From contig OZ336870.1 in NCBI GenBank assembly GCA_965287045.1, positions 148,056,001-148,120,000 on the forward strand: a DNA stretch of 64,000 nt. Reading direction: 5' to 3'. This document shows positions 1 through 64,000 of the stretch, piece by piece. Every line of letters starts with the position of its first letter. Within the stretch, counting starts at the first letter, position 1. The DNA is from Carcharhinus amblyrhynchos (taxonomy: Eukaryota). Under the pieces are notes generated by a model, which did not search any database, was not told where the DNA came from, and was given only the letters and a program-made list of their open reading frames with translations. The position numbers and the translations under genes are program-made.

Positions 1-145
1 CAAGGAAAAGAGAGAGATGGTAGGCTTAGGGAGTGTGTTCAACAATGCAGAGCAAGACATTGTGAGTCAGATTGGTTGAAAGATGCTCAAATGAGTCAGC
101 AGTCAAATATTAGGAGGAAGTGGGGTTACTGTACACAATTAGAGA

Positions 146-1072
146 TGATTTGATGTATTATTGTCACATGTATTAACAGTGAAAAATATTGTTTCTTGCG
201 TGCTATACAGACAAGGCATACTGTTCATAGAGAAGGAAAATGAGAGAGTGCAGAATGTAGTATTACAGTCACAGCTGGGGTGTAGAGAAAGATCAACTTA
301 AAGCAAGGTAAGCCCATTCAAAAGTCTGACAGCAGCAGGGAAGAAGCTGTTCTTGAGTCAGTTGGTACGTGACCTCAGACTTCTGTATCTTTTTCCTGAG
401 GGGAGAAGGTGGAAGAGAGAATGTCTGGATTGCTTGGGGTCCTTAATTGTGCTGGCTACTTTGCCGAGGCAGCGGGAAGTAGGCTGGTTTGCATGATGCA
501 TTGAGCTACATTCATAACCTTTTGTAGTTCCTTGCGGTTTTGGGCAGACCAGGAGCCATACCAAGCTGTGATACAATCAGAAAGAATGCTTTCTGTGGTG
601 TATCTTTAAAAGTTGGTGAGAGTTGTAGCTGACATGCAAAATTTCCTTAGTCTTCTGAGAAAGTAGAGATGATGTTGGGCTTTCTTAACTGTAGTGTTGG
701 CATGGAGGGGTCCAGGACAGGTTGTTGGTGATCTGGACACCCTAAAAACTTGAAGCTCTCATCCTTTCTACTTCGTCCCCATTGATGCAGACAGGGGCAT
801 GTTCTCCAAATTGCTTCCTGAAGTTGATGTCAACAAAACAAAGGAAATTGCCATTAAAGGAGAGATTTTTGCTGCACCAGTTCACCAGATTCTCTGTCAT
901 TCCTGTACTTTGTCTCACCTTTGTCTGAGATCCAACCCAGTATGGTGATGTTGTCTGCAAACTTGAAAAATCAAATTCGAGAGGAATTTGGCCACACAGT
1001 TGTAAGTGTATAAGGCGTATAGTAGGGGGCTGAGAACACAGCCTTGTGGGGCATCAGCGTTGAGGGCGATGT
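146..1072 (-). mobile_element. Rex1/Babar-type LINE, 3' portion, degenerate
   Basis: Minus-strand ORF fragments [16 protein letters not shown] and C-terminal LLPSGKRYRSLRSRTN(RLKNSFFP) are typical of Rex1/Babar RT. A related copy lies at ~13010-15790. Confidence 0.8.
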
Positions 1073-1145
1073 TGACAAAGCAAACAAACAATACTAAGAT
1101 AATACTCCAATGTGATTTGTATTTGTAGCTGCAGTATTCTCTACT

Positions 1146-2165
1146 CATAGAACACTACAGCGCAGAACAGGCCCTTCGGCCCACGATGTTGCGCCGACCA
1201 GCTTTTTAAAAAAAAACAACACTAACCCACTAATCTAAACCAATCCCATTTCGTCCATAAACCTATCCACAGATCTCTTAAACGCCCCCAAACTAGGTGC
1301 ATTTATAACTGCAGCTGGCAGGGCATTCCAGTCCCTCACCACCCTCTGGGTAAAGAACCTACCCTTGACATCAGTCCTATAACTACCCCCCCCTTAATTT
1401 AAAGTCGTGCCCCCTCGTGCTAGCTTTCTCCATCCTAGGAAAAAGGCTATCACTATCTACCCTGTCTAAACCTCTAATCATCTTATATGTTTCAATAAGG
1501 CCCCCTCTTAGCCGCCTTCTTTCCAGCGAAAACAACCCCAAATCTCTCAGTCTCTCCTCATAGGATCTCCCCTCCATACCAGGCAACATCCTGGTAAACC
1601 TCCTCTGCACCCTCTCCAAAGCCTCTACATCCTTCCTGTAATGTGGGGACCAGAACTGCACACAATACTCCAATACGGCCGCACCAGAGTTGTGTACAGT
1701 TGCATCATGACGCTGCGACTCCTAAGTTCAATCCCCCTACCAATAAATGCCAAGACACCTTATGCCTTCTTAACAACCTTATCTACTTGATTCCCAACTT
1801 TCAGGGATCTATGTACACATACACCTAGATCCCTCTGCTCCTCCACACTATTCAAAGTCCTCCCATTAGCCCTATACTCAACACATCTGTTATTCCTACT
1901 GAAATGAATTACCTCACACTTCTCCACATTAAACTCCATCCGCCACCTCGCGGCCCAGCTCTGCAACCTTTCTATGTCACCCTGCAAACTATGACACCCT
2001 TCCTCACAATCTACCACACCTCCGACTTTGGTGTCATCAGCAAACTTACTAATCCACCCAACTATACCCTCATCCAGATCATTAATAAAAATTACAAACA
2101 GCAGTGGCCCCAAAACAGATCCCTGAGGCACACCACTCGTAACCGAACTCCATGACGAATATGTG
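1146..2165 (-). mobile_element. CR1 LINE, 5'-truncated
   Basis: ORFs 1760-2131 (PQGSVLGP, KFADD) and 1383-1673 (EYCVQFWSPH...RFTRM). CR1-type 3' tail at ~1146-1200. Confidence 0.92.
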
Positions 2166-2429
2166 CTCAGATATGCTTTTTGTAGTTATCCGTATTAACA
2201 TCATTAACTCAGTCATCTGGTATGTGGGCACACCTTCAATTAAAGGATGAATTAAACCATACCAACTTTTTTTGCATTTTACTTGGAAAAAACACACGTG
2301 ACAGGCCACATACATTGAATGCCATGTGGATAGAAATATGAACTTCTATTTTTAAAATCAATATAATAGTTGTGTGAATTATTCTATAGCATGAAGTCTT
2401 CAATAGCATTAAATTGATGTTGCATGTAA

Positions 2430-2720
2430 AAACAATTTATAAGGTAATAAGGTTGAAGCCAGGGTAGATATGATAATTAGAGGGATAGATTGTATTCTCT
2501 GCAGAAGTGCCCAAGAAGCCATGAGGGTATGTTGCCTCTGACTAAGATAGCTTTGAGCAGCTGCAAAAGAACTTGGATTGGGAGTGCAAGATTCTACTGA
2601 TGTGTACCATGTTGGGACCAAAGATATTGGGAAGGATAGACTTCCTGTTAAGGAAACATCACAAATTTAAAAAAAGGACCTCACAAGTGGTGATTACTAA
2701 CTTGCCACACTGTGCTAATT
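2430..2720 (+). mobile_element. degenerate CR1 ORF1 (esterase-like) fragment
   Basis: Remnants reading RVCCL... and YHVGTKDIG (cf. VHVGTNDIG of the CR1 ORF1 SGNH domain), with many disablements. Confidence 0.5.
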
Positions 2721-2799
2721 GTTAAGATCTTGATAGAGACCAATAACATTTTTATTCTTTTGGAATCTGCAGACCAAGGTTTTTTAAATTCATTTGCAT

Positions 2800-5250
2800 T
2801 ATTGTTTGCTAGGTCAATGTTTATTGTCCATCTCTGATTGCACTAGAGAGGTTAATAATCAGCTGCCTTCTTGAACAGCTGCAGTCCCTCTGGTGTAGGT
2901 GCATGCGTAATGCTGTTAGGGAGGGAGTTCCAGGACTTTGACCCAGCGATGTGAAGCAATGGTGATATATTTCCAAGTTAGAATGATGAGTGACTTGGAG
3001 TGGAACTTCCAGGTGGTGGTGCTCCCATATATTCTCTATTGTTGGAGATGGCTGTTGCCTGTCACTGTGTGACTTGTCAGCCAAAACCTGGATATTGTCC
3101 AGGTCTTGCTGCATTTGGACATGATTCTTCAGATACTGAAGAAGACCATCAGTGGTGCTGAACATTGTGCAATTATCAGCAAACATCCCCACTCTGACTT
3201 TTATGACGGAAGGAATATTGTTGAGAAGCAGCTGTAGATGGTCAGACTTCGGGCACTACCCTAAGGAACTCCTGCAGTGATGTCCTGGGACTGAAATGAC
3301 TGACCTCCAACTACCACAACCATTTTCCTTTGTGCGAGGTACATCTTCAGACAGCAAATATTTCCCCCAATTTCTATTGACTCTAGTTTTTCTAGGGCTC
3401 TTTGATGCCACATTCAGTCAAATGTTGCCATAAGGTCAAGGGCAGTTATTCTCACCTTAGTTCTAGAATTCAGCTCTTCTGTCTACGTCTGAATCAAGGC
3501 TGTAATGAAGCCAGGAGCTGAGTGACCCTGACAGAACCCAAACCGATAACACTGTTGATGACTCCTATTCACTTTACTGATGGCCAAAAAAAGACTATTG
3601 GGTCTGTAGTTGGCCGTACTGGATTTGCAAAGTAGATGTTAGTGTCGCAATGCTGGAATAGCAAGTTCTGGAGAAAGTCTTCAGTTGCTGGAATGTAGTC
3701 AGGGCTCAGGGCCTTTGCTGTATCCAATGCCTTCAGCTATTTGTTGATATCGCAAGTTGGCATCTGCATACTGGGGACTTCCTGAGTAGGCTGAGATGGA
3801 TCATTCACTTGGCATTACTGGGTGAAGATTGTTGCAAATGCTTCAGCCTTATCTTTTGCAGTGATGGATGGGGATATTTGTGGGGCTTCATTCTCCAGTG
3901 AACTGTTCAGTTGTCCATCATCATTTACAACTGGATGTGGCAGGACGGCAGAGTTTAGATCCAATCCATTGCTTGTAAAATCACTTAGCTCTATCACTTA
4001 TGCTGTTTGGTACGCAGGTAACCCTGAGTTGTAGCTTCACCAGGTTGATGGCTCATTTTTACGTATGTTTGGCGTTGCTTCTGGCATGCCCTGTGCACTC
4101 CTCATTGAACCAGGGTTGATCCCCTGGCTTGGTGGTAATGGTAGAGTGGAGAATATGCTGAGCCTAGAGGTTATAAATTATGGTTGAGTACAATTCTGTT
4201 GCTGCTGCTGGCCCACAGCATCTCATGGAAGCCCTGTTGGAGTGCCACACAATACTATGGCAGCTATCCTCTATGTAAAGATGATTCTTTATCTTCACAA
4301 GGACTATGTGGTGTTTGCTTCTACTGAAACCCTCATTGATAGATACATCTGTGGCAGGTGATTTGGTGAGGATGAGCTCAGGTACATTTTTCTCTCTTGT
4401 TGGATCCCTCACCACCTGCTGCCAACCCAGTCTAGCAGCTATCACCTTTAGGACTTGACCAGCTCAGTCTTTAGTGGCATGCTGGTGATAGACATTGAAG
4501 TAATTTGAAGCTTTGTCACCCTTGGTGCTTACTCTGAGTGGTGTCCAACACGGAGGGTATTGATTTTAACAGCTAAAGGAGACTTGGTAATCAGCAGAAA
4601 GTTTCCTGGCCCATTCTTGACAATGTTGAGGAGTCCCAGCGTGACACCACTCAATTGTATATTATTGTGCTGCCATGTCAGCTGAGTCTGTCCTGTCAGT
4701 GGCACAGGACACATTCAGGGATGCTGATGGTGGTATCTCAGCCATTTTCTGTAATGTATGATTCCATGAGTATGCCTGTGGCTTGCCTAGTCTGAGAGAG
4801 ACTGCCAGTTTTCGCACAAGTTGTCAGCTGCTAGTAAAGAGAATTTTGCACAATCAACAGGGCTGGGTTTGCCATTGTCACTTCTAGTGCCGAGTTTGAT
4901 GCTGAGTGTCCATTGGGTTTTGTTTTTTTTTGACTTTTAGCAGTTTGATACAGCTGAGTGGCTTGCTGGATCATTTTAGAAGGCTTTTATAAATCAACCA
5001 CATTGCTGTGGGTCTGTAGTCACGTGTAGGCCAGACCAAGTAAGGACAACAGATTCCCTTTCCTAAAGGGCATTGGTGAAGAAGATGGTTTTCATGACAA
5101 TTGACAATGGCTTCATTAGACTTTTAAATTCAGAATTTTATTGAATTCAAATCCGAATATATGCCATTATGGGATTCGAACCCATGTCCCCAGAGCATAA
5201 CCTTGCATCTTTGGATTATTAGTTATAATACTATTATTCTACCATCTCCC
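2800..5250 (-). mobile_element. old CR1-clade LINE, endonuclease+RT remnants (plus SINE-like tail segment ~4950-5250)
   Basis: Minus-strand fragments LGWQQVVRDPTREKNVPELILT (APE endonuclease), AKDKAEAFATIF, and MFADNCTMF (FADD motif). Confidence 0.75.
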
Positions 5251-5603
5251 CTTTTTTATAGGGCAAATGTAGAAAAGCTGTTTCAACTTGTGGGGGGAGA
5301 CTAAAGCCAAGGGACTGTACAATATAATAGGAAAATCAGGAGAAACCTCCAACTGCAGAACAGTTGGAATGGAGAACTTGCTATCCAAAGGAGTAGCTGA
5401 GGTGAATAACATAGATGTATTTCAGCAGAAAGTAATTGACCTAAGGAAGAAAGGAGTATGTTATGCTGATATAATAGGAGGAAGCCTGAATGAGGCGTAA
5501 ACTTAGTCAAAGAACTTTTGGATTCAGTGGCCTGTTTGTGTGCTGCATATTCTATGCAACTAATTTTCCATTGAAAACTTAAATTTAAATTCTTCAAATT
5601 TAG

Positions 5604-5730
5604 ATGGACAGCCTTATGAAGTTGTTGCAGTTGGAACGGGAGAGATGAACTGCAATGATCCTTTATTTTCTGAAGGCCGAATCGTGCATGACTCCCATGC
5701 TGTAGTTACCGCAAGACGCTCACTACTGAG
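5604..5730 (+). CDS. ADAD1: ADAD1 internal coding exon (deaminase domain start)
   Basis: AG/GT-bounded 127-nt exon encoding [42 protein letters not shown], matching the ADAD1 [15 protein letters not shown] motif. Phase is compatible with the next exon. Confidence 0.93.
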
Positions 5731-5949
5731 GTAAAGTATATAATATTCTAAACTCTGAAAGTTGTTATTCGGTGTATGCGACTTTATTTATACAGAAGCT
5801 GAAGAAAAGCTTTTTAGCATTGAATGGCTACCATGTAAGTCGTAAAGCAGAGTCAGCCTGCTGCTTCACATGATATTTTCATGAGACTGGTTTGTATCTA
5901 CATAACATCTGTCACAACCTGCAGTCCCATTTCAGAAGGTTGAATATCC

Positions 5950-7818
5950 TTAATATAAAAAAGGATAGCAAGAGTTTTTATAAATATATAAAAAGGAAGA
6001 GGCTGGCTAGGGTGAATGTTGGTCCTTTAGAGGATGAGAAAGGGGACCTAGTGGTAGGGGCTAAGGATATGGCTAAGGTATTGAATAACTTTTTTGTTTC
6101 TGTCTTCACGGAGGAGGACGTGAATAATTTGCCGGGTGTTAGCGATGGAAAGGTGGTAGGACTGGAGGGTCTTAATGACATTACTGTTACTAGAAAGGCG
6201 GTGCTCGACAGACTGGAGGGGCTGATTGTGGACAAGTCCCCAGGACCGGATGGAATGCATCCGAGGGTTCTGAAAGAAATGGCGGAGGTGATAGTGGATG
6301 CCTTGGTGGTTATTTTCCAAACGTCGCTGGATTCCGGGGAAGTGCCGGATGATTGGAAAACGGCTAATGTTACGCCGTTGTTTAAGAAGGGTGCCAGGCA
6401 AAAGGCGGGGAATTATAGGCCGGTTAGTTTAACGTCTGTGGTAGGTAAAATGTTAGAATCTGTCATTAAGGAGGAAATTGCGAGGCATCTTGAAGGGAAT
6501 TGCTTGATAGAGCAGACGCAGCACGGTTTCATTAAAGGGAAGTCGTGTCTGACAAATTTACTGGAGTTCTATGAGGATGTGTCTAGGGCAGTGGATAGAG
6601 GAGAGCCGGTGGATGTGGTCTTTCTAGATTTTCAGAAGATGTTTGACAAAGTGCCTCACAAGAGGTTATTGCAGGAGGTCGAGGGACATGGAGTTGGGGG
6701 TAGGGTGTTAGCGTGGATAGAGGATTGGTTGTCAAATAGGAGGCAGAGAGTGGGGGTCAACGGATGCTATTCGGATTGGCGGATGGTGACTAGTGGAGTG
6801 CCCCAGGGGTCGGTGCTGGGGCCTCAGCTTTTTACCATTTATATAGATGATCTGGAGGAGGGAACCGAGTGTAGAGTGTCGAAATTTGCTGATGACACCA
6901 AGATTGGGGGAACGGCAAATTGTGCGGAGGGTGTGGAGAGTCTGCAGAAGGATCTAGATAGGCTGGGCGAATGGGCCAGGAAATGGCAAATGGAATTTAA
7001 TGTTGGCAAGTGTGAGGTGGTCCACTTTGGTAGGAAGAATGGTAGGAAGGACTATTACTTACGGGGCGAAAAACTGCAGCAGGCGACGGTGCAGAGGGAC
7101 CTCGGGGTCCTTGTGCATGAGTTGCAAAAACCCAGCTTGCAGGCGCAGCAGGTGGTCAGGAAGGCGAATGGGATGCTGGCCTTCATAGCGAAGGGGATTG
7201 AATATAAAAGTAGGGAGGTCTTGCTGCGGCTATATAGGGCATTGGTGAGGCCGCAGCTGGAGTACTGTGTGCAGTTTTGGGCGCCGCACCTGCGCAAGGA
7301 TATTTTGGCCTTGGAGGGAGTGCAGAGGAGGTTTACTAGGCTGATGCCGGAGTTGAGGGGGTTGAGCTATGAGGAGAGGCTGAATAAACTGGGCTTGTAC
7401 TCATTAGAGTTTAGAAGAATGAGGGGAGATCTCATTGAGACGTATAAGATGATGAATGGGATGGATAGGATAGAGGTGGAGAGACTCTTCCCGCTCAAAA
7501 AAGACAGTAGGACTAGGGGGCACAGCCTCAAGATAAAAGGGGGGTGGTTTAGAACGGAGTTGAGGAGGAACTTCTTCACTCAAAGGGTGGTGAATCTCTG
7601 GAATTCTCTGCCCGTTGAGGTGGTGGAGGCTGCCTCGCTAAATATTTTTAAGACGCGGGTTGATGGGTTTTTGATAGGAGAGGGGATTAAGGGTTATGGG
7701 GAGAGGGCGGGAAAGTGGAACTGAGCAGCGACAGATCAGCCATGATCTTATTGAATGGCGGGGCAGGCTCGAAGGGCTGGATGGCCTACTCCTGCTCCTA
7801 TTTCTTATGTTCTTATGA
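5950..7818 (+). mobile_element. young CR1 LINE, 5'-truncated, open RT frame (~590 aa)
   Basis: ORF 5892-7724 carries KSPGPDG, YRPVSLTS, PQGSVLGP and KFADD. It ends in a (TTCTTATG)2 3' tail. The first ~20 ORF codons are flanking DNA. Confidence 0.97.
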
Positions 7819-8449
7819 ATGCAATAGTGAAAGATTACTACGTGGTCAGAGATGAGGAGACCCCAAACCATGGCTGATCAGCCTGCTTAATTTGACTTAA
7901 AAGATCCCTTGGCAGTTTTTTGATAAAGCAGATAATTCTCTCCTGATGCCCTGACTAATATTTATCCCTCAACCAACATCACTAAAGAGATACTGATCAT
8001 ATGTTGTACAGTTCATTCTTATAAATAGCAACAGAAATTTGCTGCTATATTTCCTATGTTATCAGTGATTTACTTCAAAAATAGTACTTAATTGCGCAAT
8101 ATTTTGAGCATTCAGATTTCAGGAAAAATTATATAAATATAATTCATTCTTTTAATTTGAAGTTTGTATTTTTTTTATTCAGTAAGTGGAAAGTGTTTAG
8201 AATAATCTGTTTGGTTCATCAACAATTGAACGCAATTGTAAGGAAATTAATTGTATCAGTGGTTACACAGATTATTTCAATGTTAAGCATTGACCCTGGT
8301 ATTTGTCATATTTCTTTGAGTAATTTCTTTTCCTGAAAGCTCTCAAGATTTTCAAAATTTTGATTTTAAAATCTCTCAAGATTTTCTTGAGAGCTGTCAT
8401 TGTTTTGGAGGCTACGTTTTGGGTTTTCAGGGCACCTTTCTCATTGCCA

Positions 8450-8705
8450 CGAAAATGGTAGCACAGTCATTAGCACTGCTGCCTCACAGTGCCAAAGACT
8501 CCAGTTTGGTTCCTGACTTTGACTGTGTGGAGTTTGCATGGGTTGCCTCCCACAGTTCGAAAGACGTGCTTGTTAGGTGCATTGGCCATGCTGAATTCTC
8601 TCTTTCTACCTGAACAAGTGCCAGTGTGTGGAGACTAGGGGATTTTCATAGTAACTTCATTGCAATGTTAATGTAAGCCTACTTGTGACAATAAATAAAC
8701 TTTAA
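8450..8705 (+). mobile_element. HE1-like tRNA-derived SINE
   Basis: tRNA-like head (gcacagt...agcactgctgcctcacag), central ggtgcattggccatgct and AATAAATAAAC tail, shared with other copies in the window. Confidence 0.8.
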
Positions 8706-9376
8706 ATCCCTTATTAGGTAATGCAGCCACATAATATCATTACCCTCTATTTGTGATTTTAAAAAAATGTAAGTGTTTCCCTTAGGTTGACACGGTTGTA
8801 CAAAAATGAAAGTCTGTATGTTTGCAAGATAACTCGTGCATACATTGGTTACATCTGAACTCAACTATTCCAACACACTCCAGGCTCCCATATTCTACTG
8901 TCCTTAATCTTGAGATCATTCACAAATCTGCTGCCCATGTCTTAACTCATAGCAAGTTCTATTCCACAGTCACCCCTTTGTTCATTGATCTGTGTTGGCT
9001 CTTAGTCAAACAATATCTTGATTTTAAAATTTTTATCCATGTTTTCAAATCTGTCTTGGTCTCTTTCCTCCAGCTCCACAATCTACAAGATTTCTAATTC
9101 TGACTGCCTTTGCATCCCAATTTTAATTGCGCCATCATTGGCGACAGTATCTTCAATTGCCAAAGCCTTGAGTGTGGAATACTTTCCTTACACTTCTTTA
9201 CTTCTCTACCTCACTTTCCTCCTTTTAAGGTCTCATTAGCCACTGCTGCCTCCTCACGTGGCTTGGTGTCATGCTGTGTTTTACAATGCCTCTGTAAAGC
9301 ACCTTGGAATTTTTCATAATGTTAAAAGAATTATTTAAATTTAAGCTACTATATTCAATTTCATTCACTCAGATAA

Positions 9377-9620
9377 GGGCAGCATGGTGTCACGGTGGTT
9401 AGCACTGCTGCCTCACAGCACCAGGGACTTGGGGTCAATTCCCAGCTTAGGTCACTGTTTGCTCTCTCCATTTCTGCGTGGGTTTTCTCCAGATGCTCCA
9501 GTTTGCTCCCAGAGTGAAAGAGGTGCTGGTTAGGTGCATTGGCCATGCTAAATTTTTCCCGAGTGTAGGAAAAGAAGAAACAAAAATGTGTCTGGAACAA
9601 ATGTGCCGGTGTTTGGAAAC
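9377..9620 (+). mobile_element. HE1-like SINE
   Basis: gggcagcatggtg...ggttagcactgctgcctcacagcaccagggac head, same family as the other SINEs. Confidence 0.8.
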
Positions 9621-9789
9621 AAAATAAGGGGGTGGTAGAGTTGGCAGAGATTAGTGTCTAAAATTGTTGCGCTTAATGGTGCACCTGAAAGGCTGTAAAG
9701 TGCTTAATTGAAAGATGATGTGCTATTTCTCAAGCTTAGTTGAGTTTCACTGGAATAATGCACCAAACCAAGATAGATGTCAGCTTCAG

Positions 9790-11822
9790 TGATCGTTGCG
9801 TGCTAGAACTCCAAATTCAGTTTGAGGGTGAGAAACTGGAGTCCTACACTTGCATTTTGGAACTAAACAAAGATAATTACTTTGGCATGAGGAAGGATTT
9901 GACCCTTATGGACTTGGCAGGAAGACTAAAAGGTAGATGTTTAAGGAGAGGGTCAGTTCCTCCCAACTAAAATATAACCTTTCTTCTTCTCTGGAATGTA
10001 AGAGGGAGAAGAAACACCTATGGCCAAATAAGAAAGTAAAAGATAACATAAAAGCTAAGGCACACATATTGCAAAGGTCAGTGGCAGGCTGGAAGATGAA
10101 TTTTTAAAAGATCAACAAAGGGTTACTAAAAAAGTAATGAAAAGAAATAATTACAAAAGAAAACTAGCACAAAATATTAAAAAGATAGCAAAAACTTTTA
10201 TAAGTATATAATAAAGAAAAGAGTAGTTGAAATGAATATGAGACTCTTAGAGGATGAGACTGGGGAGTTGATGGTGAGCAGTGCAGAAATAGCAGATTAA
10301 GTAGATCAGTATTTTGCCTTAGTTTCCACAGTGGAAAACACTAATGCCATTGCATACTAACAGGTATTTGTAGAGGTAATGAAAAGGAAGGAACATAGAA
10401 CAATCATCAATAGGGAAAACATGCAGAGCAAACAACTGGGTTTGAAGGTATACTCAGGACCTGATGGCCTACCTCCTAGACTTTTAAAGGAAATGGCATC
10501 AGGGATGGTGAATCCATTGGTTATGATATTCCAAAATTCTCTAGATACCGGAAAGGTTCCAGTGGATTGGAAAAAATGCTAATATAGGAGACTTTAGATC
10601 AGTTAAACATCTGTTGGGAAATTTTAAGGGAGTTATAATAGGACATTCAGAAAGTCAAAACACAATCTATCAGAATCAGCATTGTTTTACAAAGGGTAAA
10701 TAGCGTTTGACTGATTTGCTAGATGTAACAAGCCAAGTGGATAATAGGGATTTTATAGATGTAATATATCTGGACTTCCGGAAGACAGTTGATAAGGTGC
10801 CTCACAAAAGGTTATTCTACAAGATAAAATCACATGGGGTTGGGTTAATTTATTAGCTTGGATAGAGAACTGGCTAACCAACAGAAAGCAGAATCGGGAT
10901 AAATGAGTTTTTCTGGTTGGCAAGATGTTAGTAGTGGGGTATCACAGGATTCGGTCCATATTAATAGCTTGGATGCAGGGATAGAAAGCATTATAGCTAA
11001 ATTTGCAGATGACATTAAAATAGGTGGGATAATAAGATGCAATAAAGAAATAAGCAATTTATAAATGATATGGATAGGTTGGATGAGTGGGCCAAAATTT
11101 GGCAGATGGAGTTTAAAGTGGATAAGTGTGAGGTTATCCATTTTAGTCAGAAAAATTGAAAGACAGCTAATTATCCAAATGGTGAGAAATTTCAGTGTAG
11201 TTTGGTGCAGAGGGATCTGGATACCCTTGAGCATGAATCACAGAAAACTACAGCAGGTAATAAGGAAGGCAAATGGAATTTTGGCATTTATTGCTGAAGG
11301 AATAGAGTATAAAAGAGGTGTTGCTGCAACTGTACGAGGTATTCATGAGACCGCATCAGAAGTATTGTGCACAGTTTTGGTCCCCTTGAGGAGGGTGTAA
11401 TTGCATTGGAGGCAGTTCAGAGGAGGTTCATTAAATTGATTCCAGAGATGAGGGCTTTGTCTTATGAAGAGAGATTGAACGGTTTTGACCTATACACGCG
11501 ATAGTTTAGAAGAAGGAGGGAGATCTTACTGAGGTGTATAAGTTGCTAAAGGAGATTGACAAGGTAGATGTAGAGAGGATGTTTCCTTTTGTGGAGCAAT
11601 CTAGAACGAGGGGGTCATAGTTTTAGGATAAGGGATAGCAGATTTACTACAGTGATGAAATATTACTTCTCTAAGGGTCGTGAGTTTGTGGAATTCACTA
11701 CCTCAGAGTGCGGTGAAGGCCGAACATTGAGTAAATTTAAGGAGGAGATGGACAGATTTTTAACTAGTAATAGGTGAAAGTGTTATGGAGAATGGACAGG
11801 AAGGTGGAGTTGAGGCTGAGAC
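9790..11822 (+). mobile_element. degenerate CR1 LINE ORF2
   Basis: Frameshifted fragments SGPDGLPPRLLKE, DKVPHKRL, KFADD, RKANGILAFI. Confidence 0.9.
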
Positions 11823-11824
11823 GG

Positions 11825-13010
11825 GGACAATGTCACAACTGTGGGGAAAATAGGCCACTTCAAAACAGTTTGCATTAAACCACTGACAGCCTGTAAAAAA
11901 GCGAAAATCTTAAAGCAGAGCCGCGTACATAAATGAAAGAACCACAAGAATAGGAATTAATCTTCTCCAGAGATATAGATGACACTGATAATGAGTCTTC
12001 AAGTTAAACTCAAGTGGATGGACTGAGTTTGAATTAGATACAAGAGCAGGGGTCCCTATTTGATTAGATGAAGTTAATTTCTCAAATAGATAACTTTGAA
12101 ATCCTTGTCAATTAAAGCCAACTCTAAACAAAGCTGAAAATAAGATTGAACAATCCTTAAACCTCTTGTCATTTAAAATCTGTACTGTCCTCTACGAAAG
12201 AGAAAGGCTTATCTAAAATTGAAATTAATTTGTATGGTGGAAGAAGTTGCGAATGAGAATTACATCACATAATTCCAAAACAAATTTGAAAAATTATTTA
12301 AAAGGCTAGGGAAAACGCATCACACTCAGGTGATGCTAAACCATTTTGTGTCTTTACACCAAGGAAAGTCCCTCACTCATGTTTAGACCAAATCAAGGTT
12401 GAAATAGAAAGAGTCCAGTGACCAGATGTTATCTAACCAGTCAACATGTCAACACAGTGGTGTGCAGGCATGGTTACAATTCCAAAACCAAGCAGCTCTA
12501 ATATTGTTGTATTGTCATTGAACTATTAATCCAAAGACCCAGGGGAATCCTCTGGGGATCTAGGTCTGAATTTTACCATGGTAGATGGTTAAATTTGAAT
12601 TTAATAAAAATCTGGAAGGAAAATTCCAACAATGACCATGAAACCATTGTCAATTGTTGTTAAATCCCATCTGGGATCCTTTAGGGTAGGAAATCTGTCA
12701 TTCTAACCTGGTTCAGTCTACACATGACTCCAGATTCACAGCAATGTGGTTGACTCTTAAATGTGATCGGAATAGCTGTTGGAAGCCCCAGTTCAAGGGC
12801 AATTAGGGATAAGTGCAGGCCCAGCTAAAGGTGCCCACATCCATGAATGAATAAAAGAAAAATTGGAAGGCATAGAAAGAACAAGATGCCATATGGACAG
12901 CATCAACCCATGAGAGACCCACATTTGCAGTTTCAGAACAGCCCTGAGTCCCTTAGTGTAGGTATGCCTGAATAAAAAATGAGTTCACCAAACCCATTTT
13001 TTAGATCACA
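11825..13010 (+). mobile_element. Gypsy/Ty3 LTR-retrotransposon gag-pol remnant (continues at ~15790-15940); SINE-like insert ~12500-12860
   Basis: CCHC knuckle (C-H-N-C-G...GHFKTVC), protease-like FELDTRAG, PRKVP, WCAGMVTIPKP, CHMD, and after the nested LINE, LRRFLGTVNQVGKF. Confidence 0.75.
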
Positions 13011-15790
13011 TAGTTTGATTTGATTTATTATTGTCACAAGTATTAACATACTGTGAAAAGTATTGTCTCTTGTGCACTATACAGACAAAACATACCATTC
13101 ATAGAGAAGGAAACGAGAGAGTGCAGAATGTAGTGTTACAGTCATCGCTAACTTAATGCAGGGTCAGTCCATTCAAAAGTCTGACAGCAACACAGAAGAA
13201 GCTGTTCTTGAGTGGGTTGGTACATGATCTCAGACTCTTGATTCTTCTTCCCAAAGAATAAGGTGGAAGAGAGAATATCCGGGTTCCTTAATTATGCTGG
13301 CTACTTTGCCGAGGCAGCAGGAAGTGTAGACAGAATCAATGGATGGAAAGCTGGTTTGAGTGATGGGTTGGGCTTTGTTCATGATCTTTTGTAGTTCCTT
13401 ATAGTCTTGGACAGAGCAGAGCCATACCAAGCTGTGATACAACTAGAAAGAATGCTTTCTATGATGCATCTGTAGTGTCGGCATGGGGGGACCAGGGCAG
13501 GTTGTTGGTTATTTGGAAATGTAACCATCCTGAATACCGTTGTGTTGACATGTTGACTGGTCAGATAACATCTGGTCACTGCACTGTTTCTATTTCAACC
13601 TTGATTTGGTCTAAACGTGGGTAAGAGACTTGTTGTAAAAAGGCAAAATGGTTTAGTATTAGCTCATAGGGTGATGCTTTTTCCCTAGCCTTTTAAAAAA
13701 TTGCTCGAATGACTCGAACCGTTCTACTTTGTTCCCATTGATATAGACGGACATGTTCTCCTTTAAGCTTTCTGAAGTCGATGACAATCTCCTTTGTTTT
13801 GTTGACATTGAGAGAGAGATTATTGTTGCCGCATCAGTTCACCAGATTCTCTATCTCACTCCTGTACTCTGTCTCATTGTTGTTTGAGATTTGACCCACT
13901 AAGGTGGTGTCATCAGCAAACTTGAAAATCAAATTGAGGAATTTGGCCACACAGTCATAGGTATATAAGGAGAATACTAGGGGGCTGAGAACGCAGCCTT
14001 GCGGGACACTGACGTTGACGATGATCATTTAGGAGGTGTTGTTGCCTCCCCTTACTGATTTGTGGTCTGAGAATTAGGAAGTTCAGGATCCAGTTGCAGA
14101 GGGAAGTGTCGAGGCCCAGACCATGGAATTTGGAGATGAGGAGTTTCCTGGAAATAATAGTGTTGAAGGCTGAGCTGTAAATAAATAAGAGTCTGACATC
14201 AATGTCCTTGTTATTTAGGTGTTCCAGGATTTAGTGCAGGACCAGGGAAATGGCATCTGCTATGGACCTAATTGTGGCAGTAGGCAAACTGTAGTGGACC
14301 CAGATGGTCCAGGAGGCTGGAATTGATTCGTGCCATGACTAATCTTTCGAAGCACTTCATGATGACAGATGTCAGAGCTACCAGCCAATAGTCATTTAGC
14401 ACACTGCTTAGTTTTCCTTAGGTACCCGGGATGATAATGGGGTATAATGTTAGCAAGTGTGAGGTTATCCATTTTGGCAGAAATAATGGTAGGAGGGATT
14501 ATTATTTAAAAGGCGAAAAGCTGCAGCATGCTATGGTGCAAAGGGACCTGGGGGTCCTTGTGCACGAGTCGCAAAAACCCAGTCTGCAAGTGCAGCAGGT
14601 GATCAAGAAGGCGAAGGCGAATGGAATGTTGGCCTTTATAGCAAGGGGGATAGAGTATAAAAGTAGGGAGGTCTTGCTGCAACTGTACAGGGCACTGGTG
14701 AGGCCGCAGCTGGAGTACTGTGTGCAGTTTTGGTCGCCACGCTTGCGGAAGGATATATTGGCCTTGGAGGGAGTGCAGAGGAGGTTCACGAGGCTGATAC
14801 CAGAGATGAGGAGGTTGGCCTATGAAGAGAGACAAAATAGACTGGGTCTGTACTCGTTGGAGTTTAGAAGGATGAGGGGGGATCTTATAGAGACGTATAA
14901 GATAATGAAGGGGGTGGATAGGGTAGAGGTAGAGAGATTCTTCCCGCTTAGAAAGGATAGCAGGACTAGAGGACAGAGCCTCAAGATAAGGGGGGTGCAG
15001 TTTAGATCAGAGTTGAGGAGGAACTTCTTCACTCAAAGGGTGGTGAATCCCTGGAATTCTCTGCCCGTTGAAGTGGTGGAGGCTACCTCGCTGAATATAT
15101 TTAAGTCACGGGTAGATAGGTTTCTGATAGGGGAATTAAGGGTTATGGGGGGAAAGCGGGAAAGTGGAACTGATCCACTTTAGATCAGCCATGATCTTAT
15201 TGAATGGCGGGGCAGGCTTGAAGGGCTAGATGGCCTACGCCTGCTCCTGTTTCTTATGTTCTTATGATGGTCATCTTCTTGAAACAGATAAAGACCTCAG
15301 ATTGTTGTGAAGAGAGGTTGTAGATGTTATCATCATAGAATCATCGTAGAAACCCTAATGTCTGTGAATACCCCTGCCAGCTGATATGCGCAGGATCTGA
15401 GTGCATGTCCGGGTACCCCATCCGGACCAGTTGCTTTTCATGGGTTGACCTTCAAGAAAGCTGCTCTGACATTTGCAGTATGACCCCAGATACAGTTTCT
15501 TCCAGGGTAGAAGGCATGCTCTCACTGACCTCTTGCTCAAAACAGATGTAGAACACGTAGAGCTCATCAGGGAGAGGTGCGTTGGAGCCAGCAATTTTAC
15601 ATGCCTTCATCTTGTAGCCTGTTATGTCTTGCAGACCTTACTGTTGTCGGCAGGGGCTAGTGTGGCTAGCCTGGCGCTCTAGTTGGCCCAGCACTATCTT
15701 TTGGCATCTTTGATAGATCACCTTAGATCATACCTGACTTTCTTGTATAGGTCAGTGTCGCCTGACTTGAACGCCTCAGACCTGGACTTC
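13010..15790 (-). mobile_element. Rex1/Babar LINE, degenerate, split by a CR1 insertion
   Basis: [23 protein letters not shown]...KFADDTT (ORF 13834-14028). 3' end matches copy 146-1072. The element resumes after 15265. Confidence 0.8.
14443..15266 (+). mobile_element. young CR1 3' fragment nested in Rex1
   Basis: ORF 14431-15183 is closely related to the 5950-7818 copy. TTCTTATG tail present. Confidence 0.95.
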
Positions 15791-16022
15791 AGCAAGCAGT
15801 GGATATCCCGCTGCATGCTGAAGTTCTAGGTGACCGGAATCACAGTGATCCACAAAGAAGACAAATATTAGAGAATTTCTGCACCTAAACTGCGAAGATT
15901 CCTTGGGACGGTGAACCAAGTTGGCAAATTTCTGAATATAGCAGAGGTCACCGGGTGGGTCGAGGTAAAACTTTTGAGATGGGAATTTGGCAACAAAATT
16001 GTTTTTTCTGGGCAACAAAAAT

Positions 16023-16310
16023 GGGTGGCATGGTAGCACAGTGGTTAGCATTGCTGTGTCACAGCGCCAAGGACCTAGGTTCAATTCCAGTCTTGAGTGG
16101 GGCTTGCACATTCTCCAGTGTCTGGAGTGTGAGACGAAACCAGGAAGAAACCCATGCAAAGGTATACAGGTTAAGTTTATTGGCCATGCTAAATTGCCAC
16201 TTAGTGTCAGGGGGATTAGCAGCTTACGGGGAGAGAGGGACTGGATGGGATTGATGTCAGTGCAGGTTTGATGGGCCAGTGGCCTCCCCTTGCACTGTAG
16301 GGATTCTATG
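16023..16310 (+). mobile_element. HE1-like SINE with CR1-type tail
   Basis: tRNA-like head and gcactgtagggattctatg 3' end. Confidence 0.8.
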
Positions 16311-16409
16311 AAAGAATTAAACAATTTTTCACCTCCTCTGAAATCTTGGTTCATTATTATGATAAAAATTAAAGACTACAGTGTTGCCCACTGGTCTGGG
16401 GACAGTAAA

Positions 16410-16890
16410 TTCTTTCATTGGAGGTGGGCATCACTGGCTAGACCAATATTTTTATTGTCCACACCTAATTGCCCTTGAATTGGTGCCTTGCTCAGCTGAG
16501 CCACTGCCTTGACCTGCTGCAGCCCAAGTGATGTAGGTACAACTACAGTGCTGTTTGAGAAGGAACTCCAGGATTTTGACCCAACGACAGTGAGTGAACA
16601 ATAATTTATTTCCGAGTCAGGATGGTGGGTGGCTTAGAGGGGAACCCCAGGTGGTAGTGTTCCCATGCATCTGCTATCCTGCCCTTCTGGTTGGTAGGCA
16701 TCATGGATTTAGAAGGTGCTCTCTAAGGACCCTTGATGAGTTCCTGCAGTGCATCTTGTAGACGAAACATTGTGCTGCCAATGTGCATTCGTGATGAAGA
16801 GAATGGATGGAATGTCAGTCAAGCCGGTTGCTTTACTTTGGATGGTGTTGAATTTTGAGTGTTGTTGGAGTTGCACTCATATAGACAACT
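16410..16890 (-). mobile_element. old CR1-clade 3' fragment
   Basis: Similar to the 3' end of the 2800-5250 element (attgtcc...cttgaa...ctgcag...gaactccaggattttgaccc). Confidence 0.6.
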
Positions 16891-17540
16891 CTATTTGAAG
16901 CTTACAATAAAGAATTGGAAGACCTGCATTACACAACACCTCCATTCAGTCTGCAGGCATGATCTTGAGCTTCCATTGACCTGCCATTTTAATTCTCCAC
17001 CTAGCTTTCCAAGCTGGAGTCTCATTACCTTGGCCTCTGTGCTGTCCCAGGGAAGCTCAACATAAGCATAAGGAATTGCACATCTTTTTGCAGTTAGGGA
17101 CTCCCCCAGCCTTCTGAACTCGACATTGAATTCAACAAATTTCAGACTGTAAACTCTGTCTCTTTCGTTCCCACCCTAGCCCCTTAACCCCCCAACCCCT
17201 TAACTCCCCCCGCCCCGCCCTTTTCAGTGGTTTTATTTTTTCTTATAGAAACTGATCTGCTCTGGGCACTTTTTTGTTTCTTTTCCTGCCTACCACCATT
17301 GCCTTTGGTCTTGTAGGACTAAATGTTCTGTAACTTAATCTCCCCTGTCTTCCACACTGGCACAGACCTTCATTTTGTCCTCCTTCCACTTGCCACTTAT
17401 TGTAATTTTCTGATGAAAAAATCATCAACCTGAAGCATTAACTCTGTTCCTCTCTCTACAGTTGCTGCCTGACTTGTTCAGTGTATCAGTATTTCTGTTC
17501 TTAGTTCAGATTTCCAACATTTGCAATATTCTGCTTTACC
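16890..17540 (+). mobile_element. Penelope-like element remnant (GIY-YIG end and terminal repeat)
   Basis: HLHSVCRHDLELPLTCHFNS-like frame, followed by a degenerate terminal repeat (ctgatga...cctgaagc ttaactct...gctgcctgact) seen dispersed elsewhere in the window. Confidence 0.55.
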
Positions 17541-17966
17541 ATCCCAAAGTAAGCTTCTTCCTTCTGCACTGTGGAGGAATATGGTTGGTCACATGAGAAA
17601 ATACCTGTGTTAGATACAAACTTCCTTTATGTTGCTTACTCCCTACACTGATGGCCCAGTATTTGTATATTCCACACATGAAATATGCTTCTCAGAAGAG
17701 AATCTGGAAAGTAAATCATATTCCTATTCACATGTAAATATTAATAAAATCCCTTATTCTGATTTCACAGCACACTGGGTTTTCTCCTCAATGTTTTATT
17801 ATTAAGACAATATCCAATGTGTCTATTGATGATGCATTCATTTTCACATTTTCTTATTTAGAGCAAAGTATAGAAAAATTTTATTATATTGAAGGTTATG
17901 TTACATCAGTGAAAAATAATGTAAATTGCAGAACAAGTATTTCATGTGCATCACTGTACATTCCAG

Positions 17967-18134
17967 GTATCTTTACAGACACCTTCTTATGTTCTACAAC
18001 AAAAATTCTGATGTGGTGAGCCAGTCTATTTTTTGCATTGAATCTGGAAGAAAAGTTCTTACTGTTAAGGATCGTACTAATTTTCACCTTTATCTGAATC
18101 AACTGCCAAAAGGAGCTGCACAGATTAAACAATT
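17967..18134 (+). CDS. ADAD1: ADAD1 coding exon
   Basis: ttccag/gtaagt boundaries. Encodes YLYRHLLMFYNKNSDVVSQSIFCIESGRKVLTVKDRTNFHLYLNQLPKGAAQIKQL. Confidence 0.95.
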
Positions 18135-19669
18135 GTAAGTCGGGAAATAGAACAATGTTTTGAAATAGTCTGTTCCTGAAATGGTGTAGATTTGTATCTG
18201 AGAGATATTTCTTATTTTATACGAATGGCACCCATATATTTTGTTGAAGATTACATTCCCAAATGATGACTTGTTTGAGGGCCATTTTCATTAAATACCA
18301 GAAGGCAATTATGTTTGCTTGTTTTTAACTATAGCATGTCCAATGAACATAAGTTTCAAAAGAAAGAATGTATGTGCACTGAATATTTTACATTCTCTGT
18401 ACTTAATCAGCAACTTCAACATTAGAAAATTATTTCATAATATAAAGTTTACAGACCTGATTAGCATATTACAAACTCCATTCAGTACACAAATCATCTA
18501 TATATGTTAAATTTGCTATTTATACTTGTTATGTTCAGTAATCTGTCATTTTATTTAGGTCGCAGCACAAAAGGATTTCCATTATTAAGTGAGCAGTTAT
18601 TGGTGTCGCTAGTATTAGCTCTATACGCCATACTCCTAGATTGAGCTACATAAACTTAAAAGTTCGCCACTGTTTTCCGTTGACTGAAGTTTGCATTGAT
18701 CAGTTGATTATGGGTAGTTTACTGATGATCAACTTTCCTTTGTGCACAATTCCTGCTGCTAATGAATAACAATAAAAATAACATATTTAATCCTTTCAAC
18801 TCCAAGGGCCTTGACCTAACATCATTGAGCTCAGCTAGCTGTTTTGTTTTTACTTTGTATTACAGCTGTGTCCACCATTATCAGTAAGATAGTAAGAAAG
18901 AAGCTTGTTGAAAATTGGGTTCTTCTGGCTGCCAGTGGTGGAGGAGCCAGGAAATCTCAATTCCAAAGTTTCTAGGGAAGAGATGCAGGTGCCAAACATT
19001 TTTTAATTATCTTGGCTTTATTATTAAGCTTGCTTCTAGAACCCCACCCATAATTCCTTTGACAGATGATTACTCTTGGACATCGGAGTTCAATGTAATT
19101 TTTCAGGAGTGGCCAGTGATCCTATACCTAAGTGAAATATGTAACACAAGCATCTATAGAAGTAAATCTCACTGAGCCTTGGATGTATGCATCAAGTGAA
19201 CTCTTATTACATAATATTTCAGTGAACTTTTCTAAAAACAAAACTTTCTAGCTTTATGTTTACAACAAACTATTTCAGGTGAAATCCATCAGATTTCTGC
19301 AAATGCATAGCAAAACTGCCAGCACGCACTTGCAAAAAACAGATTAATATTTTAGGCTGGTTTCTGACTTCTAATGGCTGATTGAGACTCACCCACTATT
19401 GTACTTTGAAAAATCAAACATTAACTTACAATGTAAATTAAGGCAATTGCAGGTATTCAAATCTTCAAGTTCTTTCCTGTTGTTTGAGTATTTGTTGTTT
19501 GTTCTGCTCTCAACCCCACAAAGTGATCCACTTATTTTTTAATTATGATAAAACCTTAAGCTCAAAATGTTAACTTTTCCATTTGCTTTATAGTTGCTAA
19601 GTGACCTGCTGTAATTTCCACTATTTGCTCTTTAATCTTAAAAGGAAACATGTAACTTTCCTCACATAG

Positions 19670-19902
19670 GCATTTGGCTCCTCACTCGATATCTACCTTT
19701 CATACTAACAAAGAAATGGAACTTCATGTTATTTTGGATGGAAAAGTGTACGCAATTAGTCATTGCAGTCCTGAAGTAACCAGTAGTAAAGTGTGTAGCA
19801 TGTCCGCCAGTGATAAACTTACTCGCTGGGAAGTGCTTGGAGTTCAGGGAGCGCTACTGAGTCACTTCATTGAACCCATTTACATCAACAGCATTCTTAT
19901 CG
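19670..19902 (+). CDS. ADAD1: ADAD1 coding exon
   Basis: catag/gtgagt boundaries. Encodes HLAPHSIS...[35 protein letters not shown], containing the ADAR-family WxVLGxQGALLS motif. Confidence 0.96.
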
Positions 19903-20779
19903 GTGAGTGTGATATTTCAACATTTGGTATTCTGCTAAAATGTATTGCATTTAGCTTTCATTATTAAAGAACTTGATACATTTTGAAAATTTTTGCACTT
20001 ATTAAAAATTTTTTAGCTTGTCAAAAGGTTGTATTTTGTGATCCTTTTATAAACTTCACTCACATTGGTCACCGAAGGTGACTCCTGTCAAGTTTGTTCC
20101 ACTCGAGCTTCTGTTATTTCCAATTCCTGATGAAATCAAGTAGCAGTTGCTTCAAGTATAATTTGCAGTAGCACCTGAAACAACTTTGCTGAACTCTTAA
20201 TGCATTACTTTGCCACGATATGTATTTTGAGGACAAATCTTGAGGGCTTTTATGTGCATTAAAGAGAGGACAATCTTCTAACCTAGAAATCATTTTGGGG
20301 TTTTGTAAAAGTTAGATAAAGTAGATGACAAGGTGCATAAAATTTAAAATCTAAGGCCAAATAAATAAACCATGAGACATCATGAGTGGAGTTCTCTAAT
20401 CTTGTTCATTCCCGCTCTGCTCCATTCACTGCAGTGGCACTGGAGAATCCAGCCCAGGACGAGTTTGGATGTTTCCAGTGTACATCACCAAAGGTTTGCT
20501 GAAGAAAAGTGACAAGAATTTTAAATGGTCGTGACAGTTTGTACTGCATTAGTATCTTGTCATGTTGTTTTACTTCACATGCATTTAAGTGCAAATAAAT
20601 CTAAACAAGCTGTTTATCTTGTACTTATCAATCTGGCAGGATACTATATTCTGTCTTCTGAAACAAAGGAAGATTATAGTGGGGCATCCTACTTATTTTG
20701 CAGAAAGTAGTTTACAATGAGTCACTGTTATACACTTATTCATGTAAGCACAGAATAAATTCATTGAGTTCAGTTTGGA

Positions 20780-22775
20780 AGTGGGAAAGTTCAAATTGAA
20801 GCCAAGGTGTTAAAGTTGAATAAATGAAACTATGAAGACACGAGGGACAAATTGGCTGAGGTGCATTGGGAAAATACATTTAGAAAAATGAATGTGCATA
20901 GGTTACAGTCTTCAAAGAATTATTACATGGCTTACAGCACCTATACATTTCTTCATAGTGCAAAAACTTAAAGCCAGTTAACCATTGTTGACAAAGTTCA
21001 GGAATGTATAGAATTTTAAAAAAAGTTTATAAAGTCAATAAAAATAGTAGTAAACTCGAAGATTGGAAGGTTTTTAGAATCACCAAAGGAAGGCCAACAA
21101 ACTGATAAAGAAAGGGACAACAGAATATAAACACAATCTAGCAAAAAACATGAGTGTAAAAGCTTCTATAGGTATGTAAGAAGAAAGTGTTTGGCTAAGA
21201 CGCATGTGGGTCCATTCCAGGCAGAGTCAGAAGAATTTGTAATAGGGAATAGAAAATGGTAGGGAAGCTAAGTGATTTCTTTGTGTCTGTTTTCACTAAG
21301 GAAGATGCAGTAAATCTCCAAGATGTAGAGATTCAAGGGATTAGGGAGAATGCAGAGTTGAAGGAAATTAAAGTAAATTAGTTATATTGGGGAAATTAAT
21401 CTGACTGAAAGCTCATAAGTCCGTGGGACCTGATATCATGCATCCCAGAGGTTTGAAAGAGGTTACTATAGAGATGATGGATGCATTAGTGATCATCTTC
21501 CAGAATTTTATAGATTGAAAGGTAGCAAATATCATGGCACTATTTAAGAACAAAGGGAGAGAGGAAACCTGTTAGCCTTACATCAGTGGTAGAGAAAATG
21601 CTGGAATCTATTATAAAGGATGTGATAAATAGACATTTGGACAATTGGCATAGTCGGCGTGGATTTACAAATGGGAAATCATATTGACGAACATAGTGTC
21701 ATAGAGGTTTACAGCATGGAAGCAGGCCCTTCCACCCAACTTGTCCATGCTGCCCTTTTTTTTAACCACTAAGCTAGTTCCAATTGCCTGCGCTTGGCCC
21801 ATATCCCTCGATAGCCATCTTACCCATGTAACTGTCTAAATACTACTTAAACAACAAAATTGTACCCGTCTTTACTACTACTTCTGGCAGCTTGTTCCAG
21901 ACACTAGCCTCCCTTTGTGTGCCCCTCTGGATCCTTTTGTATCTCTCCCTCTCACCTTTAAACCTATGTCCTCTAGTTATAGACTCCTCTACCTTTGGGA
22001 AAAGATGTTGACTGTCTAACTGATCTATGCCCCTCATTATTTTATAGACCTCGATAAGATCACCCCTCAGCCTTCTACGCTCCAGAGGAAAAAGTCCCAG
22101 TCTATCCAGCCTCTGCTTATAACTCAAACCATGAAGTGCTGGTAGCATCCCAGTAAATCTTTTCTGCACTCCTTTTAGGGTAACCAGAACTGTACACAGT
22201 ATACCAAGTGTGGCCTTACCAATATTGGTGTTTTTTTTTGAAGATGTTATTAACAAAATTGATAAAGGAGAGCCAATGGATATAACATATTCGGACCTTT
22301 CGAAGGCTTTTGACAAAGTCCCCCACAGAAAGTTAATTAGCAAAATAAAAGCACATGAGATAGGAGGCAACATACTGTCATCAATTGAGGATTAGCTAAC
22401 AGGTGGAAAACAGTAGGAATTCAGGTTATTCTCACATTGACAGGCTGGGCTAGTAGGGTACCACGAGGTTCTGTAGTTGGGCTCTAGCTATATCAATTAC
22501 CTGGATGTGGGGACCAAATTTAATATTTCCAAGTTTGCAGATGATAAAAGCTAGGTGTGAATTTGTGAGGAAGATGTAAAGTAGCTATAGGAGGATTTGG
22601 ACAAACTTGAGTGAGTGGGCAAAAATATGACAGATGGAATATTAAGTGGAAAAATGTAGAGTAATCCATTTTGTTAGAAGGAATGAATGTGCAGAGTATT
22701 TTCTAATGGTGAGAAATTATAAAGTGTAGATGTACAAAAGGTATCCTTGTCCATAAGTCACTGAAGGCTAGCATG
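20780..22775 (+). mobile_element. degenerate CR1 ORF2 (interrupted by an opposite-strand CR1)
   Basis: Fragments such as KAFDKVPHRKL (ORF 22210-22395) and KFADD. Confidence 0.85.
21695..22220 (-). mobile_element. CR1 3' fragment nested antisense
   Basis: VQKRFTGMLP...RRRLRGDLIEVYKIM in ORF 21843-22373, with a CR1 tail at ~21700. Confidence 0.9.
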
Positions 22776-22899
22776 AGCCTGTTAAAAACCTGTTTAAAAT
22801 AAGTTTAAAGCACTTTACTCTTTGTAGAACTGTTTAAAGCATTTATTTATTGTATTTACTGCTTTAAGAATTCTGAGGGTGTGGTGAAAAGGCATTTGT

Positions 22900-23630
22900 G
22901 GACCAGCCTGCTTTAAATCAGCGCCAGGTTTAAAAGGAGGCCTGGTGTAGACAGCGGGCAGCGTCTGAGCGGGCAGCGGAGTGAGTGGGAAGCAGAGTGA
23001 GTTAATAGGGCTTAATATCAAAAAGGGCTGGAAGGAAAAAAGGCCAGGTGAGTTTGTTTGAAAAAAAACAAGGAAAAAAAATTTTTTCAAAACTACTACA
23101 GCAAGAAACAAGGAAAAAAAATTTTTCCCCATAAAAAATTACAGTGAATAATGGAGGGGCATGTGATGTGTGGTTTCTGTATGATGTGGGAACTGGCGGA
23201 CCCCAGGGTACTTCCCAGTGACCATGTCTGCAGTAAGTGCAGGTTGCTGGAGGAGCTCCAGCTCAAGGTGGATGAGCTGGCCTCTGAGCTACAGACACTG
23301 AGGCTCATCAGGGGGAGAGAGGGTGCCCCTAGACTGGCTAAATCTAAGGGTCAGGGACAAAAGGGGGCTGCTGGGAGGAGGAGGAAGGGGGGTGAGGAGC
23401 GGAGGCCTCAGCCTCTTAATCTGCATAACAGGTTTGAGGTTCTTGCTTCCAGTCTGGAAGAGGACGAGGCAGGTGAGGTTGGTGAGCAAACTGCACACGG
23501 TACAGTGATGCAGCAGGACATAGGCAAAGAGAAGGGGAAAAGGAACGTAGTAGTGATTGGAGATAGTGGGGTGAAGAGTATTGACACTGTCCTTTGTCAC
23601 AATGACAAAGTGCACAGAAGGGTGTGTTAA
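22900..23630 (+). mobile_element. CR1 5' end: 5'UTR plus ORF1 (Zn-finger/coiled coil, start of GDSL esterase), 3'-truncated
   Basis: ORF 23151-23630 has CGFC...HVCSKC, a leucine-zipper-like LEELQLKVDELASEL, NRFEVL, and VVVIGDS. The upstream UTR is GC-rich with short repeats. Confidence 0.85.
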
Positions 23631-24531
23631 TAATGAAACTCTAGAATATTTTGAATCAGTATGCTTTGGATTTGGCAAGATTTGAAGTCTTCAGCTGACA
23701 AAGCTGACCACAGTGTTTAAAATGCCAACAAAGTAAAATGATTAGCAGATTCTTTGCTCTTTATTAAATCCAAGAAATTTATCTGCTTGACCTTTTGAAC
23801 AGAGATTGTTGATTGCTTTCATACATTTTTGTGACTTCTATCAATGATGATGAGCTCTCTGATGTCGCCACATCAGAAAAGGGTTCCAGCGCCCCTACCC
23901 TACTGTCCTGTTTTAAATCCACTCTAACTGTTGGCTACACAAATGGGAGAGTCATTTTTTTTTACTGTTTCATAACTCTTCACAATCTGTAGCAATGATT
24001 TGGATATGGGGAACAAATGTAATGTTTCACAATTTACTGATGACACAAAACTTTGTGGGAATGTAAGTTGTCAGGATGATGCAAAGAGGCTTCGAGGAGA
24101 TTTAGATAGGCTAAGTAAGTGGATAAGGACATGACAGATAATGAGGAAGAATGTGAATTTATCCAATTTGGTAAGAAAAAATATGGATGCATTTCTTCAT
24201 TGAAGAGAGATTGGGAATTTTTGATGTCCAGAGAAACATGGGTGTTCTTTTTCATACGTCACTGAAAGTTAACATGCAAGTGCAGCAAACAACTAGAAAG
24301 ACCAATGGTATGTTGACCTTTATTGCAAGGGGAATTGAATACAGGAGTAAGGAATCTTGCTACATTTGTATAGAACTTTGGTGAGACCAAATCTGTAGTA
24401 TAGTATGCAATTTTGGTCTCCTTACTAGGGGATGGACCTACAGAGGGACTGTAGTGGTGTTCCACCAGACTGATTTCCAGGATGGCAGGATTTTCCAATA
24501 AGGAGAGATTGAAGACGTGGGGCTTGTATTA

Positions 24532-24845
24532 GAATCATGGAACCCTTACAGTGCAGAAGGAGGCCATTTGGGCCATCAAGCCTGCACTGATAACAATCTC
24601 ACCTGGGCTCTATCCCTGTAGCTCCACGTATTTGCCCTGCTAGTTCCCCTGACACTAAGAGGCAATTTAGTTTGGCCAATCAACCTACCTCATCTTTAGA
24701 CTGTGAGAGGAAACCAGAGTACCAGGAGAAAACCTACGTAGACACAGGGAGAATGTGCAAACTCCACACAGTCACCCGAGGCCGGAATTGAACATGGGTC
24801 CCTGGCACCGAGAGACAAGTGCTTCCCACTGTGCCACCATGCTGT
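24532..24845 (-). mobile_element. HE1-like SINE
   Basis: Reverse complement of the SINE head (ccactgtgccaccatg) and CR1-type tail (cagtgcagaaggaggccatt). Confidence 0.8.
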
Positions 24846-24871
24846 TCTTTAGGGTTTGAAAAAAAGAGAGA

Positions 24872-25543
24872 TGTTGTGGGACAAAATTAGCTGTCAAGCA
24901 ACTTTCAGACGTCCCCTTCAAATACCAGACAACAAATTTCAGAGTTTTTTTTAAAATCGGCCTTTATTTCTTTGAGCGATAGCAAGGAATCTGATATGCC
25001 AGCTGATGGCGCAGCAGAGAGTCTGGAATAGAGCATTACACAGACAGTTGTACTTCGAGGTCTTACATAAGCATATATCAATCAGAGATTTACATTTGCT
25101 CAAAAGTTATCTGTATCAACTCGCAACTAACAGTTAGGATTACATAAGGTATAACATAAGGGGATGGTTGCCTAATAACTTGTGCATGTTTATCTAATAT
25201 ATCACTAAGCAAGTATTTATTTCTATATATCTATGAACTTCTAGACCCAATTGTGATAGCTACATGTCGACCTAGTGGTATATCAACCCCTTATGTCATC
25301 CCATGTTCATGTCCTTTGTTAAAACAGACACTAACAAACTGCAGATGCGCACAATTCAAGAGGCTTTGTGTGTAGGTTGTGTGACTGAGCTCTTCTTTAT
25401 AATTGGAAGTTTTGTGCCCCTTAACTCTTAACTGCATCTGCTTTAATCAAGACCTGTAGTTTTCTCAGTTTTCCTTTGTGTGACTTGAGCTTAGAAGCTT
25501 GCAAGTTGTGATTTTTAATCTGACGTGATGATTAACCCTTTCA
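24872..25543 (-). mobile_element. solo LTR (ERV/LTR-retrotransposon)
   Basis: TG...CA termini (minus strand TGAAAGGG...CCCACAACA), near-perfect 5-bp TSD agaga/agagg, CCAAT+TATAAA at ~25396-25406 and AATAAA at 24963-24968 in the correct order on the minus strand. It interrupts a CR1. Confidence 0.75.
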
Positions 25544-26054
25544 AGAGGAGACCCGAAGTGTGCAAAATTCTTACATGTCTTGACAAGGTAGATGTAGGAA
25601 GAATGTTTTCTCTGGTTGGTGGAGAGCAGCGGGGACGATCTAGAACTAGAGGGTGCAGTCTCTGAATAGGAGATTAGTAAGCAATTAAAGACCAAGTTGA
25701 AAAGCATCTTCAGTAAAGAGGTGGTGAATATTTGGAATTTTGTATCCCAGAGGTCTGTGGAGGTGCAGTCATTGAGAATGTTCAAAGCAGAGCCGATAGA
25801 TTTCTGGATACCCATGACTTCAAGGGATGTGGGGATAGAGTGGTGAGATGGAACATCAGCCAAGATCTAGTAAAATGGCAGAGCAGACTCAAGGGGTCAA
25901 ACGACCTCCTCCTGCTCCTATGTTTTTGTGCTTTTAAACAATGTTAAAAGTTTTCCTATGATTTCCCCTTCAATTTGTGTCAATGCTTATCTGTATTATT
26001 GTGCATCATGCTTATAATTTACTTCTAAAAATCATATTTACTTTGACGTTCCAG

Positions 26055-26292
26055 GTGATGCTAACTGCATAGACACACGGGGAGTGGAAGTTGCAATTAA
26101 ACAGCGTGTGGATGACTCATTAACTTCAAGGCTTCCAAATTTCTACATTGTCAGCAAACCGCAAATATGCCTGACAGAAACCGCATATCCTTGTCAACCA
26201 AATCCTATTCCTAAAACCCTCAGCCTCAACTGGTCTCAGTCGGATTGTTTGGTAGAAGTGGTGAATGGTGCAACTGGAAGGATTGCTGGAAG
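26055..26292 (+). CDS. ADAD1: ADAD1 coding exon
   Basis: ttccag/gtaata boundaries. Encodes (G)DANCIDTRGVEVAIKQRVDDSLTSRLPNFY...LSLNWSQSD...VVNGATGRIAG. Confidence 0.95.
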
Positions 26293-27644
26293 GTAATACC
26301 ATTAACTTACTATATTTCAGAAAATGCAGCTGGTGTGACATAATCAGTGGAGAGAGAAAGAATTAATATTTTGAGTATGTGTGCCTCTAAACGTTAACTG
26401 CTTCTCTCTCTATAGTTGCTGCTAGACCTGCTATATTTCCAGCATCTGTGGTATTTTGCTTTAATTATAATTCACTTTAGATTATCTTCTGGTGCAGTGG
26501 ATTTGCTCATTAAGAAGTACTAATGCCAGAATCTGAATTCTCGCTGCTTTTTAGTAGTGCAAGCTGTTCTCATGAGATCACTGGATATGTTAATTGCATA
26601 GTTTGCTGTTTTTCATTAGCTGGCATTATTAATTGACAACACTGGTAAACTGTGATTTGTGATTGAATACTACCTCTATGCCCCTCAACTTAAATCCCCA
26701 TTTCTCATTAATTCATACTGATATCAGAGCCCTACTCTCCTCCAGATACTTGTCACTATGTTCCAAGTATTTAAACTTATAAGCTGTTCTTGTTTTTGTT
26801 AGTGCTACTCTTTTTTTCAGCACTTGGATTCAGAGGTTTGTTTTTGAAGAGCTTCATGATGGTTGTTTTGTTTGTTTAAGTTTTATGCCCACTCAAGGAT
26901 TAAGGTTTTTTGAAGAGATTTTTGAATGGATATTTGATTTTTGCAGTATCGTGAGCATCTCAAATACTTGCTAATGTTATTACAGGGCTCATGAGTTCTG
27001 TCATTAGTGAGCTGGCATGGGGTTGCGGGCTAAGGTGCCTAACACTTGTGTAGAACTGGGCTGATGTCCTGGGGAACTGTGGCAGGCTGCCTAACCTGCC
27101 TGCCTAGGTATCTGTCAGCCTTTGTTCCCACCCTGAGTTTGCCCCTGGGGGCAGCAGTCCCAATGCAAAAATAGTGGAGGAAGGTACTGTTGGACAGGAG
27201 GTGAGATCATTGTGTGTTGGAGGTCTCCTGATTTGTGACTTCCCTCTTAAAGGGCATAGTCCAGCCAATGTAGTTCTGAATGGACTTCGATTACTTTATG
27301 CATATGGAGAATAAATGTCTGTCAGAATGTTCAGAAGAAATTGTCTGCAGTGGTTATCTTGATATTTATTTCAGCAGTTTTGTCAGATTTTGAGGACAAA
27401 TGTTACATAACAAAACACCTGAGTTTACAGGTTCTAGTAAAGAATAGGGTGTTTTAACCCCTTCTACCCCTCCAACTTGGTGAAAATCCTGGAGATAAAT
27501 TACAGCAGGGAACTTAGCCACTCAATTCCCAATCTGAATCATGGATTGCAATTTTTAATTGTAAATGGTAAGAAAACTCACATCTAGCCACTGATGTCCG
27601 CTATACAGATGTCAGTATCCACCGGAAACCTCTGACCTCGTCTA

Positions 27645-27755
27645 TGCCTGGAATTTTCCAGGCCTGCTGCAGTGAATGGCGTTTTGGCTGAGTGCCAAAT
27701 TCTCCATTCTCGCTGGCAGCCAGGGTGGGGTGAACGAGATTGGCAAATCCTGCCA
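27645..27755. mobile_element. short MITE-like element with imperfect terminal inverted repeats
   Basis: g-cctggaattttcca ... tggcaaatcctgcc ends, similar to Harbinger-type non-autonomous elements. Confidence 0.35.
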
Positions 27756-28839
27756 TGATGTCATCTGCTGTTTTAACCTAAAGGCTGAGCGGAAGACCAG
27801 TGGTGGCTTTCCCCACTTTTTCCCAGGGTAAAAAGTAATGAACAGTGGACAAAGCTGACCAGATTCTCCACATGATTGGTGCTGTAGACTGTTTTTAATG
27901 GAGCCATGAGCTATGCAACATTAGTAATGCTGCAAACAGCCTGGCAGGGAAGGGGTCCTGCCTAGTTATGTAAAAGAAAAATACTGTGCTGTGCTTCAAA
28001 AGATCTTTGGTTTCCAAAGTAACAGCTTTCTGATCTGTTGTCAATGCTTCCTTGCAATTTGGGCTTCAGTGTTGCTTGCTGTAGATTGGAGAATTTTTTT
28101 TTGGAAAATTAAACTTTAATCATAGAATTTCTAAAAGAATATCATTCTAAAATGCAAAGTGCAATAATCTTCAGGTTCTTTGTAAGTTACACTCTTGAGG
28201 TGCTTCAATACAGTCAAAGAAACATTGGAGACATTTCAAAATGGCCCTTATAAATAGTGCAAGGGTATTTAAAAGCTGTCTGCATTGTTCAAAATGCACT
28301 CCGAGGTGTTTCAGCACAACTGAGATGCATGTAATATTCATTGTATACATTCGGTGAAGATTGAAGAATATGTTTTACAAGGAATGGATGTTATACTATA
28401 CAATGTATAATGTCTTACGCAGCAGTGAATCTGTCTGGTACTAGAATGTTCCTTAAGGTCATAAGTACTGTTCCCTCTAGGCCATACCACAGCCTAAAAC
28501 TCACTGGGCAGGCTGCCGGCAAATTGGTCCATTTGTGTTACTGCCAGTGCAATGCAGCACAAAAAATTTAAAGGGACTTCTCCAAAAGAAAATTAAAGGA
28601 TATGTTGACCATGATGTTTAATCATTGAAGTCAGTTGACAGCTAATTGCTGTAAAACATCCTTTTCTGTTGCTTGAAAACTTTAGGGCAAAAGTTTGTTT
28701 CAAAAACTTCTATAACTGAAGTGTAAAGGAATTCTGTAGGCATTCGTTTTTCTTACAACCAGTGCTTACTGTTATTGCTAATGTTGTGTCAGGAATGGAT
28801 TGTTGGTTGTTTGTACAATAAATATTAGGCCAATTGGCC

Positions 28840-29680
28840 AAAAACTTTATTAAAGAAGTAGGTTTTAAGATGTGCCTTAAAGCAGTAAGGAGGGGTAGAT
28901 TTGGAACTATTTAAGATGGAAATTCCAGATTTTCAGGTCTAAGCAATTGAAGGCATAGCCACCAATTGTAGAGAAATTAGAATTGGAATGCTCAAGTAGC
29001 CAGAATTAGGTGAGAGCAACTATCTCTGAAGGTCGTGGGGCTAGAAGAAATTACAGGGATAGAGTGGACTGATGGAGGCAGTTGAAAACCAGCTTGAATG
29101 TGTCAAAATTGAGGTCATGATTGATTGCCAATTTGGTCAGCAAGCATAAAGGTGGTGGATGAATGGATCTTGATGCAAACAAAATATCAGGATGCAGAGT
29201 TTTAGATATGGGCAAGTTTACAGAAAGCAGTGTGTGTGAGGCCAACTGCAATTGTATTGTCATAGTCGAGAGGTGGCAAAGGCATGAATGAGGGTTTCAG
29301 CAAAAGATGTTGCAGAGATGGAAATAGGCAGTCTTAATAGCACAAATGTGTGATCAGACATTCATCTCAGGGTCAAGTATGGCAACAATGTTATTAATAG
29401 TTGGTTTTAATTTTAACTTGCCAACTAGAGGAATTAGTCATCAGGGAAAGGAGTTTGTAGTGGGAATGGTGTAGACTAAATGACAGATAGTTCCCGGTTT
29501 TCTCTTGCTCCCCTTTCTTGAATCTGATGCTGCTAACTTCCAATTTGCTAAGACTGGTCAAGAATCTAGCAAATTATAGAAAATCATAAGCAAAACATCG
29601 GTTATCTCTGCAGCTGCTTCTTTGAGAACCTGAGGATGTAGCCCATCAGGGCCTGTCACTTTATTGGCTCTTGGTTCAAG
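28840..29680 (-). mobile_element. highly degenerate LINE remnants (L2-like, then CR1)
   Basis: CR1 fragment VTGPDGLHPQVLKE at the end of ORF 29558-29941. The upstream part resembles an L2 3' region. Confidence 0.5.
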
Positions 29681-31032
29681 TTGCTCTATTGATAGATACT
29701 TTAATTTGCTCACTCTCATCTCCTTGGGCCAGGACTTTACGTTCCCATTCTTCCTGGTTGAGTTTGGTAATAGGAGCAGAAATTTTGTGGTAGGCCCAAA
29801 TCTTGTTTCACATAAGGGTGAAGTCTCAGCATGATTGTCACTGTCCCATGCCAATGAGGTAATGGGAATCTCAATGTTCAATGTCATTATAATGAATATG
29901 AATGTAATTGTCAGACCTCTATGCCTGATCAACCTCCCCATTTTAATCTGTTCATGTCAGAGTGCATCCTAGCATGAATTACAACTGGTCTCCCACAACT
30001 TGCATCTGGCGGGCAAACGTACCAGAGGAACTCAGATGAGTGCATTGCTTAGCAGAAATGGATCATGACAGGGCAATGCTGTGGGGTTCTATTTTAGCTT
30101 TTATACACTGGGGCCCAAAAAAATGCACCCTGATATTTAAAAGTACTAAGTTGCTGGCAGAATGGGCTCTGCCAGCATGAGATTGTGGAAGTGCCCTTTT
30201 CAATTTTCCTGAAATGTCCTTAATATTAAGGTAGAGAAAGCCACCATTGGTACAGTGACTTCAACCCCACTTTTGTGGCCTGCTGTCATGTTATGCAAAA
30301 CAAAAGGTAAAAGTCAATCCTTGATTGTCATCTAACTCTGCAACTTACTTTGTGTTCTTTACGTGTGAAGACAGACAAAATGTTTGTTCAAAGTTCTGCC
30401 ATTTCTTCATTCCCCGTGATGATTTCTGCCCTTATGAGACCAACTTTTACTTTAGCTAGTATGCTTTTAAAAGCTCCTCCAACCTTTGCTGTTTCCTGAC
30501 TTATTTAATCTCATTTTATTTTTTCCCCTTCCCATCAATGTTCTGGTCTCCCTTTGCTGGTTTCTACAGTACTCTCAATCTTCAGGCTTTCTATTATTCT
30601 TCTAAACCTTCTTTAATCTTTTGTTATTCTTAACTTCCTCAGTCAACTACGGGTGGATCTTCCTTGCTTAGTTTTTTATTTTTTAAAGAATATATTCATA
30701 GGAACATTTTTAAATAATGTTTCACTGCTTATTTGTCATACCTTTTCTGTCTTTTTATCCAATCAACCTCAACCAGCTCTTCTCTCAAACAAATGTATTT
30801 TATTTTGTTAAAAATCCAGTGCAGCCCTCCCTCCATGATACATACCACTCCAGTGGTTTGGGCAATAATTTGAAGCTGTTTCTAGTAAGATGAACTTGTA
30901 AGAATATGATGAATACATTTTAATCTACTGAAACAAACCCATCTTGAATCTTAAACTTATAGGCAATTCTTATGCACTGATTTTATTATTTTATTGTCTT
31001 TTCAAAAAAATGGTATTTGTTCTGTTTTTAAG

Positions 31033-31165
31033 CTCTCCATTTAAAAGTGGTACCTCCATGACCAGCCGCTTATGCAAAGCTGCCATGCTGAGTCGCTTTT
31101 ATCTTGTTGCAAAAGAAGCAAATAGAGAAGATTTGTCTACGGTTCCAACATATCATGCAGCAAAG
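31033..31165 (+). CDS. ADAD1: ADAD1 coding exon
   Basis: tttaag/gtaaag boundaries. Encodes [44 protein letters not shown]. Confidence 0.96.
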
Positions 31166-31821
31166 GTAAAGTTGCTTTCTGGTTGAGGAAACATCTCTCA
31201 GTCAAATGTACCCTAGCCTTTTCAGAAAAATATTGTTCGATTAAATTGTTTTAGGCTGCCACTCTAGACTCCATCCTTCTCCCTGCAATAGCAAGTTCAC
31301 AACCTTGCTGTCACATTTGATCCCAAGATAATCTCATATACATTACATTTTGAAGGTTTATTTCCACCCTACTCTCCCTTCATGCAGTGACTGGCAATTC
31401 CCAGCTTTTGTGTGTTCAGTTCCATAGATGGAGCAATTTCTTTGCTAAAGTTCATGTTGACTGAAAAGTCATTGCGCAAAAATAGTTCTTTCACCCACTG
31501 CCATTTCTAACTTAATAGCATTATTGGTACATCAAAGTTTGTCTGTCATTTGCTTGATATCTGTGTCTCTAGTTTCAACATGCAGTTTGTACCTATTGTA
31601 GTGGAAGTTATTTGCAAGTGGAGTGTCTGTTTGTATGGATTTCCTTGTAGGTTGGTTTGCTGTGCATTTGTTGGGCATTCAACATGATTAAAATCTCTAA
31701 TCTGCTTCTTTAACCAATTGAAATCACTGGTCTGTTTCTTTAAAGAAACTGATTTTAAAACTTTTACTTCAGATTTCCAGCATTCACTTTTTTATGTCTT
31801 TCAATTTTTCATTCCTTTCAG

Positions 31822-31938
31822 ATGATGGCAAAATCATATCAAGAAGCAAAAGCTTTGCTGAAATCATCTCTGGTGCATCATGGTTTTGGTACCTGGCTAG
31901 TCAAGAATCCAAATGCAGAAGTGTTCCATGTGCAATGA
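31822..31938 (+). CDS. ADAD1: ADAD1 terminal coding exon
   Basis: tttcag acceptor. Encodes MMAKSYQEAKALLKSSLVHHGFGTWLVKNPNAEVFHVQ* (ADAR C-terminal YQxAK...GxGxW motif). Candidate ATTAAA at 32051-32056. Confidence 0.95.
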   Translation: MMAKSYQEAKALLKSSLVHHGFGTWLVKNPNAEVFHVQ

Positions 31939-33604
31939 GGAGAAATGCTTGGGGAAAATCTTGATCATAAACTTGTACTGTTCCTCTTTTCACATCAGAA
32001 GCCTGCCTGCGTACTGTTGCATATTCTTTGCTGAAATATTGGGCAAAGAAATTAAAGTTTAGAATATCACTTTTGCTTTAGAGTAATGCATTCTTAAGAA
32101 TGCATTAACTCTTCGGAGTTATTGCTTACTGGCTAGCTTTGCATAAACACTGTGATGAAAAATGACATGTTATTAATGTTTGCTGTAAAGGTATTATGGC
32201 AAAAAAAACTAGGTAATATTGGACAAAATTCTAGCTATTATTTGATTGTGAAATAGACTATATGCAAAATCATATTTGGTTCATTGGTGCAGCATTGGAG
32301 TAGTTATAAGAGAGGTATATGGTCAACTTTAACTGACAACTGAAAACTGAATATTTGCCCTGCCTACATTTTAAAAATTGCACTGTTTGCACCAAAGACA
32401 CACTTGAAAATGTGTGGCTGAAAATGTGTATGTGGTTCAAAATAGGAGATTTGATTCATGTTAGAGTTTGATATTAAGCTTATTTTTCCATGATGTAGAA
32501 GTAGTGCACACATATTTTGACCTCAGATACACAAATGCAGTATCCTTCAAAGGTGCTAGATGATTAAATTTATTCAACCAGTGAAGAGTACACTAGAAAC
32601 TGAATGACTATTGGCCATTCTGCACATGTGCCTAGCTTCCACCAGGTACCCATAGTGGTACATTCATTGTAGAGAATAGCAAGTACTATCAAAACTCCCA
32701 CTGGTATGTTCAATTTTGAACTGCCTTTCACTTTCATTTTATTTCTTGCCTTTTCCAATGTATCTTCTCAGTTTCCCCAGCCCTTATTGGGAGATAATGG
32801 TTCCAGAAATGATTATATGAGAATGCTAATTCATGACTTATAAGGCTATTGAAACTGCTGTTACCAACATATGTTCTTGAGGAATGAAGAAGGATAATCA
32901 AACTGGTTGATTTGAACTTTTTATACCAATCTGATGGTCAAATTTAACCCAGTACCTTATGCTGTACACAACTAAAGCATAATGTTTAGAATATAATGAG
33001 ATATATCCATACACTATTTAGGCACCTCTTTTAGGTTACTTTCTATGTATAGTAATGACGTATTGAAGCAAGGCTGACAAATAATTTTCATGACCTTAAT
33101 ACAGTAGCTTGTTTACCTACTTGTGTTGTAAGTGAGCTGGAAAATGGAATTTTTGTTCTCTAAATTTGAGCACCTTCATCTTTATCCATCATTCCTTCCC
33201 TCAAAATTCCCTCCAAAAGACACATTTCTCTTGAGGACAGACAGCTTTGCAACTAAGCCATTGACATTATTGCTCTTGGGTGTCAAAGTACAAGTCAGCC
33301 TTGATATAATGCTCCCAATTTTCTCTTTCAATAGAAAAACCCACAAGTATTATTGAATTGCTATTGGTACAAAATATACATCATAATCTAAATTCTCCAT
33401 TCTGAATTGTAGTCTGTGCTGAAGCAAATATAAAAACTGGGAGGAATGATTATCCCATCGCACTTTGTTTAATCTGGGAGGATGGGAAATCAGATTGGTC
33501 ATCTGACAATAGGCAAGAGAGGAGGGGCAGCTGAACTGTGTACAAGTCGCATGGTTTTTAAAATGTCTTCCAGGTTTTAAGAAACCCTCCATCTGTTTCA
33601 GGTA

Positions 33605-33775
33605 CAAAAACAGAAAATGCTGGAAAATCTCAGCAGGTCTGACAGCATCTGCAGAGAGAACATAAAGTCAAAGTTTCAAATCTAGATGATCCTTTGTCAG
33701 ACTTGCTGAGATTTTCCAGGATTTTCTATTTTTATTCAGATTCAAGCATCCACAGCATTTTGTTTTTATCTCTGA
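33605..33775. repeat. Penelope-derived short inverted-repeat element
   Basis: aaaacagaaaatgctggaaaatctcagcaggtctgaca ... tgtcagacttgctgagattttccaggattttctatttt forms a ~38-bp imperfect stem. Related half-copies lie at ~26340-26460, 47030-47125 and 52620-52670. Confidence 0.65.
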
Positions 33776-35719
33776 TTCAGGTAATTGGATTGTTAGACAA
33801 TTTACAGGTAATCCTAAATATTGTAACAGGGACAGATCTTGAGCAGCAGTAGACAGGCCATAGTCTTGATTTTCAATTGTCAAGTTACCCATTTTCCATG
33901 TGAGAAACCGACAGCTGTTGAAATTCCTTCGTGCCACCTACTGTGTTTCACATCAGTTGAAGGTTAAGGAAATCAGAAAATTCTTCACTTTAGCATCCCT
34001 AAGTAATATATTGGTACTGACATCAGACTAAAATTGCCAATTATGGGTTCTCAAATACCCAAGGAATTGTAAAGGGAAGTGTTAACAAGAAATGCACACT
34101 TTTTGATAGCAAACCTAGTTGTAGGAAGAGAAAACAAGATATCTGAATTATGAGGGAGAGTAACAGAAAAATACAGCATTCGCACATGATTCGTTAATAC
34201 TTTCAAGTATCATAGAGCTCTAAAAATAAGCACAGTAGCATTGCAAAAGTGTATAAAATATTTTGACCTGAAGTATATTTGTACTTAAATCTTTAATACA
34301 CTGTGGAAAAATGATTTTGCTGCCCAGTTTTGATACGAGTGCTGCTGTCAGTAGCTCATCCTTGAACATTTAAAATTGAAATACCTTGTTGGAGCTTGAC
34401 CTAATTATGTGTTGTATGACTGTGTGCTGACTTTATATGTTCCATGATGGTTGGAAGCCAAAATTGCTTTTGGGGGAAATTCCTTTACAAGAAAGCTTAC
34501 TCTGGACAAATTCATTTATATACTTTAAAGCTAACACTAAATAATCAATGCTAAGTGCGCTTGCCCTGTTTTCCTTTATTGTCTTGTTTCTCTTTCTGAA
34601 TATAGCTTTGGATTTTATTTTAAATTTTAACCTTGCTCCCCCCACCTCCCCAATCCTTTTCTTTAGGTGTTTTCTCATTCCTAGGAATCAGTCCAGTTCC
34701 TAAGCAAAGGTATTTACCAAAGAGTGGTATCATTGACTGAACACTGACCATGAAGTCAATTGAAAGTCGAATGTATAACTATGTGGTTGCATCTACTACA
34801 CAACCAAGTCAATTCTTGATGTGTATTAAGGCAGACTTGCCACTGGGTCACTGAACGCAGCAGTGACCTGCAGAATCCTGTTGTGTTTAGATGAATAAAT
34901 GGTCACACTAAGTTCGGGTTGAAATAATAAATATAAAGAGAAAAAGAACAAGCAAGCAACTTTAGGAGGGGGAGATATTGTGAACAAAAATTAAAAATGT
35001 GAATCTTTAATTTTTTTTGTATAGAATTTCTGTTGAGCGAATGTATTTCTGAAATTTGAACAGCTTCATTACTGTAAGACTATTTTGGTTACAGTCAGTG
35101 AGTTTACGCAAGGTCCTTAATGTCTAACTTGAACAACTTGCAGTAAATGAAAGTTTGATTCAAAAATACAATTTTTGTGAGTCTTTTAGGTGTGCAAACA
35201 GTGCTTGTTTAAGTTTATCGGATTGCAATGACTGTCCAAAATAATTATGCCCTCTTATTGTCCTACCTCGAAGAGGGGGGGGATGATATAGTAATTGGAG
35301 GAGTTTGTTTCTTCTGGTAATTTGTTAATGTTTGATTTGTTGTGGCTAAATAAAATAGTTTGAAAAATAAGTGGTTGGCAGCTTTCCATTGTTATTTTCT
35401 TTTTTCCCCTCGCATTTAAGAATTAATCCATTTTGTAAGGCAACCTATTTGCATCACGTCACTCTCTGTTGTAGTTGGTCTGTTAGACTAATACAAGGTA
35501 TTCTTAAAACTGACCACCAAGACATTAAATGCCATAGTTCCAGAGGACCATAAGCTACTTTCCATTTTGAGACAGAACTGATTATTGATGATTTAACTTA
35601 GGATTCACCACATCTCAGACGGGGACTTGATAGCAGCCGGTGTGGGAATTGAACCCCTACTGTCAGCATTGCTCTGCATCACAAACCAACTGTCCAGAGC
35701 TGACAATGAGAAATTCAAA

Positions 35720-37620
35720 TTCTCCAAATCCTTGATTTGGTTTTAGGACATGTCAGCCAAAAAGGCAACAGGGTGGACCCACAGAAAACAAAAGCTAATA
35801 GCATATTCCTAAACCCATCCTTTAGTCCAGACCTCAAGATTCCTGGGAATGATAATCTGATAATTTTATCCAGTTTGGCACCTTCTCACGAAAGAACAGG
35901 AATTGTGCTGGGACACGAAGTGCAAGTATTAGTCTGCATCAGATCCAAAGCTGCTCTGAATTGATACTTTGTCCACAGAGCTCAGTGCAGTTTTGTTTCA
36001 GTATCAACTGAATAGGTGTCGCTAATCCGTATATTACTCATCCAAACATTTGTCAGACCAGGAAATGATGTGCCATGATTGGAAAAGAAGCTCTTGCAGT
36101 CTCATGAGCACGCATGAAGCTTTTGGGCTTCATTCTTGGCTAGTCATTATTGAATCTGACTGCAACCATTGCTAGATGAAAGGAGTTAAGCATGAACAAT
36201 GCCCTCCATCTGTTCCTCATGAGGTTTGGAAGAAAAACACTTTCCTACAGAAATGCAATTGACTTTCCAATGAAATGTGATGTCAATTGATTGAGGAGCT
36301 CCAATCATATTCCCAATTGATGGAATGATATAAGAACATAAGAAATAGGAGCAGGAGTAGGCCATCTGGCCCTTCGAGCCTGCCCCGCCATTCAATAAGA
36401 TCATGGCTGATCTGTCGTGGCTCAGTTCCACTTTCCCGCCCTCTCCCCATAACCCTTAATCCCCTCTCTTATCAAAAACCCATCAACCCGCTTCTTAAAA
36501 ATATTTAGCGAGGCAGCCTCCACCACTTCAACGGGCAGAGAATTCCAGAGATTCACCACCCTTTGAGTGAAGAAGTTCCTCCTCAACTCTGTTCTAAACC
36601 GCCCCCCCTTTATCTTGAGGCTGTGCCCCCTAGTCCTACTGTCTTTTTTGAGCGGGAAGAGTCTCTCCACCTCTATCCTATCCATCCCATTCATCATCTT
36701 ATACGTCTCAATGAGATCTCCCCTCATTCTTCTAAACTCTAACGAGTACAAGCCTAGTTTATTCAGCCTCTCCTCATAGCTCAACCCCCTCAACTCCGGT
36801 ATCAGCCTAGTAAACCTCCTCTGCACTCCCTCCAGGGCCAAAATATCCTTGCGCAGGTGCGGCGCCCAAAACTGCACACAGTACTCCAGCTGCGGCCTCA
36901 CCAATGCCCTATACAGCTGCAGCAAGACCTCCCTACTTTTATATTCAATCCCCCTCGCTATGAAGGCCAGCATCCCATTTGCCTTCCTGACCACCTGCTG
37001 CACCTGCAGGCTGGGTTTTTGCGACTCATGCACAAGGACCCCGAGGTCCCTCTGCACCGTCGCCTGCTGCAGTTTTTCGCCACGTAAGTAATATCTGCCA
37101 GCTATCACAGGAAAACTCCAGCAATTCCACCTGGGACAAATGTGTGTTGAGGAGTGTACTGATATCCACCATTACTATCAAGAAAGGTGGTCAGAGTTCA
37201 GACTGAATGGTAGTTCAGTGAAGACTTGGTTTGAACAACAGAAGCACATTACCATCATCAACGATTTGGTTTGTGAGTGGTCATTTCAGTCTCTCATTGG
37301 CTGGAGATGCTCTGAAATATGCACTAAGGACACTGGGGCATTACCAAATGCAGGGCAATGGTCAGATCTACATTGTGATGGTCACGTATTTCAAGAACAA
37401 TTGTGGACATCCTAGGATACGTGTATGCACATGCGTGCATGTGTGTGCCATGCAAGTTGGACTAAAGGGAGCTCCTTATTCCCATACCATTCTCAACCAG
37501 GCCATGGGAATGTTTGAGCATCAATTTAATTCAATGGCAGATCCTTCCTCATTGTGATGGACCATTTCTCATGATGGATTCCAGTGAAGCAAAAGCATAC
37601 TAAAACCACAGAGGTGAGAA
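35720..37620 (+). mobile_element. Gypsy pol remnant (RT/RNase H/integrase), split by a CR1
   Basis: LGHVSQKGNRVDPQKTKA and CAMIGKEALAVS (RNase H, cf. YAxIEKEALA). Degenerate sequence continues after 37100. Confidence 0.6.
36330..37096 (-). mobile_element. young CR1 3' fragment
   Basis: ORF 36422-37108 is nearly identical to the C-terminus of ORF 5892-7724. Tail ataagaacataagaa. Confidence 0.97.
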
Positions 37621-37954
37621 TATTGAGGAAGATGTCATTAGATTAAAATCCTGGAACTCCCACAGCAGAGTGGGTGTATCTCCATCACATGGACTGCAGA
37701 GATTCAAGAAGGGAGTTCACAACCACCTTCTCAAGGGCAATTAGTGATGGACAATAGATACTGGCCTAGCCAGCAACACTCACATCCCATGAATTAATTT
37801 TAAAAAATGTTTGTGAACTATGACACCCTGAACCAAATAGTGTTGGGTAACAGTCAATTATTTGTAAACAAATAATTCACTTACAGCAGAGATAGCAAAG
37901 GCATTGTTAGACCATTTTATTCAATAAATATAGTGCCAGAGGACTGATATCTAA

Positions 37955-38720
37955 ATATTGGAATACAATGTGGAAAAGTAAGGTGTTATGCACTGTGGAA
38001 GAAGGAATGGAAGCCTAGACTATTTTCTAAATGGGGAAATGCTTAGGAAATCAGAAGCACTGAAGGATCTGGGAGTCCTTGTTCAAGATTCTCTTGAAAT
38101 TAATGTCCAGGTTCAGTCAACAGTTAGGAAGGCAAATGCAGTGTTAGCATTCATGTCAAAAGGGCTAGAATACAAGAGCAGGGATGCACTTCTGAGGCCG
38201 TATAAGATTTGGTCAGACACCCTTTGAGTATTGTGAGCAGTTTTGGCCCTGTAAGTAAGGAAGGATGTGCTGGCCTTGAAAAGGGTCCAGAGGTGGTTCA
38301 CAAGAACGATCCCTGGAATGTGGAGCTTGTCGTGTGAGGAACAGTTGACGATTCTGGGTCTGTACTTGGAGTTTAGATGAGTGAGATGGGATCTTGTTGA
38401 AACTTACAGGATACTGTAAGGCCTGGACATGGAGAGGGTGTTTCCGCTAGTGAGGAAAAACTAGAACTAGAGAGCACAATCTCAGGCTAAAGGGATGATT
38501 CTTTAAAACAGAGATGAGGGGGAATTTCTTCAGCCAGAGTGGTGAATCTCTGGAACTCTTTAAGACCAAGATAGGTAGATTCTTGATTAATAAGGGGATC
38601 AGGGGTTATGGGGGAAAAGGCAGGAGAAAGGGGATGAGAAATATATCTTCCATGATTGAATACTGGAGAAGACTCGATGGGCTGGGTAATCAATTTATGC
38701 TACTATGTCTTATGGTCTAA
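37955..38720 (+). mobile_element. degenerate CR1 3' fragment
   Basis: KDLGVLV...RKANAVLAFMSKGLEYKSR. 3' tail at ~38710. Confidence 0.9.
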
Positions 38721-39239
38721 TATTATACCTCTATTTAAGTAGAATAGAACATCCTGAGGGCAGATTGGAACAACCAGCTTAACTTCAGTGATAGGAATAA
38801 TAATGGAATATCACTAAAAGAGAATAGAAAGAAAGCTGGAAACCAAAAGAATAGTAAATAGTCAGCATTTCAAAAAGGCCAGTCAATGCAAGAGTGATGA
38901 ATTCTTTGTAGAGATTACAGAGCAAACAAGATAATGTGGTAGACTTAAGGTCTTTAAGATAACACATGGACTAATAAATAAGGTCAGAGTTAGGTGGCAA
39001 GTTGCAGGGTGGATAGCTAGCTGATTGCAAGACAGCAGGAGGTAAAGGGAAATGTTTTTTAAGATGACAATGTGATCCCAGAAGGATCAGGTCTGGGACC
39101 ATTACATATCATAATGTGCATTAATAATTTAAACATTGGAAACAAAAGCACAATTTTTCAATTTTCAGGCAATGTCAAATGCCAATAGTGAAGAGGACTG
39201 ATACAAATTACATTAATAACTCACACAATTTGAGTCATG

Positions 39240-40800
39240 TTGAGTTCAAAAAGTAGGAGGTATTGGGGTTGTTGAGAAATATTAATGTAGACAAGTCCCC
39301 AAAGCCTGATGGGATATACCCCAGAATACTGAGAGAGGCAAGAGAGGAAATTGCTGGGGCCTTGAGAGCAACTTTTGTATCCTCACTGGTAACGGGGAAA
39401 TCCCAGAGGATTGGAGAATAGCCAATGTTGTTCTTCTGTTTAAGAAGGGTAGCAAGAATAATCCAGGTAATTACAGGTCTGTGAGTCTTACATCAGTGGT
39501 AGGGAAATCATTGAAGAGAATTCTTCGAGACAGGATTTATTCCCACTTGGAAATAAGTGGACATATTAGTGAGAGGCAATATGGTTTTGTGAAGGGAAGG
39601 TTGTATCCCACAAACTTGATCAAGTTTTTCGAGGAAATGACGAAGATGACTGATAAGGGTAGAGCAGTGGGTGTTGTCTACATGGACTTTAGTGAGGCCT
39701 TTGACAGGGTCCTCATGGCAGACTGGTGCAGAAGGTGAAGTCGCATGGGATCAGAGATGAGCTGGCAAAGTGAATACAAAACTCACTCAGTCAAAGAAGA
39801 CAGAGGGTAGCAGTGGAAGGGTGCATTTCTGAATGGAGGGCTGTGACAAATGGCGTTCCTCAGGGACCTTTCAGAGGAAAATGTAACTGGATTGATTAGT
39901 AAATTTGCGGATGACACAAAAGTTTACTGATTTACTGATAGCAATGAGGACCACCAGAGGATACAGTAGAATATAGATCAGTTGGAGACTTGGGCGAAGA
40001 GATGACAGATGGAGTTTAATCCAGACAAATGTGAGGTAATGCATTTTGGAAGGCCTAACACAGATAGGAAATATACAGTAAATGGCAGAACTCTTAAGAG
40101 TATTGATAGGCAAAGGGATCTGCGTGTACAGGTACACAGTCATTGAAAGTGGTAATGCAGGTGGAGAAAGTAGTCAAGAAAACATACTTGCCTTCATCAG
40201 CCGGGGTATTGAGTTTAAAAATTGGCAAGTCATGTTGCAGCTTTATAGAACCTTAGGCCGCATTTGGAATATAGTGTTCAATTCTGATTGCTACACTACC
40301 AGAAGGATGTGGCAGCTTTGGAGAGGGAACAGAAAAGATTTACCAGGATGTTGCCTGGTATGGAGGGCATTAGCTATGAGGGGAGGTTGGAGAAACTTGA
40401 TTTGTTCTCACTGGAGTGACAGAGGTTGAGGGGCGACCTGATAGAAGTCTACAGGATTATGAGAGGCATGGACAGAGTAGAAGTTTTTTCCCAGAGTGGA
40501 ACAGTCAATTACTAGGGGGGGGGCACAGGTTTAAGGTGCAAGGGGCAAGGTTAAAAGGAGGTGCATGAGGCAGATTTTTTTTCACAGAGTAGTGGGTGCC
40601 TGGAACTCATTGCCGGAGGAGGTATGGAAGCGGCTATGGTATGACTTTTAAGGGGCGTCTTGACTAGTACCTAAATAGGATGGGAATAGAGGGATTATGG
40701 TCCCTGGAAGGGTAGGGGGCTTTAGTCAGGCAGCATGGTTGGTGCAGGCTTAGCAGGCCGAAAGTCCTGTTCTTGTGCTGTAATTTTCTTTGTTCTTTTT
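39240..40800 (+). mobile_element. degenerate CR1 ORF2
   Basis: KSPKPDGIYPRIL, SLTSVVGK, KFADDTK, and a CR1 tail at ~40760-40800. Confidence 0.9.
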
Positions 40801-40899
40801 TCAATTCTATCCCTCTACAAATAAATCCTGGAATTTAGTATGTTTTTGTTATTGAACAAAGAAATTAGGCTCAAGTTGTATTGAACCTTTGTTAGACCA

Positions 40900-42060
40900 A
40901 ATTCGCGTGCGGGTCTAAAAGTAACTTTTGCTTCCAGCACCAAGAGGTTTGCGATCATCCCCATCCCTTACTACTGACACAAACTAGATCTCACCCAGAA
41001 AGAGCATGAGGCTGAATAGCATATTTAAAGTAGCTTTTAAATATGCTTAGCCCATTTACTGCCAGATTCTCCCAGCTCCTAGGATATCCCTACCATCAGA
41101 GAAGGTGTGAACCTGGCAAGAAACACTACTGGTCTCCTCCTTGCTGGGGTGGGCTCAGAGGCCATTGAAGATTGAGGGTCAGGGACATGGCACAGTACCA
41201 AATGGGCACTGCCAGTTTGTTGTGTGCTGGGGCAATGCCAAGGAGATGCTGCCTAAGTGGAGGTCATGAAGGGGGTGGTGAAGGTGGTCCCAGCTGCAGC
41301 CACAGTGCACAGTGGGAGTCTTGCCTGGGTGCAATAGTTTGGGAGGGCTCATTCCGGTCTGGGGTCACAACTGACTGGGGGCTCATGTTGCACACATTCT
41401 CCCTGCCCGAGGGATTGCATATGAGATCAATTCCACAGTTGTCTTGCCATCTGTCTGCTGGACAGGCTCTGTTGTTCCTGCTGACATTCCATCCCAGAGC
41501 CCACTAACAGTAACAAACAGCAGCTCTGTCAGCTGCTGCTCCAATCAAGGAAGCTCAGCAGGTGTTAACATGGCTCTGCAGTGCTGCCCTTGATAGGAAC
41601 CCACCTCATGATAGTCACAAGGTGCCCCTCCTCCTCTGTCAGAGCTGCAAGCCATTTCTGGAAACCACTGCACCAGGCATTCAGGTGGGTGCACCCATGT
41701 CCATGCTTCATGGGTTCCCAGTTGGAACCCCCGCACAGCCCCCATATGCTCTCTATGCTCTTATGGTGAGGGTGCAGTGAAGGTCAACGAGGTGACGCAT
41801 GACACTGGGGAGTGGTGTGTTACCATTGTCCACATTCATGGGGACACGGGTTGCTTGGATGTATAACCTCGTGGACTATTTGTTTCTCTGTTTTCTCCCA
41901 CTCCCCCACAGCAAACATGGAGCCAATGAACCTGGTGGCCATTCTTGTGGCTGCTATGGAAGAGGAGGGTGACATCTGTCCACTGCAAGGCCATTCAGGC
42001 CAGTGGCAGCAGCAAGAGGAAAAATATGGTGAGGCTTGGACTGGACATAAATATCGGCAT
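40900..42060. mobile_element. Harbinger-like DNA transposon remnant
   Basis: Shares a ~100-bp diverged block (agcatatttaaagtagc-tttaaat-tgcttag-ccatt...gattctcccagc) with 57930-58020. GC-rich degenerate coding-like interior. Family assignment is inference. Confidence 0.45.
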
Positions 42061-43960
42061 GGATTGATTGGGCTACATTGCCTGTTTCTGTATTGCATAT
42101 TCTAAGTAAAAATTCTGTAACAGTACACAAGCCAGTTTCCCTTTCCTACAGAACCTGCTCCTCAAACTAAGAAACTTTCACATTGTGAATGGCTTTCCCA
42201 ATGTGTAATCGATTACACCGAACATTTTACACTTTGTAGAATATTATCAACTATGTCAATGCTGGTGTGAAGACAACCACTCATTGGCCTGGATTTTGCA
42301 TTAAGAGTAGCAATGAGGCTAGTGGTGATTTTTCAGGCTAAATTGAATAGCAACTTCAGAGTTCATGTCAGAGTAAATGTGCAGTGAAGCACAGAATTCC
42401 GGAAGCTGCTGTCCATTTATCCTGCTCCTTTGCAAGCTATGTTGCATTAATGTCTCACTGATAGATTCAGCATTGAAATCCACGTAAGGGTGTCAAGTTA
42501 CTAACCATCTCCACTAAACATGGCAGTAAAACTTAGGACTCATTCATTTATTATAAATGATTTTTTTAACTGTGTGATGCCATAATTACTGCTAAACAAC
42601 CTCCTGGTACTAGAACTAACATTTTACATTTATGGAATCACTTTCCTTCATAGCCAAGTTATTGTTAAAGATCCATTAAAAATTTTAAAAGTGCTCTTTG
42701 TCTCTTACTTACACGTTCCTATTCCTCATTAATTTGTTTTCTGTGTATGATTTTTGCAATGAAATAATCTAATTTGTAGTTCCTGTTTTGGACTCTGCAA
42801 GCTAAAGATTAAACAACCTTGAAATTAGAAGCAGAGATTCTGGTGCCCAATTAATGATGGATTCTCTACATCAGCTTGTTGCTGTGGTATATCTTGAACA
42901 ATAGATTTGAGTAAGTGAGCAACAATGTCAGAAACCAGAGCTGATATCAGGAGAATATTTTTATACAGGGAATTGTTACAATCTGAAATACAGTGCCTGG
43001 TGAAAGCGGATTCAATAATAACTCAAATGCAGGTGAGGTCAGTGAAATGGAGAAAGCTCAGGTCTCATATGATTGAACATTTAAATCAAATATCAGTGGA
43101 GCACAGCGTGTCACTGAAAAAGCGACTAACTCCCAAATCTCCTTTTTGGGTGCTTTCCATATCACTTTACCATTTGTCTGCCTTCACTCTTTAGTATTAC
43201 ATTTTCATTAAGCGCAGCTGTTTTTATTGTAAAATGGGTTAAATCAAGCCTTCCATTTAAAAATAGTTTAAACAGCATTCCAGACCATACTTAAGTGGAG
43301 ATGTTAATATCTTTATTAATATATATATAAGTGCCTGAGACAGCTGTCTCCAGTCTTAATGAATAGTCCTGGTTACTCTTAAATGTTCCTTGTATATAGT
43401 TCATGTAACCTGGAGGTTCTGTGTTAACTGGTGTCCAAATCATCAAATGCTGCAAATCTGAGCTCCAGAAGTAGAAATGCATAGACATGCAAAGTTGTTC
43501 AATCAGAACAAAAACAATCATGTATTCAGAGCTTCCATTGATTCATCTGTGTCACTCCATCAAAAAAAATGTTTGCAAGCATGTAAGCTGTAATGGAACA
43601 GCTGCCCAAAAGGAAAAAGGTCATGTTCTTCCTCATGAACGTTTCAATAGTAATGCAAGATGCTTGAGAATAGAACATGCTTGTGTGTCTTGTATCATCT
43701 TGACTAGGCTAGTCTTGCTCTGAGTAATCATACCCAGGTTGTGAAAGGTAGAGCACATAGACAAGATTGTCAGCTAGGCTGTAGCATCACTGTTTTTGAC
43801 TCCTTACCTTGGTACTTACCTATGGATCAATTAAACTTAACTGAAGAGGTGAATAAATATGGAAGCCTGTGTTTTGATATAGGTTCTACTGATTTTTGAT
43901 ACCCAGTTGATAGCTGACCTGTGCCTGGTAGTTATTTAACTACAGCAGCCACACCAAATT

Positions 43961-45340
43961 ATAAGAACATAAGAACATAAGAAATAGGAGCAGGAGTAGG
44001 CCATCTAGCCCTTCGAGCCTGCCCTGCCATTCAATAAGATCATGGCTGATCTGTCGTGGCTCAGTTCCACATTCCCGCCCTCTCCCCATAACCCTTAATC
44101 CCCTCGCTTATCAAAAACCCATCAACCCGCGTCTTAAAAATATTTAGCGAGGCAGCCTCCACCACCTCAACGGGCAGAGAATTCCAGAGATTCACCACCC
44201 TTTGAGTGAAGAAGGTCCTCCTTAACTCTGTTCTAAACTGCACCCCCTTCATTTTGAGGCTGTGCCCCGTAGTCCTACTGTCCTTTCTGAGCGGGAAGAG
44301 TCTCTCCACCTCTATCCTATCCATCCCATTCATCATCTTATATGTCTCAATGAGATCTCCTCTCAGTCTTCTAAACTCTAACGAGTACAAGCCTAGTTTA
44401 TTCAGCCTCTCCTCATAGCTCAACCCCCCTCAATTCCGGTATCAGTCTAGTGAACCTCCTCTGCACTCCCTCCAAGGCCAAAATATCCTTGCGTAAGTGC
44501 GGCGCCCAAAACTGCACACAGTACTCCAGCTGCGGCCTCACCAATACCCTATACAGCTGCAGCAAGACCTCCCTACTTTTATATTCAATCCCCCTCGCTA
44601 TGAAGGCCAGCATCCCATTAGCCTTCCTAACCACCTGCTGCACTTGCAGGCTGGGTTTTTGCGACTCATGCACAAGGACCCCGAGGTCCCTCTGCACCAT
44701 TGCCTGCTGCAGTTTTTCGCCACGTAAGTAATAGTCCTTCCTACCATTATTCCTACCAAAGTGGACCACCTCGCACTGGCCAACATTAAATTCCATTTGC
44801 CAGTTCCTGGCCCATTCGCCCAGCCTATCTAGATCCTTCTGCAGACTCTCCACACCCTCCGCACAATTTGCCGTTCCACCAACCTTGGTGTCATCAGCAA
44901 ATTTTGACACCATACACTTGGTTCCCTCCTCCAGATCATCTATATAAATAGTAAATAGCTGAGGCCCCAGCACTGACCCCTGGGGTACTCCACTAGTCAC
45001 CAACCGCCAATCCGAATAGCACCCATTAACCCCACTGTCTGTCTCCTATTTGACAACCAATCCGCTATCCACGCTAACACCCTACCCCCAACTCCATGCC
45101 CCCTTACCTTTTGCAATAACCTCTTGTGAGGTACCTTGTCAAACGCCTTCTGAAAATCAAGAAAGACCACATCCACCAACTCTCCTCTATCCACCGCCCT
45201 AGACACATCCTCATAGAACGCCAATAAATTTGTCAGACACGACTTCCCCTTAACGAAACCGTGCTGCGTCTGCTCTATATAGCAATTCCCCTCAAGATGC
45301 CTCGCTATTTCCTCCTTGATGATGGATTCTAACACTTTAC
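43961..45340 (-). mobile_element. young CR1, 5'-truncated, with frameshifts
   Basis: ORFs 44997-45521 (part), 44413-45003 and 44061-44423 are near-identical to the 5950-7818 copy. Repeated (ataagaac)n tail. Confidence 0.97.
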
Positions 45341-45342
45341 CG

Positions 45343-45640
45343 GGGTGGCATGGTGGCGCAGAGACTAGCACTGCTGCCTCACAGCGCCAGGGACCCAAGT
45401 TCGATTCCCAGCTTGGGTCACTGTCTGTTGGAGTCTGCACATTCTCCCTGTGTCTGCATGGGTTTCCTCCAGGTGCTCCAGTTTCCTCCCACAGTTTGAA
45501 AGATGTACAGTTTGGGTGCATTGGCCATGCTGCATTCTCCTTCAGTGTATCTAAACAGGTGCCAGAGTGTGGCGCCTAGAGGAGTTTTACAGTAACTTCA
45601 TTGCAGTGTTAATGTAAGCCTTACTTGTGACTTTAACTTT
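45343..45640 (+). mobile_element. HE1-like SINE
   Basis: gggtggcatggtggcgcag...agcactgctgcctcacagcgccagggacc head. Tail matches the 8450-8705 copy. Confidence 0.85.
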
Positions 45641-47749
45641 AAGATTATCCCCTTCTCAGAACCAATGAAACTAATTTCTAATTGAGAATGTAAACAGTGC
45701 AGCCCACCAATAGTGAACTAGAATGGGGTTACTTACAGAGGTGGGGAGATGTTTAATTTTGGAATAAACCTGCCCAAGAAAATCTAACCCATTACCTACA
45801 ATTTTTCTGTTCACAAACAATGTTGCAGCTGTAAATAAGCTTGAAGCTGTATTAACAACTCTGTAATTATTTGTTTCTGGAGGTTTATTACAATAGATCT
45901 ATTGTTAGATATGTTTACTTCTATTTGTAATCAGAACAATGTTTAGCAATCATCCTTATCCCTTACAACTGACAAGAGTCTGTCCAGATGCATAATGCAG
46001 TTTAACATAAATCAGCTGTTTTTAAATCTTTGTTTCCAATCTGTGACAAGAAACAGAGAGCTGATCATATAAATTAGCAAAAGAAAAACATTTTGACAAG
46101 ATTGCTCAGATGAAATTATAATGTTTTAATATGTAGAGGGTGATCTTCAGCCCCATTACTATCAGAGAGAACAGTGACATGGGCTGATAATGTGGAGAGA
46201 ATCAGGAAACACAATTCACTCTGGAGAGATCTCATTCAAAATCACCATCCACTCCCTTTCCCTTATAGCGCACATGCTGAATTATTGCTAACTCATGCCA
46301 ACCATTTGCCTTGATACTCCATGCCAACTTGCCAGTATCTGCCATGGGCAGACCTCAACAGCCATGTGGCGATGAATTAAAACAATGATCCAAATATCCA
46401 TTACAACCTTCATATAAAAAAAAACTCGTATTCGTGAAAACCAATTCAAAACTTTAAAGCCACTCAGATACTTAATCACTTCTCAAAACAAACAGACTTG
46501 TATTCATTACAACTAATTACTTAATAACCTATTTGACCAATAAGCACTTTGAACTTATCACCTCCTTGCTGGGATAATTGTAGGTTGTAGAAAATAGCCA
46601 ACCATTAAGAATTATGTGATGATAGCCCTTGGGGTAATGTCAACAAACACCTATTGTAATTTCTAGAACAGGTCTTTTGACTGCTCACTGATACATTTAA
46701 ACATTTTTGATGATTTGCAATGCAAATAAATTTACAGACCTTATCCAACCTTTGTGAGCATTTATAGCTCCTCCACAAATTGGAAACTCTTACAATGTGG
46801 GATAAGGCCTTTACTATTGTAAAAATGGAGTCTGTCTAAACCATGCACTCAGTTCAAATGGCCCTGCTTAGTTTGAGTCTCCTGTGTGAGTCACGCCCTT
46901 CCCCTCTTTCCCTTCCTGGCAAAAATGGGATCTGTTCGAAATAGGTTGGGACTTCCATAAATGGGTCCCACCCAGGTTTTTAAAGGTCTGCAGGGTCTCC
47001 ACAACTCTGCAAAAATACAGCTCAGTACCTATTTCTCTCTCCACAGATATTGCCTAACCTGCTGAATATTTCTGGTATTTTATGAATTTGTTTTGTATTT
47101 TCACATCTGCAGCATTTTGCTTTTATGCTAAAGGAATTGTTGGAATACTGCTCCTTCTCAAAGCAATACGAATTTTTCTAATAGTCACCACTGTATTTTC
47201 TTCCAGTGATACCTGTGTTGGTTAAGAGTGTGAGTGCAGAACACTAATCTTTTTGCATCTGGAGCTTCAGCTTGTATTTAAGAAAAGATGTTATGACTTG
47301 TTCGCTTTCTGTGGGTAGAGAACCCAGCTACCTTTGTGACAACTCCTGCATATCATTTGATGTTTAAAAATCTTTAGCTTTCTATAAGCATTAGCCATTT
47401 AATTTCATTTGCTTTAAATGGGCAGATTGCCAGACAATTTTATGGTTTCAGTTATCTTGCACTGAGACTTTTACTCTTTCTCTCTCAAACAAAGCTTTAG
47501 AGGATAAGGACCCCATTTTGTAGTTATGTGACTTTTTCCCACAAGTTTCTGAGTGTATATTAAATTGCACCACTTGCAATCAATTGATCTATAACGTATG
47601 AGTCACAAAAATTCTTTGAAGATTGCATCATCTTTTGATTTAAAAATGATAAAGCTGTGTTATTTTTGATCAGTGCCCCAATTTCTAAGTTTGGCAGTAT
47701 GTAAGCCCAGCAGCATTAATGACACACAAGAAAGCACTGTATAGCCACT

Positions 47750-48182
47750 TTTATTTGTGTTTATATCTTGAATCAGAACACTGTAAATTTTAAATACATA
47801 GCAGAAACATTAATAACTTATAGTGAAGAAACATGTCATATATAAATAAGGTAGATTAAATGCAGTGTACTCTTAACAATTGTGACATTTTTGAATAAGT
47901 TATAAATATCAACATCATAGTTATCCACATAAAAATATCCTGTTTACAAAACACTAATTGTAATAAACAAGGCTAGGTTCAGGCACATTACAAACAACGC
48001 TAGTGCAACAGCTTTACATTCAGCACTAGTGATTAGTTTGTAATCTTATATTTTCAGAGCAGCCTTCATATGATTATTAAAAACACAAATTAAATAGTGA
48101 AGTATAATTTTCCAATCTGAATTTTCAAGTTACTTTATGGCAGCTTTGTTGACAACATGCATAGCTTAGAGTGTCTTTATGT
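47750..48182 (-). promoter_or_regulatory. IL2-like 3'UTR with AU-rich elements and poly(A) signal
   Basis: Minus-strand ATTTA at 48091, 47903, 47857, 47843 (within nonamer TTATTTATA), 47791 and 47784. AATAAA at 47750-47755. Confidence 0.75.
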
Positions 48183-48308
48183 TCATTGAACGCTGTCGAC
48201 ATTTGCATTCCGTTCTTTTTTCATTTTCTGTGAGAACAATATCAGCTGAGACATGAAGTCAGTGAAGTTCTTCTTTTCGCTTTCACATTTACATGCTGAA
48301 TCACGTGC
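48183..48308 (-). CDS. IL2: IL-2-like cytokine exon 4 (helix D)
   Basis: ttttcag acceptor. Encodes ARDSACKCESEKKNFTDFMSQLILFSQKMKKERNANVDSVQ*, with the Cys-x-Cys-Glu, FxxF and helix-D Gln pattern of the IL-2/15/21 family. Confidence 0.85.
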   Translation of the reverse strand, partial: ARDSACKCESEKKNFTDFMSQLILFSQKMKKERNANVDSVQ

Positions 48309-48581
48309 CTGAAAACAAGATTACAAACATTACTTTCTTTTAAAGCATCAGTATTCTCATCTTGGATGGACGTGGTCCTCCACTTTAGTATACTGCCACC
48401 TATTGTTACTTACTTTGTGTCATCCATCTTCTAGGTATTTGTTTCTGTTCTTGCGTTTCAAGAAAGGCAATTATGTTAAAAAGCTAGCCCATTCTGAAGA
48501 AATAACCATTACTTCAAATAGAGTATTTAATTTGACCAAAGTGTAATATTTTTACTTGTTAGCTCTTGATCTTGTACTTAC

Positions 48582-48710
48582 CAATTTCTTCATATTCCTA
48601 CTTATAATACTTAGGCGGTTTATACATTTCTTTCGCTCACTGGTAAGCTCCATGCAGTTCCGTTTCAAACTTTGCAATTCTTTTATAAAGAGGCACACAG
48701 AATAATTGAG
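48582..48710 (-). CDS. IL2: IL-2-like cytokine exon 3 (helices B, C)
   Basis: tttttcag/gtaagt boundaries, 129 nt, phase 0. Encodes LNYSVCLFIKELQSLKRNCMELTSERKKCINRLSIISRNMKKL (helix-B ELxxL as in IL-2/IL-15). Confidence 0.85.
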
Positions 48711-49722
48711 CTGAAAAATGAACAAAATTAGAATAAAATGTTATATTTGGCATGACCCATTGAGATGCAGCATCCTAAAGCACAAAGATATAATTTTTTT
48801 TGCTAAAACAGGAAGGAAGATGGAAATATTTTCTATTTCAGAAAATGCTATTGGTGTAAAAGTATAATTTGAAATATTGTGAATAGTTTTTAAGCTATTG
48901 AAGAAAGTAAGTGACTGAGTGTAAAATCATGCTTAGCTTTCAGTTTCACTTATGCCTATAACATTTACTATTTGCAACTGATGAGGGCAATAGTTAACGG
49001 TTATCACCTTTGATTGATATCAGCTTGATACTTCAACTTTTTTTGAACTAGCAATGCACCTATATTCCTCAAAAGAATGATGTATGTGGTTACTGCTTGC
49101 TATAGATTAAATCCTTCAATATTTCTTCAATATTGTACTTCAATATTTTTCTACTTTAACCACAAACATGATTTAGCAGAGAAATAAATATATTTTTAAA
49201 ACTTTAACTGTCACTTTAAAGTGGTAATGCAACAATTAAATCTTAAACAAACATTAAAAATGAATTTCAAAATCAGAACAGACTGCTAATTTGATACCCC
49301 AGAGTCAATGGAATATATATCTGCTTTTGATGACAATCCGGTTACAATTTTATCATGAAATCTTTCTCCCATTCTCTGACAAAAATGAATTGATTCACAG
49401 CCAGCTTTCAGCCTCAAGTAGAGCAGTCTAACTTTTGCAGTGTTCTATAGTTGCCAGAGGTATATTTTATTTTCTTAACTGCTACATTCTTTATTCTTCT
49501 ATTTATATAAGGTTTACCATTTCAAATTGTGGCAACCTTTGAATCATTATTCAAAAACAACTTACTATTAGCATCAACTTAACAATCAGGAAAGAAATAC
49601 TTAAAGATAGGTCATTAACTCAGGCTATATTTCATTGTATAACTTTTGCTTTTTCTTTATATTTGCACACAAATCTTACAACAATGTAAATTTAGACTTG
49701 TTTCTATTTAAATCATGCTTAC

Positions 49723-49761
49723 CTCTACATTTACAGGAGTGCATAGAGGGCCCCAAGTGTC
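49723..49761 (-). CDS. IL2: IL-2-like cytokine exon 2 (AB loop)
   Basis: ttttccag/gtaagc boundaries, 39 nt, phase 0. Encodes DTWGPLCTPVNVE (LxTP motif of the family). Confidence 0.85.
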
Positions 49762-49867
49762 CTGGAAAATGCAATACAACACAAATTAATCTTTAATAGA
49801 TGCAAATAAATAAATACGAGCTGTAACATTAAAAACACCAACACATACTTCAAGGACTAAATCATAC

Positions 49868-50011
49868 CAGCCCAATTTTCTTGAGGTCCTTAGCATTTTT
49901 GATAATTTCAGTCAGGGCTGCACCGCTGTGTTGGTTGGCACCTGTGAAAGTGGTGTAAGTTAACACAACAAAGAATGTGCACAGTAACTGCTTCATGATC
50001 ATAGACATCAT
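49868..50011 (-). CDS. IL2: IL-2-like cytokine exon 1 (signal peptide + helix A)
   Basis: Encodes MMSMIMKQLLCTFFVVLTYTTFTGANQHSGAALTEIIKNAKDLKKIGL with a gtatga donor. Hydrophobic signal peptide, 106-bp first intron, TATA ~55 bp upstream of the first ATG. The true start may be a later Met (e.g. 49996). Confidence 0.87.
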
Positions 50012-50064
50012 TTGTTCTGAAGACAGGAGCCTGATACAAGTTTAACCATAGTTGCAGATATCTA

Positions 50065-50305
50065 AATTTATACCCTTCTTGGGGGGAAATCGTGGGAGTG
50101 TTCAGTAGTCACTAGTTTAGTTTTTTGTACCTTTTATGATTGATGAATAATATTAGACTTTCCTCTTTGATGACTCTCTGGAATTTCTTCAAGCCTGGTA
50201 GTAGTAGAGGATGCTGGTAAAATCCCTTTTTGGCTAACCTCTGACTAAAACCACTAAACCCATAAAGTTGCACACTTTCATATGTGAGCATGACTACAAT
50301 TTTCC
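50065..50305 (-). promoter_or_regulatory. IL2-type proximal promoter/enhancer
   Basis: Minus strand: GGAAAATTGTAGTCA (NFAT:AP-1, 50291-50305), GGGATTTTAC (NF-kB, 50217-50226), AAGAAATTCC-AG-AGAGTCA (CD28RE/AP-1, 50171-50189), GAGGAAAG (NFAT, 50158-50165), GTATAAATT (TATA, 50065-50073). Confidence 0.88.
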
Positions 50306-50833
50306 TGCTTTGAAAAGCAACTCGCACTTTTATCTGTGCAACCACATTTTTGACAAAATCCTTTAAAATTTCATGAGTTTGTCTTGCAAAAATGATGTTA
50401 AAATGCAAGCTGCAAGAGTTCATTTGCAGAGAAGCATAAAAACAAAATATGTGCTTGTTTGTTCTTCTAAAAAACAGGAAGAGTGTTGGCTTCCTGTTAC
50501 CAGGTAGTCTGCTGCAGTGAATAAAACACAGTGTTTCCTCGGTTTAACCTGTATGGTGTTGACTGTTGACTGAATATGCAATTAAAAACGCTGTTAGAGT
50601 TCAGTTATTTTTGCTGATTTGTATAAGAATTAGTCAAGTTACTTGCAACTGTTGTAGTACTTCACTGACTTGCTGATGTGTTAACAAGGTGCATATTCCA
50701 AGCAGAGTAGCTCTATAGAGTTCCCATTTCTCCACAAACTGTAATAACCATTAATTCCAGGAATATACTGTTACTTGGGACATCCAGCGTATGCACATCT
50801 CTGGAAAATTCTAAATTGTAAATTTAAACATAT

Positions 50834-51152
50834 GGGCAGCAGGGTGGCACAGTGGTTAGCACGGCTGCTTCACAGCTCCAGGGACCCCAGCTGGGTCACT
50901 GTGTGGACCTTGCACATTTTCTTCATGTCTGCGTAGGTTTTCTCCAGGTGTCTGATTTCCTCCCATAGTCCAAAGATGTGCGGGTTAAGTTGATTGGCCA
51001 TGCTAAAATTGCCCCTTAGTGTCCTGAGATGTGTAGGTTAGAGGGATTAGCAGGTAAATATGTAGGGATTAGGGGTAGGACCTGGGTGAGATTGTGGTTG
51101 ATGCAGACTCAATGGGCCAAATGGCCTCTTTCTGCACTGTAGGATTTCTATG
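50834..51152 (+). mobile_element. HE1-like SINE, full length
   Basis: gggcagcagggtggcacagtggttagcac head and ctgcactgtaggatttctatg CR1-type tail. Confidence 0.85.
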
Positions 51153-51259
51153 ATAAACCACTTTAATGTGTTTTATTCTATTATTTTAATGACAAATTTT
51201 CTGTTACATTGCTTATGTAGCAAAGGAAGAGCACATTGTATTCACAAGATTTAATAAAT

Positions 51260-51950
51260 AGAAACATGCATAGAAATGGAAGCAAAGGTAGGCCACCACC
51301 ATTCATTATGATTGTGGCTGATCATCAAATTCAAAACCCTGATCTTGCCTCCCCCCCCCCCCCCCCCAATCCCTTGATCCTTTTAGGTCAAGAACTATAT
51401 CTAATTCCTTTTTGAAATCTCACATTTTGGCTCAATCTCTTTCTGTGGTAATGAAGAAATTTTTCCTCACCTCAATCCTGAAAGGTTTACCTCTCCTGAG
51501 AGGCCATTCTCCTTAACAGTATCCAAAGTGGTTTATCTATTTTGCAGTGGAATAGCCAAAGAGTTTCCTACACAGCCTGCCTAGTCTTATTGCTGTGCCT
51601 GGTGGTCACCCATTCCTTTATTACTTGTGGAGCCTGAGCCTGCAGTATGATCATCTTGCTCTACGTGCAATTCATAATACCCTCTGCCTTGAGGATGCTC
51701 CAGAGTGTCCCTGGATACCATTCCGGAATGTCCCCAGATGCTGCTCCGGAGTGTCCCCAGACGTCGCTTTGTGGTATCCCCAGACCTGCTCCAGTGTCCC
51801 AAGGTGCTGCTCCAGCTCTGAAACTCAGGCTTCCAGAAACTGCAACTGGAGACACTTCCTGCACATACGCTGGTCCTGGTAACTGGAAACATTCCTGGTC
51901 TCCCAATATTTAGCAAGAAGAGCAGATTACGGCTTGGAGCTCTCTTGCCA
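51260..51950 (-). mobile_element. CR1 remnants: 3' tail (51260-51490) and ORF1 Zn-finger fragment with internal degenerate ~21-bp tandem repeats
   Basis: Minus strand MCRKCLQLQFLE...VSELEQHLGTL and repeated ggagcagc-tctggggacact units at ~51690-51815. Confidence 0.6.
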
Positions 51951-52917
51951 TGTCTTAGTTCTTTAAGTTAAATTAATCCTTTTAATATCAGACAACATCA
52001 ACTAGGGCCCTTCTTCTCTGCTGTTTGTTATTATAGAATATATTAATTTAATTTTGCTAACAAACTTATTGGGTGGTTACTGATGGACCTGAGGATAAAA
52101 TCCAGATTCATAATTTCAGTACCGAATTGAAGGACTGCTGAATTAATACAAATTCAGTTTTCTGGCTCACTGCCACTGTTCAAGCTCTTTAGTTGATTGT
52201 TAAATATCCCAAAGCACTTCTTGAAAATGAGCAGAGCCCTTCTGCATACCTTCCAATGTTTCCAGGTGCAATGGGCATCTTCCTAAGCACAAAATGACAA
52301 CCATATTTACCCAAGGCAATAACAATTACTATGTTCATTTTTTTTTCAGGATTTCTCAAACTTGTTCCTGTGCTGTAATTTTCTTTGTTTTTGGTTCTTT
52401 AATATGTTGATTATTATCTGATATACTCAATAGTTTGGTTGCAGATATAGCATTAGTGTTACAGATATAAATGGTGAATGACAGTTTGCATAGACTGATA
52501 TGACTTGTTGAATCATATGAACGCACTCACTGTTGATTTTTTAAAGAGATCTGAAACTAGGATTAGCTAGACAGTGGTTTCTGAAACAACAAGTTATTTA
52601 AATTATAAATATAATTTATAAATAAAAAAATGCTGGAAAAACTTAGCAAGTCAGGCAGCATCTCTGATAAGTGAAGCACTGTATGGCCAGGATTTAATGG
52701 CCCCTTTCCACACCCCCACCATTGATCGCCCGCAATAGGCCCCGCCGCCCCCAACCACCAGTCCTGAGAGTGACGATAGAAGAAAGGTCATTCTCCTGCA
52801 ATAGTGCTTCAGAACTTCTGAACTCTCTAGAACAGAGTGCAAGACTGCTGTGACACTTCAGTTGACATTGGCCCCTAGACTATATATGACAGTTCACTGA
52901 GGTTGGAGAGGCTCCAT

Positions 52918-53248
52918 CATAGAACCATAGCATTCTACAGTGCAGAAAGAGACCCTTCGACCCATCTAGCCTGCACTGAATACAATCTCACCCAGGCCCT
53001 ACCCCATATCACACCCACTAATCCTTCTAACCTACGCATCCCTGGACACTAAGGGGCAATTTCTTAGCACAGCCAATCAATCTAACCTGCACATCTTTGG
53101 ACTATGGGAGGAACCCAGAGGAAACCCATGCAGACATATGGAGAATGTGCAAACTCCACATAGACAGTGACCCGAGTTGGGAATCGAACCCAGGACCCTG
53201 GAGCTGTGAAGCAACAGTGCTAACCACTGTGCTACCATGCTGCCCATG
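52918..53248 (-). mobile_element. HE1-like SINE
   Basis: Reverse complement of the SINE consensus (ccactgtgctaccatgctgccc; cagtgcagaaagagaccc). Confidence 0.85.
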
Positions 53249-54873
53249 GTTGATGTTGATGTGTTGGAAATGGAGCTGACCATATCAGTCACTATTTTCA
53301 TCCCTGATCAGGTTTGCAGAGTTGAGAACTTAGCAGTTCAGCAAACCCGACCTTTAAAAATGTCCACCTGCAGGAAAGATTTTCAGTCAGGGGTTGGGCT
53401 GAAATAAGAGCTGGGGCAAGTTACCCCAGAAGAAGTGTGAAGCTGTTGATTGCGGGGATGCAGTGGGTGCAAGGCATTTCTCAGTCCTCCAGTGCCGTGT
53501 TTACATTTTAAAAAGACAAAAAAAATCCTTTCGGCCCTCAGCTTTCACCCACCCTCACATCCCTTTGTCCCATCCATGCCACCTATGGCCCATATGCCAA
53601 CTCATGCTAACCCGTAATCACCATCCATTACTCTTTGCTCTTCCTTCATCCATTTCAACTCAGTTACCATCTGTTGAAACTCCCTGGACAGCTTAACAGT
53701 TCCAAGAGTTTGTGCATGAGAAGTGCATGATCATGTTTAATCCTAACTTATTCTCCCAAATAGTGCCTTACTTCTCCCAAACATGTCCTGGCATCCTAGC
53801 CAAAGGAGCACCTTACCGCTCCAAAGGGATATCCTAGCTATCACAATAATCCACCAAGTTCAGAGCTCCTCTTACCTGGTCTGCTCTGTACGCTGCCAGA
53901 TTCACAAAGCTAGGGTTCAGAAGTCGTACTTGATTGGAGCCAACTGGTGGTTTAAGTGGCCAAATACCTTTATGAATACTGCAAATAGAAACTCTGGCCC
54001 AATTCCAGTCCCGCCCCTGTGAAGGTGGGAAATATTGGGTTTGGGAATGGAACTCAGAATTTTTGCCATGGTGTACAGTCTCTCCATGGCAAAAATCCAG
54101 ACCTATGTCTGTGCAAAGTCTTGAGACAAATTAAAATGTGTATCTTTTGTGCTTCTTAATATTCTACATAAACTCTTGGGCAGGCTATTTCATACACCCA
54201 ACACATCCTGGTCAGCTTTCTTTTTGCTGCCTGGCCTCTCAAACACAGCACCTGCAGCAGAACTAGAATACAATCTCTCCATTCAATAACCTGGTTGATA
54301 TGGCATTCTGCCCTCCCAGCCACGCTCCTTAATTTGTGTATTCATCTCCTTTGAGCAAGTCCCTAAAGCATGCAAAATGCCAACATCTGAGCTGACGTCT
54401 GTGAGGATGGATTGAATGATGTTGCATCTTCAGGAAGGAAAGGTCCCTCTTCCTCTTTGGGCAGAGGGGTTTCCACAGTCTCAATAGCTGAAATAAAAGA
54501 GGATAAAGCCTCCTGAGATTCTGTGGCAATAGAAGTTCTATTATGATGAATGCAAATGATGTAAAACAGAGCAGACCACATTGGACTAAATGATCTCCAA
54601 ACATTGAACAACTTGTGGTGTGAGGGGAGAGGTTTGAGAGAGAACAAGATAGTGAATGTATCTGCAGCTTGTCATACAGATTGTGCAGGGATAAGAAGGA
54701 AATCAGAAAGAACAAAGTGAATTAAATATAAAGAAACCCTGCATGATGACTCTCACAGTACCAGCGGTCACCACGGCCTCCACTGTGCTCCTGCTCCTGA
54801 TGGCAAACACAGTTTCTTTGAAGAAGGAGAAAGAGAGTGTCTGCAGGTGACTTCTTCGTCATTTGATGCCAAC

Positions 54874-55756
54874 GAGAGTCTGCAGAAGGATCTAGATAGG
54901 CTGGGCGAATGGGCCAGGAAATGGCAAATGGAATTTAATGTTGGCAAGTGTGAGGTGGTCCACTTTGGTAGGAAGAATGGTAGGAAGGACTATTACTTAC
55001 GGGGCGAAAAACTGCAGCAGGCGACAGTGCAGAGGGACCTCGGGGTCCTTGTGCATGAGTCGCAAAAACCCAGCTTGCAGGTGCAGCAGGTGGTCAGGAA
55101 GGCGAATGGGATGCTGGCCTTCATAGCGAAGGGGATTGAATATAAAAGTAGGGAGGTTTTGCTGCGGCTATATAGGGCATTGGTGAGGCCACAGCTGGAG
55201 TACTGTGTGCAGTTTTGGGCGCCGCACCTGCGCAAAGATATTTTGGCCTTGGAGGGAGTGCAGAGGAGGTTTACTAGGCTGATACCGGAGTTGAGGGAGT
55301 TGAGCTATGAGGAGAGGCTGAATAAACTGGGCTTGTACTCATTAGAGTTTAGAAGAATGAGGGGAGATCTCATTGAGACGTATAAGATGATGAATGGGAT
55401 GGATAGGATAGAGGTGGAGAGACTCTTCCCGCTCAAAAAAGACAGTAGGACTAGGGGGCACAGCCTCAAGATAAAAGGGGGGCGGTTTAGAACGGAGTTG
55501 AGGAGGAACTTCTTCACTCAAAGGGTGGTGAATCTCTGGAATTCTCTGCCCGTTGAAGTGGTGGAGGCTGCCTCGCTAAATATTTTTAAGACGCGGGTTG
55601 ATGGGTTTTTGATAAGAGAGGGGATTAAGGGTTATGGGGAGAGGGCGGGAAAGTGGAACTGAGCAGCGACAGATCAGCCATGATCTTATTGAATGGCGGG
55701 GCAGGCTCGAGGGGCTGGATGGCCTACTCCTGCTCCTATTTCTTATGTTCTTATGT
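54874..55756 (+). mobile_element. young CR1 3' fragment
   Basis: ORF 54847-55662 is almost identical to the C-terminal ~260 aa of ORF 5892-7724. TTCTTATG tail. Confidence 0.97.
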
Positions 55757-56349
55757 AACCATCCAGCTTTCTAAAGGTGTGTACAACATTCCCCTGTAAG
55801 AAAAAAGGGAATATGTTGGTAATAGGATTTTGCAATGCTTGGAAAATGTGGCTATCATTATGGAATAGCTGATAATTAGTGTGTGAAATTTGAGTTATGG
55901 ATAAGTGAGGGTATGATAGCAATGAGCGAGAGCAGAAGATGATGTAGCAAATTGAGGTGCAGTGATTGTGCAAGTGTGAAAGGAAGTGGGGAGGGGAGTC
56001 TTGCGGGCTGTGAGTCATTGATTAATGAGACTTTAAGTGGTGCAGCCATGAGCAAAGTGGAAAAGAGCATCTCCAGTGAGATAATTGAATTTCTTCCACT
56101 TGCAGTCATGCCCTAACATGTGGTAAACACATGCTTCTCAGTTCCCACTGATGACAGAGTAGATGCTTGGAATAAATTCACCTGATCCTAAGGAGAAGTG
56201 GCTCTGCCTCCTCCCATCCATAACCTGCATCAGGAACTCCAAGACACTATCAGGGAGCCTTATTGCCATATTGGAAATTGCTATAGCAATTTATTTCCTC
56301 TGTAACTGCAGCCAGAATGCACTACCCCATTATAAGTGGTACTGGCCAG

Positions 56350-57330
56350 TTTTAAGTGATGTTAGAGGTATCTGATATCTGCCCATCCTTTCATGGTCAT
56401 CAGTAGGTATTCAGACAGTGCTACAAATTGGCTCCACGCCTGACTCATAACAGTGGTCAGGCAGTTCAATATGAGTAAATTGTGGCGTACNNNNNNNNNN
56501 NNNNNNNNNNNNNNNNNNNNNNNNNNNNNNNNNNNNNNNNNNNNNNNNNNNNNNNNNNNNNNNNNNNNNNNNNNNNNNNNNNNNNNNNNNCACCTGAACC
56601 TTATCTACAGCAAGCCTCTCCACCACAGCCCCCATCGTTCTCTCTTTCCTTGGCGCCAGTCGTTGGTCACCCTGGTAGATATCGTCAGATACCATTTCAA
56701 CAGGTAATCCTTGTCGTCAATCAACCGTCCATCTGGATGAGCTGGAGTAGCAAAGATCCTGGACAGCTGAGGGCGACAAATGCATCAGGTATGCATCGTG
56801 TGAGCTGTCCAGGAACCTTGCACACACATGCAGAATCTAGGTCCTGCGGTCACATACAATCTGAACATTGATCATGTGAAAGCCCTTCCTGTTCACAAAG
56901 GCACTCAACTGACCAGCTGATGCCTTGATGGCCACCTGGATACAATCAATGGATCCCTTGACGCGGAGGGAACTCTATAGGCTGCAAATCTTTTTGTTCA
57001 CTCAGCTTGGCTGACCTGGTTTGTCCTGAAATGAATGATTCCTATCACACGTGGAACTGGACATCAGTGACCAGCCTGACACTGATTGTGTGGTTCCACA
57101 AAGATCACGCACAGCGACCTGGAATGATCCAGAAGTATAAAAGCTGTGTTACCGTGACCTTGAGAGCCACGGACATAGTCTCCAAATGTGTGGAAGTTAC
57201 CCAATCTCAGGCCCAATCATCTGGCAGACGCTCAACATGGCTTCCTTTGAAAGGTGGAGCTTCCTGCTGCACAGTATTTTGGTCATGCCAAGGTAATTTG
57301 ACCGCTATCCATACACACTGGCAGGAGGAT
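56350..57330 (-). pseudogene. PIF/Harbinger DDE transposase remnant
   Basis: Minus-strand motifs VKGSIDCIQVAIKA, GFHMINVQIVCD, ARFLDSSHDAY and DDKDYLLKW correspond to Harbinger IDCTH / HSINVQxxCD / PGSxHD / GDxGY. Confidence 0.8.
56491..56590. other. assembly gap (100 N)
   Basis: Run of exactly 100 N. Confidence 1.
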
Positions 57331-58485
57331 AGTGGTACCTTCTGTGGCAGCAGCCTCCTTGATGGCCCTGACCATTCTGTGTTTGTACTTCTGCCCAGGG
57401 GGAGGTGCCTGTGATCACCACATCTGAATTTTTGTTCCCGCTCCTCATTAGAGGAGGAGATGCTTCCATCAGCAGGTCGGCTAATGGGCCTCACCCATTG
57501 CACAAAGGGTGATAGAAAGACACTTTGGTGCCAGCTAACAGAAATATCATTTAACTCAACACTCTGATGTACACAACACAGGAAACATCCTATCAACACT
57601 CCAAAACACTCCACCCATACAAACGCTTAACTCCTCAGCCAGCGTTTACTTTAGCGTCCTTTTATCCTGCACTTGAATGAAGATAGATCAGTTTGGCTCA
57701 CCTCCTGCCTATGCAAAAGCTTAAGATTGCATGGACAACATGAAATTTAGGTCAATTGGTGTTTTAAACTGCTTAATCGTGGGGGCGATTTTCCGATCTC
57801 GCTGTGCCTGGCACAGATTGTGCCAATCTGAGAAAATAGCATGTGGACCTAAAAAGTGGTTTCACGCCTGGAGCCAAATGTTTTGAAATCTCTCCAGTCC
57901 CTTTCTATGAACGCAAACTGGATCAAGGTCCATTAGCATATTTAAAGTAGCATTTAAATGTGCTTAGTCCATTCAACACTGGATTCTCCCAGCCCCTGAG
58001 ATCTCCCAACCCTCAGGTGCAGCACCAATCCAGCTGGTCTCCAGTAGTGAAGACCAGGTGTGATGGCCGTGCCTTCAAGGGGGCCATTGAAGCTCCTAGG
58101 TGGTCGGGGAGATGGTTGGGCAGAACCCACTTGGCACCCTGACAGTGCCAGTTGGGTACTATTCTGGTGGCCTGGCATTGATGCTGGTATTGAAAGTCCA
58201 GTCAAGCACTGACAACAGTGCCAATTACAATAAAGGTTGCCTGCTGCAGTGTCATTGCATCCCTGGGAGAGGCCATGGGCATGAGTCCATATTGATTATG
58301 TTGGTCCATTCATGGGCACAATGCTTATCCTTCCTTTGATGCACATTGAAAGTGAATGGATGCTTTTATGGTGAAGTCTCTGACATCGCATGCTACAGTT
58401 GAGAAATTACATCAATGTTTTTCCACCCATTGAATACCTGAATTCATAGTATCTGTGGCCAAACAGGCCATCTAAAATGGTGATT

Positions 58486-59263
58486 TGTAAAGCACTCTGG
58501 GACAATTGGGCAAGAACTAAACCGACAGGCTGCAGTTTAAAGACAGAGACAAACAGGCTACAACCCTGGCGAGTGAATAAACAGGATATGGGTCATCTCC
58601 AGGATGGAAGGGATTTGATAGTCACAGTGGGTTGTTTACCAGACATAAGGACACCATGACCCCTTATTTAGGAGGGAAGTATGTGACCTTTGTGCATCCA
58701 GACATAGCCGTTGGGGACACACCCAGAGATTGGTGTGGCAGCACCTGATTAGACTCTTATTGATCAGGGGGATGAAGTCCTGATCGATTGATTAGCAATG
58801 GCCAAAAGGGGTGTGAAATACAATGGGGTATAAAGGGTGCTGTGCAACCAGGAATTTCTCTCTCTCTCTGAACCCACGAATGAGCTACAACAACAGTGAC
58901 CATTGCCGGCAACGACCAGCACGAGGAGAGCCACCACACCCGAGAAGGAAGGAAGACCAGGGCCAGTGTGCCAGACCAGACTAAAAGACCAGACTACGCA
59001 GACGACTACCGAGACTAGCGCACAGATAAAGGCCAATATCTGCTTGCCAGTCACGCAAAGTTAAGTCAAGGTCTTGTACTGGACTTGAACTTTAGTATTT
59101 TCCTGTAAGATAACTTATTGTTGGGTGGGTGGGTGATTATTGATTGTGTGGGTTTAAATAAATATTTGTTGTACTAATAAGACGTCTACTTGTAGTTATT
59201 TGTCCACCATTTAAGGGTTAAAACAGACTGTGCAGCAGGCAACATTGGCGTCCCTGAGTGGGC
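58486..59263 (+). mobile_element. 5' LTR with tRNA-Asn primer-binding site
   Basis: TGT...ACA (end at 59244; start approximate), TATAAA at 58829, AATAAA at 59157. TGGCGTCCCTGAGTGGGC (59246-59263) is a 17/18 match to the complement of the tRNA-Asn 3' end. Confidence 0.8.
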
Positions 59264-59525
59264 TTGATAAGAAGTAACTTTGTTGCTCCGATACTGAATC
59301 CCGCAGACTATACATTGAACAGTTATTTAAAACTCAGAGCCAACAGGTGTAAACTCCTTGAACAAATTTCTGGAAATTGTTTATTGTGCATGTATTGTTA
59401 TTAACAAAGAGGATAGGGTAAACTCTGTAGGTTTGTATTAGAATCCAGAGGGATTAGGACCGGAACATAGTGTAAAGCCGTACCCACAGTCCAATCGATT
59501 CCCTACCCCTTGTAGTTAATATAAA

Positions 59526-59700
59526 ATGGCAGGAAACAGTATAGAGACAGAGAAGTGTCCCATGTGGTGAAAAAGAATCAGGGAATATATTAAGAAGAAA
59601 GGGTGGCCCCTATGGGCAGAATCTTGTGCCAATACTGAGACGGGACCGGGATCCTTAGGGCAGAAGTATTGGGATGACCTAAGGAAAGTTCAGTTGAAAG
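59526..59700 (+). pseudogene. gag-like ORF start of the Asn-primed LTR element (internal stop)
   Basis: MAGNSIETEKCPMW*KRIREYIKKKGWPLWAESCANTETGPGSLGQKYWDDLRKV begins ~260 nt after the PBS. The gag identity is inferred from position. Confidence 0.5.
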
Positions 59701-59884
59701 TTCTTGTTTGGTTAGAATTAAAGTTCAGTAAAGAATTAATGAGTTGCAACTCTTTGTGTTCGAGTTGGCACTAGAGCTGTTAAATAAATAGTTGAATTAC
59801 TGTTCTTGTTTGTCTCATTAAACTGGAATACTTGGAAAGTGTTTAAATTAAAGACATATAACAGAATGGCACCCCAGATGGTAC
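59700..59884 (+). mobile_element. partial second LTR (R/U5) with tRNA-Arg primer-binding site
   Basis: AATAAA near 59783 and ...TAACA end at 59863. TGGCACCCCAGATGGTAC (59867-59884) is a 17/18 match to the complement of the tRNA-Arg(CCU) 3' end. Confidence 0.65.
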
Positions 59885-60149
59885 TCAATAAGAGGCAAGT
59901 AGTGTTACCCCAGGATTGAGCCTTTTATTTATTAAGTGGTTTCTTCTCCAATTGAATTGCTCCGAAGAACAATGAGGGGGATCTCTGGGTGAGTAGCTTA
60001 TTTATACTCTAAATCACTTCCCGACTACCTCCGCGCCTAACTTCTGCTAATTTGAAAAAAAAATTCCCCACGAACCAGAAAAGGAAAAAAAACCGCGAAA
60101 GAATAAACAGAGATTCGGCACCTCACCAGCAGCCACAAGCACTCCTCCA

Positions 60150-61700
60150 ATTGAATATATATAAATGATTTGGAAGAGGGAGTAACTGGTGTGATCAGCA
60201 AGTTTGCAGATGACACGAAGATGGTTGGACTTGCTGATAGTGATGAGCAGTGTCAGGCAATACAGCAGTATATAGATAGGCTGGTATATTGGGCAGAGAA
60301 ATGGCAGATGGAATTTAATCCTGATAAATGTGAGGTGATGCATTTTGGAAGGAATTATGTAGGGGGGAGTTATACGATAAATGGTAGGACTATTAAGAGT
60401 ATAGAAACACAGAAGGACCTAGGTGTGCAAGTACACAAGTCCTTGAAGGTGGCAGTACAGGTGGAGAAGGTGGCGAAGAAGGCTTATGGTATGCTAACCT
60501 GTATAGGAAGGGGTATAGGGTATAAAAGCTGGTGTCTAATGTTGCAGTTGTATAGAACGTTGGTTTGCCCGCATTTGGAGCACTGCATCCAGTTCTGGTC
60601 ACCTTACTACCGGAAGGATGTGGAGACCCTGGAGAGAGTGCAGAGGAGGTTTACCAGGATGCTGGCTAGTATGGAAGGACTGAGCTACGAGGAGAGATTG
60701 GGCAAATTGGAAAGATGGAGAATGAGGGGAGATCTAATAGAGGTGTATAAGATTATGAAGGATATAGATGGAGTGAACAGTGGGAAGCTTTTTCCCAGGT
60801 TGGATACAAAAATCACAAGGGGCCACGGGCTTAGGGTGAGGGGGACGAGGTATAATTCCGATGTTAGAGGGAGGTTTTTCACACAGAGGGTTGTGGGGGC
60901 CTGGAATGCACTGCCAAGTAGGGTGGTGGAGGCAGGCACACTAGAGTTGTGTAAGGCTTACCTAGATAGGCACATGAGCAGACTAGAGATGGAGGGATAC
61001 AAAAGACTGTTCTAAATAAGGATCAAGAGCCTCAGGACGTTCCTGGGAATCAATAGATTCCTATGGACCGTCCAACATATTTTATGGCTCACCTGTCTTA
61101 CGTTTGAGCTTCTGGGGATTCCGTGAATGTCTGTATAAGCTGTGTATATTTATTGATGTCTTTTTTTTTTACATCCACAGGTGATTCGGTCTGCCTTGTT
61201 GGCCAACAAGGGGCATACATGCGGTGGGTCGTGCGAGGGCATTGGATGTTGCTTCGAGAGTTGCCTAGTACTTCACTTTGTTGGTGTACGTTTAAACTGG
61301 ACCAACTGATGGGCAACATGATGGCTCAGTGACTATCATTGTTTGCTGTACAGATACGTGGGCCTGGGTTGGATCTCCGACTTGGGCCAGTGTCTGTGGG
61401 AGTTTGCACATTCTCTCCGTGCTTGCATGGGTTTTCCCCAGGTGCTTCGGTTTCCTCCCACACCCCAAAAATGTGCTTTTAGGCTGATTGGTGTTAACAA
61501 ATTGTTCCTAAATTAGACCTCCCCAAATCTGGCACACATATAATTCTCTAAATTTGCACTCCTTTATTGAGGAGCCCAAGAGGCGTAGACAAAAGTCATA
61601 GGTAGAAGAAGGATTGGAATAAGGCACTCACTGAATGTTAAAATGGCGGTGTGGGCTTGTTGGGCCAAAGGGCCTGTTTCCTGTGCTGTGTTGTTGTTCT
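60150..61700 (+). mobile_element. CR1 3' fragment (ORF 60170-61015) with SINE-containing 3' region, nested in the LTR element
   Basis: KFADDTK...EHCIQFWSPY...RFFTQRVVGAWN. SINE-like segment ~61310-61500. CR1 tail gggccaaagggcctgtttcctgtgctgt at ~61660-61700. Confidence 0.9.
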
Positions 61701-61849
61701 TTAAGTGATCCAGGTATTTCATTTAATGCGATGAAACAACAACAGAGTGAGCGTTGTTCCTGGGCTAAGCGCCTGTCTTCCTTTCTTAGTTAATCTAGAA
61801 GTGAGATTTTGAAGTAAGATTAGTCAAGGGGAAGGGTGAACTCTATTGT

Positions 61850-62745
61850 CGACCATGACGCAAGGCTCAAACCTAAATCTGGAGTAGAGACGGGGTGTTC
61901 ATCATACCGTTGATACCAACTGACTTTGAGGGACAGATTGGGAAATTAGCAGGCACTGTACCCTTTCAGTCACTTCTGGGACTATGCCTAGAGAAATGGG
62001 TAGAATACTACAGTGAGTTTTTGGACCTGGGATCCGTGAGTCACAAATTTTTTAATGAGAGAAACAGAGGTAAAGGAGAATGTTTGTTGAAACATTGAAA
62101 CAAGAGTTACAGAGTGAGGGGTCAGAGAAAATGAAGTTAAAAAATGAGTTAGAAATAATGGAAGAGTTAGTTGAGAAATTAAGAGAAGAAAATAAGTAAT
62201 TTTGTGGAAAAGTAGATGAGCAAGAACAAAACAATGAGATAAATATATTGTCTATGAGTCAGTTTAAAGTACATCAAGTTAGTGAAAAGAATCCAAGTTC
62301 TGATTACTCCACGTTCCAGCAGGAAATTAATCAATTAAAATCTCAGTTGTCGATACAGATAAGGATGTTGTCTGTGTTGGGACAGTTGAGTCTGAGGGAG
62401 ATGGTGTTTATGGATTGGGTTGTGGATTATATCTGGAAAAGAATGCCCATTTTGCAAGTGGCATTGACTGGGGACCCCCACCTCCTCTTCCGGAGGCACC
62501 TGATCTCACAGTAAGTGTAGAATTTGCCCCTGGTCTGATGAATTCTGTGACTCTTAATTGCAAGGAAGGCATGGAATTATCAGGAGATGTTTGTTGATTA
62601 AAGAATCTCAGCACTCTATATAGTTCTGAATGCAGACTTAACTGTCCCCATCAATGGATAGTCTTGCATTATTAGAAAATGATATGCCCATGAACCCCAT
62701 TAAAACTGACCATGTGGGCTAAGTAGCTTACACCCTCACTAACAT
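61850..62745 (+). pseudogene. degenerate gag-like coiled-coil/proline-rich coding remnant
   Basis: Broken frames LKQELQSEGSEKMKLKNELEIMEELVEKLREENK, DYSTFQQEINQLKSQLSIQ, DWGPPPPLPEAPDL and MPMNPIKT lie downstream of the second PBS. Confidence 0.45.
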
Positions 62746-64000
62746 CACAAAGAACCCCAAGTTGTCCTTTGGTTTTTTTAGAAGGAGGGAGTGTGCAGTA
62801 TGTGTTACAGAATTTTGAGAGAAAGTAACTATATTCTCTCAACTTACTAGGGAATTATTATAAGTTAATTGGCAAGATGGAAAATTGATTAGAGAAAATA
62901 TAAGATTGAGCTAATAATTTGAGTAGTTTCTATATTTCAGTCTGTTTGCGTGGTCTGGTTGCTTGTCGAATGTAGGTGATTGTTGTTGCCTTAGATTAAG
63001 AGCGGGAGTTGTTAAAGCGTCTTTGCTCTTGGGGAGTATTTATTGTGGGCAATAAATGCAATGCTTTACACTTTGGTTTAACTTCAAAGAGGCTGAGGAA
63101 ATATTAAAACTGGTAAAATTTAAGTGTAAGATTTCTTGAATTTACTTCTGTTTTTGAGTTTAATTACAGTTTGGAAGAAAGAAGAATGAAGATGACTGTC
63201 TTAATCTATTTTCTTTATTTTCTTTCAATGTTTTATTTTCATCCCAGTTTAAAATGTTGAATTTGAATGAAAGATAATGTGGAATGCATGTTGAAAGCTT
63301 CTGTGTGGGTGTGTGTGTGTTTAGTAAAGTGGTCGTGTCAATGTTTTTGTTATATTGTTTGCTTTAATGTTTTAATGTTCTTCCCCAAATTGTGATTTTA
63401 CAACAGTGGGTTTGATATAAAGTTTAACCAAAATTTGGAAATTGGATTGGATTAAATTGAAATAAATTTTTGGAATTTCTTAATCTTTTAGGTATAATCA
63501 ATGGCCATGATTGTGCTTAAGAGTTATAGAATATAAATACATAAATAATATATATATGTGGGATGTTACTTTGAACACAATTTTTGGAAAGTAAATTGAT
63601 ATTTCAAAATCAAAGTACATAAATTTAAGCTTGAAATAACCAATTTGAATTTTGAATAATCCTAGGTTCAAATTTTGTTAAGAAAGGATTTAAGCCTTGG
63701 AGGGAACCATGTGCTCTTTCCTTTGTCTTGAAGAAATTGTGACATCATCATATTGGAATGTATTTTATTTCTTGTGTTTTTTTTAACCGGCTAAGATTTC
63801 ACCATCTTCTGTTCCTAATTTGGCAATTAAAAAAGTATATATCTTGGAAGTTGTAAATTTTATCATTTTTTTAATTTGATAGATTTTGAGACCAAATTAA
63901 TTCATTTGGCTCCAAGCCGAAAGTAATTTTTGTGTTTTGTTTTAAATAGATGGCTCGTGAATAACAAGTCTAGCAGCTTCAAGACTCCAAGGTTATTTAT

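Follow-up and report, generated by a model that had tools for sequence, protein, structure and literature searches.

A very probable IL2 orthologue in the shark Carcharhinus amblyrhynchos, with a CD28RE/AP-1 promoter element matching that of mouse Il2

IL-2 and IL-21 were first thought absent in the elephant shark and were then identified by Dijkstra (Nature 511:E7-9, 2014; PMC6238376). This history, which the sequence-only reading of the present locus had also given for shark IL-2, is borne out by PMC6238376. The elephant shark gene, also called IL-2-like, is listed in PMC7658486. In a 2018 tree it received weak support (ultrafast bootstrap about 61), and the same study did not detect IL-2 in data from catshark, blue shark, dogfish or whale shark; no separate IL-2Ralpha has been reported in cartilaginous fishes (PMC6238376). 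A further article names shark interleukin 2 as an example in its title (Dijkstra, Immunogenetics 73:35-51, 2021; via PMC10768021). The accessible parts of PMC4690019 and PMC9138301 hold nothing further on shark IL-2, and the main text of PMC3964593 does not contain IL-2 as a whole word. The presence of IL-2 in sharks, and hence of a mammal-like regulatory T-cell circuit, had been disputed, and protein trees had given it weak support. The IL-2 gene class in cartilaginous fishes is nevertheless already known, and the candidate described here is a further member. The 2021 article by Dijkstra is said to cover sharks and rays and to propose loss of alpha-chain binding.

Like the candidate, elephant shark IL-2 was predicted from a cartilaginous-fish genome alongside IL-21; it comes from another species, and the likeness is one of description, not residue by residue. 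Teleost IL-2 (grass carp 7CJN/7D9M, trout, zebrafish, stickleback and pufferfish) shares with the candidate four phase-0 coding exons, the plan of the IL-2/15/15L/21 family (PMC3894449 supplement). Mammalian IL2 shares its position between ADAD1 and IL21 and, in mouse, a 22-nt CD28RE/AP-1 element, but the candidate differs from it in having a short exon 2 of 13 amino acids and no Pfam IL2 match. Shark IL-15, represented by Mustelus asterias XP_078066976.1, resembles the candidate over helices B to D; unlike the candidate, it has a long multi-exon leader, keeps Tyr28, E47 and E54, and occupies its own locus 7.25 Mb away.

The window is a stretch of 64,000 nucleotides (C1:148056001-148120000, C1 being the contig that holds it). 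Four minus-strand exons of 144, 39, 129 and 126 nt, with GT-AG sites and phase-0 introns of 106, 1012 and 273 nt, had been proposed in it, and re-reading the sequence returned the identical model (Table 1). The joined frame of 438 nt encodes 145 amino acids followed by TGA, with the same translation as before, and, as had also been claimed, the 109 stop-to-stop frames of at least 80 amino acids include none of the four exons. All three introns start with GT and have a pyrimidine-rich CAG end. Judged by hydrophobicity (best 9-residue Kyte-Doolittle mean 3.0 at the N-terminus), the first exon encodes a leader, so that the family feature of four phase-0 coding exons plus leader is present. The predicted mature protein of ~120 amino acids is basic (22 K+R, 13 D+E) and has two N-glycosylation sequons. 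Six ATTTA pentamers, a number reached by 44 of 2000 shuffles, lie in the putative 3' UTR. Searched against the 2.92-Gb genome, the 3-kb locus has a single match, itself. Four of eight listed sequencing runs were compared with the locus; two of them, putative RNA runs from one study, gave one 212-nt contig (48057-48268) that lies within exon 4 and the putative 3' UTR, has no junction and is neutral on expression. At the level of sequence, a real four-exon gene with predicted splicing is thus confirmed.

Table 1. Features of the candidate IL2 gene and its neighbours (positions are those of the window unless a segment or contig is named)
Feature	Position	Strand	Basis or remarks
Coding exon 1, encoding the leader and predicted helix A	50011-49868 (144 nt)	-	hydrophobicity; hydrophobic moment 0.65
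Coding exon 2, encoding the A-B loop; contains LXTP and a Cys in place of the family Tyr28	49761-49723 (39 nt)	-	motif definition of PMC3894449
Coding exon 3, encoding predicted helices B and C; contains F69, E72, Cys67, Cys80 and Cys90	48710-48582 (129 nt)	-	compared by eye with PMC3894449, Fig. S6A
Coding exon 4, encoding CxC-E and predicted helix D (Q131), and the stop	48308-48183 (126 nt including stop)	-	sequence; tblastn
Putative 3' UTR, AU-rich, with AATAAA at 47755, one TTATTTAT (47849) and 6 ATTTA over 428 nt	47750..48182	-	sequence
TATA box 61 nt upstream of the start ATG	50067..50072	-	sequence
Putative NFAT-type core (GGAAA) immediately downstream of the composite element	50159..50165	-	matches start of NFAT/AP-1 probe of PMC3167847
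CD28RE/AP-1 composite element (CD28 response region), 22 nt, equal to mouse Il2 probe	50189-50168	-	by-eye comparison
Putative kappaB-like site, weak	50220..50226	-	motif scan
ADAD-type deaminase-domain exons	5627..31938	+	Pfam A_deamin, ADAR2 matches in PDB; ADAD1/TENR by synteny
IL21-like exons (120, 42, 117, 96 nt)	L031:9951-9832, 9730-9689, 4349-4233, 3598-3503, possible fifth from 2864 (C1 about 148.343-148.350 Mb)	-	

The spliced mature product aligns with the M. asterias IL-15-like protein over helices B to D with a z of 8.0 (0 of 2000 shuffles reach this score); shark IL-15 was the only outside sequence scored against the candidate, so the term best similarity refers to that one comparison. 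The M. asterias protein itself matches IL-15, grass carp IL-2 (7CJN; identified as such in PMC11966240) and IL-21 in PDB. Conversely, exon 4 of the candidate is the second-best tblastn match of shark IL-15 in 584 kb (E 1.5). Four family motifs defined in PMC3894449 are present, namely LXTP (LCTP, 54-57), F44 (F69), D/E89 (E113) and Q108 (Q131). Together with the alignment to shark IL-15, these motifs identify the predicted protein as a short-chain gamma-c-type cytokine. Helical amphipathicity, a weak proxy for a four-helix fold, is modestly above that of shuffles (70 of 2000 reach it).

The same source also defines two cysteine pairs (PMC3894449), which are off their canonical place in the candidate. 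Its mature part has six cysteines (55, 67, 80, 90, 110 and 112); the first exon-3 cysteine, which teleost IL-2 has, is missing, the second is shifted by one, and compared with teleost IL-2 Cys55 and Cys90 are extra. Mammalian IL2 likewise departs from the ancestral pairs, and because both mammalian and turtle IL-2 lack a cysteine pair (PMC3894449), the displacement does not exclude membership in the IL-2 family. The end of helix B reads E-L-x-x-L-K-x-x-C, as in all four teleost IL-2 rows of Fig. S6A of PMC3894449 (by eye; E-L-x-x-[LV]-K-x-x-C across teleost IL-2), and the spacing of E-L and Cys is identical in grass carp IL-2. A CxC before helix D is common to three of the four teleost rows and carp, that is, to carp, trout, stickleback and pufferfish IL-2 (by eye). 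Both likenesses are weak, because gar and chicken IL-2 have CxxC, avian IL-15 also carries a Cys at the helix-B position (by eye in the same figure), and Cys110 is missing in one of two related shark genomes.

Single exons gave no match to Pfam (IL2/IL15) or to PDB cytokines and no relative in protein libraries and Atlas, and a word search with exon 3 returned three candidates, none of which was scored. The one phmmer match of exon 4 among 1.84 billion proteins, a 2149-aa protein matched in six short stretches, was set aside as a repeat artefact. Across the whole genome the Pfam IL2 profile has four matches, all with E above 1 and none at the candidate locus. A likeness to IL-4 in helix A, noted at first sight, was dropped, since locus and promoter point to IL2.

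Adding 520 kb beyond the window brought the sequence examined to 584 kb, and the gene order is ADAD-type (+), candidate (-), IL21-like (-), BBS12 (+) and FGF (+). In human, IL2 lies between ADAD1 and IL21. The ADAD-type gene has a catalytically dead HAV motif, where active ADARs have HAE, and its stop at 31938 lies 16.2 kb from the candidate; the tail-to-tail arrangement with ADAD1 put forward earlier therefore stands, the name ADAD1 being assigned by synteny. Relative to ADAR2, the same gene has Ala for a Cys in its SxSDK motif. Elsewhere in the genome, A_deamin exons at C45:1.73-2.06 Mb occur in at least two copies with identical scores (1,730,608 / 2,048,719; 1,729,712 / 2,044,815) and reflect either a tandem duplication or an assembly duplicate.

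The sequence-only reading would have given up the IL2 name if the protein grouped robustly with IL-21 and no second cytokine gene lay upstream; a second, IL21-like cytokine gene is found there on the same strand, followed by BBS12 and FGF. It lies at C1:148,349,951, 244 kb upstream of the candidate, has a splice donor following helix D and possibly a fifth exon, and gives a weak Pfam IL15-family match (E 0.048). Compared by eye with the rows of Fig. S6A in PMC3894449, its product resembles IL-21 in its leader, its A-B loop and a basic helix C. The four modelled exons contain only two mature cysteines, and an E47-L48 pair is present, unlike in most IL-21. A word search with exon 1 of this gene returned no database relative, and neither a motif scan for the last exon nor tblastn with the candidate detected it. 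The gene was recovered by a scan of the 584 kb that looked for leader exons with a short LXTP-like exon after them, a pattern modelled on the candidate, which matches itself by construction. Among 37 exon-2 candidates, two loci have a first intron shorter than 200 nt, the candidate and the IL21-like gene, both on the minus strand; the exon 1 plus exon 2 pattern alone is not rare, with four matches in ten shuffles of the 584 kb (0-1 each).

BBS12 is a 719-aa single-exon frame at C1:148.63 Mb (Atlas score 0.98), and the FGF gene, which we take to be FGF2 by synteny, lies at C1:148.80-148.84 Mb. In fish, the IL2/IL21 locus is the interval from TENR to BBS12 (PMC3894449 supplement), and IL2 and IL21 are co-localised from cartilaginous fish to humans (PMC9465101). 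IL15 of this genome lies at C1:155.356-155.405 Mb on the minus strand; its exons are 76-92% identical (best stretches) to the M. asterias IL-15-like protein.

Of all features of the candidate gene, the promoter identity stands out most. The 22-nt composite element lies 178 nt before the ATG and about 96 nt before the TATA box. It agrees at all 22 positions with the mouse Il2 CD28 RE probe printed in PMC12043515 (by eye) and at 21 of 22 with the CD28RR probe of PMC3167847. According to the latter source, IL2 activation requires two composite sites, of which the CD28RR element, at -147 to -163, is one. Throughout the 2.9-Gb genome the 22-mer has one exact match, one match with one mismatch and two with two, compared with none for the reversed control and 0.0006 exact copies expected by composition. 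None of 100 window shuffles matches it within three mismatches. With the query shifted by one base, the element is absent from the IL21-like promoter (best 14/22) and from a 50-kb IL15 stretch (best 17/22). The 22-mer points specifically to IL2. Because the lead came from the known mammalian element, the match is the outcome of a targeted test and not of a blind scan. The GGAAA that follows it is presumably an NFAT core motif. Among the papers listed by our literature searches we found none that reports a CD28RE in a cartilaginous fish, which is a weak negative.

Locus order, the separate IL21-like gene and the CD28RE/AP-1 element all support the earlier proposal of a cartilaginous-fish IL2 orthologue, and we regard the candidate as very probably an intact shark orthologue of IL2. 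Against this reading stand the absence of cytokine matches to single exons, the displaced cysteine pairs with Cys110 missing in one relative, the loss of Tyr28 and D/E54 and the modest amphipathicity. The promoter identity and the ADAD1-IL2-IL21-BBS12-FGF order strongly support orthology in this species independently of the fast-evolving protein.

Locus and promoter carry this verdict, as pairwise scores do not separate the paralogues: z is 3.8-4.8 to the IL15 model of this genome and 4.2-4.5 to the IL21-like model. That the candidate is IL-21 itself, or a tandem IL21 duplicate, would agree with the latter score and with its lack of Tyr28 and D/E54, a trait of most IL-21 (PMC3894449), and E35 with R99 could form the E7+R68 motif of IL-4, IL-21 and IL-15L (by eye). 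E47 does not discriminate here, because the IL21-like gene has it too. However, IL-21 is the gene nearest BBS12 and has a fifth coding exon after helix D, and it is the second gene that fits, with its IL-21 leader start, basic helix C, post-helix-D donor and Pfam match; in the candidate, coding sequence stops in exon 4, and the Il2 promoter element is present there but not at the second gene. The IL-21 reading is thus largely refuted already, and we give it very little probability. Equally improbable in our judgement is an IL-15 or IL-15L paralogue, or an IL-2-like cytokine specific to cartilaginous fishes that uses another receptor. In its favour, the highest measured similarity is to shark IL-15, but IL-15 was the only outside comparison scored, with no IL-2 sequence alongside. 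IL15L was not located in this genome (three weak matches, one of them IL15); in other vertebrates it sits at PLEKHG2/SUPT5H (PMC3894449 supplement). Moreover, the candidate has a short single-exon leader, in contrast to the multi-exon leader and separate locus of IL-15 here, and its promoter is of the IL2 type.

A decaying IL2 orthologue, with an open frame but with expression or activity lost, is very unlikely in our view, although several observations are in keeping with it: no junction is seen in reads, Tyr28, D/E54 and the canonical cysteine spacing are lost, and close relatives show many residue-changing differences and one lost cysteine. Two related genomes cover the IL2 locus at about 97-98% identity. 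Among 40 of the 220 differences, a filtered set with few coding changes, those in exons 1 and 2 alter a residue in six of seven cases in one relative and four of four in the other; such changes would fit fast cytokine evolution and also relaxed selection. On the other side, splice sites and frame are intact here, the gene is single-copy in the genome, and the promoter element is unchanged since the split from mammals. Among 12 of the 14 indels relative to the two genomes, the sole coding one is an in-frame 6-nt change that deletes codons 109-110, and all 11 non-coding ones have lengths not divisible by three.

The candidate keeps one, E47, of the three key IL-15Ralpha-binding residues (Y28, E47 and D/E54 correspond to C55, E72 and N79), compared with all three in the IL15 of this shark. 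Teleost IL-2 keeps Tyr28 and the acidic residue 54 and binds IL-15Ralpha (PMC3894449), whereas the candidate has Cys and Asn there. With only one residue kept, the protein may therefore signal without an alpha chain, and judging from these positions we lean slightly toward weak or no binding to a sushi-domain IL-2/15Ralpha chain. Such losses lower the expectation of alpha-chain binding but not that of orthology, because mammalian IL-2 also lacks D/E54 (PMC3894449) and trout IL-2B has lost residues of the IL-15Ralpha-binding type (PMC3894449, PMC7658486). For the IL-2Rbeta motif D11 + N65, the candidate residues are D42 (E in both relatives) and N92, about one helical turn off the exon-anchored register; E35 + R99, as an E7+R68 motif, fits as well (by eye). 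The Pfam IL2RB_N1 profile has no match anywhere in the genome, and its control was also unmatched.

By extension from mammalian IL2 biology, the gene would be silent at rest and turned on in T cells by antigen-receptor and CD28-type signals, which would bring Rel/NF-kB, AP-1 and NFAT to the promoter. Its mRNA would be short-lived, and the product, a secreted and possibly glycosylated four-helix protein of about 120 amino acids, would act on lymphocytes via an IL-2Rbeta-like chain and the common gamma chain, Q131 being in place. We tentatively suggest an alpha-chain-independent shark IL-2, one that could have retained the mammalian co-stimulation switch letter for letter while dropping the alpha-receptor patch and rewiring its disulfides, with a Cys at the Tyr28 site. 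If so, the gating of IL2 transcription by CD28 would go back to the first jawed vertebrates. Sharks would then lack alpha-chain capture, through which IL-2 can favour regulatory T cells, and their IL-2 would perhaps bind its receptor in an older E7+R68 mode. The exons, the promoter and the paired IL21 and IL15 genes are exact reagents for testing how T cells are co-stimulated and how the alpha chain is used in the oldest lineage that has adaptive immunity.

The surrounding sequence is rich in repeats, with about 42% of the 584 kb self-repeated. A 100-N assembly gap at window positions 56491-56590, the sole gap in the 584 kb from the window start to BBS12, may hide a further gene. Overlapping frames on both strands at 62086-62650 include a stretch that resembles a coiled coil and match nothing in Pfam below E 0.1; they are probably a transposon remnant. 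Between the IL2 and IL21-like genes lie broken retrovirus-like fragments (L013, about 2150-7700, minus strand) with zinc-knuckle, RNase H, integrase and envelope-like parts (by eye). Near-identical LINE reverse-transcriptase pieces, presumably of the CR1 type, recur in the window at 5874-7724, 14422-15183, 36422-37171, 44061-45575, 54721-55662 and 60155-61015 (by eye).

Follow-up and report, generated by a model that had tools for sequence, protein, structure and literature searches.

Promoters of immune genes usually turn over quickly, so that identity of a control element over long evolutionary distances is not what would ordinarily be looked for. The chicken IL2 promoter, reportedly dealt with by Kaiser and Mariani in 1999, is said to provide a precedent for the use of a promoter as an orthology marker. 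The closest known system is the mammalian IL2 promoter, in which the CD28RR (the CD28RE/AP-1 composite) extends from -163 to -147 and an NFAT/AP-1 site from -287 to -274, according to the positions printed in PMC3167847. On the protein side, the LXTP motif and the residues characteristic of the IL-2/15/15L/21 family are defined in section 8 of PMC3894449. Shark IL2 has been hard to identify because its protein is so diverged, and in PMC7658486 it still carries the designation "alias IL-2-like".

The DNA analysed here (the window) is a stretch of 64,000 nt from a shark genome. An original prediction, made from its letters, held that the minus strand carries the mammalian IL2 T-cell-activation promoter nearly verbatim. 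The features discussed below are collected in Table 1.

Table 1. Positions of the putative promoter sites, of the cytokine exons and of two neighbouring genes (window coordinates unless another locus is named)
Feature	Position	Strand	Remarks
Distal NFAT:AP-1 composite, ARRE-2-like	50287..50311	-	GGAAAA core 50300-50305
kB-like site	50217..50226	-	Weakest of the promoter sites
CD28RE/AP-1 composite	50168..50189	-	CD28 response element 50180-50189 and AP-1 site 50171-50177
Proximal NFAT-type site (GGAAA)	50159..50167	-	Directly after the AP-1 site
Fifth element, GGAAA core	50085..50089	+	Just upstream of TATA; missed by the original prediction
TATA box	50067..50072	-	61 nt upstream of the first ATG
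Exon 1, coding part	49868..50011	-	48 aa, hydrophobic signal peptide, helix A, phase-0 donor
Exon 2	49723..49761	-	39 nt; LCTP corresponds to the family LXTP motif
Exon 3	48582..48710	-	129 nt; three cysteines; family-motif F and E
Exon 4, coding part	48183..48308	-	41 aa and stop, CxC, helix D
3' UTR	47750..48182	-	Six ATTTA motifs and AATAAA signal
ADAD1 exons	5606..31935	+	Synteny marker; 3' end faces that of the cytokine gene (tail to tail)
IL21-like gene	L035:3503-9951, C1:148.34-148.35 Mb	-	Exons of 120, 42, 117 and 96 nt

The composite element and the promoter around it

The core of the element is identical at 22/22 positions to the CD28 RE EMSA probe (Il2 locus) printed in PMC12043515, the agreement being 26/28, in a count made by eye, when the six bases upstream are included, and it matches 21/22 positions of a second printed probe, the CD28RR of PMC3167847. 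Downstream of the core, the sequence continuing through the proximal NFAT-type site agrees in 19/20 aligned letters with an "IL-2 F" primer of untraced species printed in PMC10834503, with one base missing, and its GGAAA lies one base closer to the AP-1 site than in that primer. The single indel by which, according to the prediction, the shark element differs from the mouse Il2 sequence is thus supported.

Within the window, a single match to the 22-mer is found when up to three mismatches are allowed, against 0.00 expected from 100 shuffles. Across the 2.92-Gb genome there is one exact match, one with one mismatch and two with two mismatches, and a reversed-pattern control gave 0 matches in the same genome. 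The only exact copy is the one upstream of a cytokine gene, where 117 nt separate it from the TATA box, and the joined 19-mer leading from the core into the proximal GGAAA is likewise unique genome-wide as an exact match. Scans of metagenomes for vertebrate copies gave 0 matches to the 22-mer pattern and at least 119 chance matches to a 17-mer, none of the 80 examined extending past a score of 38; the one match obtained for the element by blastn against plasmids was judged to be due to chance. Shark and mammals have the composite element in common beyond what chance would yield.

All four motifs of the prediction were found on the minus strand at the positions claimed. The description of the promoter as nearly verbatim applies to about 31 nt, but the other sites are only moderate matches. 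Compared by eye and without gaps, the distal NFAT:AP-1 composite shares 16/25 positions with the human site and as many with the mouse site of Table 3 in PMC2588514; the proposed parallel stands as regards the register, GGAAAA being followed by 6 nt and TCA as in mammals, but not as regards the AP-1 site, which is altered in its 5' half. In the NF-kB region, the candidate kB-like site agrees in 9/10 positions with a 10-mer listed for two IL-2 papers; the longer human context proposed for it was not found by full-text literature search. The TATA context was correctly anticipated, nine of its letters being as in the minimal promoter of human IL2 whose sequence PMC4176967 and PMC13125903 give in print, and TTTCC is separated from TATAAA by 12 nt here versus 11 nt in that promoter. 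Three related sharks have one base fewer at 50081 in this spacer, giving 11 nt. In mammals, the GGAAA core adjacent to the TATA box serves as an NFAT site.

Over the surrounding 584 kb, each secondary-site pattern was counted between 4 and 47 times (P 0.001-0.012 per 300 bp), with 20 occurrences for the loose distal NFAT:AP-1 pattern (P ~0.005) and 47 for the kB-like one (P ~0.012), all these probabilities referring to patterns that were defined after the matches had been seen. The succession of distal NFAT:AP-1, candidate kB-like site, CD28RE/AP-1, proximal NFAT, TATA-adjacent NFAT-type core and TATA reproduces the order and orientation of the mammalian sites. The slight compression of the spacing that had been announced was also borne out, since the core lies 117 nt from TATA in the shark versus ~136 nt as calculated from printed human positions (about 19 nt shorter), and the distal site lies 116 nt from the core versus about 120-124 nt in mammals. 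An Oct/AP-1 element between the proximal NFAT site and TATA is a feature of the mammalian IL2 promoter; no clear octamer was seen by eye in this interval, which is the compressed stretch of the shark promoter.

Part of the region is covered by 22 sequencing runs from 12 studies, none of them listed as RNA, and four runs were aligned. The promoter is covered in three related sharks with no loss of depth at 50125-50318, their overall identity of ~93-94% being too close to reveal selection; run X21 covered 10/30 bins and did not span the core. Mammalian contamination or mis-assembly as the source of the match has nothing in its favour beyond the identity itself, and is rendered extremely improbable by the shortness of the match, which covers 22-31 nt and is embedded in shark sequence of a 182-Mb contig, and by the presence of single contigs spanning 47700-50600 in two other organisms and 48118-50600 in a third.

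The cytokine gene and its neighbourhood

The gene downstream of the promoter is composed of four phase-0 coding exons with canonical splice sites that would yield a protein of 145 aa, with the leader in exon 1 and the stop in exon 4. Exon 3 is present in the genome as a single copy. With a register assigned partly by eye, LXTP, F44, D/E89 and Q108 of the IL-2/15/15L/21 family are all present, as are cysteines that may form the pairs typical of the family. Of the three IL-15Ralpha-binding residues, also placed by eye, E47 is kept, C replaces Y28 and N replaces D/E54, the latter residue being missing as well from mammalian IL-2 (PMC3894449). In helix D of exon 4, F and Q are in register with those of an IL15-like last exon (L006:1492-1590, minus strand) located 7 Mb away at C1:155.36 Mb, which matches the Pfam IL15 family with an E of 0.00016; the two exons share 34% identity, with a pairwise BLAST E of 0.002 over 11 aa. 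The possibility that the cytokine gene itself is the IL15 locus of the genome was rejected, the IL15-like exon being found at this other position.

Protein searches were carried out with single exons, and because these queries measured 32-48 aa the negative outcomes are weak ones. No family match was obtained in Pfam exon by exon (including IL2, PF00715), no relative was found in PDB with single exons or in word searches of proteins with exons 3 and 1, and the ESM Atlas returned nothing useful for a single exon (best 0.77). The only phmmer match of exon 4, a protein of 2149 aa with six repeated stretches (P0121), was judged unrelated. When the Pfam IL2 profile was run against the genome it produced four sub-threshold matches, all elsewhere, and did not find the cytokine locus. 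This outcome favours the proposal that the promoter is a better orthology marker than the protein, as the promoter identifies the gene where single-exon protein searches did not.

The coding sequence is changing fast, exon 4 differing from that of related sharks about twice as often as the region does on average, with at least 16 differences in 126 nt as compared to 181 in 2901 nt overall (run X13), and positive selection on the cytokine is possible. In two related sharks, 6 nt are absent from exon 4 at 48276.

In another run (X20, record 10, guessed to be DNA) a diverged contig of 480 nt, corresponding to 48118-49923, joins exons 1-4 without introns. This contig, from a related organism (G), skips about the same three introns as the exon model and is possibly a processed retrocopy of the cytokine; if so, it would imply that the cytokine is expressed in the germ line. 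ADAD1 is a testis gene. No intronless copy of the cytokine was found in the present genome. About 12 kb upstream of the promoter, two overlapping open frames (80-88 aa), one on each strand and of non-repeat-looking sequence, were noticed at 62331-62650.

The genes follow one another in the order ADAD1, cytokine gene, IL21-like, BBS12-like and FGF, and the order around IL2 in mammals is ADAD1-IL2-IL21-BBS12-FGF2. Among the 301 of 387 candidates that were scored, the best matches of ADAD1 are from sharks (96-89% identity). The BBS12-like gene is a single-exon, chaperonin-like ORF of 719 aa with the FGF gene further on, the names BBS12 and FGF2 being given only from Pfam family, size and position. 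The IL21-like gene, located by a screen for a TATA box plus a signal peptide, lies 244 kb upstream of the cytokine gene on the same strand and has a weak match to the Pfam IL15 family (E 0.048). Its exon 4 is followed by a donor, and a short stretch at L035:2838-2864 is a candidate for exon 5, as expected of IL21. In its promoter (L036:1-200) a GGAAAA core is followed by an AP-1-like motif, and the CD28RE/AP-1 composite pattern is absent.

Between the IL21-like and BBS12-like genes, non-coding sequence contains a consensus NFAT:AP-1 site on the minus strand (L052:8260-8274), in which TGACTCA comes immediately after GGAAAA. A role as a gene promoter (L052:8274) was rejected on inspection, and the site is a candidate distal enhancer of the locus.

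The gene content of the locus bears on the question of whether the cytokine gene, instead of being the IL2 orthologue, is a paralogue from the IL2/IL21 locus with the promoter ancestral to the two. Such an interpretation would accommodate both the failure of single-exon queries to match IL2 and the replacement of Y28 by C and of D/E54 by N, two residues which, according to PMC3894449, are conserved in IL-2, IL-15 and IL-15L but which most IL-21 lack. However, a separate IL21-like gene with a different promoter occupies the expected place, the cytokine gene has its stop codon in exon 4 and has retained E47, and a heuristic screen of 584 kb found no further cytokine-like first exon between ADAD1 and the BBS12-like gene. 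In addition, an elephant shark IL-2 with the alias IL-2-like is already listed in PMC7658486, and a paralogue is accordingly regarded as improbable. Because of the probe identity (22/22 and 21/22), the uniqueness of the element, the order of the sites, the gene structure and the synteny, the locus is very probably the true shark IL2 promoter, with conserved Rel, AP-1 and NFAT inputs. This promoter and its mammalian counterpart would both descend from that of the jawed-vertebrate ancestor, purifying selection having kept it.

Origin of the element and the signals it may receive

Fragments of CR1-type LINE reverse transcriptase are scattered over the window (5874-7724, 14422-15183, 36422-37171, 44061-45045, 54721-55662 and 60155-61015). 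The 3' end of CR1, when reversed, resembles CD28RE/AP-1, which leads to false matches if the element is probed with mismatches. The element could then be conceived as a decayed piece of a CR1 LINE 3' end whose likeness to the mammalian site is fortuitous; alternatively, exaptation from such a LINE could have given rise to the IL2 element in an ancestor. Two of the three near-matches in the genome were inspected (L003 and L004) and both lie in the reverse-complemented 3' end of a CR1 reverse transcriptase; moreover, about 48 nt of the promoter can be aligned to two of five CR1 copies with a score of 29, which 0/200 shuffles reach (19.5 +/- 2). This alignment test was post hoc, however, and a neighbouring segment (47300) scored equally under softer scoring. 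A profile constructed from 36 CR1 copies yielded no match to the promoter even at E values up to 1000, 36/36 copies differ from the 22-mer at five or more positions, and no further exact copy of the 22-mer exists in the genome. Nor can coincidence explain why the element should lie upstream of a cytokine gene linked to ADAD1, in line with the other sites. A CR1 fragment that resembles the mammalian site by chance was rejected in view of the failure of the profile to detect the promoter and of the differences found in all 36 copies. The CR1 resemblance accounts for the near-matches in the genome and not for the promoter site; derivation from CR1 in either form is highly improbable, an ancient LINE origin of the element representing a small tail of the probability.

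As an IL2 promoter, the region would constitute a compact enhancer of about 240 nt, most likely working as in mammals. The CD28RE/AP-1 composite would accommodate one dimer of Rel (NF-kB) next to one of Fos/Jun, with NFAT occupying the three GGAAA cores (the distal one together with AP-1, the proximal and the TATA-adjacent). Transcription would require that an activated T cell receive the calcium-NFAT, AP-1 and NF-kB signals together, and the AU-rich 3' UTR would make the message short-lived. For the shark element, the binding of these factors, the inducibility, the restriction to T cells and the receptor acting upstream are inferred. Six Rel-homology loci were found in the shark genome, and Rel and RelA are present in Chondrichthyes (PMC12043515).

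Since the element is a Rel/AP-1 composite (PMC3167847), its conservation shows the transcription-factor input and not which receptor provides it. Whether shark CD28 signals through the element is a matter on which the chances look about equal. A different proposal, plausible although short of an even chance, is that the element is orthologous and functional but that in sharks the NF-kB/AP-1 input comes from receptors other than CD28, such as TCR alone via PKC-theta, TNF-receptor-family costimulators or IL-1/TLR signals. CD28 dependence would then be later wiring onto an old site, which is compatible with the IL2 promoter reading and competes only with the CD28 claim. The site is a generic Rel/AP-1 composite, and reporters that contain it respond to a combination of PMA and ionomycin (PMC3167847), consistent with such inputs. 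Furthermore, the elephant-shark Rel and RelA display comparable off-rates on a consensus kB probe, unlike those of mouse, human and frog, meaning that mammal-type c-Rel selectivity may not apply; the CD28 RE probe itself is shown in that study for human, mouse and zebrafish only (PMC12043515). Against this proposal, the CD28/CTLA4 family has been reported across jawed vertebrates including sharks (PMC12151841), and an identity of 22/22 would seem to exceed what generic kB and AP-1 binding needs.

In its broadest form, the hypothesis states that CD28RE/AP-1/NFAT has been a near-invariant cis-element from the origin of jawed-vertebrate adaptive immunity, with shark IL2 being induced by TCR plus CD28-family costimulation via the same Rel-Fos/Jun-NFAT assembly, while the protein, and probably its alpha-chain binding, drifted beyond recognition. 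We regard this as just as apt to be right as wrong. If near-invariance is true, the element could serve to find unannotated IL2 genes across cartilaginous fishes. The question of whether costimulation-gated induction of IL2 dates to the origin of jawed vertebrates also becomes testable with reporters.

Comparison with known IL2 systems

Reports of IL2 promoter conservation between sharks and mammals were not found in the literature as far as its text was available, and subscription papers or supplements might contain one. The elephant shark IL-2 and the IL-2/15/15L/21 family (PMC7658486, PMC3894449) share with the present gene the four-exon organization of a short-chain cytokine, the leader, LXTP, F44, E47, E89 and Q108, whereas Y28 and D/E54 of the IL-2/15/15L subgroup (PMC3894449) are not kept here. 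The passages available from these two sources deal with proteins only and contain no promoter comparison. A control element identical to that of mammals is in this respect an independent, sequence-level argument for IL2 orthology. The assignment of a diverged cytokine by promoter, exon structure and synteny likewise has parallels in chicken IL2 (reportedly, Kaiser and Mariani 1999) and duck IL2 (PMC6384428). These birds are amniotes; with the shark element, which was compared with printed mammalian sequences, the conservation would reach back to the base of the jawed vertebrates.

With the mammalian IL2 promoter, as far as printed, the shark locus shares the core (22/22 and 21/22), the order of the sites, the NFAT-to-AP-1 register and TTTCC placed 11-12 nt before TATA. 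It differs in the purine-rich flank 5' of the core, only 4/10 alike, in the gap between AP-1 and GGAAA, which is one base shorter in the shark, and in the distal AP-1 site, changed in its 5' half. Twenty-two bases identical across the shark-mammal split are surprising next to a coding exon that evolves at about twice the rate of the sequence around it, and suggest that the switch turning IL2 on in activated T cells is as old as jawed vertebrates. The element is not a new kind of system when set beside its mammalian counterpart, but one of unusually deep conservation.
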